Source: Candidatus Udaeobacter sp.
GTDB taxonomy: Bacteria; Verrucomicrobiota; Verrucomicrobiia; Chthoniobacterales; UBA10450
NCBI GenBank assembly: GCA_036278715.1
Contig: DASUKN010000105.1
Coordinates: 6,042 to 70,041, forward strand
Length of the DNA: 64,000 nt
Direction: 5' to 3'
The translations under genes and the position numbers were made by a program. The notes under the pieces were generated by a model that was given only the letters and a program-made list of their open reading frames with translations, was not told the origin of the DNA and did no database searches. This document shows, piece by piece, positions 1 through 64,000 of this stretch (positions are counted from its first letter, which is position 1; each line of letters begins with the position of its first letter).

Positions 1-773
1 GGAATGGCAAAACCCAGGCCCCGATTCATTCCATTGATCAGCGTGTTCATGCCAATCACTTTGCCGTCGATGTCGCACAGCGGTCCGCCGCTATTTCCCG
101 GATTAATCGACGCATCGGTCTGTATATAATCCGAGATGGAATAGCCGCCGGTCTGAAGCAATTTGCTTCGGCCCTTTCCACTAACCACTCCGTAAGTAAA
201 TGTGTAATCCAGCTTGAACGGCGCACCGATCGCGAACGCAAATTGTCCCACGCGCACTGTATCGCTGTTGCCAAGCTGAACGACCGGCAAATCTTTTCCC
301 TCAATTTTGATGACCGCGATATCCGTCCTCTCGTCGGCACCGACCACTCGCGCTGGAAATTCGCGGCCGTCTTGCAGTTTCACGTCGATTTTGTCTGCGT
401 CCTCGATCACGTGCACATTCGTGAAAATGTACCCGTCGGGCCGCACGATGAATCCTGAGCCTTCAGTTTGAACCGATCGAGGCGCACCGGGATTTTTACG
501 CGGTTTGTTGTCATCCGGCGGCCCTTGAAAGAACAGATCGTCGAGTGGCGAGCTGTCGCTGACTTCGCTTTTCTTGGAAGTCTCGATGATCACAACACCC
601 GGAGCGACGGTTTCAAAGACTTTTGCGAACGCGTTATTCAATTGATGAACCACATCCTTGCCTGCTTCAGCCGCCGATGGATTCAGAGGACTTGCACCGC
701 TGGGCACAACCTCAGGCTGCGCCGCAAACGAAGTACTCAGCGCAACGCAGAGGGCGAAAATGGACAAACGCAT
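1..773 (-). CDS. htrA: Trypsin-like serine protease, HtrA/DegP (Do) family; N-terminal part only, the 3' end runs off the window
   Basis: Absent from the ORF track because there is no stop in the window. Minus-strand translation from ATG (rc of 771-773) gives signal peptide MRLSIFALCVALSTSFAAQ. The catalytic motifs follow: GSGFIV..TNVHV (His), DIAVIKI (Asp), TDASINPGNSGGPL (Ser). Confidence 0.85.
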   Translation of the reverse strand, partial: MRLSIFALCVALSTSFAAQPEVVPSGASPLNPSAAEAGKDVVHQLNNAFAKVFETVAPGVVIIETSKKSEVSDSSPLDDLFFQGPPDDNKPRKNPGAPRSVQTEGSGFIVRPDGYIFTNVHVIEDADKIDVKLQDGREFPARVVGADERTDIAVIKIEGKDLPVVQLGNSDTVRVGQFAFAIGAPFKLDYTFTYGVVSGKGRSKLLQTGGYSISDYIQTDASINPGNSGGPLCDIDGKVIGMNTLINGMNRGLGFAI

Positions 774-948
774 AGGTTGGAATTTTGACAGTGGCCAACA
801 TGCAACGTTCAACTCACGCCGTCCAATTACGCTTCCTCCAATCGAAACCGCCCAGTGGCCTCCTGACTCAAGGACGAACTCGCAGTCCCCCCGCAGTCGT
901 GCCAAATTCCTTGACGAAAATCGTATAATCGGCGGCCCAGCCTTCAAA

Positions 949-2244
949 ATGCGCACCCTCCACAGGCGATTCTTCCTGCAAGCAGGCTTTGCAGCGCTCG
1001 TTTTGATTTTTCTGTGGGCAATCGTCATCGGGCCGGAGCCGACGTCGCGCATCACCATTTCCCCGGACGACCTCGTGCGCGCTGTTACGATTCAGCGCGA
1101 TTCGCTTATCGATTTATGTTTGATGGAACGCGTGGATCCAAACGGGCGCGATGCACAGGGCCGCACGCCATTGTTGATCGCCACGTCACAACAGGATTCG
1201 AAAACCGCCCGCCGGCTGCTCGATGCCGGAGCGGCGGTTGATCTCGCCGATAAAAAAGGATTTACGCCAGTGATGGCAGCAGCAATGCATGGAGATCCGG
1301 AGATGTTCCAGTTGCTCGTGGCGCGCTCAACAGATTTACATCCGGAAAAACCATGTGCCGACGGTCAAGACCTTCTGAGCTTTGCGCTCGATGGCGGACA
1401 TCCGGAGATCATCAAAACAGTGGAGCAGCGTTTGCCGATGATGCCGGATTGGACAAACAGCACGCGGCGCGCTTTGTCCAGGGCGCTGCAAGCCGGGAAA
1501 AACGACGAAGTGCGGTTGCTCCTCAGCAAGAGCTCGACGCCTCCCACGCCCGAAGGCAAGGACGTGCCGTTTCTCGCGTACGCAATCGCGAGCAGCAATC
1601 TGTCTCTGTTTACGACTCTCTTGAATTGCGGAGCAGATCCCAACACGGTTCTGCCATCCCGTTGTGACAAGGATTTCCTGGCGATGCTCCCGAATGGATT
1701 GCGCAGTTACATCCAGGAAGACCGCGGCGTAACCATGCTGATGCTTGCCTCGGGCCTGGGCCAGATCGATTACCTGAAGACCCTGATCGACGGGGGAGCG
1801 AATCGGACGCGCCTGACGACCAGGAATAAAATGTCGGCGCTGGATGTCGCCGCGGAGACCGGCCACTGGCGATCCGCGCAAATTCTTCTAGGCGGCGGAC
1901 CGGCGCCCGACAAGTTGCGAGTCGAGATTTCGTTGGCAATGCAAAAGGTTGCCCTCGTCAGGGACGGTGTTCCGATTTATCAGTCGCGATGCTCTACCGG
2001 TCGGGCAGGATATTCCACGAAGCGCGGCGAGTTTGTCATCACCAATAAGGAACGGAATCATCGTTCCACGATTTATCATGTCGAGATGCCGTATTTCATG
2101 CGCTTAAGCTGTCTCGATTTTGGCATGCACGCCGGTCATGTGCCTAACTACCCGGCGTCGCACGGTTGCATCCGCCTGCCGGAAGACACCGCGCGCAAAT
2201 TCTTCTCCGAAATTCCAGTCGGCACTGTCGTAACCGTCCAGTAG
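949..2244 (+). CDS. Ankyrin-repeat protein with C-terminal L,D-transpeptidase (YkuD) catalytic domain
   Basis: ORF 658..2244. Start moved to ATG 949 (MRTLHRRFFLQAGFAALVLIFLW, TM/signal) because the upstream part overlaps htrA on the other strand. Ankyrin-like repeats (GRTPLLIA, GFTPVMAAAMHGD, MSALDVAAETGH). C-terminus has HAGHVPNYPASHGCIRLP, the YkuD His/Cys motif. Confidence 0.8.
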   Translation: MRTLHRRFFLQAGFAALVLIFLWAIVIGPEPTSRITISPDDLVRAVTIQRDSLIDLCLMERVDPNGRDAQGRTPLLIATSQQDSKTARRLLDAGAAVDLADKKGFTPVMAAAMHGDPEMFQLLVARSTDLHPEKPCADGQDLLSFALDGGHPEIIKTVEQRLPMMPDWTNSTRRALSRALQAGKNDEVRLLLSKSSTPPTPEGKDVPFLAYAIASSNLSLFTTLLNCGADPNTVLPSRCDKDFLAMLPNGLRSYIQEDRGVTMLMLASGLGQIDYLKTLIDGGANRTRLTTRNKMSALDVAAETGHWRSAQILLGGGPAPDKLRVEISLAMQKVALVRDGVPIYQSRCSTGRAGYSTKRGEFVITNKERNHRSTIYHVEMPYFMRLSCLDFGMHAGHVPNYPASHGCIRLPEDTARKFFSEIPVGTVVTVQ

Positions 2245-2340
2245 GTAGCGCGGGCGTCTCGCTTGCGAATCGTACCAGCCGGAGCCATACGCTACTTTCT
2301 TGAATCCAAACCCCACGTTTGCGCATCCTAATGGAACATC

Positions 2341-3042
2341 ATGCAAACAGATAATGTCGGCGCATCATCATTCCCGGTAACGCCTGAGCAACGGGCTTTT
2401 CCCACGAAGATTTCGCCCGCAACATGGGCTGGACTGGCCATCTCGCTTTTCGCCATGGTCGCCATCCGCCAGCTGTTCGTGTTCTTTGTACCTGAAACCA
2501 CGTTTATCTCAGCCCTTCTCAAAGAAGCGCTGATTTGGGTGAGCGCGCTGGCTCTCATTGTAATCGTTAGGCGAGGCGAACATTTGTCGTTGCGTTCCAT
2601 CGGAATCGGCACCGCGCGCTGGTGGAAATCCATCTTGTGGGGATTCATTATTGCGATCGTGTCAGCGCTCGTGGTCGGCGGGCTGGCTGCCGTCACCCAT
2701 TACGGGCACGGTCCCGGCTCCGCCGCGTTCGAGAAACTGCCGCTTTGGTTGATCACCGCGATCGTTTTTCGCGCCGGAGTGGTGGAAGAATTATTCTATC
2801 GCGGCTACTCGATCGAACGTTTGCGGTTGGTTGGTCTGGGCCGTTTCTGGTCGGTAGCGATTCCGCTGGTAATCTTTTCCCTTGGCCATTGGTCAGGCGG
2901 CGCGGCCAACATTCTCATCGCGTTGGCCGCAGGCTTAATCCTGACGGGATTCTATCTATGGCGCCGCGACCTGGTCGCCAACATGATCGGGCACGGATTG
3001 GTAGATTTTGTCGCGAACGTTTTGCCTGCATTGTTTTCCTGA
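2341..3042 (+). CDS. CPBP family intramembrane glutamic endopeptidase (CAAX protease-like)
   Basis: Multi-pass hydrophobic protein with EELFYRGY (EExxxR), FSLGHW (FxxxH) and HGLVDF motifs. Confidence 0.8.
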   Translation: MQTDNVGASSFPVTPEQRAFPTKISPATWAGLAISLFAMVAIRQLFVFFVPETTFISALLKEALIWVSALALIVIVRRGEHLSLRSIGIGTARWWKSILWGFIIAIVSALVVGGLAAVTHYGHGPGSAAFEKLPLWLITAIVFRAGVVEELFYRGYSIERLRLVGLGRFWSVAIPLVIFSLGHWSGGAANILIALAAGLILTGFYLWRRDLVANMIGHGLVDFVANVLPALFS

Positions 3043-3226
3043 ACCGCTGCGTCCGGGAGCGACACTACCCGCGGGTGTAGGCGGCTCTCGATCCGCGCAT
3101 GCAGGAGCCGTCGGGCCGTTCTTCGCTCGCCGTACCTTGGCAAAGCCGGCGCGATCACGAACAAACGGCGCTGCCGGTCCGATTCGCCTTGACTGACCAA
3201 TCCGTCCTTGGCCAGCATGGCACCCC

Positions 3227-3625
3227 ATGAACTCAAGAAGAGATAAACTGAACGATTACATCCGGCTCAACGTGGTGGCGCTATGTTTCGGGATATCCGT
3301 GCTGATGGCAACGACGTCATCCGCGCAACCGACGTCCGCGCACGAGCCATCCGGGCAACAGCAAAAAGCCAAGCTCGAGCAGATAGCGCAATACCTGAAT
3401 CTCACGCCCCAACAGAAGGACAAGATTCTGCCAATTCTGGCCGATGAGGCACCGAAGGTCCGGGCGATTAAAGAGGATCCTTCACTTTCAAGAATGCAAC
3501 GAGCGCAACGGATTAAGGCACTTCATCAGCAAAATGATCCACAGATGAAGGCAATTCTTTCACCTGAACAGTATCAAAAGCTGCAGGCGATGCGGCACAA
3601 GTCGATCTCCGACGCTCTTCACTGA
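3227..3625 (+). CDS. Small secreted Spy/CpxP-like protein (LTxxQ-type motifs)
   Basis: Signal peptide, then helical Lys/Gln-rich sequence with LTPQQKDKI and LSPEQYQKL repeats. Confidence 0.45.
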   Translation: MNSRRDKLNDYIRLNVVALCFGISVLMATTSSAQPTSAHEPSGQQQKAKLEQIAQYLNLTPQQKDKILPILADEAPKVRAIKEDPSLSRMQRAQRIKALHQQNDPQMKAILSPEQYQKLQAMRHKSISDALH

Positions 3626-3897
3626 TTCGACCTAACGGGATCGAGCTGTATCCGGTTCAGTGGCCGCTGGCATGATCTGATGGCACAACACTTCGAGAAG
3701 GCCACTCGTGTTGCGTCACGAAACGCCTAACGAGACCATTACCACCACGCAGAGCTCCTGTTCGAGTTCATTTCGCCAGCAGATTCTACTACGCCTTGTC
3801 TCCATCTCGCAGATCAACGATACTCTCGCCCCCGGGTATTTCCGTCAGTTGATGGCATGCGATCACGACGTACAATCACGAATGGGGAGGATAACCC

Positions 3898-4446
3898 ATG
3901 CGTCATGCGATTTGTTGGGCGGTTTTCGGGCTGCTCTTTTCGAGCGGAACGCTGTTTTCGCAACCCCATGGTGTCTCGCGGCCATCGGCACGACCGCGTG
4001 TGAAAGTGGTTGCGGTGCGTGGGTTCATCCCGCGTCCGGCGGTGTTCCTTCCGTACTGCATGCCCGTCACAGTTCCCTATCCTGTTCAATACCCTGATCC
4101 TGTTCCGTATCCCGTCTGGAATTTCATCCCGTCATCGCCCGCATACGTGTTTGTCGGCAGCGCTTCGCCTTCGCACCCGCAGTTGGTGTTTAAGGACGGA
4201 ACGACGTACACGGTAACTGACTACTGGCGCGTCAACGATCGGCTCAACTTCATCACGACCGAAGAGGGTGGCACGAAGTCAGTGCCGCATACGGCGCCGT
4301 TTGAAGACCTTGATGTGCAACGGACCACTGACGCGAATACAGCGCTAGGTTTTCGATTCGTGCTAAGGCAGGAACCGATCGAGCAATGGCTGGAGCACCA
4401 TCGGCAACACGCGCCACGGCGCCACCGGAACGACACGGCTGGCTAA
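3898..4446 (+). CDS. Hypothetical secreted protein, Pro-rich linker
   Basis: GGAGG Shine-Dalgarno about 8 nt upstream of the ATG. Signal peptide MRHAICWAVFGLLFSSGTLFS. PVPYPV repeats, then a C-terminal globular part. Confidence 0.5.
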   Translation: MRHAICWAVFGLLFSSGTLFSQPHGVSRPSARPRVKVVAVRGFIPRPAVFLPYCMPVTVPYPVQYPDPVPYPVWNFIPSSPAYVFVGSASPSHPQLVFKDGTTYTVTDYWRVNDRLNFITTEEGGTKSVPHTAPFEDLDVQRTTDANTALGFRFVLRQEPIEQWLEHHRQHAPRRHRNDTAG

Positions 4447-4508
4447 CTGCGGCATCAATGGACAACCGGCTCCCTCATTATTGTTGTTAGACCAGGCGAG
4501 CAAGAGCG

Positions 4509-4991
4509 ATGCATGGACGCGCAAAGGATCTAATCAGTCAGCTTCATCTGCGGCCCCATCCCGAGGGAGGACATTTCCGGGAGGTTTTCCGATCGTCGCA
4601 CAAGGTGCAGCCGCTGGATGAGAGGTCGGCGCGTTGCGCGTTAACAACGATTTACTTTTTGCTTGCCGAGGGCCAGCACGGGCGCTGGCACCGGGTCGGA
4701 TCCGATGAGGTCTGGCATTTTTATGAAGGAGATCCACTGGAGCTCTATTGGATCGATGACCAGGACATGGTGCATCGAGAGATGCTCGGGACGGGTACTG
4801 CAAACGTTGAGGCGATGTGCGTCGTCCCGGCCGGGTGCTGGCAAGCATCAAGGCCCCTCGGAAAGTACAGCTTGCTGGGATGTACCGTCGCTCCAGGATT
4901 TGACTTTAAGGATTTCGAGATGATCTCCGAGGGATCAGCACTGCTCGGACACATCACATCTCTGGATCCAGCCCTCGCCGAACTCGCCTAG
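4509..4991 (+). CDS. Cupin superfamily protein, DUF985 family
   Basis: N-terminal LHLRPHPEGGHFREVFRS is the signature of DUF985 cupins; size (160 aa) fits. Confidence 0.7.
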   Translation: MHGRAKDLISQLHLRPHPEGGHFREVFRSSHKVQPLDERSARCALTTIYFLLAEGQHGRWHRVGSDEVWHFYEGDPLELYWIDDQDMVHREMLGTGTANVEAMCVVPAGCWQASRPLGKYSLLGCTVAPGFDFKDFEMISEGSALLGHITSLDPALAELA

Positions 4992-5159
4992 AGGTAAATG
5001 CATGATGCTATCGCTCATCGTGTCCCGCACAGGCCGGGAAGAAACCGACAAGAATTTTTGTATACGAAATGCACTCTTGGAAATTGCAGCCATGGGAAGA
5101 GTTTGCGAAGAAAGCTAAAGCTGCCGGGCAATAAACCGGCGGCTCACGATTTTGGCTTC

Positions 5160-5405
5160 ATGAAAACTAAAGTGGTTTTGATGGTCGCTATGGTGACTGG
5201 CCTGCTCTCTTTGGTTGTGGCTGGCTATTGCTTCTGGCTGATGAACGTTCCGCTTTCCTATAGATGGGTGCCCGTCGTCATAACCGGTTTTCTCCTGGGG
5301 ATTTTCGTGTTTGTCATCTCGTTGATCACTTCATTGATCGCTCTCATACAATTGCGTCGATTACCGCGTGCGCCTGATCCTCCGCAGATCAGGTCTATCA
5401 CCTAA
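5160..5405 (+). CDS. Small membrane protein (hypothetical)
   Basis: Internal ATG of ORF 4998..5405 (MKTKVVLMVAMV...). Three hydrophobic helices; the upstream part of the ORF looks non-coding. Confidence 0.4.
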   Translation: MKTKVVLMVAMVTGLLSLVVAGYCFWLMNVPLSYRWVPVVITGFLLGIFVFVISLITSLIALIQLRRLPRAPDPPQIRSIT

Positions 5406-5430
5406 CCAGCCAGCTAAACCGCGACTGACC

Positions 5431-5835
5431 ATGCCAAAAGAATACATTAACCCCGATCACCTTTTCCCCAGCTTGCCACATGGATTTTCCCAGATCGTGG
5501 TCGCCACCGGAAAACGAATCGCGTTCATCTCCGGACAAACGGCCTGGGATGAAGGCAAGAACATTGTTGGCGGAGACAGCGTTCTCGAGCAGGCAAGGCA
5601 AGCGTTCCGTAACGTTAGAAAGGCAATGGAAGCGGTTGGCGGCACGTTAACGGACATTGTCGCTCTGCGAATATACGTCGTGGATTATCAAGCAGAGTGC
5701 GGAACAGCGGTAGGCACAGCTCTACGCGAATGTTTTTCTACAGAGAATCCGCCGGCAAGTACATGGATCGGTGTCCAGGCCCTGGCAGATCCCGAATTTT
5801 TGATCGAGATCGAAGCGACAGCGGTCCTGGACTGA
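5431..5835 (+). CDS. RidA/YjgF/TdcF family reactive-intermediate deaminase
   Basis: Start moved to ATG 5431 (MPKEYINPD). Carries ISGQTAWDEGKNIVGGD..QARQAFRNVRKAMEAVGGTLTDIV..RIYV, typical of the RidA family. Confidence 0.8.
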   Translation: MPKEYINPDHLFPSLPHGFSQIVVATGKRIAFISGQTAWDEGKNIVGGDSVLEQARQAFRNVRKAMEAVGGTLTDIVALRIYVVDYQAECGTAVGTALRECFSTENPPASTWIGVQALADPEFLIEIEATAVLD

Positions 5836-5935
5836 GTCTTTCCGGCCTAACGAATAGACGATTATCGCGTTTGCAATCAAAGCCGAGGTTAACGACCCGC
5901 TCGCTAAGACATTCGCGTTTAGCGAGCAGAAGACG

Positions 5936-6274
5936 ATGTACGGCGGCAAACAGGTTGCCAAAGGCGATACAATCTTTTTGTTCGCAAGCGAGAACCAAGG
6001 CGGTCCGGGTCTCATCGCCAGCGGTATCGTGACCTCGGTCCAACCAACCGCGAAGATGAAGGGAATCGCCCGGCAAGCGCCGCGGGTGAGCATCACTGTC
6101 AAATGCACCGCGCTCGCGAAGCGGCAGCTAGGGCGAAGCGAGCTGAAAGGTTTTTCCAACTGGAACGACGGCCGGCCGGAGACGGAGCTCAATTTCAAAT
6201 TATACCGTCAAGCCACGAACAAAATCATTGGCATCTCCGATGAAGCCACAGCGTTCCTGCATAAGTTATTTTGA
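5936..6274 (+). CDS. Hypothetical protein
   Basis: 112-aa ORF with no recognised motif. The frame stays open and protein-like for about 28 codons upstream without a canonical start (see findings). Confidence 0.4.
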   Translation: MYGGKQVAKGDTIFLFASENQGGPGLIASGIVTSVQPTAKMKGIARQAPRVSITVKCTALAKRQLGRSELKGFSNWNDGRPETELNFKLYRQATNKIIGISDEATAFLHKLF

Positions 6275-6426
6275 TCTCTTCAATGAAGAGCAATTTGGCC
6301 TGACAATTTTTGATTGATTAAATTTTTTGCGTTCTGGTTTTATGACCGCAAAAAAGCTCACTCCCGAGCGCCGTCTCGACAATGGAGTACGGTAATCACG
6401 GGAGCGAGTTTCGGAGGAGATAGCCG

Positions 6427-7032
6427 ATGATCCAGCCATTGATTGTTTTCGCACCGGGTGCGGGTGCGCCTTCCTCGCATCCGTGGATGCAAAATTGGAA
6501 ACGGCGTCTATCCGAAATCGGCGAGGTAGAAACTTTCGACTACGATTACATGCGGGCGGGGCGAAAACGGCCTGATTCGTTGCCGCAACTGATCGCCGCA
6601 CATCGGGCGGCCCTCGCCGCGGCGCGAGAGAAACATCAACCGGAGTCAACATTGCTGATCGGCAAGAGCATGGGCGGGCGAATCGGTTGCCACCTGTCGC
6701 TCGAAGAAAAAGTCGATGGACTGGTTTGTCTTGGCTATCCGCTTCGCGCCATGGGCGATCGTACAAAACTTCGCGACGAGATTTTGCGCGCGCTCAGTAC
6801 GCCTATCCTGTTTGTTCAAGCCACCCGCGACGCGCTATGTCCGCTGGACCTTCTCCAGCGGGTCCGAGCCGGGATGAAAGGGCCAAACATTCTGCACGTT
6901 GTGGAAGGCGGCGACCACTCCCTGCGTGTGGCGAAGCGCCAGCTTCACGCGGCAGGTGAAACGCAGGAAGATGTAGATGAAAGAATATTCCACGCGATCA
7001 CTGCGTTCGTTCGCAATCTGAAATCTACGTAA
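6427..7032 (+). CDS. Alpha/beta hydrolase (dienelactone-hydrolase/KANL3-like family)
   Basis: GGAGGAG SD upstream. GKSMGGR nucleophile elbow (GxSxG), later D and H (GGDHSL). About 200 aa. Confidence 0.7.
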   Translation: MIQPLIVFAPGAGAPSSHPWMQNWKRRLSEIGEVETFDYDYMRAGRKRPDSLPQLIAAHRAALAAAREKHQPESTLLIGKSMGGRIGCHLSLEEKVDGLVCLGYPLRAMGDRTKLRDEILRALSTPILFVQATRDALCPLDLLQRVRAGMKGPNILHVVEGGDHSLRVAKRQLHAAGETQEDVDERIFHAITAFVRNLKST

Positions 7033-7075
7033 GCACTCGGACACTTTAAAAATTCTCGTTAATCGGAATGCGCGG

Positions 7076-7106
7076 CGGCGATTTGTGATCGCCGACTTTC
7101 TATTTT
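7076..7106 (+). terminator. Possible rho-independent terminator after the hydrolase gene
   Basis: cggcgat-ttgtg-atcgccg stem-loop followed by a T-rich tract (actttctatttt). A second hairpin, cggcgct-cacag-agcgccg, lies at ~7114-7132. Confidence 0.3.
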
Positions 7107-7247
7107 GGATGTTCGGCGCTCACAGAGCGCCGTTACAAAAGAGTCAAAGCAACGCGGGCACGGCCATGTGTCCTCGCATCGCTTTTTGAATGGCATCGTG
7201 TCACTATTTTGCTGCGATGGATCAGAGCGCATGAAAAGGAATGTGAC

Positions 7248-8120
7248 ATGAGAAAAACCGAGCAAGTTTCTGTCCGCTCTGGCCAGGTCGAGTTCGTAAA
7301 GGTCGGTACGGATGCGTGGAGATGGCGCGATGTCTATCGCTGGCTGCTCGGCCTGCGATGGCCGCAGTTCGCGGCGTTCGTTGCTTCCCTTTACGTCGGA
7401 CTCAACCTGTTGTTCGCCCTGCTTTACAGTTTACAACAGGACAGCATTGCTGGAACGACTGGTGGGAGTTGGTTCTATGATTGCTTTTTTTTCAGCGTTC
7501 AAACACTCGCCACGGTCGGCTACGGCCACATGTATCCGCAGACGCTTTACGGACACATCGTCAGCACTGTCGAGATCATGACCGGGCTATTTTTGCTGGC
7601 GGTGATGACGGGTTTAATCTTCGTCCGGTTTTCGCGCCCGATTGCGCGCGTGGTGTTCAGTAATTGCATCGTCATTGCGCCCTTGAACGGCAAGCCCACA
7701 CTGATGGTGCGAATCGGCAATGAGAATCAGCACAGCATGGTCGAGGCTGAGTTCCGAATCATGTTCTCGCGCGACGAACCGTTACAAGAAGGTGGGGATT
7801 TCCGTTACTTTTACGTTCTCAAGCTGCATTTCGATCGGGTAACCCTTTTTCCTGCAGCATTGACATTGCGCCATACAATCGATGAGAAGAGTCCGCTTTT
7901 CGGCGCAACGGCTGAAACTCTCACCAACTGCCGCGCGCTGTTTATGGTGTCAGTGATTGGCATCGATCCGGTGATCGCAGCGTCGGTGCAAACCCAAAAG
8001 GATTATTCCTGGCGCGATATTCAGTTCGGCCATCGCTTCGTTGAGATCTATACCGACCACGGTGAGGGCCGGCTTACCGTGGATTACGGAAGGCTCCACG
8101 ACACCGAAGCCGCGGAGTAA
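7248..8120 (+). CDS. Inward-rectifier potassium channel, KirBac family
   Basis: Start moved to ATG 7248. Two TM helices flank the selectivity filter TLATVGYGHMYP. Kir-type cytoplasmic beta-rich C-terminal domain. Confidence 0.85.
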   Translation: MRKTEQVSVRSGQVEFVKVGTDAWRWRDVYRWLLGLRWPQFAAFVASLYVGLNLLFALLYSLQQDSIAGTTGGSWFYDCFFFSVQTLATVGYGHMYPQTLYGHIVSTVEIMTGLFLLAVMTGLIFVRFSRPIARVVFSNCIVIAPLNGKPTLMVRIGNENQHSMVEAEFRIMFSRDEPLQEGGDFRYFYVLKLHFDRVTLFPAALTLRHTIDEKSPLFGATAETLTNCRALFMVSVIGIDPVIAASVQTQKDYSWRDIQFGHRFVEIYTDHGEGRLTVDYGRLHDTEAAE

Positions 8121-8146
8121 AGTTTCGCCACGCAGGCGTCTGTTCA

Positions 8147-8389
8147 CTACTCGGGCAGGAAAAGAATCATCCGGGCAAATTGCGCCATCCCGGTGACCAG
8201 TTGGAACACGATTCCGGCGAAAAACGGCCAGAACGCGGCGAGCACTGCGGTGTTGTACAATTGCAAAAGCATCGCTGCGGTGCCGAAGGCGCTGAACACA
8301 AAAAAAATCACCCGCGTGAGGCGCTCACGCTGGGCATTTGCCAGATTCAAGCGGCGGAACATTCTCATAATTCCCGTCATGAACGACAT
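8147..8389 (-). CDS. Small membrane protein (hypothetical)
   Basis: 80 aa with two hydrophobic helices. Overlaps the upstream ORF by 13 nt. Confidence 0.35.
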   Translation of the reverse strand: MSFMTGIMRMFRRLNLANAQRERLTRVIFFVFSAFGTAAMLLQLYNTAVLAAFWPFFAGIVFQLVTGMAQFARMILFLPE

Positions 8390-8643
8390 CGTGACAACAA
8401 TAAGATGCCGCTACACCACCTCCATACCCCTGGTGGCATGGGTTCAATCGTTACTAACACCAATCCCAACATGGAAAGAGCCAGCGGCAGAATGGAATTC
8501 GCCAGCAAAAGACGTAACCGCAGTTTGTCGACGCCGGACCATTCGTGAACAGCTTCACGGCGAAAGACAACTACCACGCCCGCGAAACCGGCGAGTGCGA
8601 CTGCTATCTGCGCGGCAATACCAAGCGCTTCGCCTGCTTCCAT
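8377..8643 (-). CDS. Small membrane protein (hypothetical)
   Basis: 88 aa with two hydrophobic helices. May be one gene with 8147..8389 if there is a frameshift. Confidence 0.35.
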   Translation of the reverse strand: MEAGEALGIAAQIAVALAGFAGVVVVFRREAVHEWSGVDKLRLRLLLANSILPLALSMLGLVLVTIEPMPPGVWRWCSGILLLSRCRS

Positions 8644-8683
8644 GGTCGATGTTTAACAAAAAGGCGACGATTCGATAACTTTC

Positions 8684-9076
8684 TCAAAGGCCCAACCTCG
8701 CAAACTCCGCAGGCGACAAAGTCGTCGGCTGGAGATAAACGTGATAAGAATCCCACATCGCAGTAAAGATGTAGGTTGCGCCCGGGCGCACGTTCACAGT
8801 AAGCGAGCTCGGCTCACTCATGATGATGTTCGGCACGGCCGAAATTGTCAGGAGATGGCGCCCGGCGGAAATCGGGTGGTCATATTTACGACCCTGAACA
8901 ATATTCGCGACCGTTCGGCCATCGATCTTGAGATTGGCGGCAACGTTCCAGCCGAAATTTGCTACCCTGATCACAATGAGTCGACCACTTGGTTCGGTGG
9001 CGCCGTCGGCTGACACTGCAGAGAAAAAAACAAGAATCAGAGAAAATCTGGCAATATAGCTGCATGCGGTGCTCAT
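8684..9076 (-). CDS. Hypothetical secreted beta-rich protein
   Basis: Signal peptide MSTACSYIARFSLILVFFSAVSADG; no motif assigned. Confidence 0.45.
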   Translation of the reverse strand: MSTACSYIARFSLILVFFSAVSADGATEPSGRLIVIRVANFGWNVAANLKIDGRTVANIVQGRKYDHPISAGRHLLTISAVPNIIMSEPSSLTVNVRPGATYIFTAMWDSYHVYLQPTTLSPAEFARLGL

Positions 9077-9115
9077 GAATTCGTTATAGCACGATCACGA
9101 TCGCACCCGCACGCG

Positions 9116-9835
9116 TTAAATCCGCCAGAGCGAGCGATGCGTGCCGAACTCGGAGATTTCCCCGGAGGTACGTCTGCTGACGTAAATGGTAATGGTAATG
9201 ACGCTAACGAACGTGCCCACGAATACCATTGCTACAAACCACGACGGAATATGCCCGATGCGTAGTGCGTGATAAAAGGATGACACGTCCTTGATCGGCG
9301 CGGTGGCGTGCAGAAATACTTTTGTTAGCCACGCCATCAGGATCAGGATGAAAATGAACACGTAATTGCGTTTCATCCGGCGCCCGATGGCCTCCAGCTT
9401 TGTGATTTTGAAGCTGGGCAAAATCAGATCTTCGCATACCAGTTTTTTCCATTCGCCTTGAAGCAGTTCGCGATTTTCCATGACCATCGGGACAAGAAAA
9501 TGCGCTTCGAGCATGCGAATGCGCGCGCGAAAAGCATCATAGAAACGGTACCTGCGCGATTCGATCCAGAGCAGCACGGCAACGATCGCCAGGTTAAAAA
9601 AGAAAATAATGTGCGGCACTTCGCGGGTGGAAAAAGCGATTGTAATAATGGCAGTGCTGCTGGTGATGGCCCAGTTGGTGGTCACATCCAGTCGTTGCCG
9701 CCAAACCATGCTTCGCCCCAGCTCGCCCCGATAAAAGTGCGACATTGCGTTGACATAGCCCGGATCATAAATGCTCCGCTGCAACGAAACTGTCCGTTCC
9801 TCTTTCGGCGCTGCCGCTGTATCGTGAGTTGCCAC
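9116..9835 (-). CDS. DUF2270 family integral membrane protein
   Basis: HFYRGELGRSMVWRQRLDVTTNWAI matches my recollection of the conserved DUF2270 N-terminal block. Four to five TM segments. Confidence 0.6.
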   Translation of the reverse strand: MATHDTAAAPKEERTVSLQRSIYDPGYVNAMSHFYRGELGRSMVWRQRLDVTTNWAITSSTAIITIAFSTREVPHIIFFFNLAIVAVLLWIESRRYRFYDAFRARIRMLEAHFLVPMVMENRELLQGEWKKLVCEDLILPSFKITKLEAIGRRMKRNYVFIFILILMAWLTKVFLHATAPIKDVSSFYHALRIGHIPSWFVAMVFVGTFVSVITITIYVSRRTSGEISEFGTHRSLWRI

Positions 9836-9898
9836 AGCTTGCTATTTAACTGGATAACTGCGTTTACTGCATAATCCAATAAATCTCTCCACACCCTG

Positions 9899-10366
9899 AT
9901 GCCTATTGCCCTTCCAGATCTGCTAACTCAGGAAAAGGTGATCCTCCGGTTGCGCTCGCGAAAGCCAGCGAACGCGATTCGCGAGATCGTGGACGTGCTC
10001 GCGTCCGATATCGGCGGAAGGAAGATCCAAAACCCCGAAGCTTTTCTCGAGCAAGTGCTCGCTCGCGAGGAGACGCATCCCAGCGTGGTAGAAAACAGCG
10101 CCGCGTTTCCACATGCCCGCACTGAGATGGTTGATGAAATTGTGATCGGCGTAGGGCGCAGCCGGGCCGGCATTGCGTTCGGAGAAAATCAACAGCGAGC
10201 GCATCTCATTTTCGTGATCGCCGTTCCAGAGCGTTTGATTAGCGATTACCTGGTCTGCGTCGGCACCCTGGCGCGTCTGGTGAAAGACGACACGATCCGG
10301 TCGAGATTGCTTAACGCGGAAACGCCTCACGAATTCGTCGAAGCGTTAACGACTGAAACTCTGTAG
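9899..10366 (+). CDS. ptsN: PTS EIIA type-2 domain protein (PtsN-like nitrogen regulatory EIIA)
   Basis: 155 aa. LL.QEKVILRL...K..AIRE, then the phosphorylatable His in AFPHART, then HLIFVIAVP. Confidence 0.7.
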   Translation: MPIALPDLLTQEKVILRLRSRKPANAIREIVDVLASDIGGRKIQNPEAFLEQVLAREETHPSVVENSAAFPHARTEMVDEIVIGVGRSRAGIAFGENQQRAHLIFVIAVPERLISDYLVCVGTLARLVKDDTIRSRLLNAETPHEFVEALTTETL

Positions 10367-10416
10367 CGGGGCCCGGCGACCCGGCCGGCAGCAGCGATGC
10401 CTGCCAGAAGATCCGC

Positions 10417-11742
10417 TTACCCCAATTGACGAATCGCTCGAAGCGCGGTCTCAATCTCCTGCGGCGTGTTAACGACATTGCAGGCCAGACGCGCATACGA
10501 TACGCGGTACGGAGTGGTAGAAGCGACGATGCGTTGAGCAAGAAGACGCTCTACGACTGCTTCCGGTTTCATCCCTTTCACATCGAAACAGACTATGCCG
10601 GCCGAAAGCTTTTCATCACGCGGTGTGTAGAGCTGGATGTTCGGCATGTGGGCGAGTCCTTCTTTCATTTGAGCATTGAGTTCGTGTGTGCGGGCAGTGA
10701 TTCGTGCCGGCCCGATGTCCTGATGAAACCGAATTGCCTGCGGTAACGCCCAAAAATGTTCGAACGCTTGAAAGCCTCCCGGTGAAAACCATGCCGCTCG
10801 CGCCGAGGAGCCCGGCTCACGTTCCTGCTCCCACGCGGCAAAAAGATCGGGCGAACTAAAGGATGGAATCACTGGACGCATTCTTTTCCAAAGCTCGGGC
10901 TTCGCCCAAACGAACCCGGTCCCGCGCGGACCGAACAGCCATTTGTGGGTGCCGGCCGCAAACGCGTCGCATCCCAGCGCGGTAATCTTTGGATCTTCCA
11001 CGCCAATGCCGTGCACGCCGTCCACGATCAGCAGCACACGATTTTTCTCATCGCGCCCGCGGTTCACGTCGGCCAAAGCGGCGGCGATCCGCGGGATAGG
11101 CAGGCGCAGCCCACTGCTGGAATGCACCCAGGTGACTCCGACCGCTCGCGTCTTTGGCCCAATCGCTTTGCGAATGCGGTCGCTCATTTCATCCGGCGAA
11201 ATTGATTCGTACGAATCGAAGAGGGAAATCTTGCGCCAGGTCGCGCCGCAACGTTCCGTAGCAAGCCGGATCGATTCGTGATGCACATAGTGATCCTGCG
11301 TAGTAGTCAGGATCTCGTCGCCTTCGCGCAAAGGCAGCCCGTGATAGAGGAGAGCGAGACCGGTTGTGGTGTTCTGCGTCAGCGCTATGTCCTGGGCGTC
11401 GCCGCCAATGTAATTGGCGATGGCGCGGCAGACCTGCAACGGGATGTTCTCGTCAGACTGCACGAACATCGCGTTCTCAACCGTAAGCAACGGGTTGGCA
11501 TCGAGCTTCGCCCGGTATTGCTCGATTGCCTGACGCACAGGTCTGGGATGAGAAGCGAGGAAAAACAACGCCAGATGAATGTGATCAGGAGCCAGATCAA
11601 ACTGCCGTCGCACTGATTCCCAGTCCTGGAAATCAACCGGAACGTTCTTCTGTGTTTTAGGCTCGGCGAGCGCCGATGAGAGCGTTCCGGCAACGAGCGA
11701 CAACGAACCACGGATGAGAAAATTGCGGCGAGTTAACGACAT
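10417..11742 (-). CDS. Aminotransferase class V-fold PLP enzyme with twin-arginine signal peptide
   Basis: Start moved to ATG 11742 (MSLTRRNFLIRGSLSLVAGTL, a Tat motif). PLP-lysine block GTHKWLFGPRGTG. Cysteine desulfurase / isopenicillin-N-epimerase-like. Confidence 0.75.
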   Translation of the reverse strand: MSLTRRNFLIRGSLSLVAGTLSSALAEPKTQKNVPVDFQDWESVRRQFDLAPDHIHLALFFLASHPRPVRQAIEQYRAKLDANPLLTVENAMFVQSDENIPLQVCRAIANYIGGDAQDIALTQNTTTGLALLYHGLPLREGDEILTTTQDHYVHHESIRLATERCGATWRKISLFDSYESISPDEMSDRIRKAIGPKTRAVGVTWVHSSSGLRLPIPRIAAALADVNRGRDEKNRVLLIVDGVHGIGVEDPKITALGCDAFAAGTHKWLFGPRGTGFVWAKPELWKRMRPVIPSFSSPDLFAAWEQEREPGSSARAAWFSPGGFQAFEHFWALPQAIRFHQDIGPARITARTHELNAQMKEGLAHMPNIQLYTPRDEKLSAGIVCFDVKGMKPEAVVERLLAQRIVASTTPYRVSYARLACNVVNTPQEIETALRAIRQLG

Positions 11743-11916
11743 AAGTTTTTCCTTTGTTTGACCGTTCAGTAAGTAAATCGATTGCGCGCAGGAAGCGATG
11801 GAATTATACCGGCGAGTCTGTAGTCGCCTCTCTGCGAGACCCGCTGCCGAGGCTGCTAACGTGCAGGATGTACGCCCCGCACAACGAGGCGACAACACGG
11901 GCGGCGGTTTGTAGGC

Positions 11917-13740
11917 CTAACGAGAGCGCGTTTTCCGGGGTGGGCCCAATACCGGTCCGCCACACGTTGCTTTTGGTCCTTTGATGTCAGAGACCTGATC
12001 GTAGCGGAGCGTCTTCATCGTCGCGTTCACGCGTTCGGTCAGTTCGGTGAACGATACATCCGTCTCGCGCGCCGCCTGCGCTTTACGAAATTCTTTGGCC
12101 AGCGCGTACGTGAACACTCCATACCCGATCGTGCCGTGGTGATATTCATAGGCGTAGCCGCTCTCCTGACACGCGGTTAACACCACCGGCATATACGGCC
12201 CGCGCCGCTCGCGTGGCGCTTTCCGGTACTGCGTCGCCGTTTGGTTCTCACGAAGACTCATCGCCGTGCCGAGTTTTTTCGTGCTGCAGTTGCGGCCCAT
12301 ATATTTTTGCCGGAGCTCCCGGCTGCCGCCAAAATCGGGGTTGAGATTTCGAAGGTCCCGCTCTTCCCACATTTGTTCCGCTTTGTTCCAGCGGAGCATT
12401 CGGTGCCGAATATCATCCGGAGGTGTAACGGCGCGAATCTTCCGCGCACCGTCCCGGGTCAGGCCGCCTGAGTGGCAGCAATCAAAAATCGCGAAAAATT
12501 TCGCGGAGTACGGGAGCGCGCTGTAGTACCGCAGGAAATCATCGTCGGTGATAGCGCTGTCTTGCGTCCAATGAAAATCGTACGGCACAAGACATTCATC
12601 AACGTGATCAATTTGTTCTGCGGCGTTGTAGTCGGGCAACTGCGCACCATGGCCGCTGTAGTAAAGCACTCGTTCCTGGCCGTCGGCCGTGCCGTCGAGC
12701 AGCCAGTCAATGCGCTCGCGAATTCCTGCAGCCGTGGCGCGCTCGTCTGTTACGACGCGGATATCTTCTGCGTCGAACCCGATTTCCTGCAGCACACTGC
12801 TCATGAGAAATACATCGTTCACGCAGCCTTCCAGACGTGACGCAGGATCGGGATAATCATTTATGCCCACGAGCAAGGCGCGTCGCCGACGTTGTTGCAC
12901 CGAGTTCTGGAATCGTGTGCTTCGAGCAGTCAACGCACGCACGCCGGGTTGTCGCGCGAGCACGCGATACACGCGTTGCCCCGTCAAATCACGTTGCAGG
13001 TACCCCTCATGGCCAGGGAACTGGTTCAAATCAACAACGGCAGCGTGGCCGGCAATGCGGTCGTCCCATGAAATCTCTTCAAACTTCGGGACACGATCGA
13101 GGATTCGATGGGCGAGAACCGGATCGCTTTTGTTAAACAGGTGAAACCAATACTTCTGATTGACGCCATCGATCTTGTTATTGAAATGCGCCGCTTTCAG
13201 GAACGGGTTGGCGATTTGTGAGCCGAACGTTACTAAATATCGGCCCGCGCACGCGTTTTTGTCCTGGTTGGAAAACGCGTCGTAGCAAATAATGCTACCG
13301 AGACTGTGCGCCATGATCACGTCCGGGTCGAACGTGTTGATTCGCTCGATCAAACGTTTTCGTAACGTGGCGCGCAACGCCGCGTTCTGGTCCCACTCCG
13401 CTACCATTCCTGCGTGCCAGCCGTCGGCCGCTTCAGCGACGGGCGTTGCCCAATCCAGCAAGCCGCGACTCGGACGAAACCAGCCGGAAACAGTCTCAGC
13501 AGCGTCCTCGATAGCAGCTCCGACAGGCGCGAAGCCGAGATGCGCCGCAGCGCCGACGTCGCTCAGGAGATTAATTTTTCCCGAAAATAAATTATCGTAG
13601 TCGAAGCGTTCGTAGGTCGGCGCAAACGCAGGATCGAAATATTGGATCCCCGCGGTGATCGCCTCTTCCCATGGTCGTTCCCACGGCTGATTATCAGGAC
13701 GCTCCTGGTGGCCGACTCCGTGAACCAGGAGTATTTTCAT
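11917..13740 (-). CDS. Alpha/beta-hydrolase-like N-terminal domain fused to caspase/metacaspase (peptidase C14) domain
   Basis: N-terminus has MKILLVHGVGH and AHSLGS (GxSxG). C-terminal half has LLVGINDYPD, catalytic His VLYYSGHGAQ and catalytic Cys FAIFDCCHSGG. Confidence 0.8.
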   Translation of the reverse strand: MKILLVHGVGHQERPDNQPWERPWEEAITAGIQYFDPAFAPTYERFDYDNLFSGKINLLSDVGAAAHLGFAPVGAAIEDAAETVSGWFRPSRGLLDWATPVAEAADGWHAGMVAEWDQNAALRATLRKRLIERINTFDPDVIMAHSLGSIICYDAFSNQDKNACAGRYLVTFGSQIANPFLKAAHFNNKIDGVNQKYWFHLFNKSDPVLAHRILDRVPKFEEISWDDRIAGHAAVVDLNQFPGHEGYLQRDLTGQRVYRVLARQPGVRALTARSTRFQNSVQQRRRRALLVGINDYPDPASRLEGCVNDVFLMSSVLQEIGFDAEDIRVVTDERATAAGIRERIDWLLDGTADGQERVLYYSGHGAQLPDYNAAEQIDHVDECLVPYDFHWTQDSAITDDDFLRYYSALPYSAKFFAIFDCCHSGGLTRDGARKIRAVTPPDDIRHRMLRWNKAEQMWEERDLRNLNPDFGGSRELRQKYMGRNCSTKKLGTAMSLRENQTATQYRKAPRERRGPYMPVVLTACQESGYAYEYHHGTIGYGVFTYALAKEFRKAQAARETDVSFTELTERVNATMKTLRYDQVSDIKGPKATCGGPVLGPPRKTRSR

Positions 13741-13743
13741 CGA

Positions 13744-14556
13744 TTAGACCGTGAACGGTTCCTGTTCCTCGAACGAGTAGTTGGCTGGACCCATGGTAAA
13801 ATAATTCGGTGTTTGCGTCGGCGGCATCAGTTTCACGATCGATTTGTGCAACCCGCGGTAATCGCCCTTGAACTTCCCGTTCTTCCAAACGGCGAGCAGC
13901 GTTTGGGTGAACAATCCGTTACGATCGCCGTCCGCGCTGGTCTGGTTATCCTGGCATCCGGAAATTAACAATGCGGTGCCGCGCATCCGGGTTCGCGAAC
14001 TGGAGCGGTGCTGTTGGATTTTGTCGTAGAACTTCTGGTGATCCATGTAAACGCGCAGAGCAACATCGCGCGGCATCATACGCGGACGCACCGGAGTCAT
14101 GCCGAGCGCGGAAAATTGGATGGCCCGCAGCACCGTGCCGCTGTGGCAACTATCGGACAGCACAAAGATCCGCACTCCGCTGACGAATTGCTTCAACGCA
14201 GTGTAAAGCTCGTCATCAATGATTTCTCCATCGTACAAACACCACGTTTCATCGAAGCCGTCCGGTTCTAAATCGTGGCCGGTGTTGGGCACCTGGCCGC
14301 CGTGTCCCGAATAGGTGAGAAAGAAGATATCGTTCCGTTTCAGTTTCGCAGCTGCGGCTTTGATATCAGCGAGGACCCGGTTGCGTGTTGCCTTCTTCGT
14401 CAGGCGCTTGGTTATTTTGGTAAATCCCTGCGATTTCGCCACTGCCTGCATGTCGTTTGCGTCGAATTCGCACGCCGTGAGTTGACCATCCCATCCGCTG
14501 TATTGTTTTGGATCGACGGCGTTGAGACCGATGTGAAGAGACGCTCCAATTGGCAT
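13744..14556 (-). CDS. Caspase family (peptidase C14) protein, stand-alone p20-like domain
   Basis: Start moved to ATG 14556 (MPIGASLHIGLNAVDP). His motif FFLTYSGHGGQ and Cys motif FVLSDSCHSGT. Stop lies 3 nt before the next gene's start. Confidence 0.8.
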   Translation of the reverse strand: MPIGASLHIGLNAVDPKQYSGWDGQLTACEFDANDMQAVAKSQGFTKITKRLTKKATRNRVLADIKAAAAKLKRNDIFFLTYSGHGGQVPNTGHDLEPDGFDETWCLYDGEIIDDELYTALKQFVSGVRIFVLSDSCHSGTVLRAIQFSALGMTPVRPRMMPRDVALRVYMDHQKFYDKIQQHRSSSRTRMRGTALLISGCQDNQTSADGDRNGLFTQTLLAVWKNGKFKGDYRGLHKSIVKLMPPTQTPNYFTMGPANYSFEEQEPFTV

Positions 14557-14798
14557 AAGCCATCCTTTCGTTTTGGACCAGGGCAGGCATTCTGAACCAG
14601 AAGAACACGGCGGCGCAAGATGATTGTCATCTTGAGCTTCGAGCGTCGCATCCGCATGGCTGAGAGAACGCATTTGCACCGTTCGCCGCGACCACGATTC
14701 GAATCAGGGAAGGTACATCTAGGCCGCAATCTGAATCGGCGTCTGGCAGAGATGCTCTACAATCCAAGCAACACTAGACACCTGGTCGCAATTAAAAG

Positions 14799-14828
14799 TT
14801 GACCATCCTTAAGGAAAATCGTTATGCT
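14799..14828 (+). promoter_or_regulatory. Candidate sigma70-like promoter for the thaumatin-like cassette
   Basis: TTGACC, 17-nt spacer, TTATGC(T), about 95 nt upstream of ATG 14925. Lies in the 368-bp divergent region shared with the caspase operon. Confidence 0.25.
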
Positions 14829-14924
14829 CCGGGGAGTGCCAAGTTTTGCAATTCCTGCATTGAAGCGAAACTGCGCTGAGTTCAGCGTCTCTCGCCTTTC
14901 TCCTCGTTAGTCTGTTCGCCATTT

Positions 14925-17900
14925 ATGAAAACACCTCTGCTCAAATCCTCCTCTATTGTTCTGGCGGTCGCCGCTCTCATGGCCGCATTTTTGCCCGTCC
15001 CACTTGCCCGGGCGGCAACCGATCCCCTGATGCCGAAGGGGCCGGGCGGCGTGCAACCGTTCGATCCCAATCCTTCTGCTCCCGATTCGTTAACCCGACG
15101 TTTCATGACGTATGGCGTCGACCCAGACGGCAACCGCATCCCGCTGAAAACGCTGCGAATCACCAATAATACAGCGCATACCGTGTATCCGATCATGCGA
15201 GACCCGAACTCCATCACCATCAGGGGCAGCACGACAATCGGCTTGTATGATCCGTATGACCCGGCACACAAGGAATACCGCGGTTACATCGGTTACGAGG
15301 AGGGCGGAAAATATTTTTTTGGTCTGAAACGCGGCGAGAGCATCCTCGTGAGGCTGCCTCTGGTTTTCTGGAACGGTGCCCGCATTGGCATTGGGACTGA
15401 CGGTCAATATTTGACGCCGACGGGCGATCCAAATCCTCTGCGTTACGATCCGAACTCGCAACGCTCGATTACCAAAGCTGAGACCGGCGAAGATACCATC
15501 TCGAATGGCGTCGTGATGTGGTATCGGGCCGAAGTTTCCAAGGCGCCTAACGACGATACAGAGGATCAGCTCGCGGAATGGACGATTCGCGATCACGTCT
15601 ACCTGGTCAATCCGCAGATCACGGCAAAAACCAACCATGAAATCCCGGATAACCAACTCGTCACGCTGATCAATTATGACGTCTCGAATGTGGATAACCT
15701 CTATCTGCCGCTGGCTATGGAGGCGAACGACGTCTGGGTGGTACCGCAGAAGTCGGGAACAGGGCCGAATGCTAACCGTGACGGCTGGAAACCCGGGTCG
15801 GTGCCGGACGTGTACGGCTGGACTGGCGCCATCAATAACAATGACTTTCTGCAGACGCGGATCCGGGAATTCACCGCCGACAACAATCAACTTCTGGGAG
15901 AATACTTCGGGAAGAAGAAACCGGGCTGGCCCTTCTATAACATTCCGAATCCTACCAACGATCCGACCCCCCCCCGCAAAATCCCCTCCGGCGCCAATGT
16001 CTTCGCACAGAGCCCACTCAAGGCTGTTCCTTCCAGCTATGGCAACGGACAATGGCAGAACGATAAATACATGCTCTCGAGCGGCGGCACCCAACCGATA
16101 AAAGTGAGCATCGGAAATTCGATCACGGTCAATCCAGCGGGAAGCAAAACCTTGAACGTCAATGAGGTGGATCCGGAAATAAGAGAAAAGTTCGCCGCCA
16201 TTGAAGTGGGAGACGTCGTCATCGGTCGCCCGGCCCCTAGCGTCACCAATCCCATTCAAGATGGCACAACCGTTACGGCTGTGAACCCCCCCAGCGGGAA
16301 CCCCCTTAAGTACACCGTTACCTTGAGCAAAGCGTTGGTCGCCCCGAGCGGGAGCTGCACGTTCGAGTTCACGCGGCCCGTCCACGACTACGCCTCCGAG
16401 GCCATGATCAGGCTTTGGTATTCCTGGGCGCAATATTACCTCTTGCACTGGAAAGACCGCACACCGAACGCTTCCACCACGCCGACGCGGATCAAGGGAT
16501 CCATCGGCAAGAATCTGGCGACGCTGTTCTTCAACGAAGCGCATCCCGAGCTAGTCGAAGGCATGGCGGTCACAGGCCCCGGACTGGACGACGCGACGAC
16601 CGAGAAAGGCATCCACCAGGGGAACGCGGTGATTCTGGAGATCGCCAGCGATAAAAAATCGGTCGTCCTGAGTCAGGTGGTAAACACCGATTCAGAGAAT
16701 AAGCCGTTCACCTTCCATCCTCCGCAACCGCTTTGCACCGGAGCAGACAAAACTGGATGCCTGCTCTGGGCTCCCACTGCGGAAGGAGACCCGGGATATC
16801 CGCTCATCGGAGACAAATTCAGTTTTTCTAACGAGCCGGACTGGCACAACCCGTACGAATTCTCGCAGCAAGTCTATTTGATTATGGCGTCGATGAATCA
16901 GATCGGTGAGCCGAACAACGACAGCGTGTCCAAGTTCATGCAAGACATCGTCGGCGCAAACATGGGCTTCATCTTTACCAATCCTGCGAAAAATACTGGC
17001 GATGCCCAGATGGTAATCGCGATGATTCGGGACATGATAAAATCCGTGCTGCGCGGGGTCTGGGATTTCACCAAATTTCCGGATACGGTTGACGACCACG
17101 GCAACCACCTTAAGTGGTATCCAGATCCGAAGGAACACCGCGGCGATCAGCCGTTCAATGTGTTCAACCTCGATCCGTTCGTCTGGTTCGTTCACGTCCA
17201 ACTGGGCTTCTCGGGCTACGGCTTCTCCGTCGACGACGATACCGCCGACGTCGGCGCCGGCGGGGCCTCAGAACTTCAGCTTAGCGTCACTGGCACAGGT
17301 GGCCTCAAAAACAGGAATGCCTGGAGTATCCAGGCGCCGTACGGTCCGGTGAAAAACCAGCGTCTGCAATATTTCGGCCCGGCGAGCTTGAACGGCGATA
17401 CGCTTTATCACGCCATCACCAATGTCAGTGATACCACCCCGATCAAAATCACCACGGAAGGTGAACACCACCTTGCGAATGGCGATAGCGTATTAATTGA
17501 TCAGGTGATCGGCGACAACGCCGCGAATGGCACTTTCAAGATCGGCAATGCCTCGAGGAAAACGTTCGAGTTATTCGATGCCGCTACGGGAACGATTCCG
17601 GTTGCTCCCAGCGGCAACTACGTTAGCGGCGGGAGATGGGCATATCCACTCCATCCGTACGTGGACACCGGCAATGATTTGACGAAGGTTTTTTATCGCG
17701 TCACCGGGGACGATGCCCTTGGCACTTTCGAGGGCACACTGCTCTCCGTCGACGGCGTGGATCGGAACAAAAGCGGGAAAAAATTCCGGGTCTTTCAGCT
17801 GGGTCGCCAGGATGTTGGACGCCTTCTTTTAGACACTGACCTGACCGATGCGAATGGGACCCCGCTGCCCGCCGGCACTTATACGTTCGATTTCTTCGGA

Positions 17901-18236
17901 ATAGCGGACACCGGCAATGGAGTTGGCGGTCCGCCGCCACCCAAAGCTCCTCTTGGCGCCATCCGCGAGGACATTCATGAGGAAATGGATAGGATCTGGA
18001 AGAGGTTGCACCAGCTCGAAAAGCAGAATGGCGAATCTAAACAATCGGCTCGGAAGGAGAGATGGCTGGAAATGCGGATCTCCGTGCTCACAGCCCGGCT
18101 CGAGTATCCGACCGACGAAGTGCTCCAGCAGCTTGAACAACAGCTCGAAGCGCGCGAATCACTTGGCCGTAAAGCGCTGCGCAAGTTCCTGGACCGCCTG
18201 AACACGCGGATAGTCGAGCTACAAAACGGCGGCTAA
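14925..18236 (+). CDS. Large secreted thaumatin-like (PR-5/TLP fold) protein with big insertions and a C-terminal coiled-coil tail
   Basis: Signal peptide MKTPLLKSSSIVLAVAALMAAFLPVPLARA. Ordered TLP motifs: LRITNNTAHTVYPI, GESILV..FWNGARIGIGTDG, LAEWTI, INYDVSNVDNLYLPLAMEA, YGFSVDDDTADV. The last ~95 aa are heptad-rich and shared with the next large gene. Confidence 0.7.
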   Translation: MKTPLLKSSSIVLAVAALMAAFLPVPLARAATDPLMPKGPGGVQPFDPNPSAPDSLTRRFMTYGVDPDGNRIPLKTLRITNNTAHTVYPIMRDPNSITIRGSTTIGLYDPYDPAHKEYRGYIGYEEGGKYFFGLKRGESILVRLPLVFWNGARIGIGTDGQYLTPTGDPNPLRYDPNSQRSITKAETGEDTISNGVVMWYRAEVSKAPNDDTEDQLAEWTIRDHVYLVNPQITAKTNHEIPDNQLVTLINYDVSNVDNLYLPLAMEANDVWVVPQKSGTGPNANRDGWKPGSVPDVYGWTGAINNNDFLQTRIREFTADNNQLLGEYFGKKKPGWPFYNIPNPTNDPTPPRKIPSGANVFAQSPLKAVPSSYGNGQWQNDKYMLSSGGTQPIKVSIGNSITVNPAGSKTLNVNEVDPEIREKFAAIEVGDVVIGRPAPSVTNPIQDGTTVTAVNPPSGNPLKYTVTLSKALVAPSGSCTFEFTRPVHDYASEAMIRLWYSWAQYYLLHWKDRTPNASTTPTRIKGSIGKNLATLFFNEAHPELVEGMAVTGPGLDDATTEKGIHQGNAVILEIASDKKSVVLSQVVNTDSENKPFTFHPPQPLCTGADKTGCLLWAPTAEGDPGYPLIGDKFSFSNEPDWHNPYEFSQQVYLIMASMNQIGEPNNDSVSKFMQDIVGANMGFIFTNPAKNTGDAQMVIAMIRDMIKSVLRGVWDFTKFPDTVDDHGNHLKWYPDPKEHRGDQPFNVFNLDPFVWFVHVQLGFSGYGFSVDDDTADVGAGGASELQLSVTGTGGLKNRNAWSIQAPYGPVKNQRLQYFGPASLNGDTLYHAITNVSDTTPIKITTEGEHHLANGDSVLIDQVIGDNAANGTFKIGNASRKTFELFDAATGTIPVAPSGNYVSGGRWAYPLHPYVDTGNDLTKVFYRVTGDDALGTFEGTLLSVDGVDRNKSGKKFRVFQLGRQDVGRLLLDTDLTDANGTPLPAGTYTFDFFGIADTGNGVGGPPPPKAPLGAIREDIHEEMDRIWKRLHQLEKQNGESKQSARKERWLEMRISVLTARLEYPTDEVLQQLEQQLEARESLGRKALRKFLDRLNTRIVELQNGG

Positions 18237-18579
18237 GAAGGCATTGAGAACCATTCGAACCGCCGGAGCACAGCAATAGCCTAACGAGTAGGTCAAGTTC
18301 CAGGTTTAGTGAAATGCGGAATTCGCCAACGCTGACGAACGCCTCAAGAGTATTCATCGCTGTCCTTGTAGGTCTCTCGCTCAGTACGGAGGGACAATCG
18401 CCATCCCCCCCGATTTATTCCAGAGTGTCGGAGTCGATGCTCCCTCCCAATGTTGTCATCTCGTTAAGCGAGGTGAACCGGTTGTTCCCGGAAGTCACGC
18501 ACGAAGCGAGTACCGGGCAGAACTTGACTGCAGTCGGCAATCCCAAAGCGACAAGGAGCGTCATCTACACCAATAGCGA
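17931..18579 (+). repeat. Copy A of a ~650-bp duplicated module (3' coiled-coil coding end, spacer, 5' part of the small ORF)
   Basis: Aligns base-for-base with 21257..21897. Example shared string: cctaacgagtaggtcaagttc[c/g]aggtttagtgaaatgcggaattcgccaacgctgacgaacgcct. Confidence 0.85.
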
Positions 18580-18658
18580 ACCGGCAATGAGATTTTCGAG
18601 GGCACCGTCAGTCAAACCTGAACACGGATCCCGAGATAGCCGCGTGATTGCAGCTTAA
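18314..18658 (+). CDS. Truncated/diverged paralogue of the 196-aa partner ORF (possible pseudogene)
   Basis: The first ~88 aa (MRNSPTLTNASRVFIAVLVGLSLSTEGQ...SVIYTNS) are near-identical to 21632..22222. Similarity ends abruptly at ~18579. Confidence 0.45.
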   Translation: MRNSPTLTNASRVFIAVLVGLSLSTEGQSPSPPIYSRVSESMLPPNVVISLSEVNRLFPEVTHEASTGQNLTAVGNPKATRSVIYTNSEPAMRFSRAPSVKPEHGSRDSRVIAA

Positions 18659-18845
18659 TGCAAACGGAAAACAGATTACTCAGCTGAGGAATTGCGGTGA
18701 GTGGCGGCGGCGGGAATGTAATTCTCTCCGTGTGGTGTCGAGTTTGAACGATGGTTTTGTTTGGAATTCTCTCAAAGCCTTCGCGGAATTGACATTGAAC
18801 AAGTCTACTGTGAAGATCGCCTGCTCCCTTCGCCTTGTTCGTTTT

Positions 18846-27477: not shown

Positions 27478-27596
27478 TGTCATGTCGAGCGGAGTCGCTG
27501 CAACGAAATGCGGAGCATGAGGCCAGGGTTTCAAACATCTCTGGAAATCTCAGCGCTCTTGTAATCAGAGATTCCTCGACTGCGCTCGGAATGACA
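27478..27596. repeat. MITE-like palindromic element (~119 bp) in the gap between the two IcmF halves
   Basis: Terminal inverted repeats tgtcatgtcgagcggagtcg ... cgactgcgctcggaatgaca. Related to the element at 34842-34983. Confidence 0.7.
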
Positions 27597-27616
27597 AAAC
27601 GATTAAAGGAAATTGT

Positions 27617-29431
27617 ATGAGCAAGCTCGGACAAGTCGTCGAATCGGTTGAAAATTATAACAAATTCGTTCTCGATCAGGTGAAGCGCGCGCGCACTGAT
27701 CAAAAATTCGGACGCGATCTGCTGGGACGCTGGAACGATACAAAAGCAAAAATTCCCGTTACGCGCACACCGACCGGCTTGCCGCTGCCGCGTCTCGCGT
27801 TGCCTGAGATCGACGAGCCCGGCGAGATTGCGCGTTTCATTTTTGGAGAAGGTTTGCCGGGCCAATTTCCTTATCTCAACGCCGCGTATCCCGAGATGTA
27901 CCTGGAGCCGATCCGCGAGATCGAGAGTTTCGATAAGAACGGCAGTCGGAGCCGGAGTGCCCTCGATACCGGCAAGAAGCTCACACAACCTGAAGAGCCT
28001 ACGCGTTTGTTCTCCGGCCTGATGCTGGCTGAAGACACAAACGAGCGGTTTCACTACTTAACGCGGCACCAACGCACTCATCGGCTCAGCACGGCCTTCG
28101 ATGGGCCGACCCTTTACGGGCTCGATAGCGATGCGGACGGTGTTTTTGGGAAAATCGGCGAGGGGGGCGTGGCCATCGATACCGTCGAAGACATGGTACG
28201 CCTGTACGACGGATTCGATCTGGGCTCTGCGAACTTCTCCGCTTCAATGACCATCAGCGGTCCGGCCCCAATGATCATGGCCATGTACATCGCCGCCGCC
28301 AAAAGGCGGTTTGGTCCCAAAGTCGTTTCGAGATTGCGCGGCACGGTTCAGGCCGACATTTTCAAAGAAGTCCAGGCACAGAACGAAACCATTTTCCCGA
28401 TCGAACCGTCGCTGCGGTTTCTGGCCGATATGGTGGAGTTCACTACGCGCGAAATGCCGCGTTGGTATCCAATCTCGATCAGCGGTTATCACATCGGCGA
28501 GGCGGGGTCGACGCCGGTCCAACAGGCGGCCTACACGCTTTCCAACGGTTTTGCTTACGCGGAGATGTTCGCCGCGCGCGGCATCCCGGTCGACCAATTC
28601 GGGCCAAGACTTTCCTTTTTTCTAGATTGCGGACTGGACGCGGAGTACATCGCGCTCTCGCGCGTGTCGCGCCGGATCTGGGCGATCGGAATGCGCGATG
28701 TGTTCGGCGCAGGTGCGAGAGCGCAGTTGTTCAAATTGCATACTCAAACCAGCGGGCGCTCGTTAATTGCCGCCGAATTCAAAAACAATCTTACCCGGAC
28801 GGCCACGGAACTGATTCTATGCTACATGAACGCTACGAATTCGTGTCACTCCAATAGCGCGGACGAACCGTTCACCACGCCGAGTGAAGAATGGATCCGG
28901 CTCGCGGCGCACGGCCAGGCGATTCTGCTGGAGGAATCGGGTATTTTCAAACACACCATGAACATGTTGAGCGGTTCGCCCGGTATGAAAGCGGTAGAGC
29001 GCGCTGTCGAAGCGGCGATCCTGAATGAGTTCCGCGAAATCGAGCGGCTCGGAGGCGTGCTCGCTGCGGTGGAAGAGCGATATCAACGCAGTCAGATTCA
29101 AAATGCCGCGCATCGGTACGAACAACAGATTTACGACGGAACTCGCCCCATCATTGGCTTGAACAAGTATCGCGACAACGATGAGGACGCTCCGGAGGTG
29201 AAGCTCGTTCGCACGCCCCGAGCGAAACAGCAGTTGCAAGTCGATCGGGTGCAAAAGTTCAAAAAGAAAAACGCCGAAAAAGCAAAACGCGCGTTGGACC
29301 AGCTCGCAACGGTTGCCGAGCGCGGCGACAATGTTTTCCCTGCTCTGCTTGAAGCAGCCGAAGTCTGTTCGTTAGGCCAGATCACCGGTCGGTTGCAGGA
29401 AGTCGTCGGCCGTTTTCGGCCGATGGTATAG
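27617..29431 (+). CDS. icmF: IcmF-type C-terminal half: acyl-CoA mutase substrate-binding (TIM-barrel) domain (methylmalonyl-CoA mutase family)
   Basis: 604 aa. LPGQFPY, PTRLFSG..TNERFHYL..RLSTAFDGPTLYG, ISISGYHIGEAG. As I recall, these blocks are characteristic of fused isobutyryl-CoA mutase rather than classical MCM. Confidence 0.75.
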   Translation: MSKLGQVVESVENYNKFVLDQVKRARTDQKFGRDLLGRWNDTKAKIPVTRTPTGLPLPRLALPEIDEPGEIARFIFGEGLPGQFPYLNAAYPEMYLEPIREIESFDKNGSRSRSALDTGKKLTQPEEPTRLFSGLMLAEDTNERFHYLTRHQRTHRLSTAFDGPTLYGLDSDADGVFGKIGEGGVAIDTVEDMVRLYDGFDLGSANFSASMTISGPAPMIMAMYIAAAKRRFGPKVVSRLRGTVQADIFKEVQAQNETIFPIEPSLRFLADMVEFTTREMPRWYPISISGYHIGEAGSTPVQQAAYTLSNGFAYAEMFAARGIPVDQFGPRLSFFLDCGLDAEYIALSRVSRRIWAIGMRDVFGAGARAQLFKLHTQTSGRSLIAAEFKNNLTRTATELILCYMNATNSCHSNSADEPFTTPSEEWIRLAAHGQAILLEESGIFKHTMNMLSGSPGMKAVERAVEAAILNEFREIERLGGVLAAVEERYQRSQIQNAAHRYEQQIYDGTRPIIGLNKYRDNDEDAPEVKLVRTPRAKQQLQVDRVQKFKKKNAEKAKRALDQLATVAERGDNVFPALLEAAEVCSLGQITGRLQEVVGRFRPMV

Positions 29432-29556
29432 CACGCACGTAGCACGCCTATACTGGCTGTGGGCTGGCGGGCATCTCGGCTGCCCAACCTTGTAACACAC
29501 GCACGCAAGATGCCCGCATGCCCAACAGTCAGCATGCTTGTGCTACGATTACTCGT

Positions 29557-30285
29557 ATGCCAGGGAAAACGTACATCGGCACCAGTGGTTGGAATTATAA
29601 AACCTGGCGTGCCGATTTCTATGGCGACAAGCCCCAAAAACGATGGCTCCGGTTTTGCGCGGAACATTTCACCTCAATCGAAGTAAACGGCACGTTTTAC
29701 CGGCTCCAGCCGCCAAGCACGTTTCAAAAATGGCGGGACGAAACTCCGGACGGATTTCCGTTTGCCATCAAAGGACATCGCTACGTCACCCACAACAAAA
29801 AGCTAATCGACGTCGAAGAACCGGTGATTCGTTGCCGCGATGCTGCGGCTCCACTCGGCACACGATTGGCTGCTGTGGTGTGGCAGCTTCCCGCATTTTT
29901 TAAAAAGAACATCGAGCGACTTGGAAAGTTTTTAGAAGCACTGCGGCTCTGGGAAACCACGCGACATGCCATCGAGTTTCGTCACAAGACGTGGTTCGAT
30001 GACGAAGTAGCCCAATGTCTGACCAAACACGCAGTCGCGATCTGTATGTCCGACGCGCCGGATTGGCCGATGTGGGACCGGGTGACGACGGATCTCGTTT
30101 ACATCCGGTTACACGGACACACGCGGAAATACGCGTCGAATTATAGCAAGCCCTCGCTCAAAAACTGGGCAAATCGAGTCCGCACCTGGCTCGACGAGAA
30201 TCGCGACGTCCACGTTTACTTCGACAATGACGCCGAAGGCGCCGCGCCGAGGAACGCGCTGACACTGCTGGAAATGCTGCGCTAA
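29557..30285 (+). CDS. DUF72 family protein
   Basis: Start moved to ATG 29557. YIGTSGWNYKTWRADFYG and IEVNGTFYR are the typical DUF72 N-terminal blocks. Confidence 0.8.
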   Translation: MPGKTYIGTSGWNYKTWRADFYGDKPQKRWLRFCAEHFTSIEVNGTFYRLQPPSTFQKWRDETPDGFPFAIKGHRYVTHNKKLIDVEEPVIRCRDAAAPLGTRLAAVVWQLPAFFKKNIERLGKFLEALRLWETTRHAIEFRHKTWFDDEVAQCLTKHAVAICMSDAPDWPMWDRVTTDLVYIRLHGHTRKYASNYSKPSLKNWANRVRTWLDENRDVHVYFDNDAEGAAPRNALTLLEMLR

Positions 30286-30293
30286 CAAATCCG

Positions 30294-30454
30294 ATCTCAT
30301 TAACACCGGTCTTTAGACCGGTGTTTGTCAAGATGGCCGACAAAGCCGTTTCAACGGCTTTGTAAAGAGGAACAAGACTATGTCCGCGGAGCCGTTGAAA
30401 CGGCTGGTGACGCAGCATCAAAAGCATCTGGTTGAAGCCAGGCGCTAATCAGAT
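30294..30454. repeat. Palindromic MITE-like element (~160 bp) between convergent genes
   Basis: Imperfect terminal inverted repeats atctcattaacaccggtctttagacc / ggttgaagccaggcgctaatcagat. Internal palindromes aacaccggtct/agaccggtgtt, gccgtttcaacggc and gccgttgaaacggc. The right end overlaps the mutM stop codon. Confidence 0.6.
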
Positions 30455-31237
30455 GCGTTTCTGGCAATGCGCGCAAAACCATGAAGTGCGACCGCCGATC
30501 GTTGCTGATTGCAACGCGCGGCCGCAACGCGGACATCTGCCGCGTTTTTCACGACGTGTCAGCAGCCAGGATTTCGGCAAACGATTGAAATCGGTTTTCA
30601 ACGCAATCGCTTTGGCCAGCACCTGCCGGGTCGCGCGAAACAGCCTCGCCAGATCCTTGTCTCGCAACCTGGCAGCTTCACTGGCCGGGTGCATGCGTGC
30701 CCGGAAAAGAATTTCATCGGCATAAAGATTGCCAATCCCGGCGATCAACTGCTGGTTCAACAAAATCGCTTTCGTCGCGCCGCGGTGTTTTGAAAGAATT
30801 GCTTTGAATCCCGGGAAACTAATTTCGAGTGCGTCAGGACCAAGGCCGCGTGTTCGCAAAAATTTTTCGACATTCTCAATCAATCCGACCTCGCCAAATT
30901 TTCGTTGATCGTCGAACGCCAGAGCGCAGCTGTTTGAGAAGCGAAAAATCACACGCGCGGTTTTCGGTGCCACCTTGTCATGTTTCAGGTACTCAAGCGC
31001 CCCAGTCATGCCGAAATGCAACCGCAACCAAAGCTCGTCACCGGCCCGCACAAACAAATGTTTGCCGTGGCGCTCACTTTTTTGGAACCGGCGCCCTCTC
31101 AGTCGCCGCCCCAGTTCACGCGCGGAAATACGTTCCAATACATACGAGTCGTGCACTTCGACGTTGCTGATTCGCTGGTGCAATGAGGTGCTGTCCAAAT
31201 ATCGCTTGGACATTTCGACTTCCGGCAACTCTGGCAT
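30449..31237 (-). CDS. mutM: Formamidopyrimidine-DNA glycosylase (Fpg/MutM)
   Basis: N-terminal MPELPEVE, H2TH region, C-terminal zinc finger CPRCG...CAHCQ. Confidence 0.9.
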   Translation of the reverse strand: MPELPEVEMSKRYLDSTSLHQRISNVEVHDSYVLERISARELGRRLRGRRFQKSERHGKHLFVRAGDELWLRLHFGMTGALEYLKHDKVAPKTARVIFRFSNSCALAFDDQRKFGEVGLIENVEKFLRTRGLGPDALEISFPGFKAILSKHRGATKAILLNQQLIAGIGNLYADEILFRARMHPASEAARLRDKDLARLFRATRQVLAKAIALKTDFNRLPKSWLLTRREKRGRCPRCGRALQSATIGGRTSWFCAHCQKRI

Positions 31238-31266
31238 CGCGCTTACGTTTGCACTTAGTTCAAACG

Positions 31267-32010
31267 ATGTCCCACAACCAATTGGATAAGTTTCTGCGAC
31301 TGTTAAAAGCTTCCCCCTCCGGCGCGGTATTTAATCCGTGGTGGCAAATCGATGAGCAAAACGACATCGGTCCGCACTCCCCAGCGATTCGCAGAAAACA
31401 TTTGGCCGCCTATTTCCGCGAACGGCTCGGCAAGGTTCGAGTGGTGATCATCGGAGAAGCGCTCGGTTATCGCGGCGGTCATTTCAGCGGAATCCCAATG
31501 ACTTCCGAGCGCATTCTGCTTGGAAAGCAGCCGGCAATCGCAGCCGCGCTGAGCGAGCGCCGAAACCGAAAACCGAATTCCAAGAACAGCGGTCATCACG
31601 GCAAGCCGGCACGACAGATCCTTTCGGGCTTGAGGCCGCGCCGCACCAGCAAACCGAGTGTTTGTGCGGATGGTTTTTCGGAACCGACGGCGACGATTGT
31701 GTGGGGCGCGTTGCTGAAGACTGGCGTGCCGCCAAACGAGTTCGTTTTGTGGAATGCATTTCCGTGGCATTCGTTCGATCCGCGACGGGGGCTTTTGAGC
31801 AATCGCGCGCCTGACAAGTCGGAACAACTTTGCGGTCGCGCTGTGTTGAAGGCCTTCCTGGAATTATTTCCTTGTGAGACAATCGTTTCACTGGGAAAGA
31901 TCGCCGCCGCCCAGCTCGAGCAACTCGGCGTCAAAGGGCAGTGCGTTCGCCACCCGGCATCCGGCGGCGCCAAACTATTTCGCCAGCAGATCGCCGGGAT
32001 TATCCGCTGA
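31267..32010 (+). CDS. Uracil-DNA glycosylase superfamily protein
   Basis: Start moved to ATG 31267, divergent from mutM. Motifs GEALGYRGG, FPWHSF, HPASGG. Confidence 0.65.
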   Translation: MSHNQLDKFLRLLKASPSGAVFNPWWQIDEQNDIGPHSPAIRRKHLAAYFRERLGKVRVVIIGEALGYRGGHFSGIPMTSERILLGKQPAIAAALSERRNRKPNSKNSGHHGKPARQILSGLRPRRTSKPSVCADGFSEPTATIVWGALLKTGVPPNEFVLWNAFPWHSFDPRRGLLSNRAPDKSEQLCGRAVLKAFLELFPCETIVSLGKIAAAQLEQLGVKGQCVRHPASGGAKLFRQQIAGIIR

Positions 32011-32099
32011 TCGCCGCGTACACCAGGGGTTTACGGCACGCAGCTACGAAAGATTCAGAGCTCTTTTCTGTCGCTTGCAACCTGGTATGACATCACCGC

Positions 32100-32477
32100 G
32101 TGCTGACTCATAAATCTGGCGGTGGATGGACAGAACAAAAACTAAAGATTCTGGACAATTACTTGGTCGCGTATTGCAGGATTTTTCAGATAAATCCAGG
32201 AGCAAAACACTTCGACACGATCGATGTCGATGCTTTCGCGGGAACAGGTCTCGTAACTCAGCGAAAAGACGCTGCCAAGGGAGCGAAGTTGGTGGCGAAT
32301 CCGGATGGTGCGCTCGACCGATGAAAATCGAATGGACTCGGGAGATCTTTAAGGCGTGTCGAAAGCAAAATGTTTCCATTTTTCTTTAAGCAATGGGGCG
32401 GAGTCCGCAAAGACCTGACCGGTCGCTTACTTCGTGGGAGAACCTACGACGAGATGCCAGTCAGAGTGGCGGCATGA
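32100..32477 (+). pseudogene. Remnant: N-terminal fragment of a TcmP-like (three-Cys-motif partner) gene joined to a frameshifted C-terminal fragment of a DUF5131 (phage Gp37/Gp68) gene
   Basis: Frame 1: GGWTEQKLKILDNYLVAYCRIF...IDVDAFAGTG (TcmP-like N-terminus), then stop. Frame 2: [29 protein letters not shown]. After a 1-nt shift in a T-run (~32378-32386): [27 protein letters not shown] (DUF5131 C-terminus). Confidence 0.55.
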
Positions 32478-32480
32478 GGT

Positions 32481-33266
32481 TCACTCCTTCGGCGGTTCGC
32501 TCTTTTTGATTAGTGCCGTCAAGAGGTCGATCGGAAGGGGAAAAAAGGTCGTGGTGTTATGTTCGCTGGAAATTTCGCGCATGGTTTGCAGGAAGCGTAG
32601 TTGCAGCGCAATCGGCTCCTTGCTCATCATCGCTGCGGCCTGCACCATTTTTTCCGCAGCCTGGAATTCGCCCTCGGCGTTGACGATCTTTGCACGCCGC
32701 TCGCGCTCAGCTTCCGCTTGCTTTGCCATCGCACGCTTCATTGTATCGGGCAGCGCGACATCCTTGACCTCGACCGCCGTGACTTTGACTCCCCACGGTT
32801 CGGTTTGCCGGTCGATGATCTCCTGCAACTTCTGGTTGATCGACTCGCGCTGCGAAAGAAGGTCGTCCAAGGGAGCCTGGCCGAGCACGCTGCGCAATGT
32901 CGTCTGCGACATCAGCGAGGTGGCTTTGAGAAAATTCTCCACCTTCACGACGGCGGCTTGCGGATCGACTACGCGGAAATAAACAACCGCGTCGACCGTC
33001 ACCGGCACGTTGTCACGCGTCATCACTTCCTGTCGCTCGACGCTGATGGTCACGACGCGCAAATCCATACGCACCATCCGATCGACGATCGGAATAAGAA
33101 CAATCACGCCCGGACCTTTTGCGCCGAGCAATTTTCCGAGGCGAAAAATCACGCCGCGCTCGTATTCGCGCAGGATCCGGATCGCCTGCGGAAAAATAAT
33201 GATCGCAAGAATGATGATGGGCACGGCCCAACTGAGCAATCGGGGAAACGCTTCGAGTAATTCCAT
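32481..33266 (-). CDS. SPFH/Band 7 (stomatin/slipin-like) membrane protein
   Basis: Start at ATG 33266 preceded by AAGGAGA. TM helix, then YERGVIFRLGK and a prohibitin-homology domain with a coiled-coil EAERE tail. Confidence 0.85.
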   Translation of the reverse strand: MELLEAFPRLLSWAVPIIILAIIIFPQAIRILREYERGVIFRLGKLLGAKGPGVIVLIPIVDRMVRMDLRVVTISVERQEVMTRDNVPVTVDAVVYFRVVDPQAAVVKVENFLKATSLMSQTTLRSVLGQAPLDDLLSQRESINQKLQEIIDRQTEPWGVKVTAVEVKDVALPDTMKRAMAKQAEAERERRAKIVNAEGEFQAAEKMVQAAAMMSKEPIALQLRFLQTMREISSEHNTTTFFPLPIDLLTALIKKSEPPKE

Positions 33267-33277
33267 GGCTGTCTCCT

Positions 33278-34369
33278 TTAATTCAACAGTTCGTACCAAT
33301 TATTGCGCCGGCGCGGTTCGTAACCGGCATCGCGAATGAGCGATTCGATTTGCGCTGCATCCAGCCGAAATGTTGTGCCCGCACTGCTAACCACATTTTC
33401 TTCCATCATCACCGAACCAAAATCATTCGCGCCGTATCTCAGCGCGATCTGGCCAATGTTCGGTCCCTGTGTCACCCAGGAGCTTTGAATATTTTCAATG
33501 TTGTCCAGAAAGATTCGGGCTAGCGCTTGCATGCGCAGGTACTCCGAGACACCAGTCGGCCGCGTCACTTTCAAAACCGTATGCTGCGGTTGGAAGGTCC
33601 AACAAATGAATGCCGTGAATCCGCCGCTGCGATCCTGTTGCTCGCGAATCCGCTGTAAATGTTCGACGCGATCTTCGATTGTTTCGACGTGGCCGAACAT
33701 CATTGTGGCGCTCGATTTCAACCCGAGCTCATGCGCCACCTGCATTACCTCGAGCCATTGGTCACTGTTAATTTTTAAAGGGGCAATCCTCTTCCGAACC
33801 CGGTCCACGAGAATTTCGCCGCCGCCCCCCGGGATGGAGCCGAGCCCGGCTGCCTTGAATTGCGCGATCACTTCGCGCAGCGGCATCCGGAATGTTTCCG
33901 CGAAATGTTGAAACTCCGGCGGACTAAATCCGTGGATATTGATGTGCGGATATTTTTCGCGGATGTGCCGTAGAAGATCGATGTACCATTTGAACTGCAA
34001 TTTTGGATGATGGCCACCCTGCATCAGGATTTGCACTCCGCCTGCAGCAGTAAGTTCGTCCAGTTTTTGATCCAGCTGCTCAAAGCTCAGCACGTAATGA
34101 TCTTCATCGCGCTCGGTCCGATAAAACGCGCAGAACTTGCAGTAAACGTTGCAAACGTTCGTGTAATTGATGTTGCGATCGACGATGTAAGTTACGATCT
34201 CGCGGCCGCGGCCATCGTAGCTTCTGGCCTTTGCCAATTCGCGCCGCGCATTCGCAAGCGCTGCCAATTCCTCCAGTGGCCATCGATACAATTGCAGCAC
34301 GTCGTCCCGAGAGATCCGCGCGCCTTCCACGATTTTTTCCGTGAGCACATCTCGATTAAGTGAAACCAT
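33278..34369 (-). CDS. CofH/MqnC/MqnE-family radical SAM enzyme of the futalosine menaquinone pathway (cyclic dehypoxanthinyl futalosine synthase MqnC or aminofutalosine synthase MqnE)
   Basis: VDRNINYTNVCNVYCKFCAFYR (CxxxCxxC), MQGGHHP, GGGEI. 363 aa. I cannot separate MqnC from MqnE by eye. Confidence 0.75.
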   Translation of the reverse strand: MVSLNRDVLTEKIVEGARISRDDVLQLYRWPLEELAALANARRELAKARSYDGRGREIVTYIVDRNINYTNVCNVYCKFCAFYRTERDEDHYVLSFEQLDQKLDELTAAGGVQILMQGGHHPKLQFKWYIDLLRHIREKYPHINIHGFSPPEFQHFAETFRMPLREVIAQFKAAGLGSIPGGGGEILVDRVRKRIAPLKINSDQWLEVMQVAHELGLKSSATMMFGHVETIEDRVEHLQRIREQQDRSGGFTAFICWTFQPQHTVLKVTRPTGVSEYLRMQALARIFLDNIENIQSSWVTQGPNIGQIALRYGANDFGSVMMEENVVSSAGTTFRLDAAQIESLIRDAGYEPRRRNNWYELLN

Positions 34370-34521
34370 GGGAGATACATCTTAGACGCTGCGGAAAATT
34401 TGGCACGCACCAAACTCCAGGGCGTCCGCCGCGGCGGACGCCAGCGAGATCGGCGTCTCACAGAGACGCCCTGTAATTCAAGCCTCCTTGTTTTTAGTCG
34501 TCGCGCTTACATCATGGTGAT

Positions 34522-35586
34522 GTGACAGAACGAATTGCAATTATCGGTGCGGGCGTATCGGGGCTCACGTGTGGGGTAGTGCTTGCTGAGCACGGCTACC
34601 CCACCAGCATTTTCGCAAAACATACCGGGCAGCAAACAACCTCCGGTGCCGCTGCAGCGGTTTGGTTTCCCTACCATGTCGAACCGGCCGAAAGGGTGAT
34701 TCCCCTGGCACTCAAAACGTACGACGTTCTTCTAGATCTCGCTCGGTTTGCCGAAACTGGTGTCTCCGTCATCGAGTCGAAGCAGTTCTTGCGCACCGGT
34801 GAAATCGAAATTCCGGATTGGGCCATTCCGCTGGGCGCTTCTGTCATCCCGAGCGCAGTCGAGGCTGCAACGGAGCAGACGAAGTCTCCGGGGGCAGGCT
34901 TTCAATCCCGCGACGTCACATTAAAGGTTTCTCTGCGGGATCCTTCGACTCCTCGCGCGTTCGCGGGATCCGCTCAGGATGACCATCAATTCGCCAGTGG
35001 CTTCTCGCTGCGTACTCCGCTCACAGACACCACGATTTATCTCGACTATTTAGCCGTGCGCTTTCGCAAGGCTGGCGGGGAAATTCACGCCGATGTCTGC
35101 TTCGAAAAAATCGACGAAGTCGATGAAAAATTCGACTTCGTGATCAACTGCGCAGGGATCGGTGCGCGCGAGCTTCTGCAAGACACCGATCTCGAGCCGC
35201 ACCGCGGCCAGGTTGCAATTGTTTCAAAGATTGAGGGTCTTTCCAGCGCGATTGTCTGCGATGACGAGCCGCTCATGTACGCGATCCCGCGCAAAAACGA
35301 TTGTGTTTTCGGTGGAACCAACGAACTCAGCGACAACCTGTCTGCCGATTCCGTAACCACTTCTCGAATTGTCGCTGAATGCAGTCGAGTGCTGAACATC
35401 GAAAAACCCCGCGTCATCGCTGAGCGCGTCGGGCTGCGCCCGTTCCGAAGATCAGGCGTCCGCCTGGAGCGCGACCAGTCGGCTGATGGCCGCAGAGTCA
35501 TTCACAATTACGGTCACGGCGGCGCTGGATTCACACTCTCGTGGGGATGCGCGCGTGAAGTTCTCGACATTGCGCTGTCTAGTTAG
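34522..35586 (+). CDS. FAD-dependent oxidoreductase, D-amino-acid oxidase family, carrying an in-frame repeat insertion
   Basis: GTG start. IAIIGAGVSGLTCG dinucleotide fold. C-terminal HNYGHGGAGFTLSWGCA, typical of DAO. Confidence 0.8.
   Translation: MTERIAIIGAGVSGLTCGVVLAEHGYPTSIFAKHTGQQTTSGAAAAVWFPYHVEPAERVIPLALKTYDVLLDLARFAETGVSVIESKQFLRTGEIEIPDWAIPLGASVIPSAVEAATEQTKSPGAGFQSRDVTLKVSLRDPSTPRAFAGSAQDDHQFASGFSLRTPLTDTTIYLDYLAVRFRKAGGEIHADVCFEKIDEVDEKFDFVINCAGIGARELLQDTDLEPHRGQVAIVSKIEGLSSAIVCDDEPLMYAIPRKNDCVFGGTNELSDNLSADSVTTSRIVAECSRVLNIEKPRVIAERVGLRPFRRSGVRLERDQSADGRRVIHNYGHGGAGFTLSWGCAREVLDIALSS
34842..34983. repeat. MITE-like palindromic element inserted in frame in the DAO-like gene
   Basis: tgtcatcccgagcgcagtcgagg ... 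ccttcgactcctcgcgcg..cgctcaggatgac. Same family as 27478-27596. Translates as SVIPSAVEAATEQTKSPGAGFQSRDVTLKVSLRDPSTPRAFAGSAQDD. Confidence 0.65.
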
Positions 35587-35700
35587 TGCCCGTCACGCGT
35601 CTTGTTTGGGCGGCGCGCCGAAACGATGTTTTACCTAACGAGAATGGAACTTCGCGAATGCGAGAACGGCTGCGGCCAGTGCGCGATACGCGAGCGCTAA

Positions 35701-36099
35701 CTACGTCAGTGCGATGCACTGAAAGGAACTGACGACGTCGTCGGGACCCTTCTCCGCAAAGAAACTTTCGTAGTAGCCGGGGCCGAGGTCCCAATGCGGG
35801 CCTTTGTAATAATCATCGCGATAAAATCGCCACACACCGCTCACGACGATGACGCAGCTCATTCGGTCGTTCCAATAGTCGCCAACATAATGAAAACTGA
35901 GGTTGGTGCGTGCATAAGAACCTTTGAAGCCGATATGGTCGTAAAGGATCAGTTCAGGCAGACGGGTGATATCCTTAGTGGGTTCTATGTCGACCTTGCC
36001 CAGTGCAGAAGAGCGATAGCTCAGGGCGCCGAGGTTCCATTTCATGTCGATGACGCACCCGTTATCGGGCGACAATTCAATTTTGGATAGTCGTGGCAT
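35701..36099 (-). CDS. Beta/gamma-crystallin domain protein
   Basis: Two Greek-key signatures: LYDHIGFKG...NDRMSCVIV and WRFYRDDYYKG...DDVVSSFQCI. Confidence 0.6.
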   Translation of the reverse strand: MPRLSKIELSPDNGCVIDMKWNLGALSYRSSALGKVDIEPTKDITRLPELILYDHIGFKGSYARTNLSFHYVGDYWNDRMSCVIVVSGVWRFYRDDYYKGPHWDLGPGYYESFFAEKGPDDVVSSFQCIALT

Positions 36100-36197
36100 A
36101 AGCGTGCAGGGGCGATGGTTTCCCGTAATTTGATCAGATGAATTCTGCTCTGTCGAGCAAAGAGATTAACTCCTCCCCCGGAGCTGTGGATCGGCGC

Positions 36198-36287
36198 GTG
36201 CAAAAGCGGCGCAACAGCGCCGCAGTCCAAAACGTGGCCGTCGTTCAGGAGGTATCTTCGGCTTCGCTTTTTGGAGTGCGCCGGTGC
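36198..36287. repeat. Intergenic copy of the HSK/LECGG-type hairpin repeat
   Basis: The minus-strand reading gives PAHSKKRSRRYLLNDGHVLDCGAVAPLL. Arms gcactccaaaa / ttttggactgc are inverted repeats. Confidence 0.55.
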
Positions 36288-36374
36288 TCCGGCGGCTTTC
36301 CGGGCTATACCGCACCACCAGCGTGGGTTGTTAGCCACCGCAAGCCGGCGACCGCTATCAGTCGGGTTCTGTAA

Positions 36375-36944
36375 CTATTGACCTTTTGCCCAGCCGATCA
36401 CACCACACGCAATGCGCGCGCCTGAATCGCCGGATGGTTGTGTCTTCAGATCGTCCGGTTTTGCGTGGACAACGACCGAGCGGCCAATCGCCGATTTCGC
36501 ATCGTTCGCCAGCGAAATCTGATGATCTACGTAATCGAGCTTCGCATTGCCGGAAGCGTCCGCCTCCACATTGCCCATGTCACCCTCGTGCCGCGCGGCT
36601 GCGTCAGGCCCGGCATGGGGTTGGTTGCTGGGATTGAAATGCGCGCCAGCGGAGCTGCCATCGGCTGCACTGCAATCGCCAAACTCATGGACATGGAAAC
36701 CGTGGTTGCCGGGCGTGAGCCCGGAAATTTCCGCGTGCACCCGCACTCCACCAGCAACGGGCGTGAATGTTACGGTTCCGCTGACTTTGTTGCCGGCGAT
36801 GGGATGCAACACTGCAATGCCCTTTGCTGCCACGGATTTCTCCGCGGGTGTTTGCGCCAGCGCGATCAAACCGGTGAATGCTGCAAGCACGAGCCCGATG
36901 AAGAAAGCTTTGAATGTGTTCATATTAGCATTTGTATTTCGCAC
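36375..36944 (-). CDS. sodC: Superoxide dismutase [Cu-Zn], periplasmic
   Basis: Signal peptide, HGFHVHEFGDCS, GDMGN, ARIACGVI. The start may be the downstream ATG at 36923 (MNTFKAFFIG). Confidence 0.9.
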   Translation of the reverse strand: MRNTNANMNTFKAFFIGLVLAAFTGLIALAQTPAEKSVAAKGIAVLHPIAGNKVSGTVTFTPVAGGVRVHAEISGLTPGNHGFHVHEFGDCSAADGSSAGAHFNPSNQPHAGPDAAARHEGDMGNVEADASGNAKLDYVDHQISLANDAKSAIGRSVVVHAKPDDLKTQPSGDSGARIACGVIGWAKGQ

Positions 36945-37057
36945 GAGTCGGCGCGTCCAGTCGCATCAAAGTTGGCGGCGCGGGTAATACCAAACTTGGA
37001 CGACAACCCGGTGATGCGGACGCTCACTCACCCCGACGAGCAAGCTGCGCGATTGCC

Positions 37058-37291
37058 CTAAGCGCGATCTTTCAATTGCGTCGCGCCTGACGTCCGTGCG
37101 CAGTGGACGCAGCAAAAGATGTTTCCATCCGCTTCCACACCGTGACCAACAATGCGGCAGTTGCAGTGCGGGCAAACAGGCGCCAGCGCGTGGATCGCGC
37201 ACTCGAAGCTATCGAAGGTGTGACGTTCTCCGCCAATGACAACTTCAAACGCCTTGTCATAATCGTTCTCGCAAACTTCACATGTAGCCAT
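37058..37291 (-). CDS. Small cysteine-rich (putative metal-binding) protein
   Basis: 77 aa. CEVCENDYD...FDSFECAIHALAPVCPHCNCRIVGHG...FCCVHCA. Nine Cys and several His. Confidence 0.5.
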   Translation of the reverse strand: MATCEVCENDYDKAFEVVIGGERHTFDSFECAIHALAPVCPHCNCRIVGHGVEADGNIFCCVHCARTSGATQLKDRA

Positions 37292-37535
37292 ACAGAATTC
37301 CTTCGCGCGAGATGGGGCTCGCGGCGGTGTACATTTTCCGTTGCAAATGGAATTCAGCGGCCAACCGCAGGCATCTCAGGGCTGCGCGCAAAATTAGCCT
37401 CCGGAACTCCGGTCCAGCGGTGAGTGTGCCGGGTCCGTTCGTTACCCTTACGCTACAGCGCGAAGCCAAAGAGCAGCGCGTCTTCCGCCAGTAGAGATGA
37501 CTCGGGAAAGTGATACTTTTGACCGGAGACACGCC

Positions 37536-38021
37536 ATGGAGATACCGAAACAACTGATCGATTGCTTGAATGAATACAAGGTGCCGTACGAAACTTTACG
37601 CCACTCCGAAGCAGTCACGGCGCAACGGATCGCTCAAGCCGAGCACATCAAGGGCCGGCATCAAGCGAAAGTCGTGATGCTGAAATCTGCGGATCAATAT
37701 TTGATGGCCGTGCTGTCAGCAGATCACCACATCGACATGGAAAAAATTGAGAGGACGATCGGAAAACCTGTCTCTCTTGCCAGGGAAACTGAATTCAAAT
37801 CACTGTTCCCGGATTCCGTGATCGGAGCGATGCCTCCGTTTGGGAATCTTTACGGTCTGCAGACTTACGTCGACAAAGATCTGGCCGAACAAGACTATAT
37901 CGTGTTCGAAGCCGGCACTCACACTGACGGCATAAAAATGAGCTACAGCGATTATGCCCGGATCGTGAAGCCAACGGTGGGAGATCTGGCGATTAAACTT
38001 CACCCCATGAAAGGAGCTTGA
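37536..38021 (+). CDS. YbaK/EbsC-type aminoacyl-tRNA editing (deacylase) domain protein
   Basis: Start moved to ATG 37536. AKVVMLKSADQYLMAVLSADHHIDMEKIE and GAMPPFGNLYGL resemble YbaK/ProX-like domains. Confidence 0.6.
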   Translation: MEIPKQLIDCLNEYKVPYETLRHSEAVTAQRIAQAEHIKGRHQAKVVMLKSADQYLMAVLSADHHIDMEKIERTIGKPVSLARETEFKSLFPDSVIGAMPPFGNLYGLQTYVDKDLAEQDYIVFEAGTHTDGIKMSYSDYARIVKPTVGDLAIKLHPMKGA

Positions 38022-38028
38022 GCTGACG

Positions 38029-39390
38029 ATGGGTGGCGGAGCTCTGCGACGCCGATCGAAGGAATGCGAGCGTTATTCGCGAGCTCCCGGAGCTCGTCCC
38101 TCCATTTGCGTCCTTGCTCTGCTGCTCTGTCTCGCCAGCGCATCGGCGTCGGAGGCTTTAGCTGCGGATAGAGTTGGTTTCATCAACGTCGACGGCGCGA
38201 TCGGACCTGCGACAGCAAGTTATATTTCGCGAAGCATCGAAGAAGCGAAGGCACAAAATGTCGGCTGCCTGGTGATTCAGCTTAATACGCCGGGCGGTCT
38301 GCTCGATTCGACGCAGAAAATCGTGCAAAGCTTCCTCGGCTCTCCGGTGCCGATCGTCGTGTATGTTGCGCCGACTGGCGCGACGGCAACCAGCGCCGGC
38401 TGTTTTATTACGCTCGCGGCTAATGTCGCCGCAATGGCGCCCGCCACCACGATCGGCGCGGCGCATCCGGTTTCCATCGGCGGTTTCCCTGGCGGCGGCG
38501 AAGAAAAGCCCGACGAAACCATGAAGCAGAAGCTTGAGAACTTTTCCGTCAGCTACATGGAAACCATCGCGGGCAAGCGGCAGCGCAACGTTGAATGGGC
38601 AAAGTCCGCCGTAAAAGAGAGCGCTTCGATCACCGCGCAGAAGGCGCTGGAATTGAAAGTCATTGATTTGATCGCGACCGATATGAACGATCTCCTCCAA
38701 AAACTGAACGGACGTGTCGTGGAGGGAAAACCGCTGAACACTAGCGGGGCGCAAGTGATTGAGATTAAGATGTCGCCGGCCGAGCGTGTATTTCAAAAGC
38801 TGTGGCGACCGGAAGTCATGTTCATCCTTATGCTGGTCGCGATCTACGGAATCATCGGAGAACTGAGTTCGCCCGGAGCAATTCTTCCCGGCGTGGTTGG
38901 AGCGATTGCGTTGATTCTGGCGCTTTATCTGGCGGCGATCCTGCCGGTCAACGTGGCGGGACTCGTGTTGATCGCGCTGGCGATGGCTCTTTTCATCTTT
39001 GATTTATACACGCCTACACACGGGGTGCTCACGGTGGGCGGAATTATTGCGTTTCTGATTGGCTCGCTCATGCTATTTAATCGAGCAGATCCACTTTTTC
39101 GTTTGTCATTGAGCTTCATCATTCCTGCAACACTCGTCACCGCGGCCTTCTTCGTTTTTGTCATCGGAAAAGGAGTGCGCGCACAAATGCTGCCGATAAA
39201 AGTTGGTAAAGAAACGCTTATCGGAAGAACTGTGACCACCGTAACTCCGGTTGATTCGCGCAACGGGAGAATTTTTGTCGAAGGCGAATACTGGAACGCG
39301 GTCAGCGATTCACCAATTGGAAAAGACGAAGAAGCTGAGATTACGGCGGTGCAGGGCTTAACCTTGAAATTGAAGAGAAGACCTCATTGA
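38029..39390 (+). CDS. NfeD family membrane-bound ClpP-class serine protease
   Basis: N-terminal ClpP-like domain (INVDGAIGPATASY, LNTPGGL, SAGCFI), four to five TM helices, C-terminal OB-fold NfeD domain (GRIFVEGEYWNAVS). Confidence 0.8.
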   Translation: MGGGALRRRSKECERYSRAPGARPSICVLALLLCLASASASEALAADRVGFINVDGAIGPATASYISRSIEEAKAQNVGCLVIQLNTPGGLLDSTQKIVQSFLGSPVPIVVYVAPTGATATSAGCFITLAANVAAMAPATTIGAAHPVSIGGFPGGGEEKPDETMKQKLENFSVSYMETIAGKRQRNVEWAKSAVKESASITAQKALELKVIDLIATDMNDLLQKLNGRVVEGKPLNTSGAQVIEIKMSPAERVFQKLWRPEVMFILMLVAIYGIIGELSSPGAILPGVVGAIALILALYLAAILPVNVAGLVLIALAMALFIFDLYTPTHGVLTVGGIIAFLIGSLMLFNRADPLFRLSLSFIIPATLVTAAFFVFVIGKGVRAQMLPIKVGKETLIGRTVTTVTPVDSRNGRIFVEGEYWNAVSDSPIGKDEEAEITAVQGLTLKLKRRPH

Positions 39391-39573
39391 GAACATCAAT
39401 GCACGCAACAAATCTGGATGAGGATGGGTTGTATGCAGGGAGACGTAGGCTGAACGAGAACCCGACTCCTGAAGGCTTAATGAAAAATCTCGCCTTGACG
39501 ATTGCGGTCTTATTTCCGATATAGGCGCCTGTCCTGCGTCGGTTTGGGTTGCGTGGGGCTGCGCTTCTGACAT

Positions 39574-41907
39574 ATGCAACGTTTTTGTGGATGGATGCGC
39601 CCCCCGCCGATTGCGATCTGGGTCGCCTCCTTTTGTACGCTTTTTACTGCCATAGTGGTCCGGGCACAGGCGCCTCCGTCGGCTCCCGGTCCGCCCGTGA
39701 TCCGTTCCCTCGAGGTCCAGTACACAGGGCCCGCAACGATTAGCAAAGAGCGGATTCTGGCGCAGATGCGCACAAAAGTCGGCCAGGTGTATTCGAACGA
39801 AATCGTGCAGGAAGACATCAAGACGCTGTACAAAACCGGCTACATTCGAAACGTCCGAATCTATGCGCAGCCAGAAGGGGATGGCGTGAAGGTGATTGTT
39901 GCCGTGCAGACCCGCGCGATTGTGCGCGAAATCGAAATTACCGGCGCGGAACGGGTCAAACCAAAAAGACTGCGCAAAGAAATCAAAGTGCAGCTCAATC
40001 ATGCGGTTGACGAACAGGCACTCGAGGAATCCCGCGAAAAAATGATTGAAGTTTACCAGTCGCACGGATTCAACGACGTCACGATTGAATTCCGCGTAGA
40101 TCCAATCGACGAGAAGCGCGGCACCGCGCGTGTCGTTTTCAGTGTTAACGAAGGCGTTAGAGGTGCGATAAGCCAGGTTCGTTTTGAGGGCAACGCGCAC
40201 ATTAAGACTGCCACACTGCGCAAACAGATGAAAACCCGCGGCAGATCCCTCATCTATTTCATGGATAAGACGGGCCGGTTGGATGAAGTGCAGTTAGAGC
40301 AGGACCTCGATAAAATCCGCGAATATTACCAAAACCACGGCTTCATCGACGTGGAAATAAAAGAGGTGCGTAAAGATCGCACTCCGAAGGGCCCGATGAT
40401 TATCACGATCGTGATAGTGGAGGGTCCACAATATCATGTCCGTAACCTCGCAATTACCGGTTACCAGCACAGCTCCGAGAAATTGATTCGCGCCTTTCTA
40501 AAAATGAAAGAGGGCAGCGTTTATTCGCCAAAGCAACTGCATGATGACGCCAAGGCGGTGGCCGACGCGTACGGCAGCGGAGGCTACGTCGATCTGGTGA
40601 TTACACCCGAGGCGATACCGGCCGGACCAACTCTCGTCGACATTCACTACAACATCGATGAGGGCACGCGCTCGTTTGTGAACCGGATAGATATTCAGGG
40701 CAACACCCGCACAAAGGACAAGGTTATCCGTCGCGAAGTGCTGGTCGCTCCGGGAGACGTTTTCAACACGGTTCGTGTAGACACTACGAAGAAGCGTCTG
40801 GAAAACCTGGGTTACTTCGCGAAAGTCGAGACGTATCCCGAGGATACAGATATACCCGGTCGGAAAGATCTGACGATCCTCGTCCGCGAAAAGCGCACCG
40901 GTTCACTTAGCTTTGGAGGTGGCTTCAGCACGGTCGATAAATTGGTTGGGTTCGCGGAACTTACCCAGGGCAATTTCGATCTGTTTAACTGGCCGTCGTT
41001 TACTGGCGGCGGGCAGAAGTTCCGTTTGCGTCTCCAATACGGCACCGAGCGTAAAGATTTTATTCTGGCGATTACAGAACCATATTTGTTCGACCGGCGC
41101 CTCGCGCTCACTGGCCAGGCCTTTTACACCGAAGCGAATTACCTGAGTTCTCAGTATGACCAGCGTAATTACGGATTCACGTTCGAGATACGCAAGCCGA
41201 TCGGCACTAACATGTATGGAACGTTGGGGTACACCCTGCAGGACATCGACATTTTCAACGTGGATCCCAGTGCGTCTGTATTCATCCTGTCCCAGGCTGG
41301 GTCGACCGTCGAAAGCAAAATCTTCTCCAGCCTCGTTTTCGATACGCGTGACAACCCGTTGCTCACTCGTAAAGGACAACGAGTAACTCTTTCTCCGACT
41401 CTCACCGGTGGATTTCTTGGAGGTGACACGCAGGTTTACGGACTCGATTTGGAAGGATCACAGTATTTCCATCTGCCATGGGACACCATCCTGCTGATCA
41501 ATGGGGAAATCGCGACGGTGAGCCAATGGGGAGCCGGCACCGACGTGCCAATTTACGAGCGGCTTTTCCTCGGCGGCTCAAACAACCTGCGAGGCTTCCC
41601 GTTCCGGGAAGTGGGACCAAAGGATGAAAACGGCGAACCGGAAGGGGGCCAATCCATGGCGCGCACCACGATCGAGTGGACTTTCCCGATCATCGAAAAA
41701 GCACGGGGCGCAGTTTTCTACGACATGGGATTTGTGAATAGCGACGCGTGGTCTTTTGGTTTCAACAACATGGCCTCGGATATCGGCGTCGGACTTCGGC
41801 TTGATCTGCCCATCGGTCCACTACGCCTTGATTATGGATACCCGATCATGCGTGACGGCTATCACGGTGGCGGCCATTTCAACTTCAATGTGGGCTATCA
41901 ATTTTGA
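39574..41907 (+). CDS. bamA: Outer membrane protein assembly factor BamA
   Basis: 777 aa. Five POTRA-like repeats (I..I.V.G, NEGxxY patterns). C-terminal 16-strand barrel ending in an aromatic residue (NVGYQF). Confidence 0.9.
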   Translation: MQRFCGWMRPPPIAIWVASFCTLFTAIVVRAQAPPSAPGPPVIRSLEVQYTGPATISKERILAQMRTKVGQVYSNEIVQEDIKTLYKTGYIRNVRIYAQPEGDGVKVIVAVQTRAIVREIEITGAERVKPKRLRKEIKVQLNHAVDEQALEESREKMIEVYQSHGFNDVTIEFRVDPIDEKRGTARVVFSVNEGVRGAISQVRFEGNAHIKTATLRKQMKTRGRSLIYFMDKTGRLDEVQLEQDLDKIREYYQNHGFIDVEIKEVRKDRTPKGPMIITIVIVEGPQYHVRNLAITGYQHSSEKLIRAFLKMKEGSVYSPKQLHDDAKAVADAYGSGGYVDLVITPEAIPAGPTLVDIHYNIDEGTRSFVNRIDIQGNTRTKDKVIRREVLVAPGDVFNTVRVDTTKKRLENLGYFAKVETYPEDTDIPGRKDLTILVREKRTGSLSFGGGFSTVDKLVGFAELTQGNFDLFNWPSFTGGGQKFRLRLQYGTERKDFILAITEPYLFDRRLALTGQAFYTEANYLSSQYDQRNYGFTFEIRKPIGTNMYGTLGYTLQDIDIFNVDPSASVFILSQAGSTVESKIFSSLVFDTRDNPLLTRKGQRVTLSPTLTGGFLGGDTQVYGLDLEGSQYFHLPWDTILLINGEIATVSQWGAGTDVPIYERLFLGGSNNLRGFPFREVGPKDENGEPEGGQSMARTTIEWTFPIIEKARGAVFYDMGFVNSDAWSFGFNNMASDIGVGLRLDLPIGPLRLDYGYPIMRDGYHGGGHFNFNVGYQF

Positions 41908-41962
41908 ACGAATATATCAGGTTGCAGTCTAACGCGTTTCGTCCACCATATCCTCTGTTTCT

Positions 41963-42601
41963 ATGAAAAAGTCTCTGTTAATACTCTCCGCGCTGACGCT
42001 TGCTGCTCCGATTGGGGCCTTCGCCCAGGGCAAAATTGGAACGGTCGATATGCAGCGTGCGTTCAAGGATTACAACAAGACCAAGGATGCCGAGGCAAAG
42101 ATTAACGAAGCCAAAAATGCTGCTAAAAAGGAATACGACGACCGGGCGGAAGCTTACAAAAAGGCGCTCGACGAAATCAATAATCTCAACAAGCAGCTTG
42201 AGTCTCCAGCACTGAGCGCTGACAAGAAAACCGGGATGGCGAAGGAACGCGATGAAAAAATCGCCAATATCAAAAGCATGGAGCGCGAGATCAGTGATTT
42301 TCGTCAGACGCGAGAACGCCAGTTGCAGGAGCAATTGATGCGGATGCGCGAGGGAATCGTGAAAGAAATCACCGACGTTGTTATCGAGAAAGTGAAGACC
42401 AAAAGCCTGGATTTTGTGCTGGATAAGTCGGGTATGAGCATCAACGGAGTTCCTGTGGTGATGTACTCGCCAGAGAATGTTGATTTCACGAACGAAATCA
42501 TTGAGACCCTGAACAAACCCGGTCGCGCTACAGCTTCGGCCAAACGGCCTGCGGCAGCTGCATCGGTCAGCCCTGCAGCAGCAAGAGCGACGAAACCCTG
42601 A
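41963..42601 (+). CDS. skp: OmpH/Skp family periplasmic chaperone
   Basis: Immediately downstream of bamA. Signal peptide, GKIGTVDMQRAF, long Lys/Glu-rich coiled coil. Confidence 0.8.
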   Translation: MKKSLLILSALTLAAPIGAFAQGKIGTVDMQRAFKDYNKTKDAEAKINEAKNAAKKEYDDRAEAYKKALDEINNLNKQLESPALSADKKTGMAKERDEKIANIKSMEREISDFRQTRERQLQEQLMRMREGIVKEITDVVIEKVKTKSLDFVLDKSGMSINGVPVVMYSPENVDFTNEIIETLNKPGRATASAKRPAAAASVSPAAARATKP

Positions 42602-42620
42602 CGTTCGCTTCGAATTTCAA

Positions 42621-42656
42621 AAATACACGCGGGCTAAACTCGCGTGTATTTTTTTG
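42621..42656 (+). terminator. Rho-independent terminator after skp
   Basis: aaatacacgcg-ggctaaact-cgcgtgtattt stem-loop followed by a T-run (ttttttg). Confidence 0.7.
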
Positions 42657-42717
42657 TACGGATGAGATCATCGGGCTGACACGTCGATGGTTGTCAGCAG
42701 CTGCGATCCTTCAGAGA

Positions 42718-43539
42718 ATGTTTTTTCGAACTGCATTGCTAACAACGAAATGCGCGATCGTGATTCTGCTCGCGTGCTCCACTGGTTCATTCGCTGCGGA
42801 TTGGCAGGCAACACTCAGCAAGGAGCCCGCTGGAAATTTCCCGGAGTTGCGCCCTTTGCGCGCATCCTACCGCTTCGGATGGTCGGGACTCACGGCGGCT
42901 ACGGGGGAGATTCATTTCAGCAGGCCATCAAACGACAAATTCCAACTCGACGGTACAGGGCGAACCATTGGCTTCGTTAGGGCGTTGTGGAAACTCGATG
43001 TCAATCAACGCGCCATTGCCAATTCACAAACATTGGCTCCTATTGAAACCCAGCAGACGGAGAGTTATCGATCGAAGAAATTAGTCACCCGCCTCACGTT
43101 CACCGACGGTGGAGTAACTCGAGTTCGCACAGAAGGAGAAGGCGCAGCCACCAAGACAACGACACGCGATTTCAAATTTCCTCACTTGTTCGATTTGCAT
43201 TCTGCGGCGCTTTACTTGCGCAGCCAGCCACTCAAAGAAGGAAGCGTTTATCGCCTCGCAGTTTACCCGGCCACGAACGCTTACCTCGCGACTATCAAAG
43301 TAACCGGCCGGGACAAGATCTCGGTACGGGCAGGCACTTACAACGCGATCAAGCTTGATCTGCGATTAAAACGCATCGGAAAGAATCTCCAACTGGAACC
43401 GCACAAGAAATTCCGTCGTGCCACAATCTGGGTGTCAGACGATGCCGAGCGGCTCATCCTCCGCATCGAAGCACAAATCTTCGTCGGCACAGTTTTCGCA
43501 GAACTGCAGTCAATGCACTTCGATAATCCGAAAGAGTAG
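42718..43539 (+). CDS. DUF3108 domain-containing protein
   Basis: Start moved to ATG 42718 (signal peptide MFFRTALLTTKCAIVILLACSTGSFA). ATIWVSDDAERLILRIEAQIFVGTVFAELQ resembles the DUF3108 C-terminal block. Confidence 0.6.
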   Translation: MFFRTALLTTKCAIVILLACSTGSFAADWQATLSKEPAGNFPELRPLRASYRFGWSGLTAATGEIHFSRPSNDKFQLDGTGRTIGFVRALWKLDVNQRAIANSQTLAPIETQQTESYRSKKLVTRLTFTDGGVTRVRTEGEGAATKTTTRDFKFPHLFDLHSAALYLRSQPLKEGSVYRLAVYPATNAYLATIKVTGRDKISVRAGTYNAIKLDLRLKRIGKNLQLEPHKKFRRATIWVSDDAERLILRIEAQIFVGTVFAELQSMHFDNPKE

Positions 43540-43582
43540 CGCATGCGTCTCGCTTGCGACGTTAACAAAAGCGCGCGCTACA

Positions 43583-44332
43583 TTAATCGGGTTCCCATTG
43601 ACCACGGACCGGCGGCCCGGGTGGTGGCCACATCCGCCGGCGATAAGGATTGTGAAACGGCTGGCGTGGCCCAGGCAACAACCGCAACGCGGAAAGGGTT
43701 TCCAGATCCAGCCGACCAGTTACGGACAGTCTCGCTTGCGCTTGATAGGCGCGTAGTGAGAGTTCCATCGCCGGTCCGTAGATCCCATCGATTTGCTCGC
43801 GATACAGTCCGCTCCGGGAGAGGGCGATCTGCGCGGAGACGATCACATTTCGTTGCACGCCGGGTGGAGCACTCTGAAATGGGGTGCCCGCAAAGACCCC
43901 TGCCGATGACCCGGACGGACTCATCGGAGTTGATGGAAAAACCTGCTGCCCTGGTGGAACATTGCCGAAAGGCTGAACCGGAGGGGCTGGACTTGCGGTT
44001 TGGGTATCGTCGGAAGGCGGCTCGCTCGGCACAGCACCGGTCGCAGGAGTCGGTGACGCCGTGTTGGTGATTGGTGGAGATGATCCAGAAGATTTAATCC
44101 GGAGCGATCGCAACGTCTCATCATTGAGTTCACCGGTGACCTGCAGGCCGTTGCGAATTTGATAACGACGAATCGCTGCAGTGAGATTCGCATTCGTGTC
44201 GCCATTGACTTCACCGTAGTAGAAACCCTCGTCCTTCAACGCCTGCTGCACGCTTTCGACGAGTTGGTCCGCCCGCATCAGCATTACCGACCCAATGAAG
44301 ATCACTACGGTCACTGTGATTCTCACGCTCAT
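43583..44332 (-). CDS. Protein with two peptidoglycan-binding (PG_binding_1) domains
   Basis: LKDEGFYYGEVNGDTNANLTAAIRRYQIRNGLQVTGELNDETL and LSRSGLYREQIDGIYGPAMELSLRAYQAQARLSVTGRLDLETL, separated by a Pro/Ser-rich linker. Confidence 0.75.
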   Translation of the reverse strand: MSVRITVTVVIFIGSVMLMRADQLVESVQQALKDEGFYYGEVNGDTNANLTAAIRRYQIRNGLQVTGELNDETLRSLRIKSSGSSPPITNTASPTPATGAVPSEPPSDDTQTASPAPPVQPFGNVPPGQQVFPSTPMSPSGSSAGVFAGTPFQSAPPGVQRNVIVSAQIALSRSGLYREQIDGIYGPAMELSLRAYQAQARLSVTGRLDLETLSALRLLPGPRQPFHNPYRRRMWPPPGPPVRGQWEPD

Positions 44333-44352
44333 GCGACGTCGAATTCTCCCAG

Positions 44353-45150
44353 CTATTCAGCGCTCTTCTGAGCCGTGTCTGCCGATCCGGATTCCCGCTG
44401 ACTGATCACGTCGCGATATCGCACGATGCCGTCGGTAATCGCTGCCGCTAACTGGTCGCGATAATCTTCACTCGCAAGTTTCGATAGCTCGTCCTTGTTC
44501 GTGATAAAGCCGCCCTCAATCAAGACCGCAGGAGATGTCACGTTTGCGATCACAAAAAATTGTTTGGCTTGCGTCCCGCGATCGATGGATCGGGTTCGCG
44601 CCACCAATGCTTCCTGAATGAAACTGGCGAGACTTTGGCTTTCCGGCCTCGGTGAATTAGATGGCGGCCGCGAAAAAAATGGCAGCCACGAAGCGAGAGT
44701 AGAACTGTAGCCGACCTGATGCGCCGCATAATACGTTTCAACACCACTGGCGACTGGTTTGTTGTCTTCATTAAAATGAATACTGATAAAAATGCTGTCG
44801 TTCGCCCGATTCCCGAACGCAGCCCGGTCGGCCAGCGAGACATAGCTGTCCCCGAGCCGGGTCATCAATGTGGCAATCCCTCGAGCATCCAGGAGCCGAT
44901 CGACGCGGCGCGCTACGTCCAGCGTCAGATCTTTTTCTACGACGCCGCCACACATCGCTCCGGAATCCTGACCACCGTGTCCAGGGTCAAGAACCACGAC
45001 TGCGAATGGCTTGCGTCCCTGTGGCTGAGTAGCCCTTGATCCTTTATAAACCGCCGGTCGCTTCTCCTGGTGCAAGGAAATCCAGACAAGCGAGACAATC
45101 ATCAGCAACAAGCCGGCGACCGCCACCACATTCCTCAAGGCTTGTTTCAT
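44353..45150 (-). CDS. N-acetylmuramoyl-L-alanine amidase (Amidase_3, AmiA/B/C-like)
   Basis: TM anchor, VVLDPGHGGQDSGA, SIHFNE, EGGFITN. Confidence 0.85.
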   Translation of the reverse strand: MKQALRNVVAVAGLLLMIVSLVWISLHQEKRPAVYKGSRATQPQGRKPFAVVVLDPGHGGQDSGAMCGGVVEKDLTLDVARRVDRLLDARGIATLMTRLGDSYVSLADRAAFGNRANDSIFISIHFNEDNKPVASGVETYYAAHQVGYSSTLASWLPFFSRPPSNSPRPESQSLASFIQEALVARTRSIDRGTQAKQFFVIANVTSPAVLIEGGFITNKDELSKLASEDYRDQLAAAITDGIVRYRDVISQRESGSADTAQKSAE

Positions 45151-45188
45151 TCGTGATTCCCGTGAGAAAAATTGAGTTCATCATTTAA

Positions 45189-45968
45189 TCACTGAGAAAT
45201 GATGGAGCGCAATTCCTTATCTGCCAGCGGGCGATATCGAATCGGTGTGCTGCCATCGCGCTGCAGCACTGCGGCTTCTACCGCAGCAATCGCGAGTTGT
45301 TCCTGGCGATGTTGCGCGATGGCATCGCGCGCCGGCAACTCTTTCGTCTCGCCCGCTTGCAACAACATGTGACCAACACTCCATGCGTCGAGTGCCGAGT
45401 TCACTGCCGTTTCCAAGCTGGCATCCGGTTTGTGCTCGGCTTTGAGAAATGCTTCCATGAATTCGACCGATTGGCGCGTCCCGCTGAGCACGGCAAAATC
45501 TTGTCGCGCTCGCGAATACGTCGCACCGTTGCTTGCGATCTCGCCGTCGTATTCAACTCGCAAAAACAAATCGTCCTCGGGACGCGCGCCTACCTCCGCG
45601 AAAAGCATGCGCGCCAGATACGGAGCACCGTAGACCTGCTCGAAAGCGCTCTTCATGACCGGGCTGAGCGAATAATGCGCGAGCCGCCGCAGCGAAACAT
45701 CCGCCGCCGAGCGCGTGAAACCCTCGGTGCTCGCCAGTTCAATGGCGGCCATTCGTAAACGCTCGATATCGCCGGGATGGCCGATCGCTCCCATTGCAAT
45801 ACGATCGTAAATCTCGAAAAGTTTCTGGCGCGTCTGTCCAAGCGTGACAAACAGGATGCCTTCGCCGTAACCCAGCGCCGCGATGGGACTACCAGGGGCG
45901 AGCTGTCCTTCGATGTACTCGCGCCGGTTGGCGATCGCTTCAACCCAACGATACGGCTCCTCAATCAT
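45189..45968 (-). CDS. prcA: 20S proteasome alpha subunit (bacterial PrcA type)
   Basis: Resembles actinobacterial PrcA: GSPIAALGYGEGILFV, KLFEIYDRIAMGAIGHPGD, RVEYDGE. The start overlaps the prcB stop (ATGA). Confidence 0.8.
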   Translation of the reverse strand: MIEEPYRWVEAIANRREYIEGQLAPGSPIAALGYGEGILFVTLGQTRQKLFEIYDRIAMGAIGHPGDIERLRMAAIELASTEGFTRSAADVSLRRLAHYSLSPVMKSAFEQVYGAPYLARMLFAEVGARPEDDLFLRVEYDGEIASNGATYSRARQDFAVLSGTRQSVEFMEAFLKAEHKPDASLETAVNSALDAWSVGHMLLQAGETKELPARDAIAQHRQEQLAIAAVEAAVLQRDGSTPIRYRPLADKELRSIISQ

Positions 45969-46789
45969 GCCACCATTTCCTTGAACACGGCCGCGATCTT
46001 ATTTTGCGGCAAAGTGGTGATGCCTTTGCGCGACACAATCTTGATTATGGGATAAATTTTTCCGCTCCGATCCACGCCTGCTGTCGCTGTATCTGATTCA
46101 GCAGCAGTATCGAGGGCGCGCAGCGCGAGGGACACTGCTTCGTCTTCACTCAGGTTGTGCAGCGGCTTCCCGCCCCATGTGTTTTCATAATAAAGAATGC
46201 CGCGGACCGCAGGGGAACCGGATCCAGTTGCCGCGTAATCGGTGGCTTCAAATTGCGCGCCCATCGCGTCGTAAAAGTAGAGACGCGCTTCGGGCTTCGA
46301 ATTTCCGTCATAAGTCGCAAAGATCGGGACTACGACACCGATGCCTTGCATGACGAACCCGAAATTGTCGCGCAACAACTTCGAGAGCGCCCGCACTTTG
46401 CCGTCGACGCTCATTTCCTGCAGCTGAGTTCGCCGAAAAAATTGCAGTGAATGCTCAAGCACGCGTGCCATCTCCCACGCGGTGGCAGGCACACCGGCGA
46501 TGGCCATTATCGAATTGCTATCAATCTCCAGAACTTTGTCCGCGCGATCATAGACAACGGTGTTACCCGCAGTCGCACGGCGATCTCCTGCAACCAGAAC
46601 GCCGCCGGAAAATTTGAAGGCAAGAATCGTCGTCGCCTGGGTCGGTTGCCACATCTGTTGTTGCGCCGGGTTTTGCACCATCGGACCCGGGGCAGCCGGG
46701 CCAAGCAGCCCTTTGCGCCGCAGCAGCGAAGGAAAGTCATCCGCTGCACCAGAGAAATTCTGGTCAAATCCCAACTCCGAATGGTCCAT
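45965..46789 (-). CDS. prcB: 20S proteasome beta subunit (PrcB) with ~53-aa propeptide
   Basis: Start moved to ATG 46789. Predicted processing before the catalytic Thr in QA|TTILAFKFSGGVLVAGDRRATAGN. The start overlaps the UBact stop (TAATG). Confidence 0.85.
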   Translation of the reverse strand: MDHSELGFDQNFSGAADDFPSLLRRKGLLGPAAPGPMVQNPAQQQMWQPTQATTILAFKFSGGVLVAGDRRATAGNTVVYDRADKVLEIDSNSIMAIAGVPATAWEMARVLEHSLQFFRRTQLQEMSVDGKVRALSKLLRDNFGFVMQGIGVVVPIFATYDGNSKPEARLYFYDAMGAQFEATDYAATGSGSPAVRGILYYENTWGGKPLHNLSEDEAVSLALRALDTAAESDTATAGVDRSGKIYPIIKIVSRKGITTLPQNKIAAVFKEMVA

Positions 46790-46965
46790 TACTGACCCGT
46801 GCGCTGGCGATAGCGCTTGGATTGGTTGGGATCCACCTTGCGCATTTTCTTTAACAAATCCTTCGTGTCCGGTCGCGAAACATCGGGCGAACGCGGGCCA
46901 CCGCTGTCGCCTTGTTTTGGTCCCCACGGAGCCGGTTCTACCGGCTTTTGAATGCGCTCAGGCAT
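46789..46965 (-). CDS. UBact, the Pup-like prokaryotic ubiquitin-like modifier of Gram-negative phyla
   Basis: 58 aa from ATG 46965: MPERIQKPVEPAPWGPKQGDSGGPRSPDVSRPDTKDLLKKMRKVDPNQSKRYRQRTGQ. Disordered N-terminus, conserved LLKKMRKVDP..KRYRQRTGQ C-terminus ending in Gln. Sits directly upstream of prcB-prcA, like pup. Confidence 0.75.
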   Translation of the reverse strand: MPERIQKPVEPAPWGPKQGDSGGPRSPDVSRPDTKDLLKKMRKVDPNQSKRYRQRTGQ

Positions 46966-47124
46966 GAAAAAACGTACGAGCAAAAGTTCGAAACGCAAGG
47001 GGCGCAGCGTCAATAGGCTTCTTAAATGGCTACAGTGCATTCGTTAACAGTTTGAAAAAACAATCGCTCGAACTGTCGAACCCGCTTGTCAGACAAATGC
47101 GCCGATGGCAACATTTCCGCAGCG

Positions 47125-47592
47125 ATGAAGGCAGCCGGCATTTTGTGCGCGATGAGCTCTTTCGCGCTTTGCATTGCGCTCGCGGAAACCCCCGCGTCGC
47201 CTGAGAAAAAAGGGACTGAACCCACGCAGCTCGAAGCGTTGGCAAAAAAGATTGACGAACAGAACGCCAAAATCGATGCGCTTTCTCAGGAGATTCTGAA
47301 ACTGGAACAACAACTCTCGCATTCCCGGCCCGGTGTGATGATAGGAGAAGCTTCGCCTGCGCCCGCAACCGGGACAGCTCCTGCTGCACCTGTACCGCAT
47401 TCCGCTGCGGGAGGTAACACACATACGGTTGCACGCGGTGAAACTCTCACTTCCATCGCAAAGATGTACAAAGTGACCGTGGACGATCTGCAGAAAGCCA
47501 ACAACATTGAAGACGGCCGTAAATTGCAGGCCGGCCAAACGATCACGATCCCGACGACATCACCTGCCGCGTCCGCCTCGCCGTCGCCCTGA
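47125..47592 (+). CDS. Secreted LysM domain protein with coiled-coil region
   Basis: Start moved to ATG 47125 (signal peptide). C-terminal LysM domain: HTVARGETLTSIAKMYKVTVDDLQKANNIEDGRKLQAGQTITIP. Confidence 0.75.
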   Translation: MKAAGILCAMSSFALCIALAETPASPEKKGTEPTQLEALAKKIDEQNAKIDALSQEILKLEQQLSHSRPGVMIGEASPAPATGTAPAAPVPHSAAGGNTHTVARGETLTSIAKMYKVTVDDLQKANNIEDGRKLQAGQTITIPTTSPAASASPSP

Positions 47593-47609
47593 TCGACAAG
47601 AAAATTCCG

Positions 47610-48158
47610 GTGAACCAAAAGTGGTTTCTTCGCAAACACGAGGACGGTAGCACGTTCGGGCCGGTGCAGTTCGAGCAGATCACGCGTTGGGCTGCTGCGG
47701 CGCAGGTCGCGCCGCATGATACTCTTTCCAGTGATGGACAGACTTGGACCAAAGCGCCGATGCTTCCTCAGCTCGGCATGGACTGGCTGGTTGAACTAAC
47801 GAGCGAGCATTATTACGGACCGACCACCCTGGGTGCATTGCGGGAGTTTATTCGGCTCGGCGAAATCGACGGCGAAGCAGTCGTGATTAACACTTGCGAT
47901 GGTATTCGCAGACAGATCCGCGAAATGCCCGACCTGTGGGAGACCGCCCAGTCCGGAGCCGATGAAAATCAATTCCAAATTCAACTCGACGATCCCGTCG
48001 GACCAGGTGTTGCGAAGATGTCTGTCCGTCTTCAGGAACGAATTCGCGATCTTGAACAGACGCTGCAGGAAGAACGCCGCGCCCTCGCCGACAGTCAGAA
48101 GCGCTATGACGATCTCGAACGAAAATACCAGGATCTCTTACTGCGCGACCTGTCGTAA
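47610..48158 (+). CDS. GYF_2 (DUF4339)-like domain protein with C-terminal coiled coil
   Basis: GTG start. Two W...G..GP....L......G.I modules (WFLRKHEDGSTFGPVQFEQI; YYGPTTLGALREFIRLGEI), then a heptad-rich tail. Confidence 0.45.
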   Translation: MNQKWFLRKHEDGSTFGPVQFEQITRWAAAAQVAPHDTLSSDGQTWTKAPMLPQLGMDWLVELTSEHYYGPTTLGALREFIRLGEIDGEAVVINTCDGIRRQIREMPDLWETAQSGADENQFQIQLDDPVGPGVAKMSVRLQERIRDLEQTLQEERRALADSQKRYDDLERKYQDLLLRDLS

Positions 48159-48192
48159 GTCAGGCATCGAATCGCCGGCGTTTCCGTAACAT

Positions 48193-50085
48193 TTAAACCG
48201 GCAATCGCTCTTCTTCTTGTTCCGGTACTTCTGATGCGAGAATTCCCTGCTGCGGTTCTGGTTCCCGCTGGGGCGACGACTCCAAAAAGCTCTGCCGGCA
48301 CAGCTGCGCGTATTTTTGATCCAGCGCGAGCAATTCATCGTGTGAGCCGCGCTCGATGACTCGGCCGTGATCGAGCACGAGAATTTGGTCCGCGTGCACG
48401 ATCGTGGAAAGCCGGTGCGCAATTACAATGGACGTTCGATTCGCCATCAGATGTTCCAGCGCCTCCTGGATCAACCTTTCCGTCGCCGTATCCACACTCG
48501 CAGTTGCCTCATCAAGAATCAAAATCGGTGGATCTTTGAGCAGCGCGCGTGCAATCGAAAGCCGCTGCTTCTCGCCCACACTCAATTTAACACCGCGCTC
48601 ACCGACAACGCTCTCCACGCCCTGCGGCAAACGTTCGATGAACTGCCGGGCGTTCGCCGCGTCGATCGCGCGCCACAATTCGGCGTCGGCCGCGCCTGGC
48701 TTCCCCATCAACAGATTTTCACGAATGGATCCGTTGAACAGAAAGCTTTCCTGCGTCACCACCCCAATCGCTTCGCGCAACGTGGGCAGGTCGTATTCGC
48801 GAATCGGCTTGTCATCGACGTAAATCTGGCCGGAATCGTATTCGTAAAAGCGGACCAGTAAATTCACCAGCGTCGATTTCCCCGCGCCAGTCGCGCCGAC
48901 CAGCGCAGTTGTCGTGCCCGGCGGCGCGTGAAACGAAACGTGCTTTAGCGCGGGTAATCCTTCGGCATAACTGAAGCCCACGTTTTCGTACCGAATGTCG
49001 CCGATGATTCGCTCTTTTGGACTGCGCAAACGTGTCTGCGCTTGTGAAGCGGCGACACGTAGCGGCGCTTGAAAACCTGGTTCGACGTTTTCGTCGAGGA
49101 TCTCGAACACGCGCTCGCCCGCTGCGCGCCCGGCCTGGACCAATTGATTTAGCTGATGCAGCCGGCTGATCGGATCATAAAGAAATGCCGTGAGCATCAG
49201 GATCGCGACGAGGTCGCCGATCTGTAACGTCCCATTCAAAACGGCATGACTGCCGAATCCCAGCACGAGCAACGCGCCGATCGCTTCGAACATCGACATC
49301 GAGGGCGAGTAAATCGCCCACGTCCGCATCACCACCAGCGTGGCGTGCCGCAATTGATCGCTGGCGCCATTGAAACGCGAGTGTTCCTCGCGTTCGCGGG
49401 CGAAACTCTTGATCTGCCGAATCCCGGCAAGATTGTCGTGCAACAAGGCGTTGATGTTTGAGGCAGCGCGCCGCTGTAATCGATAACGGCGGTGCGCGGT
49501 TAACGTGTAACCGAGCGCGCCCGCAATCAGGAGCGGCAAAGGCACCAGCGCGAGCAATGCGAGCATCGGGTTCAGATAAAACATCACCGCCATCACAATG
49601 ATGATCTGTAAAACCGCGACGACGCCTTGCTCGATTCCATCGATCAGCACCCGCTCCACCGAGTTGACGTCTTCAATCACGCGCGTCATCAGGTCGCCCG
49701 TGGCCCGGTTATCAAACCAGCGCAGCGGCAGCAATTGAATGTGTGAATACAAATCGCTGCGCAGATCGAAAATCACTTTCTGCTCGAACGTGTTATTCAG
49801 GATGATCCGGAGCGCGTTAAAAAGGTGCTGAACAACAAAAGCCGCGGTGGCGAGCAAAAGAAGCGGTAGCAATTTGTCCGGCCGGTTGGCATACACCACA
49901 TCGTCGATGATCCATTTGGTTACGCCTGGAAAGACGATCACCATCAGCGTGCCCAGGATCGCGCACGCGAGCGTCCCGGCAGCCAAACCGGGATAGCGCT
50001 TTAGATAAGCGAATACGCGCCAAACCGTTTCCATTTGCAACAATTTTACTCGAAGCCCGCGAATCACGCGAATCGCTTCGGCCAT
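48193..50085 (-). CDS. ABC transporter permease/ATP-binding fusion protein (MsbA/lipid exporter-like)
   Basis: Six-TM domain, Walker A GATGAGKST, signature LSVGEKQR, Walker B ILILDEATS. The start may be the downstream METVWRVF (50034). Confidence 0.85.
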   Translation of the reverse strand: MAEAIRVIRGLRVKLLQMETVWRVFAYLKRYPGLAAGTLACAILGTLMVIVFPGVTKWIIDDVVYANRPDKLLPLLLLATAAFVVQHLFNALRIILNNTFEQKVIFDLRSDLYSHIQLLPLRWFDNRATGDLMTRVIEDVNSVERVLIDGIEQGVVAVLQIIIVMAVMFYLNPMLALLALVPLPLLIAGALGYTLTAHRRYRLQRRAASNINALLHDNLAGIRQIKSFAREREEHSRFNGASDQLRHATLVVMRTWAIYSPSMSMFEAIGALLVLGFGSHAVLNGTLQIGDLVAILMLTAFLYDPISRLHQLNQLVQAGRAAGERVFEILDENVEPGFQAPLRVAASQAQTRLRSPKERIIGDIRYENVGFSYAEGLPALKHVSFHAPPGTTTALVGATGAGKSTLVNLLVRFYEYDSGQIYVDDKPIREYDLPTLREAIGVVTQESFLFNGSIRENLLMGKPGAADAELWRAIDAANARQFIERLPQGVESVVGERGVKLSVGEKQRLSIARALLKDPPILILDEATASVDTATERLIQEALEHLMANRTSIVIAHRLSTIVHADQILVLDHGRVIERGSHDELLALDQKYAQLCRQSFLESSPQREPEPQQGILASEVPEQEEERLPV

Positions 50086-50137
50086 TCACCCTGTTACGCG
50101 CGATTGGCGAATCCGGTTTCGTGGTTAAGGTTCGGGC

Positions 50138-50518
50138 GTGGCCAATGATTCGCATTCGTCCCCCGACCAAGTCCACATCGAACAGCTCGAAGTTTTCACG
50201 GTTATTGGCGTGTTAGAGCACGAGCGCAAAGGTTTACAACGGTTGACCATTTCTATCTCTTTTACGCCGTACCAAAAGGCGCAGGATTTGGCCGATGACA
50301 TCGATAAGGCCGTCAACTATTCGGCCATCGCCGAGGAGACGCAACGTTTCGCGCGTGAACAATCTGTAAACCTTATCGAAACATTAGCGGACCGTCTGGC
50401 TGCGCATTTACTCAGGACCTTTTCGATTCAAAATGTGACTGTCGAAATCCGGAAGTTCGCTTTGCAGGATGCAAAATACGTTTCTGTCAAGGCGACGCGA
50501 ACTGCACGAATCGGCTGA
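50138..50518 (+). CDS. folB: Dihydroneopterin aldolase
   Basis: 126 aa. IEQLEVFTVIGVLEHERKGLQRLTISI...VNYSAIAEE...LIETLADRLA is the FolB pattern. Confidence 0.8.
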   Translation: MANDSHSSPDQVHIEQLEVFTVIGVLEHERKGLQRLTISISFTPYQKAQDLADDIDKAVNYSAIAEETQRFAREQSVNLIETLADRLAAHLLRTFSIQNVTVEIRKFALQDAKYVSVKATRTARIG

Positions 50519-50796
50519 TCCAGAGCAGCGACTCTAGTGCCCGGTTTACGCGGCGAGTTTCTGGGCGACGGACAAAGCTGATGTGATTCCGGCGAGGGCA
50601 CGCGCCCTCGCGTGCTGGCGACGCCGCCTCGCCATCGTGAACTTTCTTTCGATGCTCGGCCTCGGTTGCTCGCCGTCGGAGGTTTGACGCGAGGGCGCGG
50701 CAAACAGCGCGCGAGGGCGGGTGGGCTCCCCGGAGTCGAAGCGAACCTTTTGGCAGGACGTTTGCCGCTGAAGAAAGCGACCGCTACAATTGCCGG

Positions 50797-51390
50797 ATGA
50801 ACGGCGGTCATTGGGAGACGATTTCAAGCGAGCAGCAGTTTGCTGATCGCAACCTCGAAGTTGTGATCGATCGTGTGCAAACACCAGGCCGTCCGGATCC
50901 CAGGTCCTGGACAATTGTGCATCGCAAACCGGCGGTCGTAATCGCGGCAATGACACGCGACGGGAAAATCATCCTTATTCGCCAGGAAAGGATTCCGATC
51001 GAACAAGCGATTTGGGAAATGGCATCGGGGCAGATCGACAATCACGATACCGACCCGGAGAACATCAAAAATGTGGCCCTGCGAGAGCTCAGAGAAGAAA
51101 CCGGCTACGAATTGGCAGCACGCGGCGAGCTTGTTTCGTTAGGCTATTTTTTTTCGTCACCGGGATTTACGGATGAGCGCGGGTATTTCTTTTTGGCCCG
51201 TCCGGTTCAACCATGCGCAGACGGCCCGGACCGGGAGGAAGGCGAATCGATTCTTGATTGCCGAGCATTCACCAGCGAAGAGATTCGCCGCATGATTGCG
51301 GAGAATGAAATTCGGGACGCCAATACACTTGGTATTTGCGCCAGGCTCGCCTCTCGCGGTCTTCTATCCATCGCGCCGCATCATGAGTAA
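50797..51390 (+). CDS. NUDIX hydrolase (ADP-ribose pyrophosphatase-like)
   Basis: Nudix box GQIDNHDTDPENIKNVALRELREETGYEL. Confidence 0.8.
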   Translation: MNGGHWETISSEQQFADRNLEVVIDRVQTPGRPDPRSWTIVHRKPAVVIAAMTRDGKIILIRQERIPIEQAIWEMASGQIDNHDTDPENIKNVALRELREETGYELAARGELVSLGYFFSSPGFTDERGYFFLARPVQPCADGPDREEGESILDCRAFTSEEIRRMIAENEIRDANTLGICARLASRGLLSIAPHHE

Positions 51391-51580
51391 CCGGTGTGCC
51401 GTTCTCATTGACACGCAGCTTCACCCGGGTGCGAAAACCAGAGCGGCCGGCAAGGCAGTTCAACCACTTCAAGCTGAGTCCAAAACCATTGAAATAGTTC
51501 GTGTTTCTTTCAGTTGGCTTCACCCGTCGAAAACCGGGTGTTAATGAAAAACGCCTGGACGTTTGGACGAAAGTAATTCG

Positions 51581-52363
51581 ATGGCGCTGCGAGACATCTT
51601 CAAATTCCGTGATCCCCCGGAGACTGAAACGTCAAAGCCGTTTCTAGAGCATCTGGAAGATCTCCGGTGGACTATTGTGAAGATGGCTCTCGCTCTTGGT
51701 ATAGCGATGATCATCTGTTTCGCGTTTCGCGGCACGCTGGTGCGGATTATCCAGGCGCCGCTCAACCATCTGGGGTCACAAGTCGGAACGCTCAAGGCGC
51801 TCGGGATCACTGATTCAATCGTGATTTCATTTCATCTGGCGTTTTACGCCGGCATCATTTTGTCTTTCCCGCTGCTTCTGTATTTCCTGGCAGAATTCGT
51901 TTTGCCGGCGCTCACCGCAGTAGAGAAACGTTTTCTATTTCCAGCAATCGCCGTAAGCTTCGCGCTCTTTCTTTTCGGCGTCCTCGTCTGTTATTTCTGG
52001 TTGCTGCCGAAAACGATTCTTTTCTTTTTCCGAGACACCGAATCGCTTGGCTGGGCGCCGACTTGGACGGTACAACAGTACTACTCGTTCGTGACGCGAT
52101 TCACCATCGGCTTTGGTCTGGCGTTCGAATTGCCTGTGGTGGTACTTGCGTTGGTCCGATTCGGTCTGGTCACATACCGGTTTATGGCGCGAACGCGCCC
52201 GTATGCGATTGTGCTTATCTTTGTGCTGGCAACAGTGATCACGCCGACGCCAGATATTTTGACTTTGATCGCCATGGCACTGCCGATGTGCTTGTTATAC
52301 GAAAGTTGCATCTGGATCGCATGGTTGATGGAGCGCCGCGCATCGAAACGGATCGCCAGTTAA
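51581..52363 (+). CDS. tatC: Twin-arginine translocase subunit TatC
   Basis: Start moved to ATG 51581. FLEHLEDLRWTIVK (HL.ELR motif), six TM segments. Confidence 0.85.
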   Translation: MALRDIFKFRDPPETETSKPFLEHLEDLRWTIVKMALALGIAMIICFAFRGTLVRIIQAPLNHLGSQVGTLKALGITDSIVISFHLAFYAGIILSFPLLLYFLAEFVLPALTAVEKRFLFPAIAVSFALFLFGVLVCYFWLLPKTILFFFRDTESLGWAPTWTVQQYYSFVTRFTIGFGLAFELPVVVLALVRFGLVTYRFMARTRPYAIVLIFVLATVITPTPDILTLIAMALPMCLLYESCIWIAWLMERRASKRIAS

Positions 52364-52367
52364 CCAC

Positions 52368-53465
52368 GTGCAGCATTCGCCCCAGAATCTCGTTCTTAGC
52401 GTATTTGCGTTCGTGCTGGGCGCAGCGGTGGGCTCGTTTCTGAACGTTTGCATCTACCGTTGGCCGGTTGATCTCTCCATTAGCCGCCCACGCCGCTCGT
52501 TTTGTCCGCAGTGCAAACAACCGATTCCATGGCATCACAATCTTCCGCTGCTCAGCTGGCTCGCGCTCCGAGGCCGATGCGCGAACTGCAGCGCAAAAAT
52601 TCCGTTTCGCTATTTCGCTGTCGAACTCGTTACCGCACTTTTGTTCCTAGCGATCTGGGAACGGTTCCCGTGGCAGGTGGCGATTGCGTACTGGATCTTC
52701 GTGTCATTGTTGATCATCGGAACGTTCATCGATTTTGAGCATTTCATTATTCCGGACCGTGTAACCATCGGCGGAACAATCGCGGGCATAGGTTGCAGCA
52801 TCGTTGTTCCCGCCTTGATGCAGACAAATTCGCGCCTTGCAGCCGGTGTTCGCGCCGCGCTGGCCGCGGCGCTTGGTTACGTCATCCTCTGGATCGTGCT
52901 GGAAGCAGGAAAAATTGCTTTCGGCAGGAAACGTATTGAATTCGAAACGCCCACCCCATTCACCTGGGCAAAACGCGACGACGATGATGCTCATTTCACT
53001 GTAGGCACTGAAGAAAGTCTCTGGAGCGAATACTTCGCGCGAGAAAAAGATCGCCTGCTTCTCAAATGCGACCAGGTGAGGATTGATGATCGCGAGTATG
53101 GCAGCCTGACACTGGCTTTCCACTACGATCGGGTGAACGCCGACGGCAACGTGCTGATGCTCGATGATCTCACCCATATTTCTGGCGTCACGCGCGAGCT
53201 GGTCATTCCCCGCGAGGCGATGGGACGGGGCGACTTGAAATTTCTGGCGGCCATCGGCGCATTTCTTGGGTGGCGCGCAGTTTTGTTCAGCCTTTTCGCC
53301 GGATCGCTGCTCGGTTCGGTGATCGGATTAGTGACGCTCGTCGCCGGAAAACCTGTTTGGTCAGCCAAGCTCCCCTTTGGACCATATTTGGCATTTGGCG
53401 CATTGAGCTGGATGTTTTTCGGCGAAACAGTTCTGCACTGGTACGGAATGCTGCTCAGCCCCTAA
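52368..53465 (+). CDS. pilD: Prepilin peptidase (A24 family, PilD-like) with ~95-aa insertion between the catalytic Asp motifs
   Basis: GTG start. N-terminal Cys pairs CPQC...CANC, first Asp block IDFEHFIIPD, second block GRGDLKFLAAIGAFLGW. Confidence 0.8.
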   Translation: MQHSPQNLVLSVFAFVLGAAVGSFLNVCIYRWPVDLSISRPRRSFCPQCKQPIPWHHNLPLLSWLALRGRCANCSAKIPFRYFAVELVTALLFLAIWERFPWQVAIAYWIFVSLLIIGTFIDFEHFIIPDRVTIGGTIAGIGCSIVVPALMQTNSRLAAGVRAALAAALGYVILWIVLEAGKIAFGRKRIEFETPTPFTWAKRDDDDAHFTVGTEESLWSEYFAREKDRLLLKCDQVRIDDREYGSLTLAFHYDRVNADGNVLMLDDLTHISGVTRELVIPREAMGRGDLKFLAAIGAFLGWRAVLFSLFAGSLLGSVIGLVTLVAGKPVWSAKLPFGPYLAFGALSWMFFGETVLHWYGMLLSP

Positions 53466-53618
53466 TAGAATCGTGATCGGCCGGCCTGCATGACATGAGC
53501 TGGCGCTCTTGAGATTGACGACTTCGAATCTCCGGTAAGTACTTTCTACAAATGGATTTTCCTTCGGGACCCATGGACAGGCTTCTACAATTACGGACGC
53601 AGCACCCGCAAACACGGC

Positions 53619-53927
53619 ATGCATCTCGTTCTGACTTTCGCTGATTACGAAGTTTCAGGCGACGGAAACGATGATATCGGCAATTTCGTTGTGATTGGGC
53701 GATTCGACCGCACGAATGGTGAGTGCAACTGGATCAAGACATACATCCGTGGACACGACGTTTGCTACCGCGGCTTCCGCGAGGGCAAAGGGATCTGGGG
53801 AGTATGGGAGCTGCCGGGTGACTCAGGAGGTTTTCATATCTGGCCGCTCGGGCAAGAAGAAGGCGAACAGGATCAAGAGAGCGCAGAAGAACCGCTGCCG
53901 GTTGGAGCAGTTGCGACTGAGACATAA
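53619..53927 (+). CDS. Hypothetical protein, possibly 5'-truncated
   Basis: 102-aa ORF. The frame is open and protein-like for 45 codons upstream of the ATG with no start codon. Confidence 0.35.
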   Translation: MHLVLTFADYEVSGDGNDDIGNFVVIGRFDRTNGECNWIKTYIRGHDVCYRGFREGKGIWGVWELPGDSGGFHIWPLGQEEGEQDQESAEEPLPVGAVATET

Positions 53928-54132
53928 CTTGGGTTCGCAGTTAGTCCGACCGCTGCCTAACGGCAACATCCCAACGGCTGAGAACGGTAGCGTCGGCCGA
54001 ATCGCATCCCCGACCGCTTTCTGGCACCGATCACCGGTCGGTTCCGTAGTAGAAGAAGAGACATGAGGTTTTGAAAGTTTATGAATCCAAACCGACGGAG
54101 AATTTCGTTACGCAACTGGTGAGCCAGGCGGG

Positions 54133-55602
54133 ATGACTATGGAAGGACTTCGTCTTGTACCCCTAAGCGCATACCACATCGATTGCCGGACCCTTGAGGT
54201 GGAGCCAGGCGCATCTTTGGAAGAGATAAAACAGGCTTACCGCGATCAGACAAAGGTGTGGCACCCGGATCGATTCACGAATGACCTCAGGCTACAGAAG
54301 AAAGCTGAGGAAAAAATCAAACAAATCAGTCTGGCTTATCGTCGACTTTGCGGGCTGTCGCCATATGAGCAGCAGGCGCCCCGTCCCGCTGTACTCCGCT
54401 CTTCGTCGGATTGGGCGATCGCTTTCTTCGCTCTCGGTCGGGCGCTTAGGAACACCTTGACCGTTATCTTAAAGCCATTCGTCTGGTTGATACGAACAGC
54501 AGCCGCGATCTGCAACGGTATCTTTCAGTGGTGCTGTCGTGAGAGAAAATCGCTGGCGATCGCTACGAGCGCGTTCGTCCTCGGATTCGGTTTCGGTGTA
54601 TGGTTTTTGCCGCGGGACTCTGAGACTTGGATGAAAGTTACCAGTCTGTTCCAGGGCAACATTGAAAAGAATGGAACTGCGCAGGTGGTAGGCGAGGCTG
54701 CCGCTGCGGCTCCGACCGCCTCTCCTAACACGGCAGTAACTGCTACCCCTTCGCCGCAGGTAGAGGCATCACTGCCCCCGTGGTCGTTTGGCGCGAACTC
54801 AGACCTGACAATAGATTTGGCATCGCAAAATGTTTTCGTCACGCCGGCCTTCGGGCGCAGCGAACAGGAGCTGACAGGGGAGGTGTCGTCACCGTTCGAG
54901 AGCGCTCACACGCAAGATGGGCAGCAAAGCGTTGGAGAAGATTATGCTGAACGAATGGGACACGGTAGTTACATACCTATCTCATTCGTATCGCAGGAAA
55001 GTACTTTATATTTTGCGTTGGCGTACAACGACATTGAACACGAACAACAGACCAACGCCGACCAGCCAGAGGTACTCCCGTGGTCCAGAAAGATTCATGT
55101 CCAGCCGCATAGCATCGTTACGAGGCAGCAACCGGACGAGAATACAGAAGCAAACCATGCGCATCCAGCCGTAACGGAATCACCGCACGCCGCTACCCGC
55201 TGGACAGGTGTTACCTCCGTTGCGCGTTCCGGAGTTACACTGGAGAAAGAGTTGGACGAGAGCAAAAGGCCCGCGAACCATGTTTCTATCAAACCACTGC
55301 AAGTCCATCGCGTCCCTTCTGAAGGCCCAACCACGGCCGTTGCCAAACCAGTTACCACCTATGCACCGCGCCCCGAATATCCAGAGGAAGCCCGTTCCCG
55401 GCGCATTGCAGGCAGTGGAGTTTGCGTCGTGTCGGTTGATCCTCTTACTGGCAGGGTTCGCGACACTTCAATGGCGGAGAGCACAGGAAGTTTGCTCTTG
55501 GATAAGTCAGTTCTCAGGACACTTCGTACCTGGAAATTCAAACCAGGAACAGTGTCGGAGGTCAGCGTCCCCGTTGAGTTCACAAGAGACGAAGAACGAT
55601 AA
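54133..55602 (+). CDS. J-domain (DnaJ-like) membrane protein with C-terminal TonB energy-transducer domain
   Basis: J domain with HPD (LEEIKQAYRDQTKVWHPDRF), TM helix LAIATSAFVLGFGFGVWFL, long linker. TonB_C: PEYPEEARSRRIAGSGVCVVSVDPLTGRV...LDKSVLRTLRTWKFKPG. Confidence 0.7.
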   Translation: MTMEGLRLVPLSAYHIDCRTLEVEPGASLEEIKQAYRDQTKVWHPDRFTNDLRLQKKAEEKIKQISLAYRRLCGLSPYEQQAPRPAVLRSSSDWAIAFFALGRALRNTLTVILKPFVWLIRTAAAICNGIFQWCCRERKSLAIATSAFVLGFGFGVWFLPRDSETWMKVTSLFQGNIEKNGTAQVVGEAAAAAPTASPNTAVTATPSPQVEASLPPWSFGANSDLTIDLASQNVFVTPAFGRSEQELTGEVSSPFESAHTQDGQQSVGEDYAERMGHGSYIPISFVSQESTLYFALAYNDIEHEQQTNADQPEVLPWSRKIHVQPHSIVTRQQPDENTEANHAHPAVTESPHAATRWTGVTSVARSGVTLEKELDESKRPANHVSIKPLQVHRVPSEGPTTAVAKPVTTYAPRPEYPEEARSRRIAGSGVCVVSVDPLTGRVRDTSMAESTGSLLLDKSVLRTLRTWKFKPGTVSEVSVPVEFTRDEER

Positions 55603-55651
55603 GTCGGTTCCCTCGCTTAAGCATTGTAACGTGCGCGTTGGCAGCAGTTTT

Positions 55652-57244
55652 TCACACATTCGGACGCACCACGGACCTGCGATACATCAGCAACCCCACC
55701 AATCCGAGCACTAGGAGGAACACAGTGGAACCGGCGTCGGGAACGGAAACATTGCCTGCCGCTACAGTGAGAAGGGCATAGGTGGGAAAATAACTAATCT
55801 CCCAATGCTCGGCCAGGTCATCGATGTTGCGGTTACGCATCAACAATGTCCCGTTCACAGCGCCTGCAGTTAAAAACGTAAACGAGTCGCCAACGCCTGG
55901 GACAAAGCCGTTCAGAAGCACGACGCTGAGTTGCCCACCCAGATTAGCAGTGCCAAGCACGTTCAAAGCACCGAACTCATGGGTGTTCGCAATCTGGATC
56001 ATGAGCGTGGCGTAGTTCGCTTGCGTGAAACTGCTGACCGTCAATGTGCCTGTCGGACTGCCTGGGCTGACGGTACCCTGATTGCTAAGAGTACCATGGA
56101 TTGTCCCTGTGCCAGTAAGCGTGCCCTGACGGTTTACCAGTGTGTTGCTTGTAGTAGAGCCATCCACCTGTAGCACACCACGATTGACCTTTGTGTCGCC
56201 AGTGTACGTGCTGTTACCAGACAGAATGAGCGTTCCGGTACCGACCTTTGTCAATGAGCCGCGCATGCCCTGAATTGTGCCGGCAAAAGTGGTGCTAAGG
56301 TTATTGGTGCCAACGGTCAAATTGTTGGCTCCTAGCTCAACGGAAGCACTTTCATCCCCCGCTAATGAGCCGATCGTGACGCCCGGAGCGTTGTGACCAC
56401 TAATGTCAAGCGTGCTAGCGACCTCTTCAGCAAAGTCGAAAAAAAGTCCAATGGCCGCTATACCGCCCTTCGAAGAGCCGGAAAAAATTATATCTACTCC
56501 GGCGCCGCTGATATCGGCATTACCAGCAGTCGAAAAATCGGAAAACTGGATGAGGTTCGGGAAACCTAACGTGGGTCCGACGACGATAATCGCGTTATCT
56601 GCACTGGAGTGATCCAGGAAACTTACCACGCTAAACTCTCCGAGGCGTATGGTGGCAGCACCAGCCGTGGAATTGTCGTGAAAACTTACGAATTCGCCCA
56701 CCGCATTGGTGGTGTCGATCTGCGCGCTACCCGCAGTGGAGTTGTCGAAAAAATTTACGGCGTCTTCGCCAGCGAAGGGAAGGATAAGCGCATTACCTGC
56801 AGTCGAGTGGTTGGAAAAGTTTATAGATCCGCCATCAGGCTCAATAGTTGCATCCCCCGCGCTAGCGGAGTTCGTGAAAATCATTTGCGCCCCAGCTATA
56901 TGGAAAGTCTGTCCGCTCCCGGAGTTGTTCACAACCCCGCTACCGCTAAGAGTGAGCGTAACATTCGGGTTGACGGTGATGGAGTACGGATTCGTCGCCG
57001 CCGGCGCGAAGACGATGCTGTCGACCTCGGTATTCGCGGAAATCGAAACATTCGTAGTGTTCGAAAGGCCGAATGTCGCAATGTCATTGGCACCATTAGG
57101 CACTTGATTTGGCGTCCAATTGGCAGGCGTATTCCAGTCCCCCGACAACGGATTGAGATCCCATTGCGCGCTGGTCGCGTAGCTAGCAGTTGGAACAAGT
57201 AACATGAAAGCGCAGCCAAACGCTGCACTGATGAGCGTTTTCAT
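55652..57244 (-). CDS. Autotransporter-associated beta-strand repeat protein with PEP-CTERM sorting signal
   Basis: Start moved to ATG 57244 (signal peptide). PATR repeat LTKVGTGTLILSGNSTYTGDTKVNRGVLQV. C-terminal VPDAGSTVFLLVLGLVGLLMYRR. Confidence 0.8.
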   Translation of the reverse strand: MKTLISAAFGCAFMLLVPTASYATSAQWDLNPLSGDWNTPANWTPNQVPNGANDIATFGLSNTTNVSISANTEVDSIVFAPAATNPYSITVNPNVTLTLSGSGVVNNSGSGQTFHIAGAQMIFTNSASAGDATIEPDGGSINFSNHSTAGNALILPFAGEDAVNFFDNSTAGSAQIDTTNAVGEFVSFHDNSTAGAATIRLGEFSVVSFLDHSSADNAIIVVGPTLGFPNLIQFSDFSTAGNADISGAGVDIIFSGSSKGGIAAIGLFFDFAEEVASTLDISGHNAPGVTIGSLAGDESASVELGANNLTVGTNNLSTTFAGTIQGMRGSLTKVGTGTLILSGNSTYTGDTKVNRGVLQVDGSTTSNTLVNRQGTLTGTGTIHGTLSNQGTVSPGSPTGTLTVSSFTQANYATLMIQIANTHEFGALNVLGTANLGGQLSVVLLNGFVPGVGDSFTFLTAGAVNGTLLMRNRNIDDLAEHWEISYFPTYALLTVAAGNVSVPDAGSTVFLLVLGLVGLLMYRRSVVRPNV

Positions 57245-57464
57245 AGGAATAATCTCGGCTGGGTGCGGCAGAACGGTCAGTGCCGCAGCTAGACAGTTAC
57301 TCAGCACACGCAGTGCCAGAAGCGCGACTTACCTAAGAAAGGTCGAAGTGATGTCTCGAAAACAACTTAGACGAATCGCGTGACGCAACTTCTGGCGTTC
57401 GGACGTGCGAATTCCGTAACCTATTCCGACGCTGTCAGGAATTCCGACGATTAACCGATCGAGA

Positions 57465-59081
57465 CTAGCTGCCGAAGCTCGTCGAAGCAGTAGCGGCTGA
57501 AGTTGTGCCGGGATCGACGACCCCGGCTGCAGGGGTTGTCGGTCGCCGCAGCATCAACGCGACATTAACTATCTCGCACTTTAGCCACCGACGCAGCCCG
57601 CGTGAGAATTGCTTACGCAGCCGCGCGTCGGGAACGAAACCGTCGTAAAGTTCGCGCCAGCCGGCGTTTCGCCTGCCATAGTAGCCAGTCGCCCATCTGC
57701 GGTTGGCTATAGTCGTTAGGCGGCGGCTGTAAAAATTCATTATTTTTCGCACGAACTTACCGCCGTGCCCGCTGAACGGTAAATGGAGAAATTCGCGTTC
57801 CGGGTCGCGATAGACTGCTCTTACCAAACCTGTGTAATAACTGCTTACGTCGAGCAGCAACGCTGTGGACATCAACTCTGCGTCGCCCATGTAAAAGTAC
57901 TTGTCCTTGTATAGACTCTCGAACCACGAACGGTAAGCAACCGGGTATTGTTCGTTGTAATGGCGAACGCTCTCGGCGACATCCTCGCCTGCCAGACTAC
58001 GCGCAACAAAACGCGCCACGTAATAGGAAGTGTAGGAACAAAAATCGAGACCCGGACTATAAAGCGGATCAATAAACCCGGCCGCATCGCCCACCATGGC
58101 CCAGCCGTCATCGCAAACTTTTTCGCTGTAGTACGGCAGCGCCGAGAGCGCATGCACGTCGCCTTCGATTACTTTCGCTGCGCCGAAAATCTCACGCCCG
58201 ACGGGATGTTGCAAAATGTGCGCGTGCAGTCGTTGGCCCAGACTCGGTCCCTCTGGAAATTTGAAAATGCGGCTGTCGTAAACAATACCGGCACTGACAT
58301 CGCCGCCCTGCAACGGAATGATCCAGACCCACCAGCCGCGTCCGAAAAGATGATTGGTTGCCCATTCGCGCCCAGTGCGACAATCATTCGCGTAATCGGG
58401 AAATCGTTCCCGCCATTCGTAGCTGTCCCATTCTTTAACGCCGCTGAACCGCGCCCAGACCGCGTTGATGGGGTGCTCGGTATTCAGACGAAAATGTCCG
58501 AGCTTTCGCGCGAACATGGCCGCCCGGCCTGTTGCGTCAATGATCCAACGGCAGGTAGCGGTACGTTCGCCTGATTGTGGATCCTGCGAGCCCGCTTTGC
58601 CCGGCGTCGCGGAGCTCCGCCCTCCATTGGTCACAACGCTAACTTTTTGTCCGTTGGCGCCATTCAACTCGAAACTTGTAACTTTTGCGGGACGCCATAA
58701 ATCGCATCCGGAACGGCAAGCCAGCTCGAGCATGTGCGAATCGAGTTTGGCGCGATCGACTTGAAACCCGGGCAGCCGACTCTGGTAACGTGTGCCGATC
58801 TCGACGCAATCAATAAACGGTTGATCGGGCCGGTTCGAAAACCAGAGACGCAATCCCTGTTTTGGAAGGTGATGATGTCCAAGATAATGCGTCAACCCCA
58901 AAATCCGCGTCATGTAACAACTGCTCACTTCAGTCGTCGATTCGCCCACCTTGCGATCGAATGCGGTTGTCTTTTCGATGATCAAAACACGCGCTTCGGG
59001 AAGTTTACGTTTCAGCATGAGCGCGGTTGCCGCGCCGGAAAACGCGCCTCCGATGATCACGACGTCATAATCGTAGTTCAT
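57465..59081 (-). CDS. Flavin-dependent halogenase-like FAD monooxygenase
   Basis: Start moved to ATG 59081 (MNYDYDVVIIGGAFSGAATA, GxGxxG). KVGESTTE (Lys block), GWWVWIIPL (WxWxIP), FIDPLYSPGLD. Confidence 0.65.
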   Translation of the reverse strand: MNYDYDVVIIGGAFSGAATALMLKRKLPEARVLIIEKTTAFDRKVGESTTEVSSCYMTRILGLTHYLGHHHLPKQGLRLWFSNRPDQPFIDCVEIGTRYQSRLPGFQVDRAKLDSHMLELACRSGCDLWRPAKVTSFELNGANGQKVSVVTNGGRSSATPGKAGSQDPQSGERTATCRWIIDATGRAAMFARKLGHFRLNTEHPINAVWARFSGVKEWDSYEWRERFPDYANDCRTGREWATNHLFGRGWWVWIIPLQGGDVSAGIVYDSRIFKFPEGPSLGQRLHAHILQHPVGREIFGAAKVIEGDVHALSALPYYSEKVCDDGWAMVGDAAGFIDPLYSPGLDFCSYTSYYVARFVARSLAGEDVAESVRHYNEQYPVAYRSWFESLYKDKYFYMGDAELMSTALLLDVSSYYTGLVRAVYRDPEREFLHLPFSGHGGKFVRKIMNFYSRRLTTIANRRWATGYYGRRNAGWRELYDGFVPDARLRKQFSRGLRRWLKCEIVNVALMLRRPTTPAAGVVDPGTTSAATASTSFGS

Positions 59082-59228
59082 CGCCCGAACAGGATGGCCT
59101 TTATACCGCTCTAGAGCAAGAGCGTCGAGTGAGGCAAACAACCGTCTCTGCGTCGAGAGCGAGGACAGCACTGACTATTTCGGTTGAGCCTACATTGTCG
59201 TGCAGGCAGGATTGCCTGCATCACGAGA

Positions 59229-60380
59229 ATGATCTTTACTAACGCGCGTTTGATTTTCCCCGATGAAATTCGCGAGGGGATTGATGTTGTCGTAGCAGAC
59301 GGAAAAATCGCTGCAATAAACGCGCGATCGTCGACCGATCGAAGAGATGAGGTCATCGATCTGAATGGAAATTATCTTGCGCCCGGTTTCATCGATCTCC
59401 ATGTGCACGGCGCGGTCGGCCGCGATACGATGGAAGCATCGGCAGACGCATTTAAGGCGATTTGCGATTTCCACGCGACTGGCGGAACGACCTCGCTTCT
59501 CCTCACGACAGTGACAGCGCCACTCGACCAGATCGTGAAAGTGTTGGAAGGCTCTCGCAAAATTCGATCAACGATTAGTGCGATTGCCGGCATTCATGTC
59601 GAAGGACCATTCATCTCGAAACGAAAAGCAGGAGCGCAACGCACCGAATTCATTCAGGATCCTTCACCTGCTGCAGTGCGGCATCTGCTCGGATACGGGG
59701 ACGTTCTGAAGCGTGTCACGATCGCGCCTGAACTGCCGGGAGCGCTGAATGCAATAGAGGCACTACACGAGCATGGAATCAGCGTGAGCGGCGGACATAG
59801 CGACGCCTGGGACGAAGATGCCCAGGCCGGATTTAATCGTGGCATGCGCAGCGTAACGCACACATTTAACTGCATGTCGAGCGGACGGCGTCGTGGCGTT
59901 CATCGCGTCGCCGGTTTGCTTGAGTTTGCACTGAGCGAATCGGCAGTCAGTTGTGAACTAATCGCCGACGGCCATCACGTTTCACCCACTCTAATGAAAA
60001 TGTTGTACCGCGCGAAAGGTCCACAGGGAATCTGTCTGATCACTGATGCAACCGCCGGTGCTGGATTGCCGGAAGGATCCGCGTTTTCGCTCTCGGGCAA
60101 GGATTGCGTCGTGGAAGATGGAGCCTGCCTTCTCGCTGACCGTTCAGCGCTTGCCGGCAGTGCGGCGCGAATGATCGATGTGGTCCGCACGATGGTGCGC
60201 GACGTTGAGGTTCCTTTAAATGAAGCCGTCGCCATGGCGACTCAAAATCCTGCGCGCGCGATCGGCCTGGAAACGAAAGGTCGTCTGGCTATCGGAGCGC
60301 ACGCCGATTTCGTTGTGCTTTCGCCGAAAATGCAAGTTGTGCGAACGTTTGCCGCTGGCCGAGAGATTTGGTCTGGTTAA
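59229..60380 (+). CDS. nagA: N-acetylglucosamine-6-phosphate deacetylase
   Basis: Start moved to ATG 59229. APGFIDLHVHGAVG, IAPE, HTFN, ITDA are amidohydrolase NagA blocks. Confidence 0.85.
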   Translation: MIFTNARLIFPDEIREGIDVVVADGKIAAINARSSTDRRDEVIDLNGNYLAPGFIDLHVHGAVGRDTMEASADAFKAICDFHATGGTTSLLLTTVTAPLDQIVKVLEGSRKIRSTISAIAGIHVEGPFISKRKAGAQRTEFIQDPSPAAVRHLLGYGDVLKRVTIAPELPGALNAIEALHEHGISVSGGHSDAWDEDAQAGFNRGMRSVTHTFNCMSSGRRRGVHRVAGLLEFALSESAVSCELIADGHHVSPTLMKMLYRAKGPQGICLITDATAGAGLPEGSAFSLSGKDCVVEDGACLLADRSALAGSAARMIDVVRTMVRDVEVPLNEAVAMATQNPARAIGLETKGRLAIGAHADFVVLSPKMQVVRTFAAGREIWSG

Positions 60381-60474
60381 CACAGCGGGTTAAAGCGGGC
60401 GTAAATCGCCTGACCAACACCCACCCGTTTCAACCGTTTTGCCGGAAACAGTGGAAAGCGTTGTTAAGAACATT

Positions 60475-61563
60475 CTACAGCGTCATCAGAAATTCCGAGA
60501 TGTCGAGCGCGGCGCGTGGGCGGCTGAGCTTGCTGATATTGCCAGCCCATTCCCGCCATTGTTTCGCATCGTCATCGAACGCGCGCCGCACCTGATTGAC
60601 AACCTCTCGTGGCGAGTGCGCAATCACGCCTGAATTCGTTTCGACGATTAGTTGCGCATTGCCCTCCTCCTGGCCAGCAACGACGTGATTGATAATCATG
60701 GGACATTTCGCAGCAACCGCTTCCTGGACTGTGGCGCCACCGGCTTTGCCAATGAGCAAATGGTTTTCGTGCATCATACGAGGAAGTTCGTTTGTCCAGC
60801 CAACAATGTTGATTCGGTGACCATCTGCGGCTGCTTCGATCTCGGACCGGAGCTCATCATTGCGCCCGATTGTGACGGTAAGATCCAGATCAAGCTTTGC
60901 GAGAATGCGGACCAGTTCCGGTGCGCCCCGCTTGGCGACATTGATCATGTACAAAACCCGCCGATTGGAGCTCGCGGAAGGCAATGGGCGGTCTTCAGTG
61001 AAATCTGCAAATTTTGGACTCACCGGAAACCCAAACACCCTGATTTTATCGGGTGCGACACCGTTGGTCCGCAGCACGTCCGCGCTTTGCTCGTTTGCAA
61101 CAATGAAATAATCGGCAGGACTACGATACCAGGATGCGTTGATAGTGATTGAGTCTGTGACAATGACTACACATTTACAGACTCTGTTGGCTCCTAAAAT
61201 CTCGTGCAGCACATTGGCATACGAGGGGAAAGAACAGACTACAATGTCTGGCTGAAAACGGTCCAGCACGGGAGCAAACTGGGCCTTCAACCGGGTCAGT
61301 CGCCGGAATTCCGTGTCGTAATTTGTCTTTCGATCCAGCCAGCGATAGACCACTCCCCAGGCATGCGGGGCGTAATCTATCAGCGCGAGATAACTCCGCC
61401 GCACCAGCTCGTTGAGCCAACCGTATGCTTCGGCGAACAGGTCGCGCAATTCCACCGTCGCCCGGTCCGCAGCGATACGAGCCAGCCCGTCGCGCACCGC
61501 TCTCGCAGCGGTGTTGTGACCCTCTCCGAAGCCGGCGGTCAGGATCAATATTTTCTTCTTCAT
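60475..61563 (-). CDS. Glycosyltransferase, MGDG-synthase/GT28-like (diacylglycerol glycosyltransferase family)
   Basis: MKKKILILTAGFGEGHNTAARAV N-terminal MGDG_synth block. C-terminal GT-B domain (GKAGGATVQEA). Confidence 0.7.
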   Translation of the reverse strand: MKKKILILTAGFGEGHNTAARAVRDGLARIAADRATVELRDLFAEAYGWLNELVRRSYLALIDYAPHAWGVVYRWLDRKTNYDTEFRRLTRLKAQFAPVLDRFQPDIVVCSFPSYANVLHEILGANRVCKCVVIVTDSITINASWYRSPADYFIVANEQSADVLRTNGVAPDKIRVFGFPVSPKFADFTEDRPLPSASSNRRVLYMINVAKRGAPELVRILAKLDLDLTVTIGRNDELRSEIEAAADGHRINIVGWTNELPRMMHENHLLIGKAGGATVQEAVAAKCPMIINHVVAGQEEGNAQLIVETNSGVIAHSPREVVNQVRRAFDDDAKQWREWAGNISKLSRPRAALDISEFLMTL

Positions 61564-61677
61564 CAGGGGACTCGAACTACGATCAAAGCCAGAAGCAGAT
61601 GGAAGTCACTCGCGAAAGCCCGCGACTGCGGAGACTTTAATGGATATTTGTGACCCGCAAAGTAAACTCCTCCGGAG

Positions 61678-62571
61678 ATGAAATATCTCAGATTTATTTG
61701 GAGTGTTGCGCGCCGGCTGATCTGGGAAACTGCAACGGATAACACGACCGGGCTCGCCGCGCAGATGGCCTATCTGCTTCTTTTTGCGCTAGCTCCCGGA
61801 ACCTTGTTTCTCTGGCATCTACTGGGTCTGTTCGGCACGGATCCGACCAAATTACACCGGATGTATGTGCTGTTACGGAGCTTCATGCCGCCGGATCCAA
61901 AAGTGCAGGACATTCTGGATTCTGCCATAGCGAGCGTCGTGGTGACGGGCACAAGCGGACTGCTCGCGAATGCCGGCATCATTCTCGGAATTTATTTCGG
62001 GACGATTTTCATCGCCACAGTTTCACGCGCACTCAGTCAGATGCACGGAGTCCAGGAAGACCGTCATTGGTGGTCCAAATATATCATCTCATTTTTCATG
62101 CTTTTTTGGTTTGGGATTGTCATCGTATTTAGTTTTAATGCCGTCGTTTTTGGCGAAAAGCTTGCCGGGATTGCAGAAGTAAATTGGCAACTCTCATTTC
62201 CGCTCCAGGCATGGATCGCGCGGCTGAATCTTCCGTTGACTGGCGTGGCGCTGGTCGGGCTCGCCCTTGCGCTTTATCTTTTGACGCCGGAAAACTATTT
62301 GACGATCCGTCAGGCATTGCCCGGCGCGATTTTCTTTGCGGTCTTCTGGATCATCGCAACGAAGCTTTTCCAGCTGTACGTAGTTCGATATGATCGTTAC
62401 AACCCGACTTATCTCGCGCTGGCATCGATCATTGTACTGCTCACATGGATGTATCTCACTTGTCTACTCCTATTACTTGGAGGCAAACTGAACGCCATCA
62501 TCCGGCGTCAACGCGAGAAGATGCGTGTGGTCGAGCCTCTCACGCCCGCGCCGGCGGCACCAGTCAGCTGA
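61678..62571 (+). CDS. YihY/BrkB family inner membrane protein
   Basis: GLAAQMAYLLLFALAPG block, six TM helices, about 300 aa. Confidence 0.7.
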   Translation: MKYLRFIWSVARRLIWETATDNTTGLAAQMAYLLLFALAPGTLFLWHLLGLFGTDPTKLHRMYVLLRSFMPPDPKVQDILDSAIASVVVTGTSGLLANAGIILGIYFGTIFIATVSRALSQMHGVQEDRHWWSKYIISFFMLFWFGIVIVFSFNAVVFGEKLAGIAEVNWQLSFPLQAWIARLNLPLTGVALVGLALALYLLTPENYLTIRQALPGAIFFAVFWIIATKLFQLYVVRYDRYNPTYLALASIIVLLTWMYLTCLLLLLGGKLNAIIRRQREKMRVVEPLTPAPAAPVS

Positions 62572-62660
62572 TCGCTCGAGTCGATCGAAGTTGACCGAAC
62601 CCGGAAGTCAAAAGTCAGCGCCTTGCTCTTAAATTTTTTCATAAATCAATGCGCTAACCG

Positions 62661-63743
62661 TTGATCGCATCGCGCACTCTGTTACTCTCCGTTGCAGTGC
62701 TGCGCTTTCGCATTTGGCTCGCAACCGCGCTTGCATTTGGCGCATTGATCACCGGTCTGCTGCGCGCCGAAGTCAGTGAAGAAAAACGGCGCGATCAATC
62801 CGAGGAAACCGGGACACGCTCGGCGTCCACTCCAAAACCGAAAAAATCTCCAACGCCAAAAGGGAAGCACCGGCACACTCCCACGCCGAGACCAAAAACA
62901 GGAAAGACCAAATCCGACGGTAAAAAGGCCTCGAGCAAAACGACAAAAACCGCGAAGTCGAAGTCGGCGGTAAAAGAAGAAACCCCCAGGCCGCGCAAGA
63001 CGCCGACGCCCCAAATAGAAGAAGCGCGCGCCGGATCCGAAACGCCGGCGCCGCCGCCACGGGCAATTGCGCTGCCAACGGCAATCCCCTCGCCACAGCC
63101 CGGGACCACGCGTCCCGTTTCAGCCGGCGGACCGCCTCAGGTTGTCATCGAAAAATCCGGCATCGAGGAGGACCAGGGATTGGAGCCTCCGCCATCGCCG
63201 CCGCCGCGGCGAGGTTTTTGGCCGTGGAGCCGCCCGGTCAGCTATCGTTACCTAACGAGTTCGGTCATCGATGCGATCCGGCGTGCGCCGGTGAAACGAC
63301 GCAGGTGGCAGTTCATTGTGGTACACAATAGCGGTACTCGGCAGGGAAACGCCCGGGTGTTCGACTATTACCACAAACATGTTCGGCGGATGCAGAACGG
63401 TCTCGCTTATCATTTTGTGATCGGCAACGGGACCTCAACCGGCAATGGACAGGTCGAAGTTGGTGATCGGTGGCGGCGCCAGATCAATGGCGGCCATGTG
63501 CATAGCGATTATCTGAACAATATCTCGCTCGGAATTTGTCTTGTGGGCGATTTCAACCGGGACCAGCCGACCCGCGCACAGCTCGACGCGTGCGAGGAAC
63601 TCATCCGCTATTTGAGAAACCGTTGCGGCAAAACCGAGAGAGGCACGATACCGGTGAAGCCACACCGGGACATCAATCCGCCGCGCTGGCCCACCGATTG
63701 CCCAGGCGATGCTTTTCCTTACTCGTGGTTCCGCCGGTTCTAA
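62661..63743 (+). CDS. N-acetylmuramoyl-L-alanine amidase (Amidase_2/PGRP-AmpD fold) with Lys/Pro/Thr-rich linker
   Basis: TTG start. TM anchor, then low-complexity TPKPKKSPTPKGK region. Then FIVVHNSG, YHFVIGNG, ICLVGDF, HRDIN...TDCPG. Confidence 0.75.
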   Translation: MIASRTLLLSVAVLRFRIWLATALAFGALITGLLRAEVSEEKRRDQSEETGTRSASTPKPKKSPTPKGKHRHTPTPRPKTGKTKSDGKKASSKTTKTAKSKSAVKEETPRPRKTPTPQIEEARAGSETPAPPPRAIALPTAIPSPQPGTTRPVSAGGPPQVVIEKSGIEEDQGLEPPPSPPPRRGFWPWSRPVSYRYLTSSVIDAIRRAPVKRRRWQFIVVHNSGTRQGNARVFDYYHKHVRRMQNGLAYHFVIGNGTSTGNGQVEVGDRWRRQINGGHVHSDYLNNISLGICLVGDFNRDQPTRAQLDACEELIRYLRNRCGKTERGTIPVKPHRDINPPRWPTDCPGDAFPYSWFRRF

Positions 63744-63837
63744 AGTTTCCCTGAGCGGATCCCGCAGGCGCGGGAAAAGTCGAATAATCCCGGGAGTCAC
63801 CGACAGTTTTGGCGACGGGATTTGAAGGCCTGGCCTC

Positions 63838-63857
63838 GCCCCGAACAGTTTCGGGGC
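63838..63857. terminator. Stem-loop between convergent genes (possible bidirectional terminator)
   Basis: gccccgaa-cagt-ttcggggc, a perfect 8-bp stem. No strong T-run. Confidence 0.35.
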
Positions 63858-63893
63858 TGCGTTGCAGGTCGACTTCTCTCCAGATGAAACATT

Positions 63894-64000
63894 TTATTTT
63901 CGTGTCGCGACGATCAGGTTAGCTTCCTTATAATTCCAGCGATAACCGAACCCGAATTCGAGCGCCGGCGGATTCGTTTGCTGGTAAAGCTCACGCAGGT
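63894..64000 (-). CDS. 3' end of a gene running into the window (C-terminus ...LEFGFGYRWNYKEANLIVATRK, beta-barrel-like)
   Basis: Minus-strand frame is open from the window edge to the TAA (rc of 63894-63896). Alternating aromatic/hydrophobic residues suggest an outer-membrane protein. Confidence 0.4.
   Translation of the reverse strand, partial: LRELYQQTNPPALEFGFGYRWNYKEANLIVATRK

Follow-up and report, generated by a model that had tools for sequence, protein, structure and literature searches.

The role of bacterial metacaspases has been an open question ever since their discovery, and the locus described here raises it directly. In a 64,000-nucleotide window of a Candidatus Udaeobacter sp. 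genome (the whole stretch of DNA analyzed; contig DASUKN010000105.1, assembly GCA_036278715.1), two genes of the caspase superfamily lie side by side, and the second joins its protease domain to a domain that an original prediction, made from the DNA letters, took for an alpha/beta hydrolase. What does a bacterium do with two metacaspases and a hydrolase encoded in this way? The locus links two metacaspases, one of them of the GSU0716 type, with a hydrolase family whose role as a death effector activated by proteases was demonstrated only in 2025. Here the module lacks an immune sensor and forms part of core genomes across many phyla.

Two coupled genes encode Peptidase C14 proteins

The two genes occupy the following positions:
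13744..14556, minus strand: small metacaspase gene (ORF from ATG, 270 aa plus stop)
11917..13740, minus strand: hydrolase-metacaspase fusion gene (ORF, 607 aa plus stop)

These coordinates bear out the two co-directional reading frames originally described. The fusion gene lies 3 nt downstream of the small-caspase gene (spacer 13741-13743, junction GTC TAA tcg ATG) and is translationally coupled to it. Peptidase_C14 (PF00656) matches the small protein with an E value of 4e-23 and residues 285-585 of the large protein with 1e-29, both above the gathering score of 21.4 bits (82.8 bits for the lower-scoring match, 104.2 for the higher), and by these matches both proteins can be placed in the Peptidase C14 (caspase/metacaspase) superfamily. 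Each has thousands of homologues at 43-96% identity, and Ser146, Asp206, His232, His364 and Cys422 are invariant in 83/83 species-level fusion proteins; the two reading frames are therefore real genes rather than chance ORFs. A GTG-extended, 311-aa form of the small caspase reaching to 14679 is possible, but was set aside in favor of the ATG at 14556, which follows an AAAGGA ribosome-binding motif and accords with homologues of 270-280 aa.

The domain anatomy had been read correctly, as a stand-alone C14 domain followed by a hydrolase-like domain joined to a second intact C14 domain. The motifs FFLTYSGHGGQ and FVLSDSCHSGT (His85/Cys137) are found in the small protein and VLYYSGHGAQ and FAIFDCCHSGG (His364/Cys422) in the fusion, each with an intact and invariant dyad, together with MKILLVHGVGH and AHSLGS (Ser146) in the N-terminal domain. 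Neither protein shows a signal peptide or transmembrane segment, again as predicted, the maximum 19-residue Kyte-Doolittle hydropathy being 1.25 and 0.96.

The small protein is a GSU0716-type metacaspase

The small metacaspase carries these features:
14302-14304, minus strand: His85 codon (codons checked)
14146-14148, minus strand: Cys137 codon (codons checked)
Cys29, Asp32, Asp135: S1 pocket
Asp102, Asp114, Asp115: residues resembling a Ca2+ site
aa 199-209: p10 motif SGCQDNQTSAD

Residues 1-270 align with residues 1-277 of GSU0716 (PDB 3BIJ), whose crystal structure dates from 2007, at an E value of 1.7e-92, and judged by this alignment the small protein is a GSU0716 orthologue. Both comprise p20 and p10 without a prodomain, and share an identical dyad and the p10 motif SGCQDNQ(T/L)S; the window's protein differs in being translationally coupled to a hydrolase-metacaspase fusion. 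GSU0716 (GsMC1) was classed as a 'bacterial type I metacaspase' by Choi and Berges in 2013 (PMC3734836), and our search of the literature found no function or partner assigned to it.

The fused protease domain has a metacaspase active site

The second protease forms the C-terminal part of the fusion:
11920..12888, minus strand: metacaspase-type C14 domain, aa 285-607 (Pfam, alignment, Foldseek)
12649-12651, minus strand: His364 codon
12475-12477, minus strand: Cys422 codon

This domain was aligned to AtMC4, AtMC9 and TbMCA2, the last of which has documented S1-pocket and Ca2+-site residue roles (PMC4357240). Its Cys306, Asp309, Ser362 and Asp420 align with the TbMCA2 pocket residues Cys92, Asp95, Ser156 and Asp211, and Asp309 and Asp420 are invariant in 83/83 fusion proteins, which places the domain in the metacaspase subtype with a predicted acidic, Arg/Lys-specific S1 pocket. 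Likewise, Asp381, Asp399 and Asp400 align with the four-Asp Ca2+ site of TbMCA2 (Asp173, Asp189, Asp190, Asp220). Conservation across the fusion family is 83/83 for Asp399, 72/83 for Asp381 and 48/83 for Asp400, while Asp430 (37/83, with Glu in 22) lies just beyond the aligned block. The fused metacaspase is probably Ca2+-dependent, and the S1-pocket and putative Ca2+-site residues are common to it and the small protein.

Foldseek matches the domain to AtMC9 and AtMC4 (E 1e-15, TMt 0.66). In common with the eukaryotic metacaspases AtMC4, AtMC9, TbMCA2 and Yca1, it has the fold, the DCCHSG motif, an acidic S1 pocket and a candidate four-Asp Ca2+ site. At approximately 100 aa, the p20-p10 linker is longer than the roughly 30 aa of type I and shorter than the roughly 160 aa of type II, with a flexible loop at 425-431 (Arg429) and an invariant Arg436 in the motif PPDDIRHR; a long linker with conserved basic residues recalls the type II enzymes, which cleave themselves in the linker. 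Unlike its eukaryotic counterparts, the window's domain is bacterial and is joined to a hydrolase. Cyanobacterial orthocaspases such as MaOC1 (PMC7935541) are prokaryotic C14 proteins for which cleavage after basic residues is predicted or demonstrated. They resemble the window's proteins in this predicted specificity and in adjoining toxic modules at times, but they typically lack a recognizable p10, carry other C-terminal domains and have not been described in fusion with a hydrolase.

The N-terminal domain is a predicted serine hydrolase with caspase-partnered relatives

The N-terminal half of the fusion comprises:
12889..13740, minus strand: alpha/beta-hydrolase domain, aa 1-284 (AlphaFold model, triad conservation, hhalign)
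His7-Gly8: oxyanion motif, minus strand
13303-13305, minus strand: Ser146 codon, in the nucleophile elbow A-H-S146-L-G
13123-13125, minus strand: Asp206 codon
13045-13047, minus strand: His232 codon

These 284 residues have no match in Pfam, NCBIfam, PADLOC or PDB sequences, and a PDB profile search gave 0 hits. An earlier survey of prokaryotic caspase architectures (PMC3501461) contains no hydrolase-C14 fusion of this type, because the N-domain goes undetected by Pfam. Family members give sub-threshold signals for Abhydrolase_6 (5/22, best E 0.0022), Ser_hydrolase and LCAT. The AlphaFold model of the domain has a pLDDT of 83.7 (full-length model pLDDT 83, pTM 0.77) and places strand 2-7 before the HG motif, strand 141-145 before Ser146 and helix 147-158, strand 197-203 before Asp206 and strand 220-225 before His232. 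This order of secondary structure around the triad is that of a predicted alpha/beta-hydrolase fold.

Could the domain instead be a degenerate regulatory or sensor element of the metacaspase, and not an enzyme? The missing database matches would suit such a domain, as would the weakness of its best Foldseek hydrolase match (E 5.7e-4, TM 0.36-0.41, with flavodoxin-like folds mixed in). Against this, the HG motif, Ser146, Asp206 and His232 are invariant in 83/83 fusion proteins and correctly placed in the model, and the domain has specific homology to PGAP1-like hydrolases, so that we consider a non-enzymatic role extremely improbable. Taking sequence and model together, the N-domain is a probable lipase/PGAP1-type serine hydrolase with the predicted triad Ser146-Asp206-His232, and the original hydrolase call gains support from the triad order, the weak family Pfam signals and the profile homology. 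In every architecture examined the domain directly precedes C14, and it is obligately coupled to a caspase-superfamily protease, here by fusion. Some family members add a lipid-directed domain, a PLC-type phosphoesterase or a PLD, and PGAP1 and LCAT signals are seen among family members and relatives.

The homology is most apparent with a family of stand-alone hydrolases. Profile comparison of the fused N-domain with this family (118 members) gave an hhalign probability of 99.4% (E 6e-22, 242 columns) and single comparisons gave 98.6% and 98.0%, against 5% for an unrelated alpha/beta hydrolase from the same window used as a negative control. The stand-alone relatives, of approximately 297 aa, are translationally coupled to caspase/STAND/WD40/TPR sensor giants: at one locus (L092) the giant carries Peptidase_C14, TPR and HTH/PIN, and at two others (L091, L093) a caspase-like dyad, STAND and WD40. 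The Leptolyngbya stand-alone hydrolase matches PGAP1 with 29.6 bits (cut-off 24.3).

Kaur et al. 2020 (PMC7159879) described an 'alpha/beta hydrolase-CASPASE pairing' in VMAP/GAP1 conflict systems, a module that the genetic context of the stand-alone relatives matches. In the LcHydrolase-LcCaspase pair of Lysobacter capsici, reported by Evans et al. in a 2025 preprint (PMC12642450), biochemistry showed the hydrolase to be a zymogen: cleavage at Arg73|Gly and Arg117|Gly, within or close to the lid, yields toxic fragments. By profile comparison the N-domain is homologous to this caspase-partnered hydrolase effector family, LcHydrolase itself being matched by description and not by sequence, and the conflict or cell-death link suspected at the outset can now be given a name. 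Obligate protease coupling, an intact Ser-Asp-His triad, a conserved candidate Arg|Gly site in the lid region and a PGAP1/lipase-like hydrolase are common to the window's fusion and the published module. At this locus, however, hydrolase and protease form a single polypeptide whose protease part, of metacaspase-type C14, has a p10 region and a putative Ca2+ site; a further gene, for the small metacaspase, is attached, and there is no STAND, WD40, TPR or VMAP sensor and no defense island. The fused C14 shows no specific relationship to the partner caspase domain of the stand-alone hydrolases. Hydrolase and C14 domains account for the whole length of the 607-aa protein, leaving no sensor domain within it, and no sensor gene (STAND NTPase, WD40, TPR or VMAP/vWA-MoxR) occurs in the window or beside distant members. 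In agreement with the original prediction, the 46 window ORFs contain no gasdermin, TIR, NACHT/STAND, CHAT or cas partner by PADLOC and Pfam.

This relationship raises the question of whether the locus is dedicated to anti-phage abortive infection, the small metacaspase or the fusion sensing infection and the hydrolase killing the cell, by the same mechanism that we favor below but committed to an antiviral role. Homologous hydrolase-protease modules are anti-phage effectors (PMC12642450), and a sensor-less caspase alone is able to protect E. coli from phages. The missing sensor domain nevertheless weighs against such a commitment, as does much of the genomic context considered below, and we regard it as unlikely.

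A disordered lid loop offers a candidate cleavage site

Two further features lie within the hydrolase domain:
13420..13530, minus strand: disordered lid loop, aa 71-107 (pLDDT below 50 in both AlphaFold models)
13465-13467, minus strand: Arg92 codon; Arg92|Gly93 is the candidate activation cleavage site (putative cleavage)

The loop sits inside a helical insertion (58-137) and is the sole long disordered segment of the 607-aa protein, the remainder being confidently modeled (pTM 0.77); in the full-length model it is not docked into the cis active site. A cut between the two domains had been proposed originally. The inter-domain linker (263-285) is modeled as helical with confidence and residues 71-107 as disordered, so a cut in the linker appears less likely than one in the lid loop.

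Arg92 is kept in 105/112 family members, followed by Gly (65) or Asp (27). A second basic site, [R/K]107-Trp108, occurs family-wide. The number and spacing of basic lid sites differ between systems: LcHydrolase has two, 44 residues apart, the fusion family two, about 12 apart, and the window one. In the window's clade position 107 is Gly and only Arg92-Gly93 remains, so a double-cleavage mechanism cannot apply there unchanged. The stand-alone family has two invariant lid glycines, each after Arg or Gln, and Arg92-Gly93 aligned with Leptolyngbya Arg117-Gly118 in one single comparison but not in the family-level hhalign; the lid-region alignment between the two families is thus unstable and not reliable.

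We put the chance at about even that the fusion is a single-chain, sensor-less version of the caspase plus alpha/beta-hydrolase module, its hydrolase gated by proteolysis. In this model, the hydrolase would be kept latent by its helical lid insertion until the metacaspase is activated, possibly when envelope damage or infection raises cytosolic Ca2+. The lid loop, which is exposed, would then be cut after the near-invariant Arg92 (Arg|Gly), and in most family members subsequently at [R/K]-Trp108. The protease would act in trans and would be either the C14 domain of a second protomer or the small metacaspase translated alongside. Cleavage would license the hydrolase to attack an ester substrate, probably a membrane lipid, resulting in growth arrest or cell death, with the small metacaspase as an optional second tier, an initiator or amplifier recruited by some lineages including that of the window. 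If Arg92 lid cleavage is real, the family would serve as a minimal model, within one protein, of how a protease licenses an effector. It might then also represent a bacterial parallel to the initiator/executioner logic of caspases, and bacterial metacaspases would gain a concrete substrate.

Distribution and genomic context

Members of the fusion family are spread widely over the phyla, with free-living Bradyrhizobium, Pseudomonas and Cupriavidus among their hosts, and the N-domain constitutes an unannotated domain family of approximately 2,000 clusters at 50% identity labeled only 'caspase family protein'. Small caspase and fusion are paired at 19/85 loci (12 in the Udaeobacter group and 7 elsewhere), always co-directional and immediately adjacent, the small caspase never appearing elsewhere in the +/-10-kb flanks. 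The pairing occurs in at least six separate clades spanning Verrucomicrobiota, Alpha-, Beta- and Deltaproteobacteria and Chloroflexota. The original prediction staked its reading on the pair recurring as neighbors: it does so in the Udaeobacter clade and at least five others, but it is not a fixed system. The small metacaspase adjoins only about 10% of distant fusions and the remaining 90% or so are solitary, so it is not essential to the mechanism. The immediate neighbors most common beside solitary fusions are other clan-CD proteases (C14 in 6, C11 clostripain in 5).

Such solitary fusions would be expected if the two genes were functionally unlinked neighbors acting independently, and distant small-caspase homologues are themselves often solitary (P0196, P0192) or adjoin a different C14 fusion (P0197). 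This is very unlikely in view of the 3-nt spacer, the recurrence of the pair across clades in one arrangement and two loci (L086, L032) at which the conserved small caspase is kept beside a swapped fusion. The adjacency of the two genes is non-random, and the small metacaspase is a recurrent but facultative neighbor.

The gene is held at the same locus, within a syntenic core genome, in all sampled Udaeobacter-clade genomes, and PADLOC and Pfam scans of the 46 ORFs identify the window as housekeeping chromosome; the locus is core chromosome and not a defense island. At the syntenic L086 locus, the place of the fusion is taken by a family member with just 29%/48% identity, although the flanks keep 78-91% identity. 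Cassette swapping of this kind is typical of immune loci and, with the patchiness of the pairing across the tree, would suit an anti-phage role. However, the PADLOC check suggested originally matched only a generic 'caspase' model and no named system, immediate neighbors at 66 distant loci show no defense enrichment, and searches of 72,556 plasmids and 50,697 phage records yielded no full-length family member. These results, with the fixed Udaeobacter locus, argue against that role.

Core-genome synteny is as compatible with a physiological function as with a suicidal one. In a non-lethal alternative, the metacaspases would serve stress proteostasis or regulated processing, as has been suggested for yeast Mca1 or plant MC4, and the hydrolase would be a constitutive esterase or lipase of the same pathway (e.g., envelope-lipid or lipoprotein turnover) with no zymogen gating. 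The stable context, wide cross-phylum spread, absence from mobile elements and lack of a sensor are all consistent with this, and the conserved putative Ca2+ site resembles that of damage-responsive eukaryotic metacaspases. Nevertheless, the specific relatives of the N-domain are protease-gated death effectors, it is difficult to account for a near-invariant Arg within a lid loop that is long and disordered unless proteolysis takes place, the PLC- and PLD-type co-fusions suggest a destructive effector, and in-situ replacement as at L086 is unusual for a housekeeping gene. We judge this alternative improbable too.

A bolder form of the protease-gated model, offered very tentatively and in our view distinctly unlikely, is a self-contained cascade without a sensor in which a GSU0716-type 'initiator' and the fused 'executioner' would react directly to physiological danger, for instance an influx of Ca2+, cut the executioner's own lid at Arg92 and free a hydrolase that degrades membrane lipids, as a vertically inherited, chromosomal, damage-triggered death or repair program. 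If true, this would give orphan bacterial type-I metacaspases (the 3BIJ family) their first function, and reveal a damage program carried by numerous free-living bacteria, among them the abundant soil genus Udaeobacter.

Upstream of the pair lies one further feature:
14557..14924, no strand: intergenic region upstream of the small caspase, 368 bp (presumed promoter-bearing)

Its size is as originally reported. Nothing resembling a sigma-70 match was found on its minus strand, and terminators are not over-represented. The co-regulation suggested with the divergent 'thaumatin-like' cassette is unsupported: this 7.4-kb cassette, whose two large proteins have no thaumatin Pfam match, is a lineage-specific insertion absent from relatives. 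At four loci lacking it (L007, L008, L012 and L086), the small caspase has an MBL-fold gene as its immediate neighbor.

Locus anatomy and genomic setting

The small gene, which encodes a GSU0716-type C14 protease, and the fusion gene, which encodes an alpha/beta-hydrolase joined to a metacaspase-type C14 domain, lie next to each other on the reverse strand of the window:

13744-14556, reverse strand: small gene, 270-aa open reading frame
11917-13740, reverse strand: fusion gene, 607-aa open reading frame
10417-11898 (probable start 11742), reverse strand: class-V aminotransferase with twin-arginine signal MSLTRRNFLIRGSLSLVAG
Downstream of the pair: this Tat-signal class-V aminotransferase, a PTS EIIA-like gene, DUF2270, a Kir-type K+ channel and an Abhydrolase_11 protein

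The original prediction had described the two reading frames accurately, including their C14 domains, the 3-nt spacer and the lack of a signal peptide. Their stop-to-start junction reads GTC-TAA-tcg-ATG, signal peptides and hydrophobic segments are absent from both proteins, and Peptidase_C14 (Pfam) matches the small protein at E 4e-23 and fusion residues 285-585 at E 1e-29; residues 1-284 have no match in Pfam, NCBIfam or PADLOC. A GTG-extended, 311-aa version of the small protein (start at 14679) was ruled out, as its homologues measure 270-280 aa and the ATG at 14556 has an upstream AAAGGA ribosome-binding motif. The G+C content of the pair is unremarkable, and a promoter and terminator scan of the locus gave counts equal to the shuffle expectation.

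The surrounding window is core chromosome, carrying methylmalonyl-CoA mutase, a BamA-type Omp85 protein, TatC, Cu/Zn-SOD, an amidase and ABC transporters. Among genomes, the nearest are MAGs of Candidatus Udaeobacter and Chthoniobacterales (88-91% identity), and the genes downstream of the pair keep their synteny in most Udaeobacter relatives. The pair had been likened to bacterial conflict systems; a PADLOC run on the window returned isolated generic matches only. The class-V aminotransferase, which would be an exported PLP enzyme, occurs in most Udaeobacter relatives. It was ruled out as part of the module, being missing from loci L001, L007 and L012 and lying ~170 nt downstream of the fusion gene.

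The N-terminal domain and the fusion family

Direct database evidence for the N-domain (fusion residues 1-284) as a hydrolase is weak. A PDB profile search gave no match even at E<=10, and the Abhydrolase_6, Ser_hydrolase and LCAT matches of family members are all sub-threshold. Foldseek did match the proposed hydrolase fold to lipases, DDHD and LCAT, but weakly (TM at most 0.41) and mixed with azoreductase- and flavodoxin-like folds, and is not decisive alone. AlphaFold, given 22 diverse homologues, produced a confident model (pLDDT 83.7, pTM 0.83) with a six-stranded sheet. The first strand leads straight into His7-Gly8, the oxyanion position; strand 141-145 turns into helix 147-158 at Ser146, forming the nucleophile elbow A-H-S-L-G; and strands 197-203 and 220-225 are followed by Asp206 and His232, respectively. 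As modelled, this order of elements is that of a canonical alpha/beta-hydrolase, and all four features (His7-Gly8, the Ser146 elbow, Asp206 and His232) are invariant in 83 species-level proteins.

Full-length fusions were present in all 80 best genome loci, which span Verrucomicrobiota, Planctomycetota, Alpha-, Beta-, Gamma- and Deltaproteobacteria, Gemmatimonadota, Chloroflexota, Zixibacteria and others, the proteobacterial genera including Bradyrhizobium, Pseudomonas, Cupriavidus, Geomonas and Sulfuriferula. In an exhaustive profile search, a threshold of E<=1e-3 was passed by 1,966 clusters and one of E<=1e-30 by 236. In every longer protein that contains the N-domain, a C14 domain comes directly after it. 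A search for genuine stand-alone members within this fused family gave short matches that are mostly truncated or frameshifted fusions. No full-length member was found on plasmid or phage records; the matches there cover the C14 domain only, with identities all below 60% (27-38% for the records listed) and no more than 53% of the query covered. In some proteins the hydrolase-C14 core is extended by an N-terminal PLC-type phosphoesterase (PF04185), a C-terminal PLD-like domain or an FAD_binding_4/ALO oxidase, and these extra-enzyme members (P0292, P0343, P0313, P0349 and P0282) would be multi-effector proteins.

Homology to stand-alone protease-coupled hydrolases

A lenient tblastn search of the N-domain against plasmids revealed stand-alone relatives. 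Its weak matches were ~282-297-aa genes labelled "hypothetical protein" or "serine peptidase" in Streptomyces and Leptolyngbya, each overlapping a giant gene by 4 nt. The Leptolyngbya giant combines Peptidase_C14 (aa 15-234) with TPR, HTH and PIN domains, and that of Streptomyces a STAND NTPase and WD40 repeats with an N-terminal caspase-like dyad pattern read by eye (VHIVGHG...LDVCYAG). Assignment of the N-terminal 290 aa of this Streptomyces partner as a caspase was rejected, hhalign against the fused C14 profile being negative (1.8%) and the likeness remaining at motif level.

Profile comparison established that the fused and stand-alone hydrolases are homologous. The fused N-domain scored 98.6% (E 1e-15, 230 columns), 98.0% and 96.4% against stand-alone proteins, and a family-to-family comparison of 112 fused N-domains with 118 stand-alone proteins reached 99.4% (E 6e-22, 242 columns), against 5% for the window's unrelated Abhydrolase_11 protein, which served as negative control. 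The stand-alone family is large (>5,596 matches) and comes mostly from actinobacteria and cyanobacteria; its members are annotated as "serine peptidase", "PGAP1-like" or "GPI inositol-deacylase". The fused C14 domain and the partner caspase of the stand-alone hydrolases proved to be of different lineages within the superfamily (E 0.011 over 51 residues).

Coupling of such hydrolases to proteases has been described before. Kaur et al. (2020) reported that caspase domains of VMAP/GAP1 conflict systems "always" have a neighbouring alpha/beta-hydrolase gene (PMC7159879), and in a preprint Evans et al. (2025) reported that LcHydrolase of Lysobacter capsici, a zymogen of ~297 aa, is processed by the protease LcCaspase at Arg73|Gly and Arg117|Gly, two sites within or close to the lid; LcHydrolase, whose substrate is unknown, is lipase- or oligopeptidase-like by HHpred (PMC12642450). 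The stand-alone hydrolases match both descriptions. From length, partners, taxonomy and motifs, compared by description only, we infer that they are the LcHydrolase family; Lysobacter is absent from the best 120 of the >5,596 stand-alone-profile matches. On Leptolyngbya boryana plasmid AP018204.1 (locus L092, 1943-10414), Multiubiquitin, an E1-like DUF6791-ThiF protein and DUF6527 precede the hydrolase and the C14-TPR-HTH-PIN giant, so that a ubiquitin-like conjugation cassette adjoins a protease-effector module.

The two metacaspase-type proteases

By sequence, the C-terminal half of the fusion is of metacaspase type, nearest to AtMC4 and AtMC9 (~1e-21), with TbMCA2 and Yca1 at ~1e-16; in Foldseek, AtMC9 and AtMC4 were again best (E 1e-15, TMt 0.66), followed by 3BIJ, TbMCA2, Yca1 and MALT1. 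Alignment places Cys306, Asp309, Ser362 and Asp420 on the TbMCA2 S1-pocket residues Cys92, Asp95, Ser156 and Asp211, and Asp381, Asp399 and Asp400 on the Ca2+-site residues Asp173, Asp189 and Asp190, the roles of the TbMCA2 residues being taken from PMC4357240. Given this match, the domain is predicted to cut after Arg or Lys and is probably under Ca2+ control. Its p20-p10 linker of ~100 aa (aa 425-520 of the fusion; domain 11920-12888) holds a flexible loop, 425-431, with Arg429 in 82 of 83 proteins, and an invariant Arg436/PPDDIRHR motif (PPDDIRHRxLxW), both of which are plausible autoprocessing sites. Structurally, the domain is best matched by plant type II metacaspases, a class reported absent from bacteria (PMC3734836).

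The small protein aligns end to end with PDB 3BIJ, a structural-genomics entry for Geobacter sulfurreducens GSU0716 (E 1.7e-92). Choi and Berges classed GSU0716 as a "bacterial type I metacaspase", which has p20 and p10 but lacks a prodomain (PMC3734836), and our literature search found no functional study of it. The small protein has the dyad His85/Cys137 together with metacaspase S1 and Ca-site residues, and its family is very large (>7,800 matches, 56-60% identity across phyla).

Recurrent but facultative pairing

The small metacaspase lies directly upstream of the fusion at all Udaeobacter-clade loci, with gaps of 3-17 nt. Outside this clade, an orthologue (52-84% identity) adjoins the fusion at L027, L032, L033, L034, L060, L086 and L089, the last of these added through reciprocal look-up of a small-caspase homologue; the small gene is upstream or downstream but co-directional in all, and no orthologue occurs elsewhere in the 10-kb flanks of the non-Udaeobacter fusion loci. 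When the fusion proteins are arranged by neighbour-joining, these pairs are spread over at least six distinct clades in which sister taxa are unpaired, and the adjacency is non-random. Among distant small-caspase homologues, P0196 and P0192 are solitary, P0197 sits beside a C14+FGE-sulfatase protein and P0174 is followed by a fusion. The proposed link is therefore real but facultative, with both solitary fusions and solitary small caspases.

At L086 (Chthoniobacterales MAG JBBQRI010000001.1, 10804-12612) the fusion is only 29% (N-domain) and 48% (C14) identical to that of the window, the flanking genes all being 78-91% identical, and with the L089 fusion it forms a deep separate clade. Here, and also at L032, the fusion has been replaced in situ beside a conserved small metacaspase, and the L086 replacement points towards conflict-type dynamics.

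Solitary fusions most often have other proteases as immediate neighbours, namely C14 (6), C11 clostripain (5) and astacin (3) of 123. These neighbours are not enriched in defence genes, and beyond LysR regulators (4/123) no non-protease neighbour is conserved. A cytoplasmic-looking clostripain-family (Peptidase_C11) gene, clostripain being another Arg-specific clan-CD protease, immediately neighbours the fusion at L041, L042, L043, L049 and one further locus, and an astacin-like metalloprotease does so at L062, L076 and L077. Near the solitary small caspase P0197, locus L087 (1-2545 and 6965-9490) carries a CHAT-nSTAND-WD40 giant and the convergent C14+FGE-sulfatase protein, so that several caspase-superfamily genes cluster in this genome.

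The lid loop and a proposed model of hydrolase gating

Residues 71-107, the lid loop, are disordered in both models (pLDDT below 50), the remainder of the fusion model being confident, including the helical inter-domain linker 263-285 (pTM 0.77). Within this exposed loop, 105 of 112 family members have Arg92, with Gly (65) or Asp (27) as the next residue. The family motif, [ST]-R-G-[LFI]-x6-10-[RK]-W-x-A-G-M-V-A-Q, offers two basic sites ~12 residues apart, the second of which the Udaeobacter clade has lost through an insertion (AEAADG-W). The stand-alone family has two invariant lid glycines ~32 residues apart, and the residue before each is Arg in the cyanobacterial proteins and Gln in the actinobacterial ones; Arg92-Gly93 of the window falls on Leptolyngbya Arg117-Gly118 in one alignment, but not in the family-level alignment. 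Lid positions 92, 93 and 107 do not differ in fusions that have a small-caspase partner.

The best-supported reading is that the fusion is a single-chain, sensor-less variant of a protease-gated hydrolase effector. In this model, the Arg/Lys-specific, probably Ca2+-controlled metacaspase domain would cut the exposed lid loop after Arg92, as would the co-translated GSU0716-type metacaspase where present, and the cut would license a lipase- or PGAP1-type hydrolase. The homology, the coupling, the active sites, the exposed conserved Arg and the non-random adjacency were observed; lid cleavage, and likewise trigger, substrate and outcome, are what we infer here. Given the core-genome context and the lack of a sensor, the biological role may lie in antiviral suicide, in a response to damage or in physiology that does not kill the cell. 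The components and logic of a protease-gated hydrolase are already known. The literature that we found does not describe the fusion of this hydrolase family to a sensor-less metacaspase-type domain, its wide chromosomal distribution or its recurrent pairing with the functionally orphan GSU0716 family.

The divergent cassette

The neighbouring cassette (14925-22222) had been called thaumatin-like; its two large proteins show no significant match in Pfam, to thaumatin or otherwise. The cassette is a lineage-specific 7.4-kb insertion between an MBL-fold gene (22320-23168) and the small caspase, which the MBL gene directly abuts in four relatives (L007, L008, L012 and L086; around 9835-9986). The large gene is present as a single copy in L011; L009, L013 and L014 carry the small ORF only. 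The cassette is a tandem duplication: its proteins of 1103 aa and 968 aa end in a near-identical coiled-coil tail of ~100 aa (LGAIREDIHEEMDRI...NTRIVELQ), and each large gene is followed by an ORF starting MRNSPTLTNA.RVFIAVL.GLSLSTEGQ.

Follow-up and report, generated by a model that had tools for sequence, protein, structure and literature searches.

A UBact-prcB-prcA operon of Candidatus Udaeobacter placed among cell-wall genes and apart from pafA, dop and mpa

A small tag gene that directly precedes both genes of a 20S proteasome, with no tagging enzyme beside it, raises the question of whether the locus serves a protein degradation system and where the ligase of such a system is encoded. 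We studied the locus in a 64-kb window, the whole stretch of 64,000 nucleotides of Candidatus Udaeobacter sp. DNA (Verrucomicrobiota, Chthoniobacterales) that was analysed. The UBact family and its presence in Candidatus Udaeobacter are already in public annotation, where NCBI uses the name 'ubiquitin-like protein UBact [Candidatus Udaeobacter sp.]', and nothing is overturned here. The unusual part is confined to the gene arrangement: the tagging enzyme is probably encoded at another place in the genome, and cell-wall genes stand alongside. To our knowledge, UBact systems are known from genome analysis only.

The UBact, prcB and prcA genes

UBact, prcB and prcA form a three-gene operon on the minus strand, joined by a TAATG and an ATGA overlap and preceded by a promoter-like motif.

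46966..46999, minus strand: promoter-like motif adjoining the UBact ATG, from the comparison of upstream sequences
46789..46965 (stop included), minus strand: UBact gene, 58 aa, from Pfam PF20513, NCBIfam NF033388 and conservation
45965..46789, minus strand: prcB, proteasome beta subunit, 274 aa (PF00227, E 1.6e-29)
45189..45968, minus strand: prcA, proteasome alpha subunit, 259 aa (PF00227, E 4.6e-5)

The UBact reading frame extends from the ATG at 46965..46963 to the TAA at 46791..46789. Its product, MPERIQKP...KRYRQRTGQ, is followed directly by the stop and fits [RK]Y[RK]QR[TS]G[QE] at the very end. The first-pass annotation had assigned the ORF to UBact, and the profiles bore this out: the Pfam model PF20513 matched with an E value of 1.2e-22 (79.9 bits, cutoff 27.8) and the NCBIfam equivalog NF033388 with 83.5 bits (cutoff 35). 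The terminus RYRQR[T/S]G[E/Q] given in that annotation was found in the family as well, since 150 cluster representatives included 64 ending in RTGQ, 26 in RTGE, 11 in RSGQ and 10 in RSGE. In the related loci RTGQ was observed in 81/88 and RTGE in 7/88 (92% Gln-terminated), and the MPER start together with the length of 58 residues was kept in 83/88. A longer UBact of 83 aa from the ATG at 47040 and a PrcB of 320 aa from the GTG at 46927 were both rejected because the extensions are not conserved whereas the TAATG junction is; for UBact, 19 loci have a stop codon 3-4 codons ahead of the start.

The relation to Pup was then a different matter. The Pup model PF05639 did not match the 58-aa ORF at E <= 0.01, and when the UBact profile was compared to Mtb Pup with hhalign, the probability was 2.1%, with only the C-terminal DLL...Y.Q..GQ aligned. 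The ORF therefore passed the UBact models and not the Pup tests, the sequence does not bear out the claim that UBact is a Pup homologue, and 'Pup-like' is an analogy taken from the G[QE] end and the neighbouring genes. The description of tagged proteasomes as rare was also too strong: UBact profile matches numbered at least 580 in bacterial genomes taken at one per species, and 3281 clusters were obtained at 90% identity.

Both overlaps had been described in the first-pass annotation and were found at the expected codons. At the UBact/prcB junction one A is common to the stop and to the prcB ATG (46789..46787), and at the prcB/prcA junction the TGA stop of prcB (45967..45965) overlaps the prcA ATG (45968..45966). 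The conservation of the small ORF ahead of prcB, on which the annotation had made its reading depend, was observed in 130 of the 133 related loci with room; prcA was present in 121/121, and the UBact/prcB overlap was TAATG or TGATG in 63/88.

The beta subunit had been described as having a propeptide and a catalytic threonine, and this held. The propeptide comprises codons 1-52 (46789..46634), with Ala(-1) at 46636..46634 and Thr1 at 46633..46631. In the alignment to the Rhodococcus beta1 (PDB 2h6j, 1q5q) and Mtb PrcB structures, Thr53, Asp69 and Lys85 correspond to Thr1, Asp17 and Lys33, and these three residues are invariant in 76/76 orthologues. The processing site itself was confirmed in part: Thr1 and the propeptide are there, but the residue in front is Ala and not Gly, the canonical residue of proteasome beta autolysis (PMC4792962). 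Ala was found at this position in 60 orthologues, Ser in 15 and Gly in 1; a second count gave Ala 48, Ser 24 and Gly 4, the four Gly belonging to loci with the canonical cluster. Both subunits passed the Pfam Proteasome model and stayed under the cutoffs of their best NCBIfam models (PrcB, TIGR03690, 173 bits, cutoff 191.9; PrcA, TIGR03691, 85.9 bits, cutoff 139). PrcA matched the Mtb and Rhodococcus PrcA structures at E 4e-14, and the nearest solved structures to both subunits are actinobacterial 20S subunits. An identical protein to PrcA is listed by NCBI as 'hypothetical protein' of Ca. Udaeobacter sp. (HEX5492903.1).

The conserved promoter-like motif consists of TTGCGT (46998..46993), 16 nt, TACGTT (46976..46971) and TTTTC before the UBact ATG. 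An ungapped comparison of 142 distinct upstream sequences gave the consensus cTTGC(G/C)TTTC..A..TTTGCTC.TA..TTTTTT.ATG. A simple sigma-70 promoter scan did not call the motif and found nothing. The position of the motif directly against the ATG suggests a leaderless or near-leaderless mRNA. No Rfam family was found at 42500-48500.

Search for the ligase, the deamidase and the unfoldase

The lack of dop, pafA and mpa in the window, as first annotated, was verified by two routes. None of the three was seen when 48 window ORFs, among them all those of 350 aa or more, were scanned with Pfam, and tblastn of the 64 kb gave none either, whether the probes were PafA and Mpa of Mtb and Dop of Acidothermus or the UBact-type Mpa, Dop and PafA. 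As a positive control, the tblastn probes picked up a PafA fragment of verrucomicrobial origin (E 1e-14 to 1e-17). In the 10 kb that follow the window on the contig (L093) there was no PafA, Dop or Mpa gene, and in 158 related loci of the split type none stood 10 kb or less from UBact. UBact-prcBA is separated from pafA, dop and mpa order-wide. Homologues of Dop and Mpa were absent from 2.08 Mb of related sequence, made up of the window and 174 loci, in which six pafA loci (L087, L089-L092, L175) are covered for about 10 kb on one side or both; at the locus scale of this set, no Dop was found in the Chthoniobacterales sequence searched, and in L175 the 9 kb ahead of pafA held no mpa and no dop. 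The Mtb and UBact-type Mpa probes matched three canonical loci only.

A PafA orthologue does exist in Udaeobacter-like genomes, unlinked to UBact, so the genus is not one without any ligase, the case in which the first-pass annotation would have given up its reading. The search in the source MAG itself spans about 81 kb of one contig, and the orthologue is known from Udaeobacter-like relatives, with pafA loci in L090 (named 'Candidatus Udaeobacter sp.' by NCBI), L091 and L092. In the best-aligned stretches its product is 54-73% identical to canonical PafA and 34-39% to Dop. The PafA of the canonical clusters (L130, L154, L168 and, in part, L127) is 64-65% identical to the composite of the Chthoniobacterales Pup_ligase and orthologous to it, whereas the Dop probe from L168 reached 41-48% over partial stretches only. 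This was the only PafA-family gene found, and it scored 336 bits with the PafA model and 309 bits with the Dop model, both far under the equivalog cutoffs. The reconstructed protein shows the motifs GIETEYG, RLYLDxGHxEY, GCHENYL, INARDEP and YRRLHLLIGDSNMS. Since about 50 residues separate GIETEYG from GGRLYLD, compared to about 75 in Dop, the enzyme has no full Dop-loop. In sister lineages pafA still adjoins the GYF-LysM-UBact block, directly beyond the GYF_2 gene. A split pafA gene, suggested by Pup_ligase pieces of 150-335 aa on long contigs, was rejected; the neighbouring genes are fragmented too and the three frames join into one protein of 466 aa, which marks the breaks as long-read frameshift artefacts.

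Cell-wall neighbours and the canonical UBact cluster

On both sides the operon is flanked by genes for cell-wall proteins and a GYF_2 protein.

47610..48158, plus strand: GYF_2-domain protein, 182 aa, with a C-terminal coiled coil (PF14237, E 5.5e-7, 29.7 bits, cutoff 25.8)
47086..47592, plus strand: LysM-domain protein, 168 aa (PF01476, E 1.2e-15)
44353..45150, minus strand: N-acetylmuramoyl-L-alanine amidase (Amidase_3) with an N-terminal membrane anchor (PF01520, E 3.7e-50)
43583..44332, minus strand: secreted protein with two PG_binding_1 domains (PF01471, E 1.8e-27)

An amidase and a peptidoglycan-binding gene on the same strand after prcA had been reported, and the Amidase_3 and PG_binding_1 matches agree with this. 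The amidase ATG at 45150 lies 38 nt downstream of the prcA end at 45189, and the PG_binding_1 gene follows after another 20 nt. Amidase_3 was present in 88/106 related loci that reach far enough; it stood on the prcA strand in 60/60, with a median gap of 13 nt, and is probably co-transcribed with prcA. The PG_binding_1 gene was found in 86/91 loci with room, at a median of 30 nt from the amidase. Upstream, the LysM gene diverges from UBact across an intergenic region of 120 nt. LysM occurred within 900 nt upstream of UBact in 136/140 related loci (122 divergent, 14 co-directional), and for L076 Pfam bore out the co-directional arrangement. GYF_2 was detected beside LysM in 70/125. The wider region is an envelope-biogenesis neighbourhood with BamA, OmpH/Skp and DUF3108.

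The canonical UBact cluster was reportedly described by Lehmann, Udasin, Livneh and Ciechanover in 2017 as Mpa-Dop-UBact-PrcB-PrcA-PafA. Homologue searches with PrcB and with the UBact profile gave near-identical Udaeobacter clusters only, without distant context, and a diverse UBact alignment run against genome contigs kept Chthoniobacterales only. A consensus-first alignment on metagenome contigs recovered four canonical clusters, with all six genes in L130, L154 and L168 and a part of them in L127. They have in common with the Udaeobacter locus the UBact family, the YRQR[TS]G[QE] end and the position of UBact directly upstream of prcB-prcA. They differ in that mpa and dop lie upstream and pafA downstream, where Udaeobacter has LysM/GYF_2 and Amidase_3/PG_binding_1 instead; no LysM, GYF_2, Amidase_3 or PG_binding_1 gene was found in the four canonical loci. 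The pafA gene is unlinked in Udaeobacter and in-cluster in the canonical loci, and the latter keep Gly at PrcB -1. The ancestral verrucomicrobial layout was probably the canonical one, broken up later in Chthoniobacterales and allied lineages. The split form, with Ala or Ser at -1 and its place among cell-wall genes, and the canonical six-gene form make a clean natural contrast that could guide the choice of genes to reconstitute.

The likeness to the actinobacterial system of Mtb lies in a small, probably disordered, G-Q-ended tag beside prcB-prcA and in a PafA-family ligase, present here in Udaeobacter-like genomes. A beta propeptide and Thr1/Asp17/Lys33 are likewise common to both, and the nearest solved structures are the Mtb and Rhodococcus 20S subunits. 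The differences are that UBact has no detectable homology to Pup and that PrcB and PrcA remain under the bacterial equivalog cutoffs. Pup adjoins the PafA gene in every lineage examined by Iyer et al. 2008 (PMC2588565), and this adjacency is absent at the Udaeobacter UBact locus. In Planctomycetes and Plesiocystis, a Pup-like tag and PafA occur without proteasome genes (Iyer, Burroughs and Aravind 2008, PMC2588565). There, too, the block of tag, ligase and proteasome is incomplete at one locus, in the opposite way: the tag is with the ligase and no proteasome, whereas in Udaeobacter it accompanies the proteasome, away from the ligase.

Proposed working of the system and other readings

We consider it likely that the locus provides the core of a system for protein degradation by UBact and the proteasome in Candidatus Udaeobacter, with the ligase encoded elsewhere. 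One transcript would probably start at or just before the UBact ATG, carry UBact, PrcB and PrcA, whose translation would be coupled by the two overlaps, and most likely run on into the genes for the amidase and the PG-binding protein. The two subunits would assemble into a 20S particle, and the PrcB propeptide of 52 residues would be removed autocatalytically between Ala(-1) and Thr1. The terminal Gln of UBact would have to become Glu, and its gamma-carboxylate would be joined to substrate lysines by the PafA-type carboxylate-amine ligase from the unlinked locus. An Mpa-like AAA ATPase would presumably then bring the tagged proteins to the proteasome. In the Pup system, a Gln-ended tag requires Dop. 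We know of no organism in which UBact conjugation has been shown biochemically. Conjugation, deamidation, the unfoldase, the transcript boundaries and the processing at Ala(-1) are steps that we infer; those of the deamidase and the unfoldase are drawn by analogy and from one sentence of the preprint of Brewer et al. 2016, which noted the Udaeobacter proteasome with 'all components' (bioRxiv 10.1101/053942). Counted against this explanation were the 2.08 Mb without Dop and Mpa, the similar scores of the ligase with the PafA and Dop models, the replacement of Gly(-1) by Ala or Ser and the lack of significant homology between UBact and Pup.

That the ORF arose by chance or is a decaying relic, beside proteasome genes left inactive after horizontal transfer, is extremely improbable. 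The subunit scores under the equivalog cutoffs, the 'hypothetical' label of PrcA and the lost Gly(-1) would fit such a history, but the conservation data contradict it. No gene of the locus is better conserved than UBact, which keeps 79-98% identity across the order where PrcA falls to 51% and is under strong purifying selection (median dN/dS 0.047 and median dS 0.89 against 109 distinct orthologues); the catalytic triad of PrcB is invariant and the start/stop overlaps are conserved. It is unlikely, too, that Chthoniobacterales gave up Dop and Mpa, retaining only UBact, the 20S core and a single PafA-like enzyme, which would deamidate and ligate or take UBact-Gln directly, with the 20S fed by another unfoldase or acting ATP-free on unfolded proteins. 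Neither dop nor mpa was seen around UBact in the split-type loci or near the six pafA loci, and all four canonical loci have the two alongside, but this absence is local and concerns loci, not whole genomes. The PafA and Dop models fit the single PafA-family protein almost equally well, and single PafA/Dop homologues also occur in Planctomycetes; nevertheless, the enzyme is clearly orthologous to the canonical-cluster PafA, which coexists with a separate Dop, it has no full Dop-loop, and 92% of the UBacts end in the Gln that calls for Dop in the Pup system. The possibility of a ligase that deamidates by itself was raised by Iyer et al. 2008 (PMC2588565). Brewer et al. (bioRxiv 10.1101/053942) described streamlined Udaeobacter genomes, which favours a loss, but also reported all proteasome components.

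A tie to the cell wall is very unlikely. UBact, PrcB, PrcA, Amidase_3 and PG_binding_1 would here be one operon, with tagging or proteolysis co-regulated with peptidoglycan hydrolases or acting on them, and the GYF_2 protein could read the N-terminal half of UBact, which is proline-rich and conserved family-wide (little or no variation at G23, P24 and P32). The frequent LysM, amidase and PG-binding neighbours, the latter two closely spaced on one strand, are absent from the four canonical loci, and the block is kept despite wholly changed flanks, as in L076, where LysM-UBact-PrcB-PrcA-Amidase_3-PG_binding lies between SCO1/CopD and PFK. However, the GYF gene is missing in the L076-type lineage and the amidase and PG-binding genes in L088. 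With their signal or anchor sequences, the amidase, the PG-binding protein and the LysM protein act outside the cytoplasm, beyond the reach of the proteasome after export, and a horizontally acquired operon inserted between LysM and the amidase of this envelope neighbourhood would give the same synteny with no tie in function. It is quite unlikely that the UBact-20S module, freed from Mpa, Dop and PafA and rebuilt as a LysM/GYF_2-UBact-PrcB-PrcA-amidase-PG-binding block with Gly(-1) changed to Ala or Ser, is a mechanistically different pathway. Such a pathway could be Dop- and Mpa-independent with a bifunctional PafA-like enzyme, or a peptidoglycan-co-regulated proteasome with a GYF_2 reader.

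Candidatus Udaeobacter is among the most abundant soil bacteria and is auxotrophic for several amino acids. Because of this auxotrophy, the tag-directed proteasome of the preferred reading is a plausible route of amino-acid recycling, and recycling by the proteasome was suggested by Brewer et al. (bioRxiv 10.1101/053942).

Identity and conservation of the operon

The first-pass annotation had described a UBact-prcB-prcA operon with overlapping stop and start codons, followed after 38 nt on the same strand by an amidase gene and a gene for a PG-binding protein. This layout was recovered in full, with the junctions TAATG and ATGA on the minus strand.

46965..46789, minus: UBact, 58 aa, C-terminal ...KRYRQRTGQ, then TAA
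46789..45965, minus: prcB, its ATG sharing one A with the UBact stop (TAATG)
45968..45189, minus: prcA, its ATG overlapping the prcB TGA (ATGA)
45150..44353, minus: Amidase_3 gene, 38 nt past prcA
44332..43583, minus: gene with two PG_binding_1 domains, 20 nt past the Amidase_3 gene
47086..47592, plus: LysM gene, divergent from UBact across a 120-nt gap
47610..48158, plus: GYF_2 gene, beyond the LysM gene on the divergent side

The product of the small ORF was matched above cutoff by Pfam PF20513 (E 1.2e-22, 79.9 bits, cutoff 27.8) and by the NCBIfam equivalog NF033388 (83.5 bits, cutoff 35), confirming its assignment to UBact. No Pup model matched the ORF, and a profile built from 53 UBacts showed no significant similarity to M. 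tuberculosis Pup (probability 2.1%). Of the proposed "Pup homologue", membership in the UBact family therefore stands, and 'Pup-like' is to be read as an analogy, since homology is not demonstrated. Curated models exist for this known family, and members have already been annotated in Candidatus Udaeobacter, where close relatives in NCBI are named 'ubiquitin-like protein UBact [Candidatus Udaeobacter sp.]'. Brewer et al. 2016 had previously reported a Udaeobacter proteasome with all its components.

A library-wide phmmer search gave 157 UBact clusters at 50% identity, and the well-formed ones ended in RTGQ (64), RTGE (26), RSGQ (11) or RSGE (10), in agreement with the ...RYRQR[T/S]G[E/Q] terminus given in the first-pass annotation. 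A pattern scan with one genome per species yielded at least 581 confirmed matches, the best 80 of which came without exception from Chthoniobacterales. The MPER start and the length of 58 aa were found in 83 of 88 related loci, and the protein ended in RTGQ in 81 and in RTGE in 7. UBact was the best-conserved gene at the locus (79-98% identity, PrcA dropping to 51%), with a median dN/dS of 0.047 at dS 0.89 against 109 distinct orthologues. The conserved start, length, C-terminus and low dN/dS contradict the objection that the small ORF might not be conserved in relatives, and also a chance ORF or a decaying relic. A longer UBact ORF was rejected as well: the upstream extension is not conserved, and a stop lies 3-4 codons upstream in 19 of the 88 loci.

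PrcB matched PF00227 with E 1.6e-29, and its best NCBIfam model was the bacterial beta subunit TIGR03690 (173 bits, under the cutoff of 191.9). PrcA was detected more weakly, with E 4.6e-5 for PF00227 and 85.9 bits for TIGR03691 (cutoff 139). The nearest solved structures for both were the Rhodococcus and M. tuberculosis 20S subunits. Their alignment to PrcB identifies Thr53 as the catalytic Thr1, with Asp17 and Lys33 in place, so that the expected propeptide consists of 52 residues.

Canonical and split-type loci

When metagenomes were scanned with a consensus-first UBact alignment, 76 further split-type loci were recovered, in which mpa, dop and pafA are not near UBact-prcB-prcA, along with four loci of the canonical order Mpa-Dop-UBact-PrcB-PrcA-PafA (L130, L154, L168 and the partial L127). 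Among 158 split-type loci, the source contig left out, prcB followed UBact in 130 of the 133 with room and prcA in 121/121. A LysM gene lay less than 900 nt upstream of UBact in 136/140 (122 divergent, 14 co-directional), and GYF_2 was detectable in 70/125. Downstream, Amidase_3 was present in 88/106 and PG_binding_1 in 86/91; the Amidase_3 gene shared the prcA strand in 60/60 loci, at a median distance of 13 nt from prcA, and a median of 30 nt separated it from PG_binding_1. In contrast, the canonical clusters have mpa, dop and pafA adjoining UBact-prcBA, and none of the four had LysM, GYF_2, Amidase_3 or PG_binding_1 neighbours. The four neighbours travel with UBact-prcBA across Chthoniobacterales despite differing outer flanks (L007-L174). 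In L076, from a divergent sub-lineage, LysM, UBact, PrcB, PrcA, Amidase_3 and PG_binding_1 are on one strand with unrelated flanks.

The two arrangements also differed at position -1 of PrcB, directly before Thr1 (window 46634-46636). A first set of loci had Ala in 60, Ser in 15 and Gly in 1, and a second set Ala in 48, Ser in 24 and Gly in 4, these four being exactly the canonical loci. Ala or Ser was found in essentially all split-type loci (about 150 PrcBs, L007-L174), whereas canonical autolysis attacks Gly(-1) (PMC4792962). The substitution thus tracks the gene rearrangement.

Upstream of the UBact ATG, a motif was conserved in 142 distinct sequences: TTGC(G/C)T, 16-17 nt, TA(C/A/G)(G/A)TT, then TTTT(T/C).

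46966-46999, minus: -35/-10-like motif, ending 5 nt before the UBact ATG

No Shine-Dalgarno sequence was visible upstream of this ATG. The motif suggests a promoter that may give a leaderless or nearly leaderless UBact mRNA.

Two further observations concern possible partners. UBact is rich in proline over its N-terminal half, and GYF domains bind proline-rich peptides. Mpa of the canonical clusters ends in ...GVSSVV or ...GVSTVV (L168 6575-8407; L154 2770-4449), unlike the ...GQYL of M. tuberculosis Mpa, so docking to the alpha ring may differ.

Ligase, deamidase and ATPase genes

Among 48 window ORFs scanned with Pfam, a set that covered every ORF of 350 aa or longer, none matched Pup_ligase, AAA/Mpa, PafBC, Bpa or PAC2. 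In tblastn, neither the window nor any of 86 loci was matched by M. tuberculosis PafA (a probe sequence that scored 519 bits against PDB 4b0t), M. tuberculosis Mpa (probe sequence unvalidated) or a Dop fragment from Acidothermus. The M. tuberculosis and Acidothermus probes picked up a PafA fragment of verrucomicrobial origin (E 1e-14 to 1e-17) and were therefore sensitive enough. The absence of dop, pafA and mpa from the 64 kb, as first reported, was thus upheld; a further 10 kb of the same contig (record JAICUQ010000001.1, GCA_025935755.1) held no ligase, deamidase or ATPase gene either. This record is 104 kb long, contains the exact PrcA sequence and corresponds to the window at positions 7193-71192. 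Closer probes from L168 (Mpa, Dop and PafA) were run against the window and 174 loci (2.08 Mb), where Mpa matched three canonical loci only and Dop gave only cross-matches to PafA genes.

Two contigs with a UBact 69% and 78% identical to that of the window carried Pup_ligase, then GYF_2 and LysM on the opposite strand, then UBact, PrcB and PrcA. A search with their PafA fragment gave 305 matches, including 'PafA2 family protein' entries from MAGs of Chthoniobacterales and Candidatus Udaeobacter. The concern that the genome might hold no ligase at all was countered, at the level of the genus, by a PafA orthologue at a separate locus in the Udaeobacter-like contigs L090, L091 and L092. There, pafA is preceded by amidase-signature and Pterin_4a genes and followed by convergent PDZ/DegP proteases, with no AAA gene within 10 kb.

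L091 5845-11008; L092 5215-10594; L090 1-578: amidase-signature gene (PF01425), 380-aa unknown gene, Pterin_4a, pafA

That the amidase-signature protein could be a UBact-Gln deamidase is pure speculation.

Short Pup_ligase 'proteins' were rejected as evidence of a split gene, being frameshift artefacts: in contig L089 three frames join to a single protein of 466 aa that carries the motifs GIETEYG, RLYLDMGHLEY, GCHENYL, INARDEP and YRRLHLLIGDSNMS. It scored 336 bits with the PafA model and 309 bits with the Dop model, both under cutoff. Since it is 64-65% identical to PafA of the canonical clusters, only 41-48% identical to the canonical Dop probe over partial stretches, and without the full Dop-loop, it is a PafA orthologue. 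Frameshifted genes (pafA, 6PGD, PAPS reductase) are common in long-read MAG assemblies (ENA ERZ250395xx; L089, L091, L092, L175), and gene callers turn them into fragments of 150-335 aa that mimic split genes.

The evidence best supports an ordinary UBact-proteasome system with dispersed genes: the core operon is intact and strongly selected, PafA probably retained at its separate locus, and Dop and Mpa, though unseen, presumed. A reduced pathway running without Dop and Mpa appears unlikely. Still less probable is a real regulatory link to the exported cell-wall proteins, for which the tight, order-wide packing of their genes with UBact-prcBA speaks; insertion of a transferred operon between LysM and amidase genes in an envelope-gene neighbourhood may explain this packing equally. 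BamA, OmpH and DUF3108 come directly next in the window. To our knowledge, four features have not been described before: the separation from mpa/dop/pafA throughout the order, the Ala/Ser(-1) processing site that accompanies this separation, the LysM/GYF/amidase/PG-binding surroundings, and the promoter-like motif close to the UBact start.

Annotation problems and other genes

A PrcA identical to that of the window is labelled 'hypothetical protein [Candidatus Udaeobacter sp.]' in NCBI (HEX5492903.1), and PrcB relatives are named 'proteasome subunit alpha'. Some callers also predict overlong proteins, 320 aa for PrcB and 74-83 aa or more for UBact.

Elsewhere in the window the following were seen.

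658-2244: protein with ankyrin repeats and a fused YkuD L,D-transpeptidase domain
7209-8120: KirBac-like inward-rectifier K+ channel
10417-14679, minus: two neighbouring proteins with caspase domains (Peptidase_C14), 311 and 607 aa long, beside a class-V aminotransferase
14925-18236 and 18648-21554, plus: ORFs of 1103 and 968 aa with no Pfam and essentially no NCBIfam match
26290-29431: B12-binding domain fused to MeaB, adjoining methylmalonyl-CoA mutase
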